Below are positions 1 through 64,000 of a stretch of DNA of 64,000 bases, in pieces. The translations under genes and the position numbers were made by a program. Location: assembly GCF_020745735.1 (NCBI RefSeq), contig NW_026867442.1, forward strand, positions 49,040 through 113,039, given 5' to 3'. This DNA comes from Hemiscyllium ocellatum (Eukaryota). The notes beneath the pieces are model-generated. The model had not been told where the DNA came from. It was given only the letters and a program-made list of their open reading frames with translations, and ran no database searches. The first letter of the stretch is position 1, and the number at the start of each line of letters is the position of its first letter.

Positions 1-140
1 ATTAGTCTCTTAATTGCAGATGTTGTTTTGATTGAATTTGAATGCCACCATCTGCTGGATTCTAACCCTGGTCCCCAGAACATTACCTGGATCTCTGGAT
101 TAACAGCTCAGCAATAACACCATTAGACCATCACCTCCCT
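1..140 (-). mobile_element. 5' part of a SINE-like repeat (mirror of 51420-51760)
   Basis: Reverse complement aligns with 51420-51563; family not identified. Confidence 0.45.
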
Positions 141-189
141 TATCTCATTTTTGGATGACTGTGAAAGCAAGGTGTTTGTTTATTCTGGA

Positions 190-700
190 ACTGTATAAAA
201 CCCCAGTTAGAGCACAGTGAGAGAACTGTGTACGGTTCTGGTCACCACATACAGGAAGGATGTGATTCCATTAGAGATGGCGACAGAGGAGGAGTTTGTC
301 TGGAGTGGGGACTTTGAGCTTTGCGGAATGATTGGATTGGCTGGGACTGTTTTCTTTGGAACACAGGAGGCTGAGGGGAGATTTGATGGTGGTGTGTAAA
401 ATGATGAGGGGCCTGGACAGAGTGGGTAGGAAGGACTGATTTCCACCAGCACAGAGGGCAATAACCATGGGGAGAGATTGAAATCAGTTGGGGCAGGATT
501 AGAGGGGGTTTGAGGGTCTTTGTTTTCACCCAAAGGTTGGTGGGATGTGGGACTCACTGTCTGAAAGCGTGGGAGAGGCAGAAACCCTCATCACATTGAA
601 AAAACACTTAGATGTTCACTTGAAACAGCAAAACTTCCAGAGCTATGGAGCAAGAGCTGGAAAGTGGGATGGAGCGTGGTATCTCTTTAACAAACCTCCG
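190..700 (+). mobile_element. CR1-type LINE 3' fragment, present only in cluster 1
   Basis: Degenerate ELYKTxVRxQLEYCVxFWSP-type C-terminal ORF2 motif and CR1-like tail; absent at the matching site of cluster 2 (about 51360). Confidence 0.7.
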
Positions 701-1229
701 ATTACCCACAGATCAGGAGAACTTTATCCAAGAACATTGGAGAAGACTCGGATCCACACACGTCAGGAAAGAATCACGTTGGGGTGTCTGTGTAGAAGAT
801 TCTAGATTATATTTCAAACCTTGCTGCACACTATTGGGCTGAGGTCAAGGGTGAGGCTGCAAAGAGTCTCAGTGTCCTAGGTTCAGACAGGGTCACTGCT
901 CCTAATGACCCCATGACTCCTGGAAGGTGAGAGTGCGCAGACAATTGATGAGGATCCAGATCAGGAGACTCCAACCTTCAAGAAAGACTTGCACTTGTGT
1001 AGCACCTGTCCCCAACTCAGGATGTCCCACTGGATCTTTCCAGCAGACTGTGACCAGCGAGATCCCAAACACCATGTGATAATTAGCAGAGAAATACATT
1101 CTGAGTGATTTTGACTGGGGATAAATATTGACCAGGGACACCAGGGGGAACTGCCTGCTCTTCATCCAACAGTGCCGTGGAATGGCATCTTTCACAACTG
1201 AAAGACTCTCAGTTATTCCAAAAAATGAA

Positions 1230-1890
1230 GAATAGTTCCTTGAAGATGAAGTTGCAGGTACATTGGAAGTGACAAAGTTATTTGGTTTGCTTTCCTTTAC
1301 TTGTCAGTGCATTGGATATTGGAGTTGGGAGCTGTTGCGGCTGTACAGGACATTGGTTAGGGCACTTTTGGAATACTGTGTGCAATTCAGTTCTCCTTGC
1401 TGTAGGAAAAATGTTGCGAATCTTAAAATGATTTACAAGGATGATGCCAAGGTTGGAGGGTTTGCATGAAAAGGAGAGGCTGAATAGGCTGAGGCTGTTT
1501 TCCCTGGATCATTGCAGGTTGATGGGTGATCGTATAGAGGTTTATAAAATCATGAGCGGCATAGATAGAGTGAATAGAGAAGATTTTTTCTCCAGAGTTG
1601 GGGAGTCCAGAACTGGAGGGCATAGGCTGAAGGTGACAGGGAAAGATTTAAAAGGGACCTAAGGGACGTTTTCAATCAGAGGGTGTTAAATGTATGGAAT
1701 GAGCTGCCAGAGGAGGTGGTGAAGGCTGGTACAATTACAACATTTAAAAGGCATGGGTATGTAAATAGAAAGATGTTAGAGGGATATGGGCCAAATGCTG
1801 GCAAGTGGGACTAGATTAATTTCGGATATCTGGTCAGCATGGACGAGTTGGACCAAAGGGTCTGATTCTGTGCTGTCCATCCCTCTGACT
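1230..1890 (+). mobile_element. CR1-type LINE 3' fragment
   Basis: ORFs 1263-1469 (LYRTLVRALLEYCVQF) and 1441-1662 (ERLNRLRLFSL, SRTGGHRLKV); mirrored at 50700-51320. Confidence 0.85.
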
Positions 1891-2329
1891 CTAATTTTAT
1901 TTCAATCCAGCCCTTAACACATCAGGCTCTCCCAAAGACATTTACAGACAGTTTTGTTTGACAAGCAGTCACTGTTGCAATGTCAGTAACGTGGCAGCCA
2001 GTTTCTGCACAGCAAGATCCCACTAGAAGCAATGAGATCAAAGACCAATAATGATGTTGGCTCAACGATAAATATTGGCCTGAACTCAACCCAAAGAGAA
2101 AGGAATTTGGTTCAGTTGGATGGAAAATGAGAAAATGGAAGGTAAAGGAGAAGGTAGGATTGCTGGTTAGTGATGGGATTGATTGTTACCAAAAAATAAA
2201 AGAAAGGGATGGAATTTTTGAATATCAAAGGGATCATAAAAGTGCAGGGAAAATCAATAATAGAACAAACTTAAAGAGTTTGTATCTAAATGCACAAAGC
2301 ATTCTGAGTAAGGTTGACAAAGTGATGTC

Positions 2330-5030
2330 ACAATTCCAGGTAAATTGAGTTTCCAAGGAATTTAAACTAGTTAAAGTTGAGGAGGGCTCAGGAAAGGTTA
2401 TTCAAGTTTCTAGAAGATGTAAAAGGACAGAGAGTACAGAAAGGATCAGGAATCGAACATAAAGCACAGCAGATAAGGGGACAATGATGGGAAGGAGGGC
2501 AATCAATGCAGGACTAAGGGTGTTGTACTTAAATGCACACAATATACACAATGGGCTGGTAGTGCAGATTGAAACTGGCAGGTACGATGTTGTGGGTATC
2601 ACAGGGACATGGCTGAAAGGGAATTCGGGCTGGGAACTAAATATCCAAGGTTACATGTCCTATCAAAAGGACGGGCAGATGGGCAGAGGGGGAAGAGTTG
2701 CCTTGTTAGTGAGAAATGAAATTAAATCAATAGCAAGAAGTGATGTAGAGTTAGAAGGTGTAGAATCTGTGTGGGTAGAGCTGAGGAACTGCAATAAATA
2801 AAGAATCTGATGCAAGTTATGTCCAGGTCTCCAAGCAGTAATCAGGGTGTGGGGAAGGAAATCAATTAGGAGACAGAAAATGTCAGGGCAGACTTCAATG
2901 GATAGGTGGGCTGGGTAGTGTATCTCAAGGAAAGGATTTCATGGAATGTCGATGATTTTGGAGCAGCTTGTGGTTGAGCCATTATGGAACTGGCGGGTCT
3001 GGATTCAGTGATGTGTATTGAGGCTAACTTGATTAGTGAGTTTAAGGTGAAAGTATCCCTGTGGATAAGTGACCATAATACGATAGAATTCCCCCTGTAG
3101 TTTGAGAGGGAGAAGTTGCAATCAGATTGAACAGTATTTCAGTTGAGTAAAGGTAACTCAATGTGGTGGAGAATAGTGGGAAGCCCGAGGATTAGGAAGC
3201 CTTTAAAAACCTGCAGAGGATAACTGAAAAAGCATTAAGGGTGGAGAATGTGAAATGTGGGAGTTATCTAGCCAGTAATATAAAAGAAGATTGCAGGAGT
3301 TTTATCAGGTGTATAAAAAGGAAGAGGGAGTCAAAAATAGACTATGGATCACTGGAAAATGAGGCTGGAGAAAGAATAACAGGAAATGAAGGAATAGCAG
3401 AGGAATTGAATAGATATTTTGCCTCAGTCTGCACCATGGAAAACACCAGCAGTGTCCCAGTAATTCAAGACTGTCAGGGGTCGGAGGGGAGTGTAGTGGC
3501 CATCACTAAGGAGGAGGTACTGGGGAAGCTGAAAGGTCTGAATATGGATAACGCACCCAGACTGGATGAACTACACCCATGTGTTCTGAAGGAGATCACT
3601 GAGGAGATTGTGGAGGCATTGGTGATGATCTTTCAGTAATCAATGGAGTCAGGGTATGGAGGTGAGATGGGGACGGATTTGGTGGGGGCAAGGGACAGGA
3701 AAATGGCTCACATACCACCCCTGTTTCAGAAGGGAGGGAGGTAGAAGGTGGGACATTGTAGGCCAGTTAGCCAGGACTCAGTTGTTGGTAAGGTTTTAGA
3801 CTTCAATTTAAGGATGAAATTGCAGAGGATTGGAAGTGCAATGGCTTCATCAAGGAGACGTCATGCCTGGCAAATCTGTTAGAATTCTTTGAGGAGGCAA
3901 TGAGCCAGTCAGACAAAGGAGAGTCCGAGGAAGTAATCTCTTTGGATTTCCACAAGGCATTTGACATAAGATAAGCGCCCACAGTATTAGTGGCAATGTA
4001 GTGGCATGGATTGAAGACTGGCAGGTTGGCATAAAGCAGAGCATGAGGAACAATGGCCGCTGGTGACTAGTAGAGTTCTGCAGTTGTCAATGTTATGGCC
4101 ATAACTATTCACGTTATACATTAACAATCTGGATGAAGGAAGTGAAGACATTGTTGCTAAGTTTGCACGTGACATGAGATAGGTGGAGGGACAGGTAGTG
4201 TTGAGGAAGTGGGAAGGCTGTAAAAGCTCCTGGATAGGCTCGGAGAGTGGGCAAAGAAGTGGCAGATAGAATACAATGTGTGACAGTGTGAGGGTATGCA
4301 CTTTGGGAGGAAGAAGAGATGCAAAGACTGTTTGCTAAATAAGGAAAGCTTTTGGAAATCTAAAGCACAAACCTCATTCAGGTTTCCCTTCAGTTTAACA
4401 GGCAGGTCCAGTTTGTGCTTGGGAAGGCAAATGAAATGTTCGCATTCATTTCAATAGGGCCAGAATACAAGAGCAGAGATGTACTGCTGAGGCTGTGTAA
4501 GGCTCTGGTCAGACCACATTTGGAATATTGTGAGCAGATTTGGGACCCATATTCTAAGAAACAATGTGCTGGCATTGGAGGGGTTTACAAGAATGATCCT
4601 GGGGATGAAAGGCTTGTCATATGAGGCGTGGTTGAGGACACTGGGTCTGTACTCGATGGAGTTTAGAAGAATGAGGAGGGATCTGATTGAAATTTGCAGA
4701 ATACTGATCGGCCTGGATAGAGTGGATGCAGGACAGACTCGGGAACCAAGGCACAGCCTCAGAATGAAGGGCCGACCCTTTTGAGCTGAGGTGAGGAGGA
4801 ATTTCTTCAGCCAGAAGGTGGTGAATCTGTGGAACTCATTGTTACAGAGGGCAGGGGAGGCCAAGTCACTAAGTGTATTTAAGACAGAGATAGATAGGTT
4901 CGTGATTGTGAAGGGGATCGAACGTTCCTGTGGAGTAGGCAGGAGAATGGGGGTGAGAAGCATATCTGCCAAGATCAAATGGCAGAGCAGATTCAATGGG
5001 CTGAATGGCTGATTTCTGCTCCTATTTCTT
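2330..5030 (+). mobile_element. Decayed CR1 ORF2 (APE endonuclease plus RT)
   Basis: LYLNAHNI..YDVVGITGTWL endonuclease start (2484-2801), RT linker (3241-3639), C-terminal LVRPHLEYC; many stops and frameshifts. Confidence 0.9.
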
Positions 5031-5149
5031 AAAGACTTCTGGAGAGTTTCCCCAAAACCCTGGAACACTGAACCCACTGGACTGTGAGCCCTGCTGGAGC
5101 TGTTTGTCATCAGAACTTTGCCAAGAGACAAACAAAGAGTGGAGAGAGT

Positions 5150-6150
5150 GTGCATCCATGTGGGAATTTCAGAATGTTTCCCAGCTCCTGGAATACCATG
5201 AGTACAGGAAGTGAAGTCTGTGACAGCAGTTAGAGCTCTGGGTTTTGGAGCTTGAGCAGCAGCTGGTGTCAGTGCGGAGCGTCTGTGAGGCTGAGAGCTC
5301 CGTGGAGAGCACGTTTCTAGATGTGGTAACTCTGCAGCCTCAGAGTATGCAGGGAGAGAGGGAATGGGGGAGCAGCAGACAGTCCAAAAGGATCAGGCAG
5401 CTAGTATAGGAGTCCCCAGGCATCCCACTCTCCAACCAGGATACAGTTCAGAATCCTGATGAGAATGATGGTTCATCTGGGGAGTGCAGCCAGAGCCAAG
5501 TCCCTGGCATCACTGGTGACTCAGCTATAATGGGGGGTTGCCGGGGCGGTGGTGGGGGTGGGGGGGGGGGGGGGGGGAGGGGGGGTGAGGGGTGGTGGGG
5601 TGGTGGTGTGGTATTAGCAAGACTGGAAGAGTGATCGTAAAAGGAGATTTGAGACTGAGGGCATCGATAGGTGTTTCTGCAGCTGCAGATGGGAATCCAG
5701 GATGGTGTGTTGTCTCCCTGGTGCCAGAGTGAAGGATGTCACTGAGCGACTGCAGAGCACCCTGAGGGGAGAGGGGGAACAGGCAGCAGTCGTGGTCCAC
5801 ATCGGTCCCAGTGACAGAGGGAGAAAAGGGATGTAGTCCTGCAGTCAGAATTTAGGGAGCTCAGAAGGGAAATAACATCAGGAACTCAAAAGTAGGAATC
5901 TTCAGGTTACTCCCAGTGCCCCAGGCAAGTGACAAGAGGAGCAGGAGGATAACACAAGTGACTGTGGGGCTGGAAGAGGATCCAGGAGGGAGGGTTTTAG
6001 ATTCTTGTGACATTGGGACTGGGTCTGGGGTAATGGGACCTGGATAGACCAGACAGCGTTGCTCCTGAACAGAGCTGGCACTGAGCTCCTTTGAGGTGAT
6101 CTACTCGTGCTGTTGGAGAGGGTTTAAACTAACTTGGCAGAGCTGTGGGA
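5150..6150 (+). mobile_element. Decayed CR1 ORF1 (Cys-rich, coiled-coil, SGNH-esterase-like)
   Basis: CxxMWE..ELEQQL segment and MVCCLPGARVKDVTERLQ..VVVHIG motif; mirrored at 47040-47870. Confidence 0.75.
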
Positions 6151-7738
6151 GTCAGGAGGGACTGTCAGAGAGGAACACCAAGGTCCACAGAATCATCAGT
6201 GCAGTCAATAAGTCACCACCCAATGGGAAGGATTTAGAGGAATACATTTGCAAGGAATTTACAGTGACCTGCAAATATAATAGTCATTACAAATGGGGTT
6301 GGGGGGGGGGGGGTGGAATTTCTTTAATTTCTGAATATAGACTGGGGTAGTAGCAGTGTGAAGGACAGAGGGGCCAGAGTCGTGAGAGTGTGTTCATGTG
6401 AATTTTCTCCAGCTGCATGTTTCCAGTCCAATGAGAAAGGAGGCTCTGCTAGATCTGGATCTTGGAAATGAGGAGGCCCAAGTGGATCACGTGTCAGTGA
6501 GAGGACACTTAAGGAAGAGTGATCATTGTATCACAAAGTTGAGGGTGACGGTAGAAAAGAACAAAGGCCTTTTCAGGGTCAAACATCTTCACTGGGGAAA
6601 ATGCCAGCTTCTATAAGATATGGATGTCTCAGATCTGAATAAAGTTGGATCAAAGGTTGGCAGGAAAGTCCTGAAAAGAATAGTAGAGGATGTGGACCAG
6701 GTATATTCGAGATACATTTGAAGGAGGGCAAACAATTCCTGAACTTACTCAAGGGCAAAAGTGGTAGAATTATGGTAAATAAGAAAAGGGCAAAAGAGTA
6801 ACTAGAGAGAGAATAGGGCCCCATGAAGATGAACAATGTACCTCTGGGTGGATCCACAGGAAATGGTTTAGGTCTTAAATGAATATTCCAGGTCAGTATT
6901 TATCATGGAGAAAGACATGGAAATTTGGGAACTTGGGAAATAAATAGTAATGTCTTGACACAAGTCCACATTATAGAAGAAGATTTCTTAAAGTGCAAGA
7001 CGGTAGATAAATCTCCAGGACCTGATCAGGTGTATCCCAGGACATTGTGGAAAGCTAGGAAAGAGATGGCTGGATCCCTTGCTGAGGTATGTTTCTGATT
7101 GACAGCCATGAGTGAGGTTCTGGAGAACCAGAGAGGTTGGCTAATGTTAGCCATTATTTAAGAAAGGCTGTAAGGAAAAGCCAGGGAAATATAAACCAGT
7201 GAGCCTGATGTCATTGCTGGGTAAGTTATTGGAGTGAATTCTGAGGGACAGGATTTACATGCATTTGGACAATCAATGCAGTTTTGTGCATGGTAATCAT
7301 GTCTCACTAACGTGATTGAGATTGTTTGAAGAGAAGATTGATGTAGGCAGAACAGTACACACTGTCTATATAGACTTCAGCAAAGCATTTGACAAGGTTC
7401 CACATGATAGACTGATTAGTAAGATTAGGCCACATGGGATCCAGGGGGAGCTAGCCATTTGGGTAAAAAAAAATGACTTCAAGATAGGAGACAGAGAGTG
7501 GTGGTAAGTGGTTGCTTTTCAGACTGGAGATCAGATGTCAGCTGTGTGCCACAAGGATTGGTGCTGGGTCCATGGCTTTTCATCATTTAAATAAATGATT
7601 TGGATGTGAATATAGGAATTATGGCGAGTTTGTAAATGACACCAAAATTGGTGGTACAGTGGATAGTGAAGAAGCTTATCTGAGAGTACAGTGGGACCTT
7701 GATCATTTGGGGAAATGGGCAGAAGTGTGGCAAATGGA

Positions 7739-7950
7739 CAAAAGTGCAGACTGCAGATGCTGGAAACCAGAGTTTAGATCAGAGTGGTGCTGGAAAAGCA
7801 CAGCATGTCAGGCAGCATCCGAGGAGCAGAAAAATCGACTTTTCGGCTAGAGGAATCCTGATGAAGGGCTTTTGCCCGAAACGTCGATTTTCCTGCTCCT
7901 TGGATGTTGCCTGACCTGCTGTGCTTTTCCAGCACCACTCTGATCTAAAC
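7739..7950. mobile_element. Penelope-like pLTR fold-back insertion with 14-bp target-site duplication
   Basis: Inverted arms about 7773-7847 and 7877-7950; flanks GTGTGGCAAATGGA (7725-7738) and GTGTGACAAATGGA (7951-7964); absent from cluster 2. Confidence 0.75.
7858..7885 (+). ncRNA. Minimal hammerhead ribozyme core
   Basis: CUGAUGA-A-GGGC-UUUU-GCCC-GAAAC-GUC; palindromic ACGU helix III as in PLE hammerheads. Confidence 0.75.
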
Positions 7951-8088
7951 GTGTGACAAATGGAGTTCAATTTAGATAAATGTGAGATGTTGCATTTTGG
8001 AAAATCAAACCAGGGCAGGACTTATACTGTTAATGGTGGGGCCCTGTGGAGTGTTGCTCAACAAAGTGACCTCAGGGTGCAGGGGCAG

Positions 8089-8260
8089 NNNNNNNNNNNN
8101 NNNNNNNNNNNNNNNNNNNNNNNNNNNNNNNNNNNNNNNNNNNNNNNNNNNNNNNNNNNNNNNNNNNNNNNNNNNNNNNNNNNNNNNNNNNNNNNNNNNN
8201 NNNNNNNNNNNNNNNNNNNNNNNNNNNNNNNNNNNNNNNNNNNNNNNNNNNNNNNNNNNN
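8089..8260. other. Assembly gap (172 N)
   Basis: Run of N. Confidence 1.
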
Positions 8261-9049
8261 CAGTGAAGTCACAGGGAGACAGGGAGATGAAGAAGGTGTT
8301 GGGTACACTTGCCTTTATTGGTCACTGCACTAAGTATCAGAGTTGGGACATCATTTGCAGCTGTACAGGAAATTGGTGAGGCTATTTTGGGAATAACGTG
8401 GACAATTCTGATCATCCTGTGATAGGAAGGATGCTGTTAAACTTAAAATTCTGCAGAAAAGATTTACATGGATGTTGCCTGGAACTGGAGGGTTTGAACT
8501 GTCGGAAGAGGTTATTTTTCCTGCAGGATCGGAGACTGAGGGGTGGCCTTATAGATGTTTATAAAATCTTGACAGGCATGGACAGGGTGTATATCCCAGG
8601 TCTTTGCCTTGGGAAAGGGAATCCAAAACTAGAGGGTATAGGTTTAAGATGAGAGGCAAAAGATCCAAAAGGGACCTGAGGGGTAACTTGTCACACAGAG
8701 GGTGGTGCGTGTACGGATCGAGCTGTCAGAGAAAGTGCTGGAGACGGATACAATTATAACATTTAAAAGATGTTTGGATGGGTACATGAATAGGAAGGGT
8801 TTAGAGGGATGTGGGCTAAATGCTGGCAAATGGGATGAGGTCAGTTTTGGATATCTAGTTAGCATGGAGGAGTTAGACTGAAAGATCTGTTTCCACGCTG
8901 TCTGACTCTGTGACCATTAGTGGCTGGAAAAGCTGAGATCTTTTACCCTGAAGTGCCGGAGGCTGAGGAGTGACCTTACAGAGGTTTATAAAATCATGAG
9001 GGACATAAATAATGTGAATAATGCAGGAAGGAGGTGAATGTTTTGTAGA

Positions 9050-9745
9050 GCTGGCAAACATATGCACAAAGATCATTCCAGGGATGAGGAATATCAGTTC
9101 TGAAGATAGATTGGAGAATTTGGGACTGTCTTCTTTGGAGAAAGTTACAGATCACACAACATCAGGTTATAGTCCAACAGGTTAATGTGGAAGCACTAGC
9201 TTTTGGAGCGCCGCTGACAATCATTTGATGAAGGAGGGATGCTCCGAAAGCTGTGCTTCCAAATAAACCCCCTGTTGGACTATAACCTGGTGTTGTGTGA
9301 TTTTTAACTTTGTCCACCCCAGTCCAACACCGGCACCTTCAAGTCTTTGGAGAAGGCAGCGAGGAGAATTGTTCCAGAAATTCAAAATCAGGAGGGGCCT
9401 GGAACAGAGTAAATTGGGAGAAAATGATTCCACTTGTGAAAGGATTGAGACCGAGAGGCCACAGATTGAAAGTAATTGGAAAAGTAAGAAAAGTGAGATG
9501 AGGGAAAACATTTTCAGCCAGTGGGTGGTTAAGGTGTGGAATGCACTGCCTGAGAGTGTGGTGGAGGCAGCTTCAATTGAAACATTCCGAAGGGAATGAG
9601 ACTGTTATCTGAAAAGGAACAATGTGCAGGGTGACAGGGAGAAGGCAGGAGAATGACACTCAGTGAATTGCTCATTCGGAGAGCTAGTCCAGACAGGATG
9701 GACGGAATGGCCTCCTTGTGCACTGTAACAATTCTGTGATTGTGT
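9050..9745 (+). mobile_element. CR1-type LINE 3' end
   Basis: ENIFSQWVVKVWNALPESVVEA motif and tail; mirrored at about 43800-44300. Confidence 0.8.
9143..9343. mobile_element. Penelope-like pLTR fold-back insertion (second family), 11-bp TSD
   Basis: ATCACACAAC..AGGTTATAGTCCAACAG arm and its inverse; TCTTTGGAGAA at 9132-9142 and 9344-9354; degenerate TGATGA..GCTCCGAAAGCT core; absent from cluster 2. Confidence 0.7.
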
Positions 9746-9794
9746 GATTGAGCAGAGTTAAAGCTGGGGGAGGTGGGAGCTCGGTGTCTCACTG

Positions 9795-9796
<2 letters not shown>

Positions 9797-9829
<33 letters not shown>
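9797..9829. repeat. (CTG)11 microsatellite in J-C intron of cluster 1
   Basis: Direct count; paralogue is (CAG)8 at 43744-43767. Confidence 0.95.
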
Positions 9830-10203
9830 AGGTCAGTGAGATCAGAGACTGGGACAGGGAGCCAGAGCTCACATCAAACTCTGCCCGAGTCCGTCACACT
9901 GAGACTGGCAGGAGGCTACTCACTGATTTCACTCCATGCTGCAGGAATGGGACCACAGGCTGCAAATGGGCAGAGCTCCTCCACACGGTGAGTAAAACTT
10001 ACTGACTTATATCTTGCTTTTTTTAAAGAGGGCATGAAAGTAAAGAAATACAGCTGGACACCCTGTTAGACACAGTGCTCCTCAATCAACCATTTCATTC
10101 ACTGCAGCTTCCCACTAACACCTTCAACAAATCAGCAACTGTATTTTAGAAAGTGTGTTTCAGTATTGACAGGGTTAATAACAGAGGATTGAGGTTTACT
10201 TAC

Positions 10204-10238
10204 TCAGTCTGAGCTTGGTTCCTTTACCGAACGTAAGA
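10204..10238 (-). CDS. IGKJ: Ig kappa-type light-chain J segment, cluster 1 (LTFGKGTKLRL)
   Basis: FGxG motif, follows 23-RSS, canonical donor A/GTAAGT at 10203-10198. Confidence 0.95.
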
Positions 10239-10277
10239 CACAGTGAGAGCTCCCAGTGCAGAGGCTGTACAAAAACC
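10239..10277 (-). other. 23-bp spacer RSS of J1 (consensus)
   Basis: CACAGTG 10239-10245, 23 nt, ACAAAAACC 10269-10277 on the plus strand. Confidence 0.97.
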
Positions 10278-10713
10278 TCAGCTCTCTGCTTCCCTCTTAT
10301 CACTGTCAACCTCTCTCTGTCTCTGTGTGTCTATCGCTCACTCTCACCCTCTCCCTGCCCCTCTCTGTCTCTCCCTCATTCATGTGTCTTTCTCTCTCTG
10401 TCTCTCTGGGTTGTTTCCAGCTGGGCTCGGGAGGTTTGTGAAATTTATTTTTCGATGTTAAATCTTGAGGCAGCTCTTCACATGTGGCCATGGAGTGTAA
10501 GAGGGAAACTAGAGGCCTTCAGTGAGCGTTGAGACACCACAGGGACTGGAGTGTGCCGTGGACAGTGGAAATCCCAGTTTGGGGTAATTTGATCAGTTTC
10601 ATTCAGATCTAACTGGATATATCACTTCAGGCAGTGAGACTGTGTGTTCATTATTATACATTTTATGTGACTGTGCGATGTGTCAGTCCAGGAGGTGGTG
10701 TTGTGCGTGTTGA

Positions 10714-10741
10714 GGTTTTTGTATGGCTCTGTATCACTGTG
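10714..10741 (-). other. 12-bp spacer RSS of V1 (consensus)
   Basis: Minus strand CACAGTG-ATACAGAGCCAT-ACAAAAACC. Confidence 0.97.
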
Positions 10742-11040
10742 TCGAGGGTAGCTGCTATACTGCTGACAGTAATAGTCAGCGACATCCTCATTCTGAACGT
10801 TGCTGATTGTCAGGGTGAAACTGGTCCCTGATCCACTGCCGGTGAATCGATCGGAGACTCCTGTGAATCGAGTTGCTGCATTGTAGATCAGGAGAGAGGG
10901 TTTCTGACCTTCTCGCTGCTGGTACCAAGCAAGGTTGCTGCTAATGCTTTGACTGGCCTTACAGGTGATGGTTGCGGTCTGGCCCAGTCCCACTGACAGC
11001 ACCGGGGGAGACTGGGTCATGGTGATGTCCCCACTGATAC
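10742..11040 (-). CDS. IGKV: Ig kappa-type (type III, NS4-like) V exon, cluster 1, apparently functional
   Basis: [43 protein letters not shown]; acceptor CTCAG/GT; 12-RSS on V and 23-RSS on J is the kappa arrangement. Confidence 0.97.
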
Positions 11041-11226
11041 CTGAGGGGTCAGAGAGAAACACAGTGAAGTCAGAACTGTCACACAAAGAGCCTGTCAAAT
11101 GAGAGATTGTTGGAGACACTGAGCATTCCTCTGGTTTCAGCATTTTCCCTTCAATCACAAGTCAGTGGAATTGGAGTGAAATGGAGAGCAGCGAAAGATT
11201 CAAGGTGGAAGGAGAGAGATTTGTAC

Positions 11227-11275
11227 CTGCGACACAGAATGCCAGGGGCCAGATCAGCTGGATGTGTGAAATCAT
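11227..11275 (-). CDS. IGKV: Leader exon, cluster 1 (MISHIQLIWPLAFCVA-G)
   Basis: ATG at 11275, hydrophobic peptide, phase-1 donor G/GTACAA in frame with the V exon. Confidence 0.92.
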
Positions 11276-11335
11276 GGTGTGTGCTCCTGTCCCTGTGCCT
11301 GGTTCCTGATAAACTCTCCCTTCTCTGGGCTCTGC

Positions 11336-11415
11336 TTTATAAAGCTGCAGCCTGTGAGAGTCTGACTGGGTGTTCCTCAGTATGTAAATGGCATCAGGCA
11401 GAGAGAGCCACGTCA
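11336..11415 (-). promoter_or_regulatory. V1 promoter: TATA, variant octamer ATTTACAT, CRE-like TGACGTGG
   Basis: TTTATAAA 11336-11343, ATGTAAAT 11382-11389, CCACGTCA 11408-11415; all conserved in cluster 2. Confidence 0.75.
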
Positions 11416-11428
11416 GCCCCACACACTT

Positions 11429-11465
<37 letters not shown>

Positions 11466-11744
11466 AGAGTCATTGATGTGAACAACATTGAATGAGGCCA
11501 TTTGGCCCATTGTGTCTGTGCTGGTAAACAGCGGTCTGATGACACTAATCCCATCCTCCAGCTCTTGGCCCGTTACCCTGGAGGCTACAGCAACACAAGG
11601 GAATATCTAAACACTGCTCCAATGTCACGAGAGTTTGTGACTCAACCAGCCTTTCAGGCAGTGAGTTCCAGACTCCCACCACCCTCTGGGTGAAAACATT
11701 TCTTCTCAACTCTCCTCTCACTCTCCAACTCGCCTGGCCATGGA

Positions 11745-12260
11745 CTCACTCGTGTTCAGAACGATGAGAGGGGATCTGATTGAAACATATAAAATTGTAA
11801 CAGGGCTGGGCAGGGAGGAGGTTTCCCCTGGTTGGGGAGTCTGGAACCAGGGGACACAGGCTCAGGGGGATACAGGGTAGACCATTTAGGACTGAGATGA
11901 GGAAACATTTCTTCACTCAGAGGGTGGTCAACCTGTGGAATTCGCTACCACTGAAGGCTGTGGAGGACAAGGAACTGAATATATTCAAGAAAACAAGAGA
12001 GATAATTGTTTTGCATTTTAACAACTTGAAGAGAATGGGGAGAAGGCAGGAATATGGCTTTGAGAGAGAGGATCAGCCATAGATCATAGAATGCCTACAG
12101 TGTGGAAACAGGCCATTTGGCCCGACAAGCCCACACTGACCCTCGAAGAAATTATGACATTCAAAAATTGATACAGCCATGATCATACTGAATGACAGAG
12201 CAGACTCAAAGGGCCGAATGGCCTACTGCTGCTCCAAGTTTCTACGTGTCCATGTCTGTG
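11745..12260 (+). mobile_element. CR1-type LINE 3' end with nested SINE tail
   Basis: MRKHFFTQRVVNLWNSLP motif; mirrored at about 41460-41830. Confidence 0.75.
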
Positions 12261-12479
12261 TTACCTTCAATCTCTGTACCAGGTTTTTAAGTCTTTTACT
12301 CATGTAAAAAGTGCCATCCTACCTACCCTGTCACTGTTCTGAATAATCTTATCCCTCTCTATCAGGTCCCTGTTAAGCCTTCACTGCTCAAAGCTCACAT
12401 TCAGGCAGCATCCTGGGAAATCTCCCTGTACCCTCTCAGGTACAATCACATTCTTCCCAGAGTGTGGTGACCAGGACCT

Positions 12480-13200
12480 GTCCCTCTCTCTCTCTGACTC
12501 ACATCTGCCATTTCTTTCTCTCTACCTCTACCTCTCTCTCCCACTGTTAATCTCTTTCATGTTCTCTCTCTCTCTCTCTCTCCCCTCTCTCTCTCACACA
12601 CACACACTCTGTCTCATAGCCACTCTCTCCAACTCACTGATGCTTTCTCACTCCATCTTATCATCTGTTTCTCCATCTCTCACTGTCTCTGTTACTCGCT
12701 CCCTCTCTCACTTCAATTAAAAGCCTCCAATTGTTATCTGTCACTCTCTATTCCTCCCTCTTTCTCTCTCCTTCCCTCTCGACCTCCCAATTTACAGTCT
12801 CTCTCCCTCTCTCTCTCTGTCATTATAAATCTACCCATACTCATCTCTCTCTCTCACACTCAACTCTACCCTCCCTCTCAACTCTCTTCATGCTTTGTCT
12901 CACACCCATCCTGTCTCTCTCTCTCTCTCTCTCTCTTGTCTCTTTCTCTCTCTCCATCCCTCTCAGTCACACTGTCTCACATCTTGTTTCACTCTCTATC
13001 CCTCAGCCTCACCATTTCTACCTCCCTCTAACTCTCTCGGTCCCCTCACATATCTTACACCGTATCAGATGCTCGTCCCTCTATCTCTCTCTCTCACTTT
13101 CTTTCTTTCTTTCTCTCTCTCTCACTCACACACACACGCACGCCCACACTCACTATTTTTCCCTCCATCTCTCTCTGCCTCACTGCTCTCTCTTTCTGAC
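12480..13200. repeat. CT-rich low-complexity tract upstream of V1
   Basis: Dense (CT)n and (CA)n runs; mirrored as a GA-rich tract at 40730-41190. Confidence 0.9.
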
Positions 13201-14019
13201 AGTGTCCTGGGTGGTGACAGTTGAATGCAGGATAAATCTCCCTCTGCTCTGCCCCACTAATGGATGTTAACCCTTGACCCCTGTCTTCCCCTGGAGTAAG
13301 GCCCTATTTCCACGTTGACCAGGGTTTGGCCTCTCTCAGGAAGATGCACAGATTCTGGTCAAATGAAGGGCAGTTCTGTGCTGTTCTGTGCTGTTGGCCT
13401 ATTCTCACTGGGGACTGATTTGGACACAAAGCTCATTCCATGAAGGCCTAGCAGAGAGAGGAGATCCTCAGGCCATCAGCGTGAGTTGGAGGCACAGGAC
13501 AAGCTCTGACCCACTGACCCATCCTGTCCATTCACAACATGTTCCAATCCCTTCCCCTCTCCTTCCCCTTCCATGGTCAGTCTTTTCTGAAATGGAGTGG
13601 TCCCTTCCCTGTCTCACACCAAGGAGGAGATGGACAGATATTTAATGGGTAATGGGTTAAAGGATGATGGAGAGTGGGCAGGAAAGTGGAGTTGAGTCTG
13701 AGATGGGATCAGCCATGATTGTATTAAATGGTGGAGTGGGCTCTAGGGGCTGAATTGCCTGCTCCTGCTCCTAGTTCTTATGTTCCTCCACCCCCTCCCC
13801 CATCCCTCTTACTGCAACTTTGTGAACATTCTTGGAATGTTTGGACATTGAAGGAGTTATGTGAATTCAAGATTTGTGTGGATTTAATGTGGGGACAGAA
13901 TTGCACACGGGCTGTGATAGCTCCTGCGGTTGAATATCCTGCTGGCAGGCTTCCGCCTTCCATATACAGAATGGGGAAGTGGGGGAGGTGGGAATGTACT
14001 GCCGGGGTACACGGCACTG

Positions 14020-16150
14020 TCCTCTAGCAATGTGGTTGACTCTCTAGTGCCCTCTGAAATGGCCGAGCAAGGCTCTCAGTTTTATCAATTGTGACAATGT
14101 TTCAACAAAGAAATGAGACCGGACGGACCACAGGCATCGATCTAGACACCGAAAAGACAATGACAGAAACAGTCCTGTCTACCCTGCTCTGTCCTCCTTA
14201 CTGACATTTGGGAGTTAGTGCCAAATTCAGGAGAGCTGTCTCACAGACTAGTCAAGCAACAGCCTGACACTGTCATACTCACAGAACCATACAGACAATG
14301 TCCCAGACACCACCATCACTGTCCCTGCATGTGTCCTGTCCCACCAGAAAGGCAGACCCAGCAGAGCTGATGACACAGTGGTCTTAAGCCAGAAGGGAGT
14401 TACCCTGGGAAATCTCAAAGCTGGCTCTGGACCTCATGACACCAGGTTAAACATGGGCGAGGAAACCTCCTGGTGATTACAAGATATCTTGCTCCCTCGG
14501 CTGATGAATCAGTCTCTCCTGGGTGTTGAACAACATTTGGAGGAAGCACTGAGGGTGATGACAGCAGAGAGTGTACTCTGGGTGGGGGGTTTCAATGTCC
14601 ACCACTGAGAGTGGCTCGGCAGCAGCATTACTGATCGAGCTGGTTGGTTCCTCATGGGTGTAGCTGAGGGACTGGCTCTGCAGCTGGAACCAAAAGATGG
14701 AAAAAGATGCTTGACCCCATCCTCACCAATCTTGTGGCTGTAGATGCATCTGTCCTTGACAGTGTTGGTAAGAGTGACCATCACACAGTCCTTGTGGAAA
14801 CAAAGTCTGACCTTCACATTGAGAATCCCCTCCATTGTGTTGTGTGGTACTATCACCGTACTAAATAGGACAGACTCCAAACAGATATTGCAACTCAAGG
14901 CAAACTCGTAAATGGGGATGATTGCCAAAGATTGCATAATGCTCAGCACTCTTCTCAACTCCTCAGATACTGAAGCAGTCCACGTGCAAATGCAACAATA
15001 TCTGGACAATATCCAGGTTTTGTCTGAGAAGTGACATTTCCCATTGGTGCCATGCAAATGCCAGCCAATCACCATCACCAATAAGAGACAAACTTAACAT
15101 CGCCCCTTGACAATCAATGCTATTACCATCACTGAATCCCCACGATCAACATTCTTGAGGTGCCATTGACCAGAAACACAACTGGATTCACCAAAGAAAC
15201 ACAGTGGTTACAAGAGCAAGTTAGAGGCTAGGAATACTGCATCCAGTAATTCAACTCCTGATCCCCCAAAGCCTGTCAACCAAGTCAGGAGTGTGAGCAA
15301 ATACTCCCCACTTGCCTGGACAGGTGCAGCTCCAACAACATTCACAGAGTCATACAGCACAGGAACAAACCCTTAAGCCAAACTTCTACATGCTGACCAG
15401 GTTTTCTGAAGTGAACTCATCTTATTTGCCTGCATTTCACACATATCCCTTGAAACCTTTCCTATCTATGTCGATTGTATCCTATGTCTTTCTTATCCAC
15501 TCAAAAAGCTTGATACCATCCAGAGCAAAGCAAACTCCTTGATTGGCATCGCATTCTCAAAGCATCCAAACTCACCGTCACTGACGCTCCATAGCAGCAG
15601 TGTGTATTATCGATAAGATGCACTGCAGAAATTCATCACCGATCTTCAGATAGCACCTTCCAAACCCATGGACAAAAATAGAAATTGCAGGAAAAGCTCA
15701 GCAGGTCTGGCAGCATCTTGGAGAGAAATCAGAATTAACATTTCGGGTTGAGCATGAAATATTAACTCTGATTTCTCTTCACAGATGCTGCCAGACCTGC
15801 TGAGCTTTTCCAGCACTTTCTATTTTTGTCTCAGATTTACAGCATCTGCAGTTCTTTTGGTTTCCCTCCAAACCCACGTTCACTTCCATTTAGAACAAGA
15901 GCAGCAGATACATGGGAACACTGTGAGCTGCAAGTTCCCCTTGAAAAAGCTTAGCATCCGGACTTGGAAATACGTCGCTGATCCCTCAGCCTTGCTGGGT
16001 TAAAATGCTGGCATTGTGGGTCAACTTACAGCTTGTGGACGATAACAATTCAAGATGGCAGCTTCCCACCATCTACTCCAGGGCAACTAGGGACAGGGTA
16101 AAAAATGTTGGCCCAGCCGGTGAAGCCCACTTCCCACAAGTGAATATGCA
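14020..16150 (+). mobile_element. Decayed non-LTR retrotransposon of a second family (APE endonuclease plus RT remnants)
   Basis: Remnants resembling EQHLEEALRV..VLWVGGFNVHH; related same-strand copy at about 36980-37380. Confidence 0.6.
15671..15866. mobile_element. Fold-back insertion (pLTR-like) with 12-bp TSD
   Basis: GGAAAAGCTCAGCAGGTCTGGCAGCATC and its inverse; TCCAAACCCATG (15659-15670) and TCCAAACCCACG (15867-15878). Confidence 0.65.
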
Positions 16151-16419
16151 AAACCAAATGAAGTGTCCCTCAGGAGGGGAGAGGGAATGTTCAGGATCCT
16201 GAACTCCATTTCCCAGCCCAGGCAGTTTGTCTCCCAATGAATGAATGAGATGCCAATTTGAAGCCCAGGTTCAGGGCAGTCTCACTCTGTGGACATGAGG
16301 TCTATAAGAGGGAATTGGAGATTGAGCTGTAAAGGAAAGATTTGCTGGGTTATGGGGAGAGAGAGGGGAGCAGTGGGATTCACTGGGTCATTCAAAGGCA
16401 TGATGGGCTGAATGGCCTC

Positions 16420-16680
16420 CTCCTGTGCTGTCAGATTCCAGGGAGTGCAGACAGTTTACAGTTTTCTCCCATCTCAGTAACAAACACCCAGCTGCTCCAA
16501 GCTCTTTCTTTCACTTCCTCTCTTGATGAAGTTTCAACCTTGTGCTCTGACAGTCTTTGCATTTATTTTTTACACTGGGGCTTTCTGCTGTGGTCAGAAT
16601 CTCTAATAATAAGTGTTCAATCAGTGACAATCACAGCAGCTAAGAGCAGTCAGGACTGAGGAGCCAGGCTCACTGGGAAA
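16420..16680. promoter_or_regulatory. Conserved non-coding island, candidate B-cell enhancer (copy 1)
   Basis: About 95% identical to inverted 36480-36735; PU.1-IRF composite TTTCACTTCCTC 16509-16520, E-box 16489-16494, RUNX TGTGGTC 16589-16595. Confidence 0.5.
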
Positions 16681-16689
16681 CACATTGGG

Positions 16690-17150
16690 AAGATCAAAGC
16701 CATCCTCTTCAGCTCCTGGTACAAGCTCCATCCCTCTCCCTGAGCACTGTCTGCTGCTCAACCAGACTCTTTACAACTTTGGCCTCATCTTTGGGGCTGA
16801 TTTGAGGCCCAAATCCTCCACATCACAATTATCAGCCACTGAAAATCTCAACCATGTTTTTGTGACCATTCCAATGATATCCAGGCCCACATCACAGCCA
16901 CTGACTTCCGTAAACATCAGCTCATCCCAAACTCTGCTGTCTGTTTTCAAACTCACACCAAGTCCACCCCATACCCCTGCCCAAACCTCCCCACCCCACC
17001 ATGACCACCACAATCCTCACTGACTGACATAAGCTCCTGGTCCAGCAACACCTCGATTTTTAAATTCTCATCCTTGTTCTCAATCTGCTCCCTGTTCTTC
17101 CACCCTCCCTATCTCTGTGACCTCCTCCAAGCTGCCTCACTCAGTGTGAT
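16690..17150 (+). mobile_element. L2-like LINE relic
   Basis: Mirror copy 36020-36470 encodes LQLIQNSAARI, an L2 RT C-terminal motif. Confidence 0.6.
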
Positions 17151-17349
17151 CAATAATCTTGGATATATGGCTCTCTGTTTCTTCATCCAAATCATTGAGA
17201 AATATCGTGAAAAGCTGAGGTCCCAGCACAGATCCCTGGGAATACCACTACTCACATCTGTCTCATTGGAACACACGCACATTATCCTTCCTCTCTGTCT
17301 CCTAGACAGACCCATTCCTGACCCAAGGTAAATGCATTTCTCAAATTCC

Positions 17350-17500
17350 ATCCAATTCCATGATTTGGAGATGCCGGTGTTGGACTGTTATGTAAATGTT
17401 AAAAATCACACAACACCAGGTTCTAATGCAACAGGTTTGTTTGGAAGCATTAGCGTTTGGAGCACTGCTCCTTCATCAGATGGTTGTGGAGTGTAAGATC
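17350..17500 (-). mobile_element. Penelope-like pLTR fragment
   Basis: AAAAATCACACAACACCAGGTT..GGAGCACTGCTCCTTCATCAG; degenerate hammerhead core on the minus strand. Confidence 0.65.
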
Positions 17501-17919
17501 TGAACCAATGCTTCTTTTGTGGAACATACTTAAATGTTTTTTGGAAGTCCCGATAGACAATAGCCATCGACATTCCCTTATATCCCAAACTAATGAGCTC
17601 CTAACAAAGTGTAATCCGGTTATTTAAAGATGTCTGAACCTTTGTCAATCCAGGCTGTCTCTCTCGGACCAGTTCATATTTGTCCGTTATTCTGCCTCTA
17701 AAAACAGACTCAATCACTTCCTGACAACAGACATTCAATGGAGATGTTCATTGTAATTGAGGCTCGTAAACAGCTAGCACTGACACGAGGAGCTGAACAG
17801 CCTCCTCCTGTGCTGGCATCTTCTCTGTCTCCTTGACGGAAATATTTTACAGATTAAAAACTAAAGACCAGCAGCAAATTTTAAAATATAAATTAAAATC
17901 TCCTCAAATAATTTCCACA

Positions 17920-20900
17920 TACAGGGCCGGGCGATGTGTAGTAATTGCACAATGGGGAAGGTGGTGGAGCCCATTGTAGCTCAGAGTGACCACATCTACA
18001 GCAAGTGTTGGTTGCTCAAGACACTCCAGCTCCGAGTTGATGAGCTGGAATCTGAGCTTCAAACACTGCGACACATCAGGGAGGGGGAGAGTTACCTGGA
18101 CACTGTGTTTGGGGAGACAGTCACACCTTGTAGGTTAAATACTTCAAATTATGGCCAGTGGTCAGGGACAGGAGGGTGTGACCAAAAGTGAACAGGCCGA
18201 TGCAGCCTGGATTTAGCCTTACAGGTGCCTCAGCTCCTTGTCCAACAGGAATGAGGTACTTGCTCCCTGTGTCAATGAGGAAAAGGATTGTCGGGAGAAT
18301 GGGCAAATGTAGTTTGAGGATTTTGGTGATAGTGACCATAACTCTGTAAGTTTCAAAGTCATTATATAAAAAGATAAAGATAGGGCAGAAATTATAATGT
18401 CTAAACTGGGGAAAATGTAGGGATGTGTAGGTTAGGTGCATTAGCCATGGGAGATGCAGATTTACAGGGATAAGGTAGGGAGACAAGTCTGGGTGGGATG
18501 CTCTTCAGAATGTTGGTGTGGACTCATTGGTCTGAATGGCCTGTTTCACACTGTATGGATTCTATAATTCGATGACTCCTAAGGGCAGTCATTGCTGGCT
18601 TGGCCAGAGATGTCCATTTCCTATGAATGAATGAAGGAAACCACTGCACCATGGTCCAGGAGACCACTCAGATTGGGGGAGCATAAAGAAAAGAGGGGTC
18701 TTGATAATGAGGGGAACTGATAGCATCCTTTGTGAGCAGGATTGAGAGCCCCACATGGTGTGTTTCCTGCCTGGTTTCAAGGTAAGGGCATCTCGAGCCG
18801 GCTTTTAAGTATAACAGACCTGGGGGTGGGGGGGGGGGGGGGGTTGAGGATCCAGTTGTTGTTGTCTGTGTTGGGACCAACAACATCAACAAAAATCGGC
18901 AAAAGGCCCTATTTGGACAATATCAGGAAAGCTATCAGAAGGATATTGATTAGACAGATGGAGAGAAATAAGAAAGAGGTGAATACAGCATCAGTGCTGA
19001 GGAACAGATTCCAGTGAATGGACCAAATACGAGTTCTATATCCGAATGCACGGAGCGTAAGGAATAAATACAATAATCTGCAGGCACAAATTCAAATTTA
19101 AGATTGTGGTATCGGATCAATTACTGAGCCATAGTTGCAGAATCATTCAGATTGGGAACGATATCTATCGGGTTAGAAGGTTCACAGGATGGATATAGGG
19201 AAATGGCAGAAGAGGTGGAGCAGCTTCATTGATGAGGGAAAAAATGGCTTCAATGGTGAGGGAGGTCATAATGAGGAGAAAACATTCAGTGGGACTGAGG
19301 AGCAGGAAAGGATCGAAAACTGTAATAGATGTTGGATACAGACCCCCCTGACAGCAGCTCTGAGGTGCTGGATTATATAAATGGAGGAATTAGACAAGTG
19401 TGTAGCAAAGCCAGTGTATTATTAATGGGGAAGTTTAACTTTAACTTAGATTGGGAGACAGACAAGCCCTCTGTCAGAAAGGTAGTGAATTGCTGCTGTG
19501 TGTCCAGAATAGTTTCCAACAGCAATAGGTCCTGGATACAACAAGGGGACAAGCAATATTGGAATTAGTAATGAATAATGAGCCAGATTTAGTTTGTAAC
19601 TATTTGTGCATGAACATTTATCAAATAGTGATCATAACATGATCTAGTTCAGTGTCGCATTTGAAAGTAAAAAGCATGAATCAGCTGCTAGAATTTGAGA
19701 TTAAGGTAAGGGCTGATTTTAACGAGATGCGACAGAGACAGTCCACAGTAAACTGGGAAAATCTGCTCATGGGTAAAACAACTGAAGAACAGTGGGGAAT
19801 ACTTAAAGGAACATTCAGCACAAAACAAAGCCAGTTTATACCTGAGAGGGAAAAGCGAACAAACAACAATGGTCAATTAAAGAGATAAGGGAAAGAATAA
19901 AATGTTTAAAAAAGGCTTACAGAAAAGCCCAAAAAAAAGGACAGATTCCGCTGAATGGGAAGGATACAAAAGGGCCTCATATCAGCTTCTAAGAGCTACC
20001 ATAAGGGATTCTGAAAGGAAACATGTAAGGGATAACAAAATCAATAAGGAGAAATGTTACAGTTCCATAAAAGCGAAACTGGGAGGTCAGGAGCAATGTT
20101 GGCCGTTAAAGACTGAAAGTGACAATGGGGAAATGACAGCCATGTTAAATAAATACTTTACCTCAAGATTTGCAGCAGAAAAGGAAGAGGACTTGCCTGA
20201 AGTCCCAAAGGAATTAACAGAGGATCTGTGTCAGGGACTGATTAGATTCCCTGCAGTGTGCAAACATGCCTTTTGGCCCAACCAGTCCACACCGACCCTC
20301 CGAAGAGTAACCCACCCAGACCCATTTTCCCTCTGACTAATGCACCTAACGCTATGGGCAATTTAGTATGGCCAATTCATCTGACCTGCACATCTTTGGA
20401 TAGTAGGAGGAAACCCATGCAGACAATGTGCAAACTCCACACAGGCAGTTGCCCAAGGCTGGAATTGAACCTGGGACCCTGGTGCTGTGAGGCAGCAGTG
20501 TTAACCACTGTTTCACCTGAATAAAGTTAATGTCAATAGAACATGTGTAATAAGGAAAATAATGGAACTAAAGAGTGACAAATCCTCAGGACCTGAGGAT
20601 GATAAAGTAGTCATAGACCACATTGCAGACACCCTGACTATAATCTTTCAGAGTTACCTGGATTCAGGAGTCGTACCTCTGAATTGGAAAATTGCAAATT
20701 TCATTTCACATTTAACAAGAATGTTAGAGAAAAACCAGGGAATTACAGGTCACGAAGCCAACGTTTGTGGTGTGGAAATTGTTGCTGTCTATAATCAAGG
20801 ATGGGGGTAACTGAAGACCTTGAAAATGGTCAGTTAATCAGGGAGAATCAACATGGATTCATGACAAGTTGGTCATGGTGAAAAAAACTCATTGAACATT

Positions 20901-21250
20901 TTTGAAGAGGAAACAAAATTACTGGACACAGTAATGTCAATGGATGTTGTTTATAGGGACTTCCAGAAGGCATTTGATAAAATCCCATGTAAGAAACTGT
21001 CAACTCAGTTAGAAATCCACAGAATTGAGGCTAAAATACTGCCATACCGAAATTGGTTGACAGGTGACAGAAAATAGGGATCATGGATAAGTGCTGAAAT
21101 TGGCAGGATGTGACAAGTCGTGTCTAATAGGAATGTGTGCGCACACCTCAATTATTTACATTATTTATTAATGCATTGGATAATGGCATAGAAAGTCAGA
21201 TACTCTAGTTTGCTAATGACACAAAGTTAGACAGCTTTGTAGGTAGTGTT
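17920..21250 (+). mobile_element. Decayed CR1 ORF1 and ORF2 fragments with nested SINEs
   Basis: CSKCW..LQLRVDELESELQTLRHI-type ORF1 (17934-18191); MDVVYRDFQKAFDKIP RT motif (20892-21077). Confidence 0.75.
20240..20518 (-). mobile_element. HE1-like tRNA-derived shark SINE
   Basis: tRNA-like head (CAGTGGTTAACACTGCTGCCTCACAGCACCAGGG), central TGTGTGGAGTTTGCACATT domain, LINE-derived tail. Confidence 0.8.
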
Positions 21251-22229
21251 CATAGAGTCAGAGAGTCAGCATTCATCCAGTGCAATCTTTAACAGAGTAT
21301 AATTTATCTTTGACATAGAACTCCTTGACTCCATCTCTCTCACTCATTCTCTCTCCCCACCCCTCTCTAACTCAGCTGCATAGATCTCACTCTGAGTTCA
21401 ATTCCTCTTTCTCTGTCCAAGCTCTATCCCCCTCTCTCTTAGTGCTCCATCTCTCTCTCTCTCTCTCCCTGTGCTCCATCTCTCTCTCTGTCTCTCTCTC
21501 TCTCTCTCTCCCCCTGTGCTCCATCTCTTGCTCTCTAAGCCGTATCCCTCCCTCCATTTCAGCTGCTGGGAGTTCGATCTGAGCCAATGCCAGTGAATCC
21601 CATGGAGAATAATGACGGGATATTTGGAGTGTGAGTTTGATGATGTAAATGTGAACCATTGCAGCAAAGACATTACAGATGGTTTGTACGATCAGCACAG
21701 CCCAAACCAGAGCATTGTGTCAATCAACACAGAACTAATGAAAGCTTCAATAAAATAATTATAAATGCGATTCTCAGAGATATCATTATTCTAGTTACAA
21801 ATGGCTGTTTCTCAGTGAAGATCCATCCTGCTGAATATTAGATACAGCTGGGCTTTGAAGAAATATTGGGCAGATGGAGTGTAATGTGGGGGAGTGTGAC
21901 CTTGTTCACTTTCACAATAATCATTCAAATGTGACTGGAGAGTTGTTAAGTCCACAGAGCAAAACTTGCCATTGGGTATAATCCATTAGGTGTGATAAAT
22001 ACAGAAACTCGCTTCGTTCTAGTTATCAGTGAGTTCTTGTCAACATCCTTTTAACAAATCAATTTTATACAAGAATGACATACAACAAACCCTCTCTATA
22101 CAACCTTCTCAGCTGGGAATAGGGCATCCCATATGCCTTCTTCACCACCCTGTCTAGCTATGCTGATAACTTCCGGGATTGATGGAGTTGTACACCAAGG
22201 TCCTTTTGTTCCTCAGTACTCCCAAGGAA

Positions 22230-23900
22230 CATAAGAACATAAGAACTAGGAGCAGGAGTAGGCCATCTGGCCCTTCAACCCTGCTCTGCCATTCAATAAG
22301 ATCATGGCTGATCTTTTCATGGACTCAGCTCCACATTAGACCATAAGACAAAGGAGTGGAAGTAAGGCCATTTGGCCCATCGAGTCCACTCCGTCATTCA
22401 ATCATGGGTGATGGACATTGAAGGACAGTTACCCGCACTCTCCCTGTAGCCCTTAATTCTGTCCAAGATTAAGAATTTATCAATCTCTGCCTTGAAGACA
22501 TTTAATATTTCAGCCGCCACTGCGCTCTGTGGCAATGAATTCCAAAGGCCCATCACTCTCTAGCTGAAGAAATGTCTCCTCAGTTATGTTTTAAACTGAC
22601 CCCCTCTAACTCTAAGGCTGTGCCTACGGGTCCTAGTACTCCCACCTAATGGAAACAATTTCCCAGCATCCACCCTTTCAAAACCATGCATCATCTTGTA
22701 AGTTTCTATTAGATCTCCCCTTCTAAAGTCGAATGAATACAATCCCAAGATCCTCAGCCATTCATCATATATTAGGATTACCATTCCAGGGCTCACCCAT
22801 GTGAATCTCCACTGGACACGGCCCAGTGTCAATATGTCCTTCCTGAGGTGTGGGGCACAAAAGTGGACTAAATGGGGCCTAACCAGAGCTTTATAAAGTC
22901 TCAGTAGCACATCTCATTTTACATTCCAACCCTCTTGAGATAAACTGGAGAAAGTGAGGACTGCAGATGCTGGAGATCAGAGCTGAAAAATGTGTTGCTG
23001 CAAAAGTGCAACAGGTCAGGCAGCAACCAAGGAGCAGGAGAATTGATGTTTCAGGCATAAGCCCTTTTTCATTCCTGCTGCGCATTTTCAGCAACACATT
23101 TTTCAGCTCTTGAGATAAATGACAATATTACATTTGCTTTCTTAACCACGGATTCAACCTGCAAGTTAACCTTTAGAGAATCCGGGACTAGCATTCCTCG
23201 ATCACTTTGTACTTTGGCTTTATGTATGTTCTCACCGTTTAGAAAATTGTCCATGCCTGTAGTCTTTTTTCTGAAGTTCAAGACTTGGCATTTACTCTCA
23301 CTGTATCTCTTAATTCCTTTATTGTTCAAAAAATCTACTTAGCTTTAAAACATTTACTGAAGTAGCATCAATTTCTTCATTGAGCAAGGAATTTCATAGA
23401 TTTATGACCCTCTGGGTAAGAGGTTCCTTCTCAATTCAGTCCTAAATCTGCTCCCCCTAATTTTGAGGTTAAACCCTCTTGTTTTAGTTCCACCTGCCAG
23501 TGAGGACATCCTCTCTACTTCTGTCTTATCTATTCTCTTTATAATTTTATTTGTTTCTATAAGATTCCCCTCATTCTTCTAAGTTCCAATGAATAGATCC
23601 CAGTCTACACAGTCTCCCTTCATAAGCGAAACCCCTCCACCCCAGAATCAGCCTGGTGAACTTTCTCTGCACCCCTCTAGTGCCAGTATTGCCTTTTTCA
23701 AGTAAGGAGACCATTACTGCATGCAGTACTCCAGGTGTGGCCTCACCAGCACCCTGTACAGCTGCAACATAATCTTCCCGCTTTTTGAACTCAATCCCTT
23801 TAGCAATGAAGGACAAAATTCCATTTGCCTTCCTAATTGCTTGTTTTATCTGTAGACCAACCCTCTGTGATTCATGCATAAGGATACTCAAGGTACATGC
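22230..23900 (-). mobile_element. CR1-type LINE 3' portion
   Basis: LLRLYKALVRPHL (22584-22910) and LQIKQAIRKANGILSFI (23571-23891). Confidence 0.85.
22945..23106. mobile_element. Penelope-like pLTR fold-back insertion with 13-bp TSD
   Basis: CTCTTGAGATAAA at 22932-22944 and 23107-23119; arms GAGCTGAAAAATGTGTTGCTG and its inverse. Confidence 0.75.
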
Positions 23901-23999
23901 CTTTCATTGTGTATATCCTTCCCTTATTAGACCTCCCAAGTTGGATCACCTCAGAGGTATCAGGATTAAATTACATCTGCCATTGCTCTGCCCAATATC

Positions 24000-24850
24000 A
24001 GACTGTAGCCTGAGACCCGGTAATCCAAGATGGCCGCAGAGTCAGACACTTCAGAACGAGTTCATCTGCTCCGTCTGTTTCCTTTTCTTCTTTCTATCCC
24101 ACTTCTCTTTTCATTTTCTTTTGTGTTTTTCTTTTGTCCTTCTCCCTAATTTCTTCTCCCGGACTCGGACTCCCAGCCTCAGTCACCAGTCCTCTGACCC
24201 AGTGCAGACCTAATGATGTGGCCTCTTGGCTTGATGTGGCAGTGTCCTGGCCTGGCAAGGAGACCTTCCAGAGCTGAAAATGTGTTGCTGGAAAAGCGCA
24301 GCAGGTCAGGCAGCATCCAAGGAGCAGGAGAGTCGGCGTTTCCGGCATGAGCCCTTCTTCAGGGATACCTTCCAGCCCAACGAGGCAGTCCAACATGATG
24401 GCCTCTGTTTGATGTGGTGGCCTCTCAGCCCAGCGTGATGGTCACTCGGCCTAGTGTAGCGATCTCTGAGTGGCCCAGAGTGGTTCTCTCTCAGCCCACA
24501 TAGTGGTCCTTTCTGTATATGGTGGTCTCTCCACCCGGGAAGGCCTCAGCGTGGACTTCCGGTCTCGAGATGATGACTTAAAGAATAATCCCATGGTAGC
24601 TAAGTTCTTAAGAAATGCTGTAATGTTTGAACTTTCAGCTTTATTTCTTCATTTTCTACTTAAAACTAAAAAAGATCTGCAACGTGTAACCTTGAACTTT
24701 ATTCTTTCTTTCTACCTTGTTCTTACGATTCTGTACTGAGGTCCTTGTACCTAAGATGGCGCCTTGTGAGGTGACGTTACATACTTTTCACTGTACTCCA
24801 ATACTTTTGCAATCGAGAACACGTGACAATAAACTTAAATAAAAATCAAA
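24000..24850 (+). mobile_element. Probable non-autonomous retroelement with a nested pLTR fragment at about 24270-24365
   Basis: Tail TTTCACTGTACTC..CACGTGACAATAAA..AAATCAAATC resembles Rex/Babar-type LINE ends (from memory); nested CUGAAGA..GAAAC core on the minus strand. Confidence 0.4.
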
Positions 24851-25034
24851 TCAATATCAATAACACCACCAATTTATGTGGCCTCTGAAAACTTTCTAAT
24901 TTTACAATCACAGTCAATTTGTTAATGTACATTACAAACAGCAAGGGTCCCAGCCCCAGTCCCTGTCTTACACCACTGGTCACAGGCTTCCAATCACAAA
25001 GACAACCCTCCACCATCACTCTTTGCCTCATATT

Positions 25035-28000
25035 TGGATCCAATTTGCCAAAATGCCTTGGATCCCATGGGCTCTTACCATAACTCCAGGAAAGGCAAGA
25101 GAGGTAGGCAAGTAGTCCAGGAGTCTTCTGTGGTTATTCCCATTTCAAACAAGTATGCTGTTTTGGAAAATGTAGGGGGTGATGGAAACTCAGGGGTACT
25201 TAGCATGAGCAGCCAAGTTTCTGGTATTGACACTGGCTCTAATGTAATGGGAGGTACGTCGGGTTCCAAACAATCGACTGTGTTAGGGGACTCTCTAGCC
25301 CGAGGTACAGACAGACATTTCAGTGGCCAGCAGTAAAAAATCAGAATGGTGTGTTGCTTCCCTGGTGCCAGGATCAAAGATGTCTCAGGGAGGGTGCAGA
25401 ATGTACTTAAGTGGAGAGAGACCAGCAGGAGGTCATTGTACACTTTGGAACCAACGACATAGTAAGGGAAAAGGTTGAGATTCTGAAGGGAGATTGCAGA
25501 GAGCTAGGCAGGAATTTAAAAAGGAGGTCCTCAAGAGTAGTAATATCTGAATTACTCCTGGTGCTATGAGCTAGTGAGGGCAGGAACAGGAGGATAGAGC
25601 AGATGAATGCATGGCTGAGGAGCTGGTGTATGGGAGAAGGATTCACATTTTTGGATCTTTGGAAGCTGTTTTGAGGTAGAAGTGACCTGTACAAGAAGGA
25701 CAGATTGCACCTAAATTGGAAGGGAACTAATATACTGGCAGGGAGATTTGCTAGAGCTGCTCGGGAGGATTTAAACTAGTAAGGTGGGCGGGTGGGACCC
25801 AGGGAGATAGTGGGGAGAGATTTCAACCTCAGATTGGTAAAGTTGAGAACAAAGGCAAGTCAAACAGTCAGGGCAGGCGGGGACAAAGCAGAGAACAAGG
25901 TAAGACTGATAAATTAAACTGCATTTATTTCACTGCAAGAGGCCTAACAGGGAAGGAAGATGAACATGGGGCGTGGTTAGGAACATGGGACTGGGATATC
26001 ATAGCAATTACAGAAATATGGCTCAGGGATGGACAGGACTGACCGTTTAATGTTCTAGGATACAAATGCTACAGGAAGGACAGAAAGGGAGGCACAAGAG
26101 GAGGGAGAGTGGCATTTTTGATAAGGGATAGCATTACAGCTGTACTTAGGGAGGATATTCCCAGAAATACATCCAGGGAAGTTATTCGGATGGAACTGAG
26201 AAAAAAGAAGGGGATGATCACCTTGTTGGGATTATAATATAGCTCCCCTCCAGTAGTCAGCGGGAAATTGACAAACAAATTTGTAAGGAGATTTCAGTTA
26301 TCAGTAAGAATAATGGGGTGGTTATAGGAGGGGATTTTAACTTTCCAAACATAGACTGTGACTGCTATAGTGTGAAGGGTTTAGATGTAGAGGAATTTGT
26401 TAAGTGCGTACAATACAATTTTCTGATTCAGAATGTGGATGTACCGACTAGAGACGGTGCAAAGCTCAACCTTGGAAATAAGGCAGGGCAGGTGACTGAG
26501 GTGTCAGTGGAGGAGCACTTTTGGTCAGCGACCATAATTCTATTCATTTTAAAATAGTGAAGGAAAAGGATAGACCAGATCCAGAAGTTGAAGTTCTAAA
26601 TTGGAGGAAGGCTAATTTTGCCAGTATTAGGCAAGAACTCTGAAAAGCTGATTGGGGGCAGTTGCTCGCAGGTCATGGGACAGCTGGAAAATAGGAAGCC
26701 TTCAGAAATGAGATAAATTGAGCCCAGAGATAGTATATTCTAGTTACGGTGAAAGGAAAGGCTGGTAGGTGTAGGGGATATTGGATGATGAGAGAAGTTG
26801 AGGGTTTGGTTGAGAAAAAGGATGAAGCATATGTCAGGTATAGACAGGATAGATTGTGTGAATCCTTAGATGGATACAAAGGCAGTAGGAGTACACTTAA
26901 GATGGAAATCAGGAGGGCAACGACATGAGATAGCTTTGGCAAATAGGGTTAAGGAGAATACAGAGGGGTTTTATGAATACATTAAGGACAAGAGGGTAAC
27001 TAAGGAGAGAATAGGGCCCCTCAAAGATCAGCAAGGCGACCTTTGTGTGGAGCCGCAGGAGATGGGGCAGATACCAAATGAGTATTTTGCTTCACTAACT
27101 GTGGAGAAGGATATTGAAGATATAGAATGCAGGGAAATAGATGGTGATATCTTGAAAAATGTTCATATTACAGATGAGGAGGTGCCAGATGTCTTTGAAA
27201 TGCATAAATGTGGATAAATCCCCAAGACCTAATTAGGTATACCCTAGGACTCTGTCGGAAGCTAGGGAAGTGATTGCTGGGCCTCTTACTGTGATATTTG
27301 TATCCTCAATAGTCACAAAAGATGTGCCAGAAGACTGGAGGTTCACTAATTGGTGCCACTACTTAAGAAAGGTGGTAAGGAAAAGCCAGGGAACTGTAGA
27401 CCAGTCAGCCAGACGTCAATTGTGAGGAAGTTATTGGAAGGAATCCTGAGGGACAGATTGTCCATAAATTTGGAAAGGCAAAGACTGATTAGGGATAGTC
27501 AGCATGGTTCTGTGCATGGGAAATCATGTCTCACAAACTTGATTGAGTTTTTTGAAGAAGTAACAGAAAGAATTGATGAGGGCAGAACGTTACACTGGAT
27601 CTGTATGGACTTCAGTAAGACATTCAACAAGGTTCCCCATGGAAGATTGGTTAGCAAGGTTAGATCTCATGGAATACAGTTAGAACTAGCCATTTGGATA
27701 CAGAACTGGCTCAAAGGTAGAAGACAGTGGGTGATGGTGGAGGGTTGTTTTTCAGACGGGACGTCTCTGACCAGTGGAGTGTCATAAGGATTGGTGCTGG
27801 GCAACTACTTTTTGTCATTTACATAAATGATTTGGATGTGAACATAGGAGGTAGAGTTAGTAAGTTTGCAAATGACACCAAAATTGGAGGTGTAGTGGAC
27901 AGCGAAGAAAGTTACCTCAGATTACACCAGGATCTTGATCCGATGGGCCAATGGGCTGAGGAATTGCAGATGGAGTTTAATTTAGATAAATGCAAGGTGC

Positions 28001-28785
28001 TGCAGTTAGGAAAGCAAATCTTAGCAGGACTTATACACTTAATGGTCAGGTTCTCGGGAGTGTTGCTGAACAAAGAGACCTTGGAGTGCAGGTTCATATC
28101 TCTTTGAATGTAGAGTCGTAGGTAGGTAGGATAATGAAGACGACATTTGGTATGCTTTACTTTATTGATTAGAGAATTGAGTATGGGTGTTGGGAGGTCA
28201 CCTAAACCACTTTTGGAGTATTGTGTTCAATTCTGATCTCCTTCCTATCAGAAAGATGTTGTGAAACTAGAAAGGGTTCAGAAAAGATTTACAAGGATGT
28301 TACTAGGGTTGGAGGATTTAAGCTATACGGAGAAGTTAAATAGACTAGGGATGTTTTCCCTTGAGTGAGGTGTGACCTTACAGAGGTCCCTGCTGAGGGG
28401 TGACCTTACAGAGGTTTACAAAATCATGAGGGACATGGATTGGGCAAAGAGACCAAGTCTTTTCCCTGAGCTGGTGGAGTCCAGTAATAGAGGGCATGGG
28501 TTTAGCGTAAGAGGGGAAAGATATAAAAGAGACTTGAGAAGCAACTTTTTCACGCACAGAGTGGTGCAAGTGCAGAATGGGGCTGCCAGAGGAAGTGGTA
28601 GAGGCTGGTACAATTACAACATTTAAAAGGCATCTGAATGGGTATATCAATAGGAAGGGTTTGGAGGGATCTGGGCCAGGTGTTGGCAGGTGGGACTAGA
28701 TTGGGTTGGGATGTCTGGTTGGCATGGACAAGTTGGACCTTAGGGTCTGTTTCCATGCTGTACATCTCTATGACTCTATGACTCT
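25035..28785 (+). mobile_element. Long decayed CR1 LINE (ORF1 esterase part plus ORF2)
   Basis: VIGGDFNFPNID, GKSCLTNLIEFFEEVT..MDFSKTFNKVPH, VSKFANDTKIGG motifs; (GACTCTAT)n tail. Confidence 0.92.
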
Positions 28786-28924
28786 AGAAGGAGGCTGTTC
28801 AGCCCCTTGTGTCAGTACTAGCTGTTTACTAACCTCACTCACAATGAACATCTCCATTGAATTCTGGATGAGTGGTGCTGGAAGAGCACAGCCATTCAGC
28901 CAGCATCCGAGGAGCAGCGAAATC

Positions 28925-28952
28925 GATGTTTCGGGCATAAGCCCTTCATCAG
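28925..28952 (-). ncRNA. Minimal hammerhead core, probably impaired
   Basis: CUGAUGA-A-GGGC-UUAU-GCCC-GAAAC-AUC; G-to-A change breaks the ACGU palindrome. Confidence 0.55.
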
Positions 28953-29279
28953 GAATAAAGGCAGTGAGCCTGAAGCGTGGAGAGATAAGCTAGAGGAGGG
29001 TGGGGGTGGGGAGAAAGTAGCATAGAGTACAAGCAAATGTGTCTGTGGTAGCGAGTTTGTTTCATGAAATGTTTGAAGAGCTTCAGGGCAGAGGAAATGA
29101 CCTGGGAGTTGCAGTGGGAGAGGGACTCCCTGAGATTATTGTAGAGAGAAGCTCTTCAACCATGTCATGAAACAAACTCGCTCCCACAGCCACATTTGCT
29201 TGTACTCTCTGCTACTTTCTCCCCACCCCCACCCTCCTCTAGCTTATCTCTCCACACTTCAGGCTCACTGCCTTTATTC

Positions 29280-29307
29280 CTGATGAAGGGCTTTAGCCCG
29301 AAACGTC
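29280..29307 (+). ncRNA. Minimal hammerhead ribozyme core, intact
   Basis: CUGAUGA-A-GGGC-UUUA-GCCC-GAAAC-GUC. Confidence 0.75.
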
Positions 29308-30219
29308 GATTTCGCTGCTCCTCGGATGCCGCCTGAACTGCTGTGCTCTTCCAGCACCATTAATCCAGAATCTGGCTTCCTGCATCTGCAGACATTGTTT
29401 TTATCTCTGTTGAATGTCTATTGTTGGGAAGTAATTAAATCTGTTTAGAGACAGAATGTCCGACAAATGTGAACAGATCAGAGTAAGTCAGCATGGATTA
29501 AAAAGGGTCAGACATCTTTAACTGGTTACATGTTTTAACGAGGTCACTAATGTGTGAGATAAGGGAATGTGTTGTTTATATGGACGTCCAGATGACATTC
29601 AAGGAAGTTCTGCACAAGTGTTATAATGTTATCGTTGGAACAAAGAGATGACAGATAAACATATTCTGGATCTTTCTGCACAAATGAATTCTCAAATAAA
29701 TCTCAGACATGTTGGTGAACTTGGAGTTTTATCAGAGGAAGGAGCTGAAGGAAATCAGTTGTTGGAGGAAAATGGTTCTGGGAAAATTAGAATGTCTTAA
29801 ATCAGGAGGGCTAAATAATCTATTTTCAGGAGTGCTTCAGGAAGTGGTTGTAAAATATGAGAAACATTGATGGTTATCTGTTTGTCGACTGTGGAATAGG
29901 TCCTACAAAATGGAGGGAGTTAATTTAACACGCCTATTGAAAGAGAGAGAGAGAGAGGGAAAATAAGAAATTTTAGACCAATTAGCCAGAAGTCAGCAGT
30001 GGAGAAAATGCTTAAGTTCATTATAAAATATTTTATAGCTTAGCACTTTGAAAACAGTGGCAGAACTGGACAGAGTCGGCATGAATTGTCGAAAGGGAAA
30101 TCATGCTTAAAAAATCGACTGGAATTGTTTGAGGATATAGTGAGTGGATTTGATAAGGGGGGGGGCCCATGGATATGGTTTGTTTGGACTTTGTAAGGGG
30201 AATAGATCGGCGGTTCTGT

Positions 30220-33200
30220 GGTCAAAAACAAGACTCACGAATAGCATGTTGCCTCCCAGTTGTACGACTCAGGCATGTCTCAGATCGGCTGCAGGACATT
30301 CTGAAGGGGTGGGTGAACAGCTAGCTGTGATGGTGCATGAAGGGACTGATGATATCGTAATAAATGGAATGGGGTCCTACAAGCAGAATTTATGGAGTGA
30401 GGAACCATATTAAAATGTAGGATCTCAGAGGTAGTAATCTCAGGATTGCTCCCAGTGCCATGTGCTAGTCAGAGTCGAAATGAAAATATAGGCAGGATGA
30501 ATGTGTGGCTTGAGAGATGGTGCAGGAGGGAGGGGTTCAGGTTTTTGGGACATTGGGACTGGTTCCAGGGGAGGTGGGACAATTACAAATCGAGTGGTCT
30601 ACACCTGGGCAGGACTGGAACCAGTGTCCTGAGGGATGTGTTTGATCACACTCTTGGGGAGGGTTCAAAATAGTGTAGCAGAGGGATGGGAACCAAATGA
30701 GGAAGTTAGTGGGCAATAAGGAGGGAGTAACTAAAGCCTGTCAGGAACTAGATATTGAAGTCAGCGTGACTAAGGTTAAGAGTAGGTAGGGAGCAGATGA
30801 TGAATGCAAAGGGACAGATGGTCTGAGATGCATTTGTTTTAATGTGAGAAGTGTAGTAGGTAAGGCAGAGGAATTTAGGGCTTGGACTAGTATCTGGGAG
30901 TATGATGTTATTGCTATTACTGAGACGTGGTTGAGGGAATGGCAAGATTGTTAACTAAATATCCCAGGATACAGATGTATCAGATGCGTTCGAGAGGGAA
31001 GTAAAAGGGATGGAGGAGTTGCATTACTGGTCAGAGTGGATATCACAGGTGTGGTGAAGGAGGGCACTATGGAGGACTCGAGCAGTGGGGCAATATGGGC
31101 AGAGGTCAGAAACAGGAAGGGTGCAGTAACAATGTTGGTGCTATCCTACAAGCCTCCTAACAGTGAACGTGAGATAGAGGTACAAATATGTAAACAGATT
31201 ATGGAAAGATGTAGGAGTAACAAGGTGGTGGGTGATGGAAGATTTTAATTTTCCCAACATTGACTGGGATTCACTTCATGTTAGAAGTTAAAATGGAGCA
31301 GAATTTGTAAGAAGCATCCAGGAGGATTTCACAGAGTAATGTGGAAGTAGTCTAACTTAGGAAGGGGCCATACTGGGCTGGTGTTGGGGAATGAGCCCAG
31401 CCAGGTGATTGAAATTTCAGTCGGGGATTACTTTGGAAGAGTGATCACAATTCCATACGTTTTAGAATGCTCATGGACAAAGATGAGAGTGGTCCTAAAG
31501 GAAGAGGGCTAAAGTGGAGGAAGGCCAACTATCCCAAAATTTGGAAGGAGCTGGGGAATGTGGATTGGGAGCAGCTGTTTAAAGGGAAATCCACATTTGA
31601 TATGTGGGTGGCTTTTAAAGAGAGGTTGACTAGAGTCAGGACAGACATGTCCCTGTGAAAATAAAGGATTGAAATGGCGTGATTAGGAAACGCTGGATGA
31701 CAGATGAATTTGTGAGATTAGCTAAGAGGAAAAAGGATGCATACATAAGGTCTAAGTGGCTGAAAACAGACAAAGCTTTGGAAGAATATCGTGAAAGTAG
31801 GACCAATCTGAAGTGAGGAATTAAAAGGGCTAAAGGGGTCACAAAATATCATGAAGGAAAATCCCAAATCCTTTTATTCATACATAAGGAGCAAGTGGGT
31901 GACTAGAGAAAGGGCTGGCCCACTCAAGGACAAAGGAGGAAAGATATGTGTGGAGTCAGAAAATGGATGAGATTCTTAATGAGTGCTTTATGTCGGTATT
32001 CACCAAGGAGAGGGAAATGACAGATGTTGAAGTTGGGGATAGGTGTTTGATTACTCGAGGGCAAGTCGATTTAAGTAGGGAGGAAGTGTTGGGTATTTTA
32101 AAAGGCATCAAGGTGGACAAGTCCCCAGGTCAGGATGGGATCGATCCCAGCTTACTGAGGGAAGCAAGAGAGGAAATAGCTGGGGCCTTAATCGATATCT
32201 TTGTAGCAACCCTGAACATGGATGAGGGTCCCAGAGGACTGGAGAATTGCTAACGTTTAAGAAGGGTAGCCAGGATAATCCAGGTAACTATCAACCAGTG
32301 AGCCTGATGTAGTGGTAGGGAAGCTGCTGGAGAAGATACTGAGGGATAAGATCTATTTACTTTTGGAAGAAAATTGACTTATCAGTTATAGGCAGCATGA
32401 AGTTGTGCAGGGAATGTCGTGTCTTACCAACTTTGTAGATGTTTTTGAAGAACTGATGAAGTTGATTGAGGAGGGATGGGCTGTGGATGTCATACGCATG
32501 GACTTCAGTAAGGTGTTTGATAAAGTTCCCCATGCTAGCCTGATAAAGAAATTTAAGTCGCATGGGGTCCAGAGTGTACTCACTAGATGGGTAGTGAACA
32601 GGTTGGGCAACAGAAGACAGACAGTAGTGGTGGGAGTACTTTCTCAAAATGGAGAACAGGAATCCGTGCTGGTACCGCTCTTGTTTTTGATCTACATAAA
32701 TGATCTGGAGGAAGGTATAGGTGGTCTGATTAGCAAGTTTGCAGATGACACTAAGATTGGTGGAGTAGCAGATAGTGAAGGGGACTGTCAGAGAATGCAG
32801 CAGAATATAGATAGATTGGAGAGTTGGGCAGAGAAACGGATGGATGGAGTTCAAGCCAGGCAAATGCAGTCTGATGAATTTTGGAAGATCCAAATCTGGA
32901 GTAAACTGTACGGTGAATGGAACACCCTGGGAAAATTGATGCCCAGAGCGACCTGGGTGTTCAGGTCCATTGTACCCTGGAGGTGACAACACAGGTCGAC
33001 AGAGTGGTCAAGAAGGCATATGGCACATCTTCCTTCACCAGACGTGGTATTCAGTACAAGAGTTGGAAGGTCATATTAGAATTATATCAGACTTTGGCTT
33101 GGCCACATTTGGAATACTGCGTACAGTTCTGGTTGCCACATTACCAGAAAGATGTGGATGCTTTGGAGAGGGTGTAGAGGAGGTTCACCAGGATTGCCTG

Positions 33201-33650
33201 GTATGGAGGGCACTAGCTATGAAGAGAGGCTTAGTAGATTAGGATTATTTTCATTAGAAAGTCAAATGTTGAGGGGGGACCAGATTGGGGTCTACAAAAT
33301 CATGAGAGATATAGACAGGGTGGATAGCAAGAAGCTTTTTCCCAGAGTGGGGGACTCAATTACTCGGGGGTCATGAGTTCAAGGTGAGAGTGGAAACATT
33401 TCAGGGAGATATGTATGGAAAGTTCTTCACACAGAGGGTGATTGGTCCTGGAACACGTTGCCAGTGGAGGTGGTAGAGGCAGGCACAATAGCATCATTTA
33501 AGATATATCTAGATAGATACATGGATGGGCAGGGAGCAAAGGGAGACAGAACCTTGGAAAATTGATGACAGGTTTAGATGGAGGATATGGACCAGTGCAG
33601 GCTAGTAGGGCCGAAGGGCCAGTTCCTGTGCTGTAATTTTCGTTGCTCTT
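30220..33650 (+). mobile_element. Long decayed CR1 LINE (ORF1 esterase part plus ORF2)
   Basis: MNVWLERWCRREGFRFLGHW; SCLTNFVDVFEE..MDFSKVFDKVPH..ISKFADDTKIGG (32405-32986). Confidence 0.92.
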
Positions 33651-33659
33651 TGTTCTTTG

Positions 33660-35860
33660 AACTGAGGAAGCTCAAAGGAACAGAGTGATCTTGGGTGCTT
33701 CTCCACTGATCCCTGAATATGGCAAGACAGGTTAACGGAACAGTTATGAAGGCACAGGGGACACTTGCCTTTGTCATGTCAGGTATTGGTTATAAAAGCA
33801 GGAGGAGATGGTGCAGTTAAGCAGAACATTGGTTAGGCCACAGCTGGAGTACTGTGTGCAGTTCAGGTCACCACACTGTAGGAAGGATGTGATTGCACTG
33901 GATGGGGTGCAGAGGGGAATCACCAGGATGTTGTGTGGGATGGAACCTCTCAGTGATGAAGAGAAATTGGATCAGCTCGGGTTGTTTTCTATAGAGCAGA
34001 GAAGGTGGAGGGGGGACCTGATAGAGGTGTATAAGGTTATGAGGGGAATTGGCAGGGAGGAGAGAAAGCAGCTGTTCTCCTTCTTGGGAGGGTCAATAAC
34101 AAGTTGACTCACATTCAATGTGAAAGCTAGGAGGCTTCAAGATGTTTTAAGGAAAATGTTTTTCATCCAGAGGATGGTGTGCATCTGGAATGCACAGCCT
34201 GAGAGGGGAGTTGAGGTGGGAAACCTCACAAAGTTTAAAATGTACTTGGGTGAGCAGTTGAAATGTCATAACATTCAAGCTGTGGGCCTCATGTTGGAAA
34301 GTGGGACTGGTGTAGGTTTAGTGTAGTTTGGCTGGTACACAGTTAATGGGCTGAAGGGCCTCCTCTGTACTGTGTGATTTCATGATTCTGTCGTGGGTAG
34401 TTTCAGGCTCCTTAATTGAGGAAGGATGTTCTGGCTGTGGAGGGAGAGCAGTGAAGGTTTACCAGACTGATTCCTGGGAGGACAGCACTTAGATCTGATG
34501 AGAAACTGGATCAGTTAGGATTATATTCATTGGCGCTTAGAAGATTGAAAGGAATCATATTGTAACCTTGAAAATCCGAACAGGACAAGACTAGAACAAC
34601 ACAGGGAGGATGTTCCTGATGACTGGGGAATCCAGAACTACGAATTATGGTTTAAAGAAAAGGGAAAGGTTATTTCAGACTGAGCTGAGGAGACATTTCT
34701 TTTGCCAGAGACTGGGAAGCTAGTGGGATAGTCTGTCACAGAAAGCAGTTGAGCCCAAAACATTCAATATTTTCAAGAGGATAAGTGTATTCTTAGGACT
34801 AAAGGGGTTAAATTTTATGGAGAAAAAATGGGAGCAGGGGACTAAGTTGGATGATTAGCCATGGTCATATTGAATGGCAGAGCCAACTTGAAGGGCTGAA
34901 TGGCCGCCTCTTGCTCCTAGTTCCTTTGTTTCTATGTTTGAGAGACTGTTCATAAACATGGAAACATATGGAATTATAGAGTCTTAGAGCCATCGAGTCC
35001 TACAGCACAGAGACAGGCCCTTTGGCCCAAACTGGACCGTGCTGACCAAAATGTCCATCCATGCTAACCCCATTTCCCTGCACTTGGCCCATATCCTTCA
35101 AATGTTTTCCTATCTATGTATTTGTCCAAATGTCTTTTAAATGTTGTTAATGTATCCACCTCAATCACTTCAGCTGGCATCTCATTCCACATGCGTGCCA
35201 CCCTCTGTGTAAAAATGTTGCCCCTCAGGTTCCCTTTTATTCATTCCTCTCTAAAACTAAACTGATGCCCTCTCATCCTCGTTTCCCCAACCCTCTCCAT
35301 GTCTCTCATGATCTTATACACTTCTAAATGTTCCCCCACCAGTCTCCTACGCTCTCAGAAAAAAGTCCTAACTTGGCTAACTTCCCCCTATAACTCAGAT
35401 TGTTGAGTCCAGGCAACATCCTTGCCAATTTCTTCTTGTACTCTTTCTGGTTTAGTAATATCCTTCCTATAACAAGGTGACCAAACTGAATACAATATTC
35501 CAAGTGCGACCTCACTGACATCCTGTACAATATTAGAGATTAGATTCCCTCCAGTGTGGAAACAGGTCTTCGGCCCAACCAATCCACACCGACCCTCTGA
35601 AGAGTAACCCACCTAGACCCATTTCCCTCTGACTAATGTACCTAAGACTATGGCCAATTTAACATGGCCAATTCACCTGACCTGCACATCAAACTTACTA
35701 ATCATGCCTTACAGATTCTCATCCAAATCATTAATATTGATAACAAACAGTAATGGGTCAGCACTGAGCCCTGAGGAACTCCACCCAACACAGGCCTCCA
35801 GTCTGACAAGCATCCTTCCAATATTACCTCTGCTTCCTATCATCAAGACAGTGATAGAAA
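33660..35860. mobile_element. Stack of CR1 3' fragments (plus to about 34940, minus thereafter) with a SINE piece at about 35535-35690
   Basis: LVRPQLEYCVQF and VRSHLEYCIQF motifs. Confidence 0.8.
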
Positions 35861-36019
35861 AGTATTTGTCTTTGGTTAGGAATTAGTTTGGAGATAGGAG
35901 ACAGAGAAGAGGGATAAGATGTGAACAAGATGTGAATAGTGGTTTGTGCAGGGGCCTCAGTATTTCACGATATTTCTCAATGACTTGGATGAAGGAAAGA
36001 GAGCCAATTATCCAAGATT

Positions 36020-36470
36020 GCTGACCACACGGAGTGAGGCAGCTTGGAGGAGGTTACAGAGATAGGGAGGGTGGAGAGCAGAGAGGGATTTGAGAACAAG
36101 GATGAGAATTTGAAAATCGAGGTGTTGCTCGACCAGGAGCCAATATAGGCACGGGGTGCAGGGGGTTGTGGGAACGGGACATGGTGCAAGTTTGGATACG
36201 GGCTGCAGAATTTTGGATGAGCTGAAGGATACGGAGGGCAGTGGCTGTGATGTGCATCAGCCATTGGAATGGTCATGTTTGGAGCCCCATAAACATGGCT
36301 GAGATTTTCAGTGGCTGATCTTTGTGATATGAAAGATATGGGTCTTAGATCATTCTCAAACATGAGACCCAGTTTGTAAAGAGTCTGGTTGAGCAGCAGA
36401 CAATGCTCAGGGAGAGGGATGGAGCTTATACCAGGATCTGAAGAGGATGGCTTTGAGCTTCCCAATATGT
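36020..36470 (-). mobile_element. L2-like LINE relic (mirror of 16690-17150)
   Basis: LRILQLIQNSAARI in ORF 36054-36257. Confidence 0.6.
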
Positions 36471-36479
36471 TTCACAGTG

Positions 36480-36735
36480 ACACTGGCTCCTCAGTCCTGA
36501 CTGCTCTTAGCTGCTGTGATTGTCACTGATTAGACACTTATTATTAGAGATTCTGACCACAGCAGAAAGCCCCAGTGTAAAAAATAACTGCAAAGACTGT
36601 CAGATCGCAAGGTTGAAACTTCACCAAAAGAGGAAGTGAAAGAAGGAGCTCGGAGCAGCTGGGTGTTTGTTACTGAGACGGGAGAAAACTGTGAACTGTC
36701 TGCTCTCCCTGGAATCTGACAGCACAGGAGGCTGG
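36480..36735. promoter_or_regulatory. Conserved non-coding island, candidate B-cell enhancer (copy 2)
   Basis: GAGGAAGTGAAA 36630-36641, CAGCTG 36656-36661, GACCACA 36555-36561. Confidence 0.5.
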
Positions 36736-38719
36736 TTCTAGGATTTATTTTTTGCAGAAACAGCACAGTTTTGGAAAAAGTGTCAGTCACTCTCTCACAA
36801 ACACACACGCCTGCACTCGGAGATCAGAAACAGAATCCAGCAGCAGCTCTGTCTCCAAGGTGTGAAACCTGCACAGAATTGTTCCCTCGTTCAGTTTATA
36901 ACTGGCAGGATAGACCAAGCAGGGAAGGCAACACAGTGGTGTGTACAGTCGGAAGGGAGTTGCCCTGAGAGTCCTCACCATTAACTATGGAATCCATGAA
37001 GCCTCATGACAGCAGGTCAAACATGGGGAAGGAAACCTCCTGCTGATTACCACATAGCACCGCCCTCCCCTCCAACCTCAACTGAGCAGTCAGTCCTCCT
37101 CCATGTTGAACAACACTTGGAGGAAGCACTGAGGATGGGAATGATGCAGGATATACCCTGAGTAAGGGACTTCAAAGTCCACCATCAAAAGCTGCTCAGA
37201 AGCATCACTACTGAGCAAACTGGTCACGCTCCACCTGATTCAGCTGCGAGACTGGACCTGGGGCAGGTGGTGAGGGAACCGACAAGAGGGAAAAACATAC
37301 TCACTATCACCTTCACCAACCTGCTGCTGGTGTATCTGTCCATGACAGTATCAGTAAGAGTGACCACAGCACAGACCGTGTGGAGACAAAATCCTGTCTT
37401 CCCTTTGAGATTATCTTACATTCTGTTGGGCAAGAGATATGGAATGTCAGAAAGAACTTTGTGTTTAGCAGCAATTGTCAAAGTCTTGGAAATTTGTGCC
37501 CATTCAGGTGTGACAGGTGAAGACACTCAGTGATTGCAATGGCAGATTGGATCGGCTCTTGATGGAAATAAACCTGCAAGGCCCTGGGGGTCGAGTAGGG
37601 GAGGGGGTGGGACTGACTGGATTGCTCCATGAAATGACAGCATTTCCCTGACAGGCTGAATGTTCTCCCCCTGTGCTGGAAATAGGTCTCACTCAATGAG
37701 GGGTTCATAGTTAGAGAGTCTGGATGCAGTAAATACAGGACAAATTGTTTCTCCAGGCAGGAGGGTCAGTAACCAGAGGGCACACATTTCAGAAAGAGTC
37801 GAAAGCACAAGAGAGAAGATAGGAACATTTTTTATCCAGCGAGTTCATGATGACTGTCTGCAAGGTGAGTGGAAGTGGATTCAACAGCAACTTTCAAAAG
37901 GGCATTTGGAGAAATAGCTGAAAAGGAAATAATTGCAGGGTTATACAGGAAGGGCTGGGGAAATGGGACTCATTGGACTCATTTGACTAACAGTCGCAAT
38001 TAACCCAGTGACCTCTGTCTGTGCTGTTTTAGAGCTTACACATACTTAGACTCACCTTTACACAAAGACTGGGAGAAACAGACAACCCAGTTTACAGAAG
38101 AGTGTTTTCTCAAGGAAAACTCTCTTGAACCAACTCAGGGAACAGGCCAGACTAGATTTACTGATGAGGAATAATTCAGCAAATCAATGGCAAGGGAACA
38201 GTGAACCAAAAGTGATGGGATTGAACAGTATATTCAATAGCACAACCATTCAGAGGGGGAGGGATCAAGGGCAGGAAGTCCGAGAGCATGCTGTAGGGGT
38301 CTGAAGGCTCTGCTGTCAATGGTGGGATGGAGCAAGCAGCAATGGGCAGGAGACCAGAGACAGAAGATGGAAGGGGGAGGGAGGGAATGTGAGTCTGCAG
38401 CAGGACACAGACGGAGGGAGGCCATGGTGGCAATTGGCTGGCAGTGAGGTCAGGGGTCATTCTGGATTGAGAGATGGATAAGACAGGGAAGGGCCCACTC
38501 CATATCAGACAAATTGGAGTTTATGGAATATGGCTTTAGGAAGCTAGGAGAGGACATTAGAATCATAGAGTTAGGGAGCAGGACGAGCAGGAATTAGGGT
38601 TTCTGTGGTCAAGGGGGCGAGGTAGTGCAGACACAATGTTGTTGAGATTGAAATAAGAGGCATACGTGATGGAGAGGATGTGGGGTTTGCAGCTCAGGTG
38701 CTGGATAGTACTGAGGGAA

Positions 38720-40260
38720 GGAGGGCCATGTTTACTGGTCTCTTCTGGAGCATCCAGTGGGAAGGAGGTCCCTGTTTATTGGTGTCTATTGGAGGTTCCA
38801 GTGGAAAGAGGTCCATGTTTATTGGTGTCTATTGGAAGGTGGTCCATGTATACATCATTAAAGAGTCATAGAGGTTTACAGCATGGGACCAGGCCGTTCA
38901 GCTCAACTCATCCATGCCGACCAAGTATCCAAAACTGAACTAGTCCCATTTGCATGTGTTTGGCTCAATTCTCTCTAAATCCTTCCTATCCATGTTCCTG
39001 TAAAAATGTCCTTGAAATGTAGTAATTGTACTCACCTCTACGAATTCTTCTGGCAGCTCATTACACATACACACTAACCTCTGTGTGAAAATGTTGCCTC
39101 TCAGTTTCCTACTAATTTTTTCCCCTCTCAACTTAAGTTACTCCTTCTAGTACTGGATTCTCCTACCCTGAGGAAAAGACTTTGACTATTCACCTTATCT
39201 ATGACCCTCATGATTCTATAAACCTCTATAAGGTCACCCCTCAATCTCCTGCATTCCTTGGAAAAACATCTTGGCCTATTCATCCTCATCTTGTAATTCA
39301 AATCCTCCAATCTTTGTCACATCCCTGTTAATCTTTCTTGTATTCAAACCACTGTCATAACTTCCTTCTGAGAGTAGGATGAGCAGAAATGTACTGTGCC
39401 CAAATGTGGCCTTCCCAATGCCTTGTACAGCTGTAACATGATGTCCCAGCTCCTGTACTCCCTGCTTTGACCAGTGTAGGTGAGCATGCCAAATACTTTC
39501 TTCACCACCCTGTCTACCTGTGACCCCACTTCCAAGGAACTATGTACCTGTACCCCTCAGTCTCTCTGTTCAACAACACTCCCCATGGCTCTACCATTAA
39601 TTGTGTAATTCCTGCCCTGGTTTGTCTTCCCAAAATGCAACTCCTTCCATTTATCAAAATTTCCATCTGGATATGTTGACCCACTGGCCCAGTTGATCAA
39701 GATGACATTGCACTCTTGGATAACCTTCTTCCCTGTCCACTATGCCAACAATTTTAACATCAGCCACAAACTTACTGACCATTCCTGCTATTTTCTCATC
39801 CAAATTACTCATATAAATGATGAACAACAGTGGATCCAGGATCGATTCTTTTGACAGGCAGTTGGTCACTGGCCTCCAGTCTGAAGAACAACCCTCTCTC
39901 ACCAGCCTCAGCCTCCTATCATCAGGCCAATTTTATATCCAATTGGTGAGCTCTCCCTGGATCCTGTGTGATATAATCTTACTGAGCAGTCTACCATAGG
40001 GAACCTTGTATTAACTCCATGTAGACAGAGTGTACTACTCCATCTTTACCTATCTTCTTGCTTACTTCTTCAAAAACTCAACCATCTACTCATCTCCATT
40101 GGAAGTTCCAGTGATTAGGAGGCCCATATTTATTGATCTGTCTTGGAGGATCCAGTCAGAAGGAGATCCATGTTTACTGGTCTCTAGTGGAGGCTCTTGC
40201 AGGAAGGAGGCCATGTTTACTGGACTCTGTAGGAGAGTCCAGTGCATCATGGACTCCAAG
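38720..40260. repeat. Degenerate minisatellite (unit about 40 bp) split by a minus-strand CR1 fragment (about 38870-40080)
   Basis: Units like GGAAGGAGGTCCATGTTTATTGGTGTCTATTGGAGGTTCCAGT at 38720-38860 and 40095-40260. Confidence 0.6.
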
Positions 40261-40729
40261 GTGAGTGTGGGGTTCAGTTCCTTTCTGTTGTAACTGTGTA
40301 ATGGTTCAACCCACATCCCAGTAAAACACCCTGACTCAGAGACTGATCATGGAAAGGGAAAGAGAGGGGTAGGAGAGGGGAAGGGATTGGAAAATATTGT
40401 GAATGGACAGGCTGGATCAGTGGGTCAGAACCTGTGCTGCGCCCCCCCCCCTAGCTCACACTGATGGCCTGAGGATCTCCTCTCTCTGCAGGGCCTTCAT
40501 GGAATGAGCTTTGTGTCCAAACCAGTCCCCAGTGAGAACAGGCCAAAAGCACAGAACTGCCCTTCATTTGACAAGAATCTAGCCATCTTTCTGAGAGAGG
40601 CCAAATCCAGGTCAATGTGGAAAATGGGGCCTTACTCTCGGAGAAAACATGCTTCTGGGGTCAAGGGTTAACATCCATGAGTGGGGCAGAGAGAGGGAGA
40701 TTCATCCTGAATTCAACTGCCACAACCTG

Positions 40730-41190
40730 GGACACTGTGAGAAAGAGAGAGAAGTGAGTCAGAGACAAAGGGTGAGTGTCTGTACGTGTGTGTGTGTGTG
40801 TGTGTGTGTGACAGAGAGAGCGAGAGAGAGAGAGAGAGAAAGTGAGAGACATGAGTATGATTAGAAACAGAATGACAGAGAGGGAGGGAGTGCGACTGTA
40901 GATTGGGAATACAGAGAGGGAGGGAGAGAGACAGAGGGAGGTATAGAGAGGAGAGATAAACAGAGGATTTAAATTGAAGCGAAAGGGGGAAGGAGTTATG
41001 GAGACAGTGAGAGATGGAAAAATAAAAATTATGAGATGGAGTGAGAAAGCATGAGTGAATTGGGGAGTGTGGCTATGAGACAGAGTGAGAGAGAGAGAGA
41101 ACATGAAAGAGATTAACAGTAGGAGAGAGAGGGATAGAGAGAAAGAAGTGGCAGATGTGAGACAGAGAGAGAGAGAGAGAGAGAGGTGGA
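40730..41190. repeat. GA/GT-rich low-complexity tract upstream of V2
   Basis: (GA)n and (GT)n runs; mirror of 12480-13200. Confidence 0.9.
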
Positions 41191-42150
41191 TAGGTCCTGG
41201 TCACCACATTCTGGGAAGGATGTGACTGTACTTGAGAGGGTGCAGAGATTTACCAAGATGCTGCCTGGGATGGAGGGTCAGCTGTGGGGAAATCTTGGAA
41301 AGGTTGGGATTGTTTCCTTGGACCAGTGAAGGCTGAGAGGGGACATGATAGAGGGGGATAAGATTATTTGGGGCAGTGATAGCGTGGGTAAGAAGGCACT
41401 TTATATATCAGTAAAGTACTCAATAACCTGTGTCCCAGGTAACACAGACATGGACACAGAAACTCGGAACTGGAGTAGGCCTTTCGGCCCTTTGAGCCTG
41501 CTCTGTCATTCAGTATGATCATGGCTGATCCTCCATCTCAAAACCATATTCCTGCTTTCTCCCCATTCCCTTCATGCTGTTAAAATGCAAAACAATTATC
41601 TCTCTCCTTTTCTTGAATTTATTCAGTTCCTTGGGTTCCACAGTTGTCCTACCCTTTGAGTGAAGAAATGTTTCCTCATCTCAGTCCTAAATGGTCTACC
41701 CTCTATCCCCCTGAGACTGAGTCCCCTGATTCCAGACTTCCCAACCAGAGGAAACCTCCTCTCTGCCCAGCCCTGTTGGAATTTTATACATCTCAATCAG
41801 ATTCCCTCTCATCCTTCTGAACTTGAGTGAGTCCAGGCCCAGTCAAATTGGAGTGAGAGGAGAATTGAGGAGAAATGTTTTCACCCAGAAGGTGGTGGGA
41901 GTCTGGAACTCACTGCCTGAAAGGCTGGTTGAGTCACAAACTCTCGTGACACTGGAGCAGTGTTTAGATATTCCCTTGTGTTGCTGTAGCCCCCAGGGTG
42001 ATAGGTCAAGAGCTGGAGGATGGGATTAGTGTCATCAGATCTTTGTTTACTCACACAGACACAATGGGCTAAATGGCCTCATTCAATGTTGTTCACATCA
42101 ATGATTCTCTGAGAGAGCGCGAGAGAGCGAGAGAAGGAAGTGTGAGGGGC

Positions 42151-42230
42151 TGACGTGGCTCTCTCTGCCTGATGCCATTTACATACTGAGGAACACCCAG
42201 TCAGACTCTCACAGGCTGCAGCTTTATAAA
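42151..42230 (+). promoter_or_regulatory. V2 promoter: CRE-like, variant octamer ATTTACAT, TATA
   Basis: TGACGTGG 42151-42158, ATTTACAT 42177-42184, TTTATAAA 42223-42230. Confidence 0.75.
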
Positions 42231-42290
42231 GCAGAGCCCAGTGAAGGGAGAATTTATCAGGAACCAGGCACAGGGACAGGAGCACACACC

Positions 42291-42339
42291 ATGATTTCAC
42301 ACATCCAGCTGATCTGGCCCCTGGCATTCTGTATCGCAG
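42291..42339 (+). CDS. IGKV: Leader exon, cluster 2 (MISHIQLIWPLAFCIA-G)
   Basis: ATG 42291, donor G/GTACAA at 42340. Confidence 0.92.
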
Positions 42340-42525
42340 GTACAAATCTCTCTCCTTCCACCTTGAATCTTTAGCTGCTCTCCACTTGACTCCAATTCCA
42401 CTGACTTGTGATTGAAGGGAAAATGCTGAAACCAGAGGAATGCTCAGTGTCTCCAACAATCTCTCATTTGACCGGCTCTTTCTGTGACAGTTCTGACTTC
42501 ACCGTGTTTCTCTCTGACCCCTCAG

Positions 42526-42821
42526 GTATCAGTGGGGACATCATCATGACCCAGTCTCCCCCGGTGCTGTCAGTGGGACTGGGCCAGACTGCAACCACCA
42601 CCTGTATGACCAGTCAAAGCATTAGCAGCAACCTTGCTTGGTCCCAGCAGCGAGAAGGTCAGAAACCCTCTCTCCTGATCTATGATGCAGCAACTCGATT
42701 CACAGGAATCTCCAATCGATTCACCGGCAGTGGATCAGGGACCAGTTTCACCCTGACAATCAGCAACGTTCAGAATGAAGATGTCGCTGACTATTACTGT
42801 CAGCAGAATAGCAGCAGCCTT
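42526..42821 (+). CDS. IGKV: Ig kappa-type V exon, cluster 2; open frame but defective RSS
   Basis: [38 protein letters not shown]; about 95% nucleotide identity to V1. Confidence 0.95.
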
Positions 42822-42849
42822 TACAGTGATACAGAGCCATACAAAAACC
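42822..42849 (+). other. 12-RSS of V2 with mutated heptamer
   Basis: TACAGTG-ATACAGAGCCAT-ACAAAAACC; first C of the invariant CAC is T. Confidence 0.95.
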
Positions 42850-43295
42850 TCAATATGCACAACACCACCTCCTGTACTGACACGTCCAACAGTTATATGA
42901 AATGTATAATAAGGGACAGACAGTACCACCTCTTGCACTGACACGTCCACAGTTATATATAAAGTAAATTGAACAAATTACCCCATGCTGGGATTGTCAC
43001 TGTCTACTACACATTCCAGTCCCTGTAGTGTCCACCTCTCACTGAAGGCCTCAAGTTTCCCTCTTACACTCCATGGCCGCATGTGAAGAACAGCTGCAAG
43101 TTTTAACAATGAAAACTAAATTTCACAAACCCCCGAGAGTAGCTGGACACAACCCAGGGAGACAGAGAGAGAAAAAGACACATGAATGAGGGAGAGACAG
43201 AGAGGGGTAGGGAGTGAATGAGATTGACCAAGAATAGACAGAGACAGAGAGAGACAGGGAGAGGTTGAGAGTGACAGGGGGAAGCAGAGAGCTGA

Positions 43296-43334
43296 GGTTT
43301 TTGTACAGCCTCTGCACTGGGAGCTCTCACTGTG
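43296..43334 (+). other. 23-RSS of J2 (consensus)
   Basis: GGTTTTTGT 43296-43304, 23 nt, CACTGTG 43328-43334. Confidence 0.97.
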
Positions 43335-43369
43335 GTACACGTTCGGTAAAGGAACCAAACTCAGACTGA
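43335..43369 (+). CDS. IGKJ: Ig kappa-type J segment, cluster 2 (YTFGKGTKLRL), GC donor
   Basis: FGxG motif; donor A/GCAAGT at 43370-43375. Confidence 0.95.
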
Positions 43370-43743
43370 GCAAGTAAACCTCAATTGTCCGTTATTAACC
43401 CTGTCAATACTGAAATACACTTTCTAAAACACAAATGCTGAATTGTTGAAGGTGTTAGTGGGGAGCTGCAGTGAATGAAATGGTTGATTGAGGAGCACTG
43501 TGTCGAACAGGGTGTCCAGCTGTACTTCTTTAGTTCCATTGCCCCGCTTAAGCAGCAAGACAGAAGTCAGTCAGTTTTACTCACTGTGTGGAGGAGCTCT
43601 GTCCATTTGCAGCCTGTGGTCCCATTCCTGCAGCATGGAGTGAAATCAGTGAGTAGCCTCCTGCCAGTCTCAGTGTGACAGACTCAGGGCAGATTTTGAT
43701 GTGAGCTCTGGATCCCTGTCCCAGTCTCTGATCTCACTGACCT

Positions 43744-43767
43744 CAGCAGCAGCAGCAGCAGCAGCAG
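43744..43767. repeat. (CAG)8 microsatellite in J-C intron of cluster 2
   Basis: Direct count. Confidence 0.95.
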
Positions 43768-46244
43768 CACAGTGAGACACCGAGCTCCCACCTCCCCCAG
43801 CTTTAACTCTGCTCAATCACACAATCACAGAATTGTTACAGTGTACAAGGAGACCATTCCACCCATCCTGTCTGGACCGGCTCTCTGAATGAGCAATTCA
43901 CTGAGTGTCATTCTCCTGCCTTCTCCCTGCCACCCTGCACATTGTTCCTTTTCAACTAACATTCTCATTCCCTTCGGAATGTTTTAATTGAAGCTGCCTC
44001 CACCACACTCTCAGGCAGTGTATTCCACACCTTAACCACTCACTGGCTAAAAATGTTGTTCCCCATCTCACTTTTGTTACTTTTCCCAATTGCTTTCGAT
44101 CTGTGGTCTCTTGGTCTGAATCCTTTCTTAATTGGGAACATTTTCTCCCTATTTACTCTGTCCAGGCCCTTCCTGACTCTGAATTCCTTGAACAAATCTC
44201 CTCTCAGCCTTCTCCAAAGAAGACAGTCCCAAATTCTCCAATCAAACTTCATAACTGATGTTCCTCATCCCTGGAATGATCTTTGGGAACAATTTTTGCT
44301 ATCGCTACAAAACATTCGCCTCCTTCCAGAATTCTTCACATTATCTATGTCCCTCATGATTTTCCAAACCTCTACAAGGTCACTCCTCAGAACCTCCCGC
44401 TTCAGGGTAAGAAGTCTCAGCTTTTCCAGCCGCTCATAGTCAAAGAGTCATACAGCGTGGAAACAGACCTTTCAGTCCAACTTGTGCATGCTAACCAACT
44501 ATCCTAAACTGATCTCATCTCTTTTGCCAGCATTTGGCTTACATCTCTCGAAAACCAGCCTATCCATGTTCCCATCCCAATGTGTTTTAAATGTTGTAAT
44601 TGTAACCACCTCCAACACTTTCTCCGGCAGCTCAATCCAGACACGCACCACACCCTGTGTGACAAGTTACCCCTCAGGTCCCTTTTGAATCTTTTGCCTC
44701 TCACCGTAAAATTATGTCCTCTTGTTTTGGAATCCCTTTCCCACGGAAAAGACCTTGAATATACACCCAGTCCATGCCCGTCATGGTTTTATAAACATCT
44801 ATAACGTCACCCCGAGGCCTTAGATGCTGCAGGGAATATAGCCCCAGTTTCTTCAGCCTTTCCCTGTCGCTTGAACCCTCCAAATCCTGGCCACATCCTT
44901 GTAAGTCTTTTCTGCAGCTTTTTAAGTTTAACAACATCCTTCCTATCTCAGGATGATAGGATTGTTCACATCATTCCCAAAGTGGCCTCACCAATCTCCT
45001 GTACTGCTGCAACATGATGATCCAACTCCTGGACTCAATGCAGTGATGAACAAAAGCAAGCAAACCACACACCTTCTTCATCACCCTGTCTACCTGTGAC
45101 CCACTTTCAAGGAATAATGTACCTGCATCTTCACCCCTAGGTCTGTTATTCAGCAACACTCCACAGGGCCCTCCCATTAACTGTATAACTCCTGCCCTGG
45201 TTTGCCTTTCCAAAATGCAACATCTCACATTTATCTAAACTGAACTCCATTTGCCACTCTTCTGCCCATTGCCCCATCTGATCAAGGTCCCGCTGTACCC
45301 TGAGATAATCTTCTTCACTATCCACTGTCCCACCAATTTTGGTGTCATTTACAAACTTACCGTAACTCCTATATTCACATCCAAATCATTTCTTTAAATG
45401 ATGAAAAGCATTTGTGGACTCAGCACCAATCCTTGTAACACACAGCTGTTCACAGATCTCCAGTCTGAAAAGCAACCTTTTCCCACCACTCTCTGCCTCC
45501 AATCTTCAAGCCAATTTTTTGACTCCAATGGCTCGCTCCCCCTGGATCCCATGTGGTCTAACCTCACTAACCAGTCTATCATGTGGAACCTTGTCAAACA
45601 CTTTACTCTGAAGTCCATATTGACAATGTCTACTGTTCTGTCTTCATCAATTCTTTTGGTCACCTCCTGAATCAAATTCAGGAGACATGATTTCCTATGC
45701 ACAAAGCCACACTGATTATCCAAACGATGTAAATCCTGTCCCACAGAATCCACTCCAACATCTTACCCAGCACTGACATCAGGCTCACTGGTCTATAGTT
45801 CCCTCGCTTTTCCTTTCAGAAATAATGGCATAATCTTAGCCAACCTCTCTGTTTCTCCAGCACCTTATCCATGGTTGCCGATGATACATATATCTCAGCA
45901 AGGGTCCCAAAAATCACTTCCCCAGTTGCCACAATGTTCTGGGATATACCTGATCAGGTCCTAGGGTTTATCTACCTTTATGTGTTTTAAGATCTTTAGC
46001 GTCTCCTCATTTATGTGTGTTCTCTTTTCAAGACATCACTATTTTACCAAATTCCCTAGCTTTCCCCACAATATAAACTGAACTAAAGTATTTGTTCAGG
46101 ATCTCACCCATCTCTTGTGTCTTACCAAAATATAGCACTCCCATTTATCTGAATTAAACTCCATCTGCCATTCCTCAGCCCACTGGCCCAGTTGGTCAAG
46201 ATTCCATTGTATTCTTAGACAGCCTTCTTCACTGCCAATGATTA

Positions 46245-46555
46245 GATTAGATTCTCCACAGTGTGGAAACAGGCCCTTTGGCCCAACAAGTCCACACTGA
46301 TCTCCGAAGAGTAACCCACCCAGACCCATTTCCCTCTCAGTAATGCATCAAACACTATGGACAATTTAGCATGGCCAATTCACTTGACCTGCACACCTCT
46401 GGACTGTGGAAGGAAACTAGAGCACCTGGAGGAAAAACACGCAGACACAGGGAGAATGTGCAAACTCCACACAGACAGTCACCCAAGGCTGGATTCAAAC
46501 CTGGGACCCTGGTACTATAAGGCTGCAGTGCTAACCACTGAGCCACCATGCTGAC
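46245..46555 (-). mobile_element. HE1-like SINE, present only in cluster 2
   Basis: Same structure as 20240-20518; not seen at the mirror site. Confidence 0.8.
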
Positions 46556-46952
46556 CCCCACCCCTGAGCAACCACTAAGCCACCAATGCCACCTGAAAAT
46601 TCACCTAAACACACTTTTGCCAGTCTGGTCACTATATTCAGAAATTAAAGACCCCCCCACATTTATAACGGCTCTATCATATTTGCAGGTCTCTGTAAAT
46701 TCCTTGCATTTGTATTTCTCCACATCCTTCCCACTGGGTGGTGACTTATTGACTGCTGTGAGGATTCTGTGGTCCTTGGTGTTCCTCTCTGATATTTGCC
46801 CCTGGCTCCCACAGCCCTGCCAAGTTAGTTTAAACCCTCTCTAACAGTAGTAAACCACCTCACAAAAATCTAAAGCCCTCCCTCATGGATCCTCTTTCCA
46901 GCCCAGCAATCACCTGTGTTCACCTCCTGATTCTATTCTCACTTGTGTGGGG

Positions 46953-47040
46953 TGCTGAAAATGTGTTGCTGGAAAAGCGCAGCAGGTCAGGCAGCATCCA
47001 AGGAGCAGGAGAGTCGACGTTTCGGGCCTGAGCCCTTTTT
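46953..47040 (-). mobile_element. Truncated Penelope-like pLTR with 13-bp TSD
   Basis: CACTTGTGTGGGG 46940-46952 and CACTTGCGTGGGG 47041-47053; hammerhead truncated before CUGAUGA. Confidence 0.7.
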
Positions 47041-50000
47041 CACTTGCGTGGGGCACTGGGAGTAATCTGGAGATTCCTACTTTTGAGTTCCTGCTACTAA
47101 TTAGCAGCAGGAACTCAAAAGTAGGAAGCTCCCAGATTACTTAAAAGTAGGAAGCTCCAAAACCTCTGACTGCAGGACTACATCCCTTTTCTCCCTCTGT
47201 CACTGGGACCGATGTGGACCACGAACTGCTGCCTGTTCCCCCTCTCCCCTCAGGGTGGTCTGCAGCCGCTCAGTGATATCCTTGACACTGGCACCAGGGA
47301 GACAACACACCATCCTGGATTCCCATCTGCAGCTGCAGAAACACCTATCGACTGCCTTCACTCTCCAATCCCCTCTCACTATCACTCTTCCAGTTTTCCT
47401 TGTGCCCTCCTGTACAGCTAGTTCCCCCCGTGGTGCCAGGGACTTCGCCCTGGCTACACTCCCCAGATGAACCATCATTCGCATCAGGATTCTGAACTGA
47501 ATCCTGGTTGGAGAGTAGGATGTCTGGGGATTCCTGTACTAGCTGCCTGGTCCTTTTGGACTGTCTGCTGCTCCCCCATTCCCTCTCTCCCTGCATACTC
47601 TGAAGCTGCGGAGTGACCACATCTAGAAACGTGCTCTTCACGGACCTCTCAGCCTCACGGACGCTCCGCACTGACACCAGCTGCTGCTCAAGCTCCAAAA
47701 CCGGAGCTCCAACTGCTGTCACTGACCACACTTCCTGTACTCATGGTATTCCAGGAGCTGGGAAACATTATGAAGTTCCCACTTGGATGCACACTCTCTC
47801 CACTCTTGGATAATCTCTTTGCAAAGTTCTGACGACAAACAGCTACTACAGCAGGGCTCAGAGTCCAGTGTTCAGTGGGTTCAGTGTTCCAGGGTTTTGG
47901 AGAAACTCTCCAAAAGACTTTAAGAAATAGGAGCAGAAATCAGCCATTCAGCCCATTGAATCTGCTCTGCCATTTGATCTTGGCAGATATGCTTCTCACC
48001 CCCATTCGTCTGCCTACTCCACAGGAACTTTCCATCCCCTTAACAATCACGAACCTACCTATCTCTGTCTTAAATACACTCAGTGACTTGGCCTCCCTGC
48101 CCTCTGTAACAATGAGTTCCACAGATTCACCACCCTCTGGCTGAAGAAATTCCTCCTCATCTCAGGTCTAATGGGTCGGCCCTTCAATCTGAGGCTGTGC
48201 CTTGGTTAGCGAGTCTCTCCTGTTTTCGGAAACATCTTCTCCACATCCACTCTATCCAGGCCTATCTGTATTCTGCAAATTTCAATAAGATCCCGCCTCG
48301 TCCTTCTAAACTCCATTGAGTACAGACCCAGAGTCCTTAACCACGCCTCATATGACAAGCCCTCCATCCCCAGGATCATTCTTGTAAACCCCTCCAATGC
48401 CAGCACATTGTTTCTTAGAATATGGGTCCTAAATCTGTTCACAATATTCCAAATTCAGTCTGACCAGAGCCTTACACAGCCTTAGCAGTACATCTCTGCC
48501 CTTGTATTCTGGCACTATTGAAATGAATGCTAATATTTCATTTGCTTCCCAAGCACAGACTGTACCTGCCTGTTCACCTTAAGAAAATCCTGAATGAGGT
48601 TTGTGCTTTAGATTTCCAAAGGCTTTCCTCATTCAGAAAATACCTCCACACCCTGACTCCATTGATTCCTGAAAGATCATCACCAATGCCTCCACAATCT
48701 CCTCAGTGATCTCCTTCAGAACACACTGGTGTAATTCATCTAGTCTGGGTGAGTTATTCACACTCAGACATTTCAGCTTCCCCAGTACCTCCTCCTTAAT
48801 AATGGCCACTGCTCTCACCTCTGTCCCCTGACAGTCTTGAAGTACTGGGACACTGCTGGTGTTTTTCATTGTGCAGACTGATGTAATGTATGTATTCAAT
48901 TCCTCTGCTTTTTCTTCATTTCCTATTATTCTTTTTCCAATGTCTATTTCTGCCTCCATCTTCCTTTTTATATATCTGATGAAACTCTTGCAATCTTCTT
49001 TTATATTTCTGGCTCGCTTTCCCCCACATTTCACCTTCTGTACCCTGATTTTTTTTTTAGTTATCGTCTACAGGTTTTTAAAGACTTCCTAATCCTCTGG
49101 CCTCCCACTAATTTCCACCACATTGTGTGCTTTTTCTTTTGCTTTTATGCTGTCCTTGACCTCCCTCATCAGCCATGGTTACATTGTCCTCCCCTTAGTG
49201 TGTTTCTTCTTTTTTGGGATGAATTCCTACTCTGCTTCCTGAATTACCCCCAGAAACTCTGCTGTTTGCTGCCACATCATCTTACCTGCTCGGCTCCCCT
49301 TCCAATCAACTCTGGCCAGCTCCTTCCTCACGTCTTTGTCGTTCCCTTTACTCAACTGAAATACTGTTCCATCTGATTACAGCTTCTCCCTCTCAAACTG
49401 CAGGGGGAATTCTATCGTATTATGGTCACTTATCCAGAAGGATACTTTCACCTTCAGCTCACTAACCAAGTTTGCCTCATTACACATCACTGAATCCCGA
49501 ACTGCCTGTTCCAAACCGCAAGCTGTTTCAAAAACCATCTCATAGACATTCCATGAAATCTTTTTGTTGAGACGTGCTACCCAATCCACCTCTCCATTTT
49601 TTTAATGGATTTTCTGTCTCCTGATTGATTTCCTTCCCCACACCCTGTTTACTGCTTGGAGACCTGAACTTGCACCAGATTCGTTATTTCTTGGGTTCCT
49701 CAACTCTCCCCACACAGATTCTACACCTTTTGACTGTATCTTTCTTGCTATTGATTTAAAGTCATTTCTTACTAACAAGGCAACTCCTGTCCCTCTGCTC
49801 TTCTGCCTGTCTTTTTGATAGGATATGGATCCTTGGATATTTAGTTCCCAGCCCGGATCCCCTTACAGCCATGTCTCTGTGATACCCACAACATTGTACC
49901 TGCCAGTTTCAATCTGCACTACAAGCTCATTGTGTATACTGTGTGCATTTAAGTACAACACCCTCAGTCCTACATTGACTGCCCTCCTTCTCATCATTGT

Positions 50001-51419
50001 TCATCTCATCTGCTGTGCTTGACATTTGATTCCTAATCCCTTCCATGCTCTCAGTCCTACTACATCTTCCAGAATCTTTGCTAACCTCTCCTGAGCCCTC
50101 CTCCACTTTAACTAGTTTAAATTACTTGGAAACTCAATTTACCTCGATTTGGGGCATCACTTTGTCTCCCTGACTCGGAATGCTTCGTGCATTTAGACAC
50201 AAAATCTTTAAGGTTGATCTATTCTTGACTTTCCCTGCACTTTTATGGCATCTTTGATATTCAAAAATTCCCTCCCTTCCTTTTATTTTTTGGTAACAAT
50301 CAATCCCATCACTAACCAGCAATCCTACCTTCTCCTTTACCTTCCATTTTCTCATTGTCCATCCAACTGAACCAAATTACTTTCTCAGGAATTTTTTATC
50401 CTTGAACCAAAATCATGAAGAATGCTCTTTGATCTCATTGCTTCCAGTGGGATCTTGGTGTGTAGAAATTGGCTGCCCCTTTCCTGAAATTGCAACAGTG
50501 ACTGGTTTTGAAGCAAAGTGTAACTGTCTTTGGCAGAGTCTGAGGTGCTGAGGGCTTGACTGAAACACAATTAGAGTCATAGAGATGTACAGCATGGAAA
50601 CAGACTCTTCGATCTGACTCATCCATGTCAACCACAGCGACATAGTGTCATAGAGATGTACAGCACAGAGATAGATCCTTCTGTGTAACTCATCCAGGCC
50701 GACCAGATAACCTAAATTAATCTAGCCCCATTTGTCAGCATTTGGCCCATATCCTTCTAAACCCTTCCTATTCATATACTCACCCAAATGCCTTTTAAAT
50801 GTTACCATACCACCTCCACCACTTCCTCTGGCAGCTCATTCCAAAAATGTACCACTCTTGCAGGAAAACGTTATGCCTTAGTTCCCGTTTAAATCATTCT
50901 CCTGATACTTTCCACCTATGCCCCCTAGTTCTGGACTCCTTCACTCTGACCAAAATATCTTCTCTACTCCCTTGATCAATGTCCCTCATTGTGTTAGAAA
51001 CCTCGATATGGTCACCCCTCAGCCTCCACCGATCCAGGGAAAATAGCCTCAGCCTATTCAGCCTCTCCCGATCGCACAAACCCTCCAACTTGACAACATC
51101 CTTGGAAATCTTTTCTGAACCATTTTAAGGTTCCCAACATTTTTCCTACAGCAGGGAGGCCAGAATTCCACAGAGAATTCCAAAAGGGGCCAAACTAATG
51201 TCCTGTACAGGTGCAACAGTTCCCAACTCCAATACTCAATGCGTTGCCCAATAAAGGAAAGCATGGCAAATGACTTTGTCACTCCCTGACCTACCTGCAA
51301 CTCCACTTTCAAGGAGCTAATCGTTTTTGGGATGAACTGGGAGTCTTTCAGTTGTGCTTTTCAGAATCATCCTGTTCAGAAACAAACTTCTTGCTTTCAC
51401 GCTCAACTAAAAATAAGAT

Positions 51420-51760
51420 GAAGGAGGTGATGATTTAATGGTACTATTGCTGAGCTGTTCATCCAGAGATCCAGATTAATGTTCTGGGGGCCAGAGTTAG
51501 AATCCTGTGGCAGCAGATGGTTGAATGTGAATTCAATAAAAAAATCTGCAATTAAGAGTCTAATGATGACCATGAAACAATTGTTGATTGTCAGGAAAAA
51601 GCCATCTGATTCCCTGATGTCCTTTAAGGAAGGAAACTACCATCCTTACCATGTGACTCCAGACCCACAACAATTTGGTTGACTCTAAACTGCCCTCTGG
51701 GTGATTAGGGATTGGCAATAAATGCTGATCCTGCCAGTGACACTCACATCCCAAGAAGCA
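51420..51760 (+). mobile_element. SINE-like repeat before the C exon
   Basis: tRNA-like head GGAGGTGATG..AATGGTACTATTGCTGAGCTG; tail similar to the LINE tail at about 16040-16150. Confidence 0.5.
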
Positions 51761-51896
51761 ACTTAAACAATGCCTGTTCTTTTCTGGGGTTTGTTAGGTA
51801 TTGGCTACAAATGTTCAAACATTTTATCAGTGAATATTCTGAGAGTTGAAATCACTTCAAATGGCAGGGATTAAAATTGTTTCTCTTGTCTTTCAG

Positions 51897-52225
51897 GCCA
51901 TGACAACTCTCAGCCCAAGCTTACCCAGCTGCCCCCCTTCCCGGAACAGATCAATGCCAAGGGTACTGCCACCCTGGTGTGCCTTGCCAATCACTTCTAT
52001 CCCGATGAGCTGGAGGGGCAGTGGAAGAAGGACGGTGCAGTCATTTCGGATGGGGTTCAGACCAGCAACTACCTGCGAGCTTCGGACAGCACCTACAGTG
52101 TCAGCAGCCTGCTGACCCTCTCTGAGTCTGACTGGGAGTCCAACGCTCACTTCTCCTGCGCTCTCACCCATGTGACCCTCCCCTCTCCCCTCAGCAAGAG
52201 CATCAGGAGATCAGAATGTGTGTAG
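51897..52225 (+). CDS. IGKC: Ig kappa-type light-chain constant exon, cluster 2
   Basis: Acceptor TTTCAG/GC in phase with J (A+GC=Ser); HDNSQPKLTQLPPFPEQINAKGTATLVCLANHFYPDELEGQWKKDG..YSVSSLLTL..FSCALTH..SECV-stop; both Cys, Trp and terminal Cys intact. Confidence 0.97.
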
Positions 52226-52749
52226 AGTGTTTGAGACAGTCCACAGAGGAGACACAACTTTAAATAGAACAGGGCTGAGCTGGCAGGACAAAGGTCATTG
52301 TCAGCACTGAATTTCAATTCTCTTCCTTCTCAGGATTGCTCAGAGACACTTCTGAGGTTTGGATATAAAAGCAAATCATTGCGACAGTGTCGACGGAGCT
52401 TTACGCTGTGTCAAACCCCATGCTGTCCCTGTTCTGGGAGTCTTTGGTGGGACAGAATTGACTTGTAATGCCAAGTAAAATCTCTTGAAGTTGCTGAAGA
52501 CTGTCAGCTGTACAAAACAATGTGAACCTCAGAATTCTCTGCTTCAGTAAACCAGATCTCCTTTCTGCTTAGCTCTCAGTTCCAATTTAAGGTTTTGTCA
52601 CTGTTTAAAGGGACAGGATTCTCATGTTATTGAGCAAATCTCCACAAGTGTTTTCCTCAAGCTCCATTGTGGCTGTGAATTTGTGCAGCTTCCTCTGTCT
52701 GGGCTGTTAATTGCTGACTGTTTTCTGTCAATGTCAATCTGGAAAAGGG

Positions 52750-52791
52750 AATAAAGATGAAGAAGATTCAGTCTCTGTGTCTGTGTGCTTT
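52750..52791 (+). terminator. Probable poly(A) signal and GT-rich downstream element
   Basis: AATAAA 52750-52755 then GTCTCTGTGTCTGTGTGCTTT; AATAAA conserved in the inverted copy (57963-57968). Confidence 0.55.
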
Positions 52792-52974
52792 GGAGATTGA
52801 CCACTCCATTCAGCTGATTGTGACAATGCCATGCTGAAATGCAGCCAATTGGCTCATTGGCCTGTCAATCAATGACACATCTGTTGTAGAGGATACTGAC
52901 AGCCAATCATCAATCACTTTCAAATGATCTCTTTGATCTGGAATCATTGGAGGTTACAAAATTCCAAACAGATC

Positions 52975-54375
52975 TCCATTAATGACCACCTGGACCATCT
53001 CTGACACCTCTCTCCCCTTCCTGGACCTCTCCATCTCCATTAATGATGACCGACTTGACACTGACATATTTTACAAAACCCACCAACCCCAAGGATTCCA
53101 CCTCTTCCCAACCTACCTCCTGCAAAAATGCCATCCCATATTCCCAATTCCTCTGCCTCCACCATATTTGCTCCCAGGAGGACCAGTTCCACCACAGAAC
53201 ACACCAGATGGCATTCTTCATTAGAGACCGCAATTTCCCTTCCCATGGGGTCAAAGATGCCCTCCATCTCATCCACATTCCACCCCTCCGCCCTCAAACC
53301 CCACCCCTCCAACCATAACAAGGACAGAACTCCACCCCCCCCCCACCCCAGTGCTCACCTTCCACCCTACCATCCTTCGCATAAACCACATCATCCGACG
53401 ACATTTCCGCCACCTCCAAATGGACCCAACCACCATGGATATATTTCCCTCCCCACCCATTCCTGCTTTCCGCAAAGACCGTTCCCTCCGTGACTACGTG
53501 GTCAGGTCACGTTCCCCCAACAACCCACCCTCCCTTCCATGCACCCTCCCCTGCCATCGCATGAATTGCAAAACCTCTGACAACACCTCCTCCCTCACCT
53601 CCATCTAAGGCCCCAAAGGAGCCTTCCACATCCATCAAATTTTTACCAGCACACCCACCAATGTCATTTATTGTATCTGTTGCTCCAGATGCGATCTCCT
53701 CTACATTGGGGAGACTGGACGTCTCCTTGCAGAGCGCTTTAGGGAACATCTCAGGGACAACTACACCAATCAACCCCACCGCCCTGTGGCCCAACATTTC
53801 AACTCCCCCTCCCATTCTGCCAAGTACAGGCAAGTCCTGGGCCTCCTCCGCCGTCGCTCCCTCACCACCAGACGCCTGAACGAAGAACACCTCATTTTCC
53901 ACCTCGGAACACTTCAATCCCATGGCATCAATGTGGATGTCACCAGTTTCCTCATTTTCCATTCCCCCACCTCACCCCAGCTCCAAACCTCCAGCTCAGC
54001 ACCATCCTCGTGACCTGTCCTACCTGCTTATCTTCCTTTCCACCTATCCACTCCAGCCTCCTCTCTGATTTATCACCTCAATTCCCACCCCCACTCACCT
54101 ATTGTACTCTTTGCTACCTTCCCCCATCCTCCTCTCTGACCTATCACCTCCATCCCCATCCTCAATTGACCTATTGTACTCCATGCTACTTTCTCCCCAC
54201 CCCCTCTTATTTATCTCACCACTCTGCAGGCACCCTGCCTCTATTCCTGATGAAGGCCTTTTGCCCAAAATGTTGATTTTTCTGCTCCTTGGATGCTTCC
54301 TGACCTGCTGTGCTTTTCCAGCACCACTCTGATCTTGCCTCTGGTTTCCAGCATCTGCAGTCCTTGTTTTTAACC
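52975..54375 (+). mobile_element. 5'-truncated Penelope-like element (RT end, GIY-YIG endonuclease, pLTR)
   Basis: LPFLDLSISI..TDIFYK (52982 onward); frameshifted NVIYCI.C..C.LLYIGETGR.L..RFREH..VAQHFNSPSH; degenerate hammerhead near 54247. Confidence 0.85.
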
Positions 54376-54729
54376 TAGAAACAGAAAGTTGTGAGGACTC
54401 AATAATTACAATCTTAGGCGTTCCCTCTTTACTCTGTGGTCCAGGCCTCAGGTGCTGGGATTGCACTCTGCATGCTGTGTTGTACCTGAAATAATCTGAG
54501 GCCAATCACTGACACTGCAGGCTGCGTGTCCCTCTGAGTGTGAGTACGCTACATAATGCTGGCTGGAGGTGCCAATCTGAGGGTCGGTTAGTTATTCACA
54601 GAGACACCAACAGGCAGCATGGAGCATTACTCAGTGCTGCCTGACTCTGAGTGTGTGTTACTCAGTGATGCCTGTAGGTGTCTGTGTGTGTGTGTGTGTT
54701 ATTCTGCACTGGCTGTAGGCAGTGCAATG

Positions 54730-54960
54730 ATTTGGAGATGCCGGTGTTGGACTGGGGTGTACAAAGTTAAATATCACACAACACCAGGTTATCGTCCAAC
54801 ACGTTTAATTGGAAGCACACTAGCTTTCAGAGCGCCACTCCATCATCAAGGGAGAATCCTCCACAACCACCTGATGATGGAGTGGCGCTCCGAAACCTTG
54901 TACTTCCAATTAAACCTGAGGGACTATAACCAGGTGTTGTGTGATTTTTAACTTTGTATC
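54730..54960. mobile_element. Penelope-like pLTR fold-back (second family)
   Basis: ATCACACAACACCAGGTTAT arm and its inverse; degenerate CTGATGA..GCTCCGAAAC cores on both strands. Confidence 0.7.
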
Positions 54961-55190
54961 TCAATGAGTGCGAGTGTGTTACTCTGTGCTGCCTGTCGGT
55001 GTCTCTGAGGTATTTGTCTCTGAGTGATGGGGAGAGAATGGGTTTTGTGATGGGGATTGAAGATTAGGCTTTAATGTTGTCAAATCTCGGAAGAAAAACA
55101 ACTCAGTCTGAGATGGCAGCTCATTGAGGTGGCCAAGGTTAAAAATCACACAACACCAGGTTATAGTCCAACAGGTTTCTTTGGAAATAC

Positions 55191-55219
55191 AAGCTTTCGG
55201 AGCACTGCTCCTTCATCAG
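55191..55219 (-). ncRNA. Minimal hammerhead core (second family) in a pLTR fragment at about 55130-55230
   Basis: CUGAUGA-A-GGAGC-AGU-GCUCC-GAAAG-CUU; palindromic AGCU. Confidence 0.65.
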
Positions 55220-55964
55220 GCAGCTAGTGGGGCAGGATCATAGTTCACAGAATTTACAGTGAAATTGAGATGGCAGCTGAGAAAGGTGAATACTGAGAGT
55301 GTATTCTCAATAAGGGAGGGATTTCAGAGGCAGTGCACACGGTGCTCCCTAATGTGCTCCCCAATTACAAAGGGATTTTCTGGAGCTGGGATCATTGCAG
55401 TGGTGGCTGCCTGCTCAGCCAATGCTGACTAGCCATAGTCGTATTTCAATGGTCAATTAGCTCTAAACTAGATGCAGTAATGTTACCTTACAGGGAGGAG
55501 TGCAGTGAGTGAGGTTGAATTCTTGCAGACCCAAGAGGGATTGCAGTGGATTAATTTTGGGCATTAGCTCTTCATTAGGAATGGAAGGAAGGCCAACCTC
55601 TCCCAAAGGCAGCAACAGGCTGGATCAAAGGGGCATCAAGAGTAAGCATGGGGAGATTGAGGGTGACAGAAGGAGGGGGTTGGTTGGCAGGTTGTTATTC
55701 AGAGTCAGATACCAGAGTATTAGTCCTTCTGACACTCCCCTTTTTATCTGTCAGCCGGGGCTCCCTAATGGACAAGGTTAACAGCCCATCAAGGAACTTA
55801 TATTTTATTGAAAAAAAAAATTATCGAACAAGGAGCACAAGAGCTAAACGAGACAAGACAAAATGAATGGTTTCATTACGAACATCACAAATGAGATTTG
55901 GGAAATAAGATGTTCATTCTGGGTGATGGGAATCTGGAATGGCCTGTCACAGAATTCACAGTGT

Positions 55965-56277
55965 GGAAACAGGCCATTTGGCCCAACAAGCCAACACCAA
56001 CCCTCTGAAGACAGACTCCCTGAGACACATTCCCCTACCCTTTTACTCAACAATTCCCCTGACTGACAGATTCTTGATCACTGTGGCAATTTTAGAATGG
56101 CCAACTCACATAACCTGCACATCTTGGATTGTGGGAGGGAACTGGAGCACACAGAGGAAACCCACACAGACACAGGGGGAGTGTGCAAACTCCACAAAGA
56201 CAGTCACCTCGGGCTGGAATCGAACCCAGGTCCTTGGTGCTGTGAGTCAGCAGTGCTAACCACTGAGCTACCATACT
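55965..56277 (-). mobile_element. HE1-like SINE
   Basis: Same head, core and tail as the other copies. Confidence 0.75.
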
Positions 56278-57659
56278 GCACATTAAAGAACAGGAGCTTT
56301 TGTTAAACTCCGTGAGCCTGACGTGATATGAATTATAAACACACAACCCTCTGTCAGGGAAGGTAGTGGAGGTTGGAAACCTTACAACATTTAAATATCA
56401 TAACATGCAAGGATTTGGGATAAGTGCAGGAAATTGGGATTAGAGTGCCTTTAGTGGTAGTTATGCCAGTGCAGACCCAATGGGCCAAAGGGCCTTTTCT
56501 GTGCTGTATCAATCTACACTCCATGCTGAGGAGGCAGCGCAGGTTAATGGTGACTAGGTTAGACAGTTCCAAGATGGCAAATCAATGATCAAGGGTCAGA
56601 GGAAATGGCTCAAGCTTCAGTGAAGGCCCAAGTAAGTGCTTGGGAGGAGCATCAAGGTTAATGGAGACAAGGTCAATGGAGACTGAATGAGATCACAGCG
56701 TGCTGCCTGGCATCTCCAGGGGTTGTAGTGAGGCATGTGGGGACAAGAGGGAAGTGTGTAGGGAGGAAGTGCAGTTTCAGTTGAAATGCGACCTTTGCCA
56801 GCAACAGCATGACCTTCAGCACCAGGGGGTGTCCCTGACTGTGTCGGGCTCACTGGCTGCTCTCTATGTGATTCCACACAGCCACCCATGTGGTCACCAC
56901 GCAAGATCTTGCTCTTGTCTACACTACTGTCTACACCACCATCTGCAACTACTGTCTGGACCTTCTGTCTACAACACCATCTGCTCCCACTGTCTGCACC
57001 CTCAGTCTGCACCACCATCTGCACCCACTGTTTGCATCCACCATCTACACTACTGTCTGCACCCTCCATCTACACCTCCCATCTTTCTGCTGCTGTAAGA
57101 TTGGATACAATGATTCCATTGAAATTACTGTACCCGAAGCCTGAATTTTGGAACCAGCAATGATTGTCTTCTGACTCTGACCTACAAAGTCTGTGTTCCA
57201 TGTAATGGAAAATTAACAAAATTAACATTTACTCTGAAATCCATTTACTCTGAAATTTGAAAGACAGTGCTTGACTAAAATTAAAACTTTCTGACACTTT
57301 GCTGAAGTATGCAGTTGAGGGACAGCTTCTCTCTGAAGAACTTTGTAAATATTCAACAAGAGAAAAATATAAGAACAGTCTGTCCACAACAAGGGAATGA
57401 AAAGAATAACAACTCAAATCTTCACAGTCTTTGTCCTTGAGAGTGTGATAAGAAACAGGATAAGGCGAATATCTGAATTATGCTCAGGGTCCTTGCACAA
57501 GGCATTTTTGTCAAGTGCATGTGGTCCCCCTGCAATGCAGAGGTTAAAAAAAATCATAAAGCTCTTTTTGGTTGCTCTTGCTAATAGTTGAGTCGAGTCA
57601 ATTTAATTTCCACAACATTCCACAATGGGCTGAGTAATATTAATTACTGAATGCTATTT

Positions 57660-57925
57660 GATTTCTGTGATGGCAGGACTGATGTATAAGGAGAGGTTGA
57701 GTTGTTGAGGATTGTGTTCACTGGACTTTAAAACACTTAAGGAAGGGAACCTTGGAGAAAGCTATAAAATTGGACTAGGTCAAATGGAGTAAGGATGTTC
57801 CCGATGGTGGGGAAGTCCAGAACCAGGCTCATAGTTTAAGGTTAAGAGGTAAACTCTATAGGACAGAAATGAGGAAAAATGTCTTCACCCAGAGAGTAGT
57901 GAGTCTGTGGAATTCTCTGTCACAG
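57660..57925 (+). mobile_element. CR1 3' fragment
   Basis: MRKNVFTQRVVSLWNSL motif. Confidence 0.75.
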
Positions 57926-58374
57926 AAAGCACACACGAGACAGAGACTGAATCTTTTTCATCTTTATTCCCTTTTCCAGATTGACATTGACAGAAAACAT
58001 ACTACAATGAACAGCCCAGACAGAGGAAGCTGCACAAATTCACAGCCACATTGGAGCTTGAGGAAAACACTTGTGGAGATTTTCTCAATAACCTAAGAAT
58101 CATGTCCCTTTAAACAGTGACAAAACCTAAAATTGGAACTGATAGCTGAGCAGGAAGTAGGTCTGTTTTACTGAAGCAGAGACTTCTGAGGTTCACATTG
58201 TTTTGTACAGCTGACAGATTTCAGCATTTTCAATAGGTTTGATTTGGCATCACAGGACATCACTGCCCCAGTCAAACACTCCCAGAACAGGGGCAGCATG
58301 GAGTTTGATAGAGAGTAGAGCTTCTTTTTGATGATCGCAATGACATGCCTTAACCCTTGAACCTCAGAAGTGTC
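57925..58374 (-). pseudogene. Orphan inverted copy of the IgL C 3' UTR (relic of a third cluster)
   Basis: Reverse complement aligns to 52345-52791; ORFs 52622-52804 and 57869-58096 share LYSLFQIDIDRK..NSPDRGSCTNSQP; no C exon follows within the window. Confidence 0.85.
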
Positions 58375-59200
58375 GCCAAGCCAATCCCTAGAAGGAAGAG
58401 AGTTGTATCAGAACACTATTCCAACGAGCCACCACACACTGCAGTACAGACGAACTTCAGAAAACAGAGGAGAACCACCTATACAACGTATTCAGGAAGA
58501 ACGGATATTCAAAAAATACAGTACACAGATTCCTCAAGAACAAACCACGACAAGCAGGCCAAACACAGCCAGAAACCCTAACCACCTTACCATATATCAA
58601 AGAAGTTTCATTAATGACAGCCAGACTACTATCACCTCGGAATCCTAGTAGCACACAAACCCACCAACACTCTCAAACAAAAACTAACAAACTTAAAAGA
58701 CCCAGTACAACCCATGGACAAAACCAACGTCATCTACAAAATTCCATGCAATGACTGCCACAAACACTACATAGGACAAACAGGAAGAAAGTTAGCCACC
58801 AGGATACACGAACACTAGCTAGCCACAAAAAGACAGAACCCTCTCTCCCTCGTAGCCCTACACACGGATGAAAAAACCCTCCATTTTGACTGGGACAACA
58901 CATCTATCCTGGGACAGGCTAAGCAAAAACATACCAGAGAATTCCGAGAGGCCTGGCACACCAACCACAACGCCATAAACATACACATAGATCTAGATAC
59001 CATCTATCAAACCCTCAGAAAATGAACAGAAAATGACATCACCACAAGCCTCAGGAACCCCATACAGGAGGAAGAAATAAATAGAAAGCAGGAGACAACA
59101 GCTTTGCTTCCTGTGGAGGTCGCCACTGATGATGTTACCTAGCCAGGTAATGAAGCGTCTGGATATCAAACTTACAGCTCAGCGAGCAAACCTACACGCC
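58375..59200 (+). mobile_element. 5'-truncated Penelope-like element (GIY-YIG) with a hammerhead-like pLTR
   Basis: NVIYKIPCNDCHKHYIGQTGRKLATRIHEH-stop at about 58725-58820; CUGAUGA-U-GUUAC..GUAAU-GAAGC-GUC at 59126-59159. Confidence 0.9.
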
Positions 59201-60199
59201 TTAAAACAAACATTTTTATACTTCTCTTAAAGAAAGGTACAGGCCATTATCGTATAGTACATTCAGATAATTACCAACTAACTTATGAAACAATCTTAAC
59301 TGACAGCTACTCGGTCCAATGATATTTCCTGGGAACCAACTTTGTTTTCCAACATTTAAGCCACCCTAACCTCACTAACCGAGTCTTGCCATCTGCACTT
59401 GAAGGTCAGTTAGATTGGCCAGTAATGTCTCATCTAGTCTAGTTATTTCTATGCTGTAAAGGAAGCATTGTCTGCTAATCTCTGTTGAAGCTGACTGTGA
59501 TTAGTCAATTATGCAGCTCGAACAGCGTTAAAAGCTATTTTATGCAGCTTTTAACGGAATTGTCAATTTGCAAACGAGAAGCCATTATGTCATATTATTT
59601 GCATTGAGAAGCCATTTTGTTCCCACTTAAGTTAGTAACAGCATGGGTTAAGTGGTTGTTCCTGACAACAACTAGTTACCTCAGTCTGTATTCAGGTTTC
59701 AGATCCTCAGGAGATAGAGATAAGGAAGTGGGAAGCAAAACAAAGGTCATATTTCATGTATAAAAGGGTATTGAATATGAATGGGCAGTGATCTTGTCCA
59801 TTTCATTATTTGAAAAGTTTCACCGTGGGGGTCGGATCACAATATATGTGGCAGTTCTCCATTCCAACAATACTCAATACTTTGGAGAAATCTTTCACCC
59901 ACTAGACTGCTTTAAGGCACATCTCAAAAAACCACCCAACTGAACTGATTATATTCTATATGAACATATAATATTCTGCAGCAGCAAGTATACAGGTTTT
60001 ATGTCAAATGCAACGTTCCGCCATCATTTCATCTTTAAAAATAATGATTTATTCTCTTTCTTTTTCATATACAGAATAAACAGATCGACTTCATAACAAA
60101 TGCATCTTTTTTTTTAAAACAATGTTAAACTCCAAACAGTTCTGGCCACGAAATATTTCATCTCAAAAGATTGATTGAGCATGGGGGTCAAAAGGCAAG

Positions 60200-63100
60200 G
60201 GGTTATAGAGTCAGTTATACAGCAGACCCAACTCACCCGCACAAACCAGATATCTCAATGCGACCTAGCCCACCTTGCCAGCATTTGGTCCATATCCTTC
60301 TCAACCCTTCCTATTCATGTACCCATCCCGATGCTTTCAAAAAGTTAAAATTGAACCCCTCTCCACCACTCTGGCAGCTCATTCCATGTATGCAGCACCC
60401 TCTGCCTGAAAACGTTACCTCTCAGGCCCTTTTTAAATCTTCACTTCTCACCTTAAACCTTGGCCCTCTAGTTTATGACTCCCCTGCCCTGGGAAAAAAA
60501 TCTTGGCGATTCACCCTATCCATGCCCCTCATGATTTTACAAACTTCTGCAAAAACCCTTTAGCCTCCAATGCAATGGGGAAAAATACTTCAGCCTATTC
60601 AGCCTCTCCCTGTAACTCAGTCCCAGCAACATCCTTGTAAATATTTTCTGCACTCTCTCAAGTTTAACATCCTTCCTATAGAAAAGCGATCAGAACTGTA
60701 TGCAGTATTCCAGGCGAGGCCTCATCAATGTCCTGTACAGCTGCAACGCAATGCCTCAACCACTACAGTCAATGTTCTGGCCATTGAAGGCAAGCATGCC
60801 AAATGCCTTCTTCACCACTCTTTCTACCGGCAACTCCTCTTTCAAGAAACTGTGCACCTGCATCCCAAGGTCTCTTTGCTCAGCAACAGGGCCCGACCAT
60901 TAACTGTATAAACTAGTAACCAGAGAGAGAACTTTGAAAACAAGATTTGATGGCGAAGTTTAAAAATGAAGACCATAAGACATAGGAGTGGAAGTAAGGC
61001 CATTCGACCCATTGAGCCCACTCCACCATTCAATCATGGCTGATGGGCATTTCAACTCCACTTACCCGCACTCTCCTCGTAGCCCTTAATACCTTGCAAG
61101 ATCAAGAATTTATCAATCTGCCTTGAAAACATTTAACATCCCGGCCTCCGCGGCAATGAATTCCACAGGCCAACAACTCTCTGGCTGACGAAATGTCTCC
61201 TCATTTTCGTTCTAAATTGACCCCCTCTAATTCTAAGGATGTGCCCATGAGTCCTAGTCTCCCTGCCTAACGGAAACAACTTCCCAGCGTCCACCCTTTC
61301 TAAGCCATGCAGTATCTTGTAAGTTTCTTGTAGATCTCCCTTCAACCTTCTAAACTCTCATGAATACAATCCCAGGATCCTCAGATATTCATCATATGTT
61401 CAGCCTACTTTTTCCAGGGATCATCCGCGTGAATCTCTGCTGGACACGCTCCAGTGCCAGTATGTCCTTCCTGAGGTGTGGGGCCCAAAATAGGTCACAG
61501 TGTTTGAAGTGAGGCTTATCTCGAGCTTTATAAAGTCTCAGTAGCACATCACTGCTTTAATATTCCAACCCTCGAGATAAATGACAACATTACATTTGCT
61601 TTCTGCACCACGGCCTCAACTTGCAAGTCAATCTTTAGAGAATCCTGGACTAGCACTCCCAGATCCCTTTGTACTTTAGCTTTAGGAATTTTCTCACCGT
61701 TTAGAAAATAGTCCATGCCTGTATTCTTTTTTCCAAAGTGCAAGGCCTCACATTTGCTCACGTTGAATTTCATCAGCCATTTCCTGGACCACTCTCCTAA
61801 ACTGTCTCAATCTTTCTGCAGTCTCCCCACCTCCTCAGAACATCCTGCCTGTCCACCTAACTTCTTATCATTGGTGAACTTCGCCAGAAAGCCCCCAGTT
61901 CCTTCATCCAGATCAATAATATATAAAGTGAACGGCTGCGGTCCCAACACTGAATCCGGTGGGATTCCACTTGTCACCAGATGCCATTCTGAAAAAGAAT
62001 TTTTTACCCCAATTCTCTGCCTTCTTTCAGACAGCTAAACCTCAATCCATGCCAGTGGCTCACCTCAAACATCATGTGCCCTCACCTTACTCAGGAGCCT
62101 CCCATGAGGCACTTTACCAAAGACCTTTTGGAAATCTAGATAGATCACATCCACTGGATTTCCCTGGTCTAACCTACTTGTTACCTCTTCAATGAATGCC
62201 AACAAGTTTTTCAGGCATGACCTTGCCTTACTAAATCCATGCTGGCTTGTTTTCATCAGACCCTGCACTTCCAAGAACATACAAACCTAATCCTTAACGA
62301 TGGATTCTACAATTTTCCTACAACCGAGGTTAGGCAAAGCAACCTATAATTTTCCATCTTTTGTCTTGATCCTTTCTTGAACAAGGGAGTTACAAAAGTG
62401 ATTTTCCAATCATCTGGGACGTTCTCTGACTCCAGTGTCAACCAACGCCTCTGCTATTTCCTCAAACACGTCTCTCAGAACATCTGGAATGGAGCCCAAC
62501 TGGGCCAGGGGATTTATCAATTTTTACATCTTTTAGCTTTTCTTGCGCTCTCTCTTTTGGAATGGATACCATACTCAACTCTGTCCCGAACTCTCCTTCA
62601 CTGTTGGGATATTACTCATGCCTTCCACTTTGAAGAGCGATTCAGCTATTGCCTTATCTCCCATCACAAGCCTTCCTGTGTCAATTTGGAATGGCCCAAT
62701 TTCTATTTTTGCTTCTCGTTTGTTTCTTATGTATTGAAAGAAATTTTTACTATCATTTCTAATATTACTGGCGAGTTTATTTGATCCTCTCCTTCTTTAT
62801 TTCTCTTTGTTTGTTTTCACAGTCTTCCCAATCTTCTGATTTCCCAGTGCTCTTGGTCAGTTTATAGGCTTGCTCTCTCTTTGATACATTTCCTGACTTC
62901 CTTTGTCGGCCGTGGCTGTCTAATGCCCCCGCCACCCCCCTCCCCCACCCCCGTATAATCTTTTATTTGGGCTGAACATTTGTCCTGCATCCTCAATTAC
63001 ACCCAGAAACTCCTGCCTACTGTCTTCCCCACTCGGCTCTGCTTCCAGTCGATTTTCATCAGTTCCTCTCTCATGCCCCTGTAATTACCTTCATTTTACT

Positions 63101-64000
63101 TTGACACCATTACAACCAATTTTTCCTTCTCCCTTTCAAACTGCAGACTGAACGCGACTATATTATGATCGCTGCCTCCTAAGTGCTCCCTTATTTTAAG
63201 ATCTTTTACAACGTCTAGCTAATTACATCGCACTAAGTGCAAAACAGCCTGCTCTCTTGTAGGCTCCATCACAAGCCGTTCCAAAAATACATCCTGTAAG
63301 CATTCCATGAACTCCCTTTCTTTGGATCCACTGGCAACATTATTCACCCAGTCCTTTGCATATTGAAGTTCCCCATGATCATCGTGACCTTGCCTTTCTG
63401 ATATGCCCTATCTATTTCCTGGTACATCTGTGCCCCTAGTCCTGAACACTGCTGGGAAGTCTGTACATAACGCCCATTATGGTTTTTTTGCCTTTATGGT
63501 TCCTCAACTCCACCCACACAGAATCCAAGTCATCTGACCCTATGTCATTCTGAACTAAAAAGGCAACTCTGTCCACTCTAAGTTGTAAATACTTGGATGT
63601 TTAACTGCCAGTCCAGAACCCCCATGCAACCATCTCTCTGTGATGCCTACCACATCATAATCATTCACCATGATTTGTGCTGTTAATTCATCTATTTTCT
63701 TACGAATACAATGAGCATTCAAGTAAAGTGCCTTAATGCTAGTTTTCTTATCCTCATGATTTCCAACATCTCTACTAATATGTTCTAAGTTATTGTTCTT
63801 TTTTACTTAATTCTAGTCTGCTTGAACTTAAACCCTGCACACATGCTAACCCGCTGCTTATCTTTCTATTTGGCTCCATACTCCCTGTTGCTTTCCCTTT
63901 CCCCAGACTCATAAATTTAAAGTCCGAGTGACCACCCAATTTATCCTTTTCACCAGAACACTGGTTCCAGATCGGTTCAGGTGGAGACTGTCTCATCGGT
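60200..64000 (-). mobile_element. CR1 3' fragment (60200-60900) and a long decayed CR1 ORF2 (60975-64000)
   Basis: QHGFSKARSCLKNLLAFIEEVT..IYLDFQKVFGKVPH (62065-62280); KFNVSKCEALHFG (61549-61773). Confidence 0.88.

What the first reader, a model, noticed from the sequence alone, without database searches (positions are those of the whole stretch)
16420..36735. Candidate shark light-chain enhancer with PU.1-IRF, E-box and RUNX sites, duplicated upstream of each V
A 250-bp island that I do not recognise as a repeat lies 5.2 kb and 5.7 kb upstream of the two leaders (16420-16680; 36480-36735). I count about 12 mismatches in 245 bp, against about 13% divergence in the adjacent L2 relic, and the sequence on its V-proximal side is not shared. 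Both copies keep GAGGAAGTGAAA, an exact ETS-IRF composite (GGAAnnGAAA) of the type found in mammalian kappa 3' and lambda enhancers, plus CAGCTG and TGTGGTC. I do not know of a characterised enhancer for shark light-chain clusters. A per-cluster upstream enhancer would bear on how each minicluster is activated independently.
Basis: partly seen in the sequence, partly recalled or inferred. Interest (0 to 1): 0.7.

Follow-up and report, generated by a model that had tools for sequence, protein, structure and literature searches.

The report
Conserved enhancer-like block upstream of shark kappa genes
A roughly 350-base non-coding block about 5 kb upstream of each of two head-to-head shark antibody kappa light-chain genes changes two to three times more slowly than the DNA around it and keeps the binding-site set of bird and mammal light-chain enhancers, so it is probably each gene cluster's own B-cell switch, although no activity has been measured.

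Summary
The island is real. The two copies are inverted and lie in a ~17 kb palindromic duplication holding two head-to-head kappa clusters. Their V-proximal edges are 5.1 and 5.6 kb upstream of the leader ATGs. The shared block is about 354 bp, not 250.

Other kappa clusters fetched from a Chiloscyllium punctatum draft assembly decide it. In one (V region 80% identical) the block is 93.7% against 76.7% next door. In a germline-joined VJ cluster a 183-bp core is 86% against 67% in its flanks (P about 3e-9), level with the V and C exons. A MEF2-type site, RUNX site, PU.1-IRF composite and CAGCTG keep their positions in four copies. A fifth, uniformly decayed copy has lost all but the E-box.

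No Rfam match, no covariation, frame-breaking indels, and no copies away from clusters. My first idea, that it was merely part of a LINE relic, found no tool support.

Best reading: a constrained B-lymphoid enhancer of the Ig-lambda / kappa-3' type; function untested. The scan has already reported this block on other pieces of this genome. I could not obtain DNA from other shark species.

The parts
36378..36731 (+). Conserved upstream block, copy B, given in the orientation of its V gene
   Evidence: 94% identical to copy A and 93.7% to L001 3268-3615; nhmmer profile hit E 1.5e-126
16419..16772 (-). Conserved upstream block, copy A (its V gene is on the - strand)
   Evidence: Ungapped inverted repeat I3 with copy B; nhmmer E 1.9e-126
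36530..36712 (+). 183-bp deep core of copy B, holding all candidate factor sites
   Evidence: 86% identical to L003a against 67% in flanks, P 3e-9; ranks with V and C exons
16438..16620 (-). 183-bp deep core of copy A
   Evidence: Ungapped equivalent of B 36530-36712 (A coordinate = 53150 minus B coordinate)
36538..36547 (+). MEF2-type site TTATTATTAG (A: 16603-16612)
   Evidence: Fits YTAWWWWTAR in A, B and L001; the core TATTATTA is kept in L003a; lost in L003b
36555..36561 (-). RUNX/CBF site TGTGGTC (A: 16589-16595, + strand)
   Evidence: Invariant in four copies, inside a 26-bp invariant run; broken in L003b
36564..36573 (-). kappaB-like GGGGCTTTCT, 9 of 10 positions of GGGRNWYYCC (A: 16577-16586)
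   Evidence: Invariant in four copies. It does not meet the full consensus and was picked because it looked conserved
36630..36641 (+). ETS-IRF composite GAGGAAGTGAAA (A: 16509-16520, - strand)
   Evidence: invariant in four copies; reads GGAAATGAAG in L003b
36656..36661 (.). E-box CAGCTG, starting 24 bp after the start of GGAAGTGAAA in all five copies (A: 16489-16494)
36665..36678 (+). Invariant 14-mer GTTTGTTACTGAGA, factor unknown (A: 16472-16485)
42177..42230 (+). V promoter of cluster B, the presumed target: octamer variant ATTTACAT and TATAAA (A: 11336-11389, - strand)
   Evidence: Sequence read; leader ATG at 42291
42291..42815 (+). Leader and V-kappa exon of cluster B (J about 43342, C-kappa exon 51899-52222)
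   Evidence: tblastn with P0002 and frame reading
10742..11275 (-). Leader and V-kappa exon of cluster A (J about 10231; C lies beyond the window's left end)
1..17341 (-). Arm A of the inverted duplication
35856..51564 (+). Arm B of the inverted duplication

Best explanation
The block is a selectively constrained cis-regulatory module belonging to each kappa cluster, most likely a B-lymphoid enhancer of the Ig-lambda / kappa-3' enhancer type. Inferred mechanism: a PU.1-family ETS protein recruits IRF4 or IRF8 to GAGGAAGTGAAA, an E protein binds CAGCTG 24 bp away, and RUNX/CBF and MEF2 (possibly also a Rel protein) occupy the invariant upstream half. The complex opens chromatin and contacts the V promoter (ATTTACAT plus TATAAA) 5 kb downstream, switching on that one cluster. 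Because a germline-joined VJ cluster keeps the full motif set, the role is more likely transcription and/or targeting of somatic hypermutation than only making V and J accessible to RAG. Shown here: position, cluster linkage, slower evolution, motif retention, non-coding nature. Inferred: which factors bind, enhancer activity, and the target promoter.
For: Cluster linkage: five copies in about 120 kb, four colinear with the V region of their own cluster (L003b's cluster lies off the fetched locus), none elsewhere. Constraint: against L001 the block is 93.7% identical while the adjacent relic is 76.7% and the V region 80.3%, and it is the joint top of 342 windows. Against L003a the core is 86% while flanks are 67% (P 3e-9) and the colinear average is 77%, so it ranks with the V and C exons. 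Natural control: L003b is uniformly 75-80% identical and has lost the EICE, RUNX and MEF2 sites. The distances fit roughly half the neutral rate in constrained lineages. Motifs: 0 of 25 a-priori motif columns vary against 39 of 158 others, P = 0.0015. EICE-to-E-box spacing is fixed at 24 bp. No other 183-bp window of the 64 kb combines EICE, CAGCTG and RUNX. TE insertions in L001 land just outside both edges of the block. Non-coding: single-base indels in the core, no Pfam or homologue hits for the antisense ORF. Not an RNA: no Rfam family, 0 compensatory pairs. Comparator: human, mouse and chicken Ig-lambda enhancers share E-box, NF-kappaB, MEF2 and PU.1-IRF4 sites that are needed for activity, and the chicken 3'Core has a putative CBF site (PMC3972084).
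Against: There are no functional data of any kind. Inside the window the A/B identity is unexceptional. Only three further cluster-linked copies could be fetched, all from one draft assembly, and DNA of other species was not obtainable. L001's V has Tyr at the first conserved Cys, and cluster B's V has an RSS heptamer TACAGTG. The block is therefore also well kept beside possibly dead genes, which suits gene conversion better than selection. A, B and L001 show mosaic similarity within the block. The motif choice is partly post hoc, the kappaB-like site misses the consensus, and the EICE pattern is not enriched window-wide.
Confidence: 0.55

Rival explanations
1. The block has no function of its own. 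It is kept similar among clusters by gene conversion or concerted evolution, as in palindrome arms and multigene families, and the motifs are passengers.
For: Sharp identity steps at the block edges in L001 coincide with insertions, where conversion tracts would stop. Similarity among A, B and L001 is mosaic. The flank lineages (A, L001, L003a against B, L003b) conflict with overall similarity (A, B, L001 against L003), which requires sequence exchange between clusters. The block is well kept next to a V lacking Cys23 and a V with a defective heptamer.
Against: The same two non-coding patches (this block and the one 3' of J) stand out in both independent comparisons. In L003a the elevated part is only the 183-bp motif-bearing core, and its substitutions fall between the motifs. 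L003b shows what an unconstrained copy looks like.
Confidence: 0.15
2. It is a constrained cis-element of another kind: a promoter of an upstream sterile transcript, a dedicated hypermutation-targeting (DIVAC-type) element with little transcriptional effect, or a boundary element between the two head-to-head clusters.
For: An A/T-rich run (TAAAAAATAA) and TGCAAAG lie in the core. DIVAC elements use the same motif set and can act with negligible effect on transcription (PMC3972084). The two copies face each other across the spacer of a head-to-head pair, both here and in L003.
Against: No canonical octamer or TATA-plus-initiator arrangement was found, and by my own eye no CTCF-like core. The motif set is that of lymphoid enhancers. 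Nothing here separates these roles from the enhancer reading.
Confidence: 0.2
3. It is only the upstream, reverse-transcriptase-coding part of the adjacent LINE (L2-type) relic on the strand opposite to V, and its factor sites are by-products of old codons. This was my first hypothesis.
For: An ORF runs antisense through the island in both copies (16342-16659 +, 36530-36808 -) and abuts the relic. From my own memory, and untested, the translation resembles the region after the YADD motif of L2-type ORF2.
Against: No tool supports it: Pfam found nothing, the exhaustive phmmer search gave one spurious hit, the word-indexed searches found nothing, the atlas found nothing RT-like, and tblastn found no related copy in the window. 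Block and relic each occur only at the cluster-linked sites. An inert relic would not be 86% identical where its own continuation is 67%. A TE origin followed by co-option is not excluded.
Confidence: 0.05
4. It is a structured non-coding RNA gene or an exon of an unannotated gene.
For: Conserved sequence of a few hundred bases, and an antisense ORF in A and B.
Against: No Rfam match better than E 0.5. The RNAalifold covariation term is unfavourable, with 0 of 50 pairs showing compensatory change. Single-base indels break the ORF in L003a. No protein homologues were found.
Confidence: 0.03

Closest known systems
Ig-lambda enhancers of tetrapods (mouse E-lambda 2-4 / 3-1, human Ig-lambda enhancer, chicken Ig-lambda enhancer cIgLE)
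   Same: A compact module of about 200 bp linked to a light-chain gene. It has a PU.1-IRF composite site, a MEF2 site, an E-box shortly downstream of the composite site, and motifs that are conserved while the spacers drift (PMC3972084; shark sites).
   Different: It lies 5 kb upstream of V rather than downstream of C. There is one copy per V-J-C mini-cluster rather than one per locus. The NF-kappaB site is only a 9 of 10 match and sits on the other side of the MEF2 site. A RUNX site is present. Homology by descent was not tested, and no activity is known.
Mouse and human Ig-kappa 3' enhancer
   Same: It depends on a PU.1-IRF4 composite element plus E-boxes (established knowledge; motif list in PMC3972084 Figure S5 legend). 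The shark genes are kappa-type.
   Different: Position (3' of C-kappa against 5' of V), and no sequence alignment was attempted.
Chicken Ig-lambda 3'Core / DIVAC elements
   Same: Carries E-box, a putative CBF (RUNX) site and a PU.1 site, and such elements target somatic hypermutation (PMC3972084). Shark light chains are known to hypermutate (established knowledge).
   Different: Hypermutation targeting by the shark block is pure conjecture.
The same block reported by earlier follow-ups of this scan on other pieces of this genome
   Same: Same size (280-350 bp), same distance from V, same motif set, same reading.
   Different: Those notes cite two or three shark species. Here only paralogous clusters from one draft assembly could be examined.

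Membership tests
EICE-dependent Ig light-chain enhancer (Ig-lambda / kappa-3' type) | PU.1-IRF composite site GGAANNGAAA | tested here: met
   GGAAGTGAAA is present in A, B, L001 and L003a and invariant
EICE-dependent Ig light-chain enhancer (Ig-lambda / kappa-3' type) | E-protein E-box (CASSTG) near the composite site | tested here: met
   CAGCTG sits 24 bp from the EICE start in all five copies
EICE-dependent Ig light-chain enhancer (Ig-lambda / kappa-3' type) | MEF2 site | tested here: met
   TTATTATTAG fits YTAWWWWTAR in A, B and L001; L003a keeps only the core
EICE-dependent Ig light-chain enhancer (Ig-lambda / kappa-3' type) | NF-kappaB site | tested here: inconclusive
   No match to GGGRNWYYCC; GGGGCTTTCT matches 9 of 10 positions and is invariant
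EICE-dependent Ig light-chain enhancer (Ig-lambda / kappa-3' type) | Linked in cis to a light-chain gene and conserved above its flanks | tested here: met
   4.7-6.4 kb upstream of the V leader in four clusters; 86% against 67% and 94% against 77%
EICE-dependent Ig light-chain enhancer (Ig-lambda / kappa-3' type) | B-cell-specific, orientation-independent activation of transcription; factor occupancy; open chromatin | not testable with these tools
   No expression, chromatin or reporter data were available
EICE-dependent Ig light-chain enhancer (Ig-lambda / kappa-3' type) | Sequence homology to tetrapod enhancers | not tested
DIVAC (hypermutation-targeting element) | Raises AID-dependent mutation of a neighbouring transcription unit | not testable with these tools
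   Only the motif overlap with PMC3972084 is known
Dispersed repeat / LINE (L2) relic | Many copies unlinked to Ig clusters | tested here: not met
   Five copies in about 120 kb, all at cluster-linked positions. A genome-wide count was not possible
Dispersed repeat / LINE (L2) relic | Detectable reverse-transcriptase homology | tested here: not met
   Searches gave no RT hit for the island ORF or the relic ORF
Structured non-coding RNA | Rfam match or covarying base pairs | tested here: not met

The most novel reading that the evidence does not exclude
The MEF2 / RUNX / PU.1-IRF / E-box module is a working, cluster-autonomous enhancer, and possibly a hypermutation-targeting element, that shares ancestry with the tetrapod Ig-lambda enhancers. 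In that case the light-chain enhancer design would predate the split of cartilaginous and bony vertebrates, and each shark mini-cluster would carry its own copy. That would supply the physical basis for the probabilistic, one-cluster-at-a-time activation proposed for shark Ig genes.
Probability: 0.15. Interest if true: 0.85.

Novelty: new member of a known kind. Interest (0 to 1): 0.6.

Why it matters
Sharks carry dozens of separate V-J-C mini-genes, yet each B cell expresses few of them. Hsu and colleagues proposed that this rests on infrequent assembly of a promoter-enhancer complex at individual clusters (PMC2435157), but I found no such enhancer described for any cartilaginous fish. A defined 183-bp core with named sites, present once per cluster, gives a concrete object to test by ATAC-seq, reporter assays and DIVAC assays. 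It also gives an outgroup for asking how old the light-chain enhancer grammar is. The value is limited by the complete lack of functional data, and the scan has already flagged the same block several times.

Tried and rejected
(1) I first read the island as the reverse-transcriptase-coding part of the adjacent LINE relic, with the factor sites as codon by-products. No tool supported this: Pfam, the exhaustive phmmer search (one spurious repetitive hit), two word-indexed searches, two atlas searches, and tblastn inside the window all failed. The cross-cluster footprint contradicts 'inert relic', so I dropped it. A TE origin with later co-option stays open.

(2) RNA gene: rejected.

(3) Coding exon: rejected because indels break the frame.

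(4) Motif enrichment window-wide: GGAANNGAAA is at chance level, so only its conservation and context count.

(5) Fetching other clusters from chromosome-scale assemblies of C. punctatum, Hemiscyllium, Scyliorhinus, Cetorhinus and Heterodontus returned no DNA in every case.

(6) A metagenome scan for the 30-bp invariant run gave no match.

(7) My recollection that the A-type V-proximal flank is a common shark SINE was only weakly borne out. Only its first 25-40 bases recur elsewhere.

(8) A canonical octamer was absent from both the block and the V promoters. The promoter has the variant ATTTACAT.
Full report
**What is in the window**

The window holds two Ig kappa clusters head to head. Cluster A is on the minus strand: leader ATG at 11275, V exon 10742-11143, J about 10231, and C beyond the left edge. 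Cluster B is on the plus strand: leader ATG at 42291, V exon 42423-42815, J about 43342, and C-kappa exon 51899-52222.

Both clusters lie in the arms of an inverted duplication, A 1-17341 and B 51564-35856. The arms share 15 colinear blocks and are 88.5% identical over 10,251 aligned columns. An 18.5 kb spacer separates them.

**The observation**

The two 'islands' are reverse complements of each other. They form the innermost colinear block of the duplication. The homology runs 16419-17341 against 36731-35856, and the well-kept part is about 354 bp.

For 16420-16680 I count 15 mismatches in 261 bp (94.3%). Identity then falls gradually along the neighbouring stretch: 93, 89, 83, 75% per 100 bp. 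Among 316 sliding 250-bp windows along the duplication, this value sits at about the 85-90th percentile. TE-like sequence at 4761-5200 and a block 3' of J at 9515-10037 are as well or better kept.

GGAANNGAAA occurs four times in the window against 3.8 expected.

**A wrong turn**

The island carries an ORF antisense to V in both copies, and that ORF abuts the relic. The translation reminded me of the post-YADD part of an L2-type ORF2. I therefore first held the island to be just more of the relic.

None of the following gave any reverse-transcriptase signal: Pfam, an exhaustive phmmer search of 1.84 billion representatives (one spurious repetitive hit), two word-indexed searches, two atlas searches, and tblastn within the window.

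**Other clusters decide the matter**

Earlier notes of this scan pointed to the same block on other pieces of the genome, so I fetched other kappa clusters through V-exon homologues. Chromosome-scale assemblies yielded no DNA. Scaffolds of the Chiloscyllium punctatum draft assembly did. I do not know whether that is the window's own species.

- **L001.** This is a cluster whose V region is 80.3% identical to cluster B. The block (B 36378-36726) is 93.7% identical there, and the adjacent relic only 76.7%. The block is the joint top of 342 windows. Dispersed repeats are inserted just outside both of its edges.
- **L003a.** L003 is a germline-joined VJ cluster. Its colinear copy, L003a, lies 4.7 kb upstream of the leader. 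A 183-bp core (B 36530-36712) is 86% identical there, while its own flanks are 66-70% and the colinear average is 77%. The binomial P against the flank rate is 3e-9. The core ranks with the V exon and promoter (86-88%) and the C exon (85-87%).
- **L003b.** This second, inverted copy in L003 is uniformly 75-80% identical.

The distances fit a simple picture in which constrained lineages change at about half the neutral rate: both lineages constrained gives 14% divergence (B against L003a), and one constrained gives about 21% (B against L003b).

An nhmmer profile finds only these five copies in about 120 kb. BLAST with the block and with the relic finds nothing else.

**Motif footprint**

Reading in the V orientation, the four well-kept copies carry these sites (B coordinates of the first base):

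| Site | Sequence | B start |
|---|---|---|
| MEF2-type | TTATTATTAG (core only in L003a) | 36538 |
| RUNX (opposite strand) | TGTGGTC | 36555 |
| kappaB-like (opposite strand) | GGGGCTTTCT | 36564 |
| Octamer-like | TGCAAAG | 36589 |
| ETS-IRF composite | GAGGAAGTGAAA | 36630 |
| E-box | CAGCTG | 36656 |
| Invariant, factor unknown | GTTTGTTACTGAGA | 36665 |

The relative positions are the same in the four copies, and the EICE-to-E-box spacing is 24 bp in all five.

L003b has lost the EICE, RUNX and MEF2 sites and keeps only the E-box. No other 183-bp window of the 64 kb combines EICE, CAGCTG and RUNX (this test is post hoc).

**Alternatives**

- **RNA gene.** No Rfam family matches, and 0 of 50 predicted pairs show compensatory change.
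- **Coding exon.** Single-base indels in the core of L003a break the antisense frame.
- **Gene conversion.** This remains a serious partial rival. The V-proximal flank comes in two lineages: A, L001 and L003a share one, and B and L003b share the other. That grouping conflicts with overall similarity and so implies exchange among clusters. L001's V lacks the first conserved Cys, and cluster B's V has the heptamer TACAGTG, so the block is also well kept beside possibly dead genes. Against conversion alone: the same two non-coding patches stand out in both comparisons; in L003a only the motif-bearing core is elevated; and its substitutions fall between the motifs.

**Comparison with what is known**

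Human, mouse and chicken Ig-lambda enhancers share conserved E-box, NF-kappaB, MEF2 and PU.1-IRF4 sites, with a further E-box downstream in mammals. The chicken 3'Core has a putative CBF site. These sites are needed both for enhancer function and for targeting hypermutation (PMC3972084).

The shark core has the same set, except that its NF-kappaB site is only a near match. It differs in lying upstream of V and in being present once per mini-cluster.

Searches of the paper library found no characterised Ig enhancer in cartilaginous fish. The shark heavy-chain exclusion paper postulates a limiting promoter-enhancer complex per cluster without naming an element (PMC2435157).

**Verdict**

The block is a real, constrained, cluster-linked non-coding module with a lymphoid-enhancer site set. 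It is most likely each cluster's own B-cell enhancer (confidence 0.55). Its retention in a germline-joined cluster points to a role in transcription or hypermutation rather than recombination alone. Function is untested.

The scan has already reported this block on other pieces of this genome.

Noticed in passing
window 43446-43936 (B) and 9515-10037 (A): A second conserved non-coding block starts about 100 bp 3' of J. It is 97-98% identical between A and B, 94-97% to L001 and 83-85% to L003, against a 65-72% background. It holds CAGCTG and two RUNX-type sites but no EICE, plus a (CAG)n run. It is a possible J-C intron control element.
   Followed up: partly
window 42816-42850 and 42408-42815: Cluster B's V has the RSS heptamer TACAGTG instead of CACAGTG, and its FR2 reads AWSQQ. 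Cluster A has CACAGTG, a 12-bp spacer and the nonamer ACAAAAACC. Cluster B may be unable to recombine.
   Followed up: partly
L003 10133-10576: Germline-joined VJ kappa cluster: V runs straight into FGKGTKLQLSK with no RSS heptamer nearby.
   Followed up: partly
L001 10133-10519: This V exon has Tyr in place of the first conserved Cys (…TATLTYKSS…). It is either a pseudogene or a draft-assembly error.
   Followed up: no
window 1-17341 / 35856-51564 and L003 29-2118 / 4707-5298: The head-to-head pairing of kappa clusters recurs in L003, with the inner boundary at nearly the same sequence position (B about 35856-35950). The spacer is 2.6 kb there instead of 18.5 kb. The two flank lineages (A-type, B-type) are shared between the window and L003, which suggests an old inverted pair kept similar by exchange between its arms.
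   Followed up: partly
window 28861-29084 and 29148-29371: An inverted repeat with 224-nt arms, 93% complementary, separated by 63 nt, in the spacer between the clusters. It is probably a hairpin-forming repeat element.
   Followed up: no
window 52315-52791 and 57926-58405: An inverted repeat of about 480 bp at 85-90% identity lies just downstream of the C-kappa exon of cluster B. Its nature was not examined.
   Followed up: no
window 8089-8260: A run of 172 N (assembly gap or mask) inside a repeat-rich part of arm A. It was left as it is.
   Followed up: no
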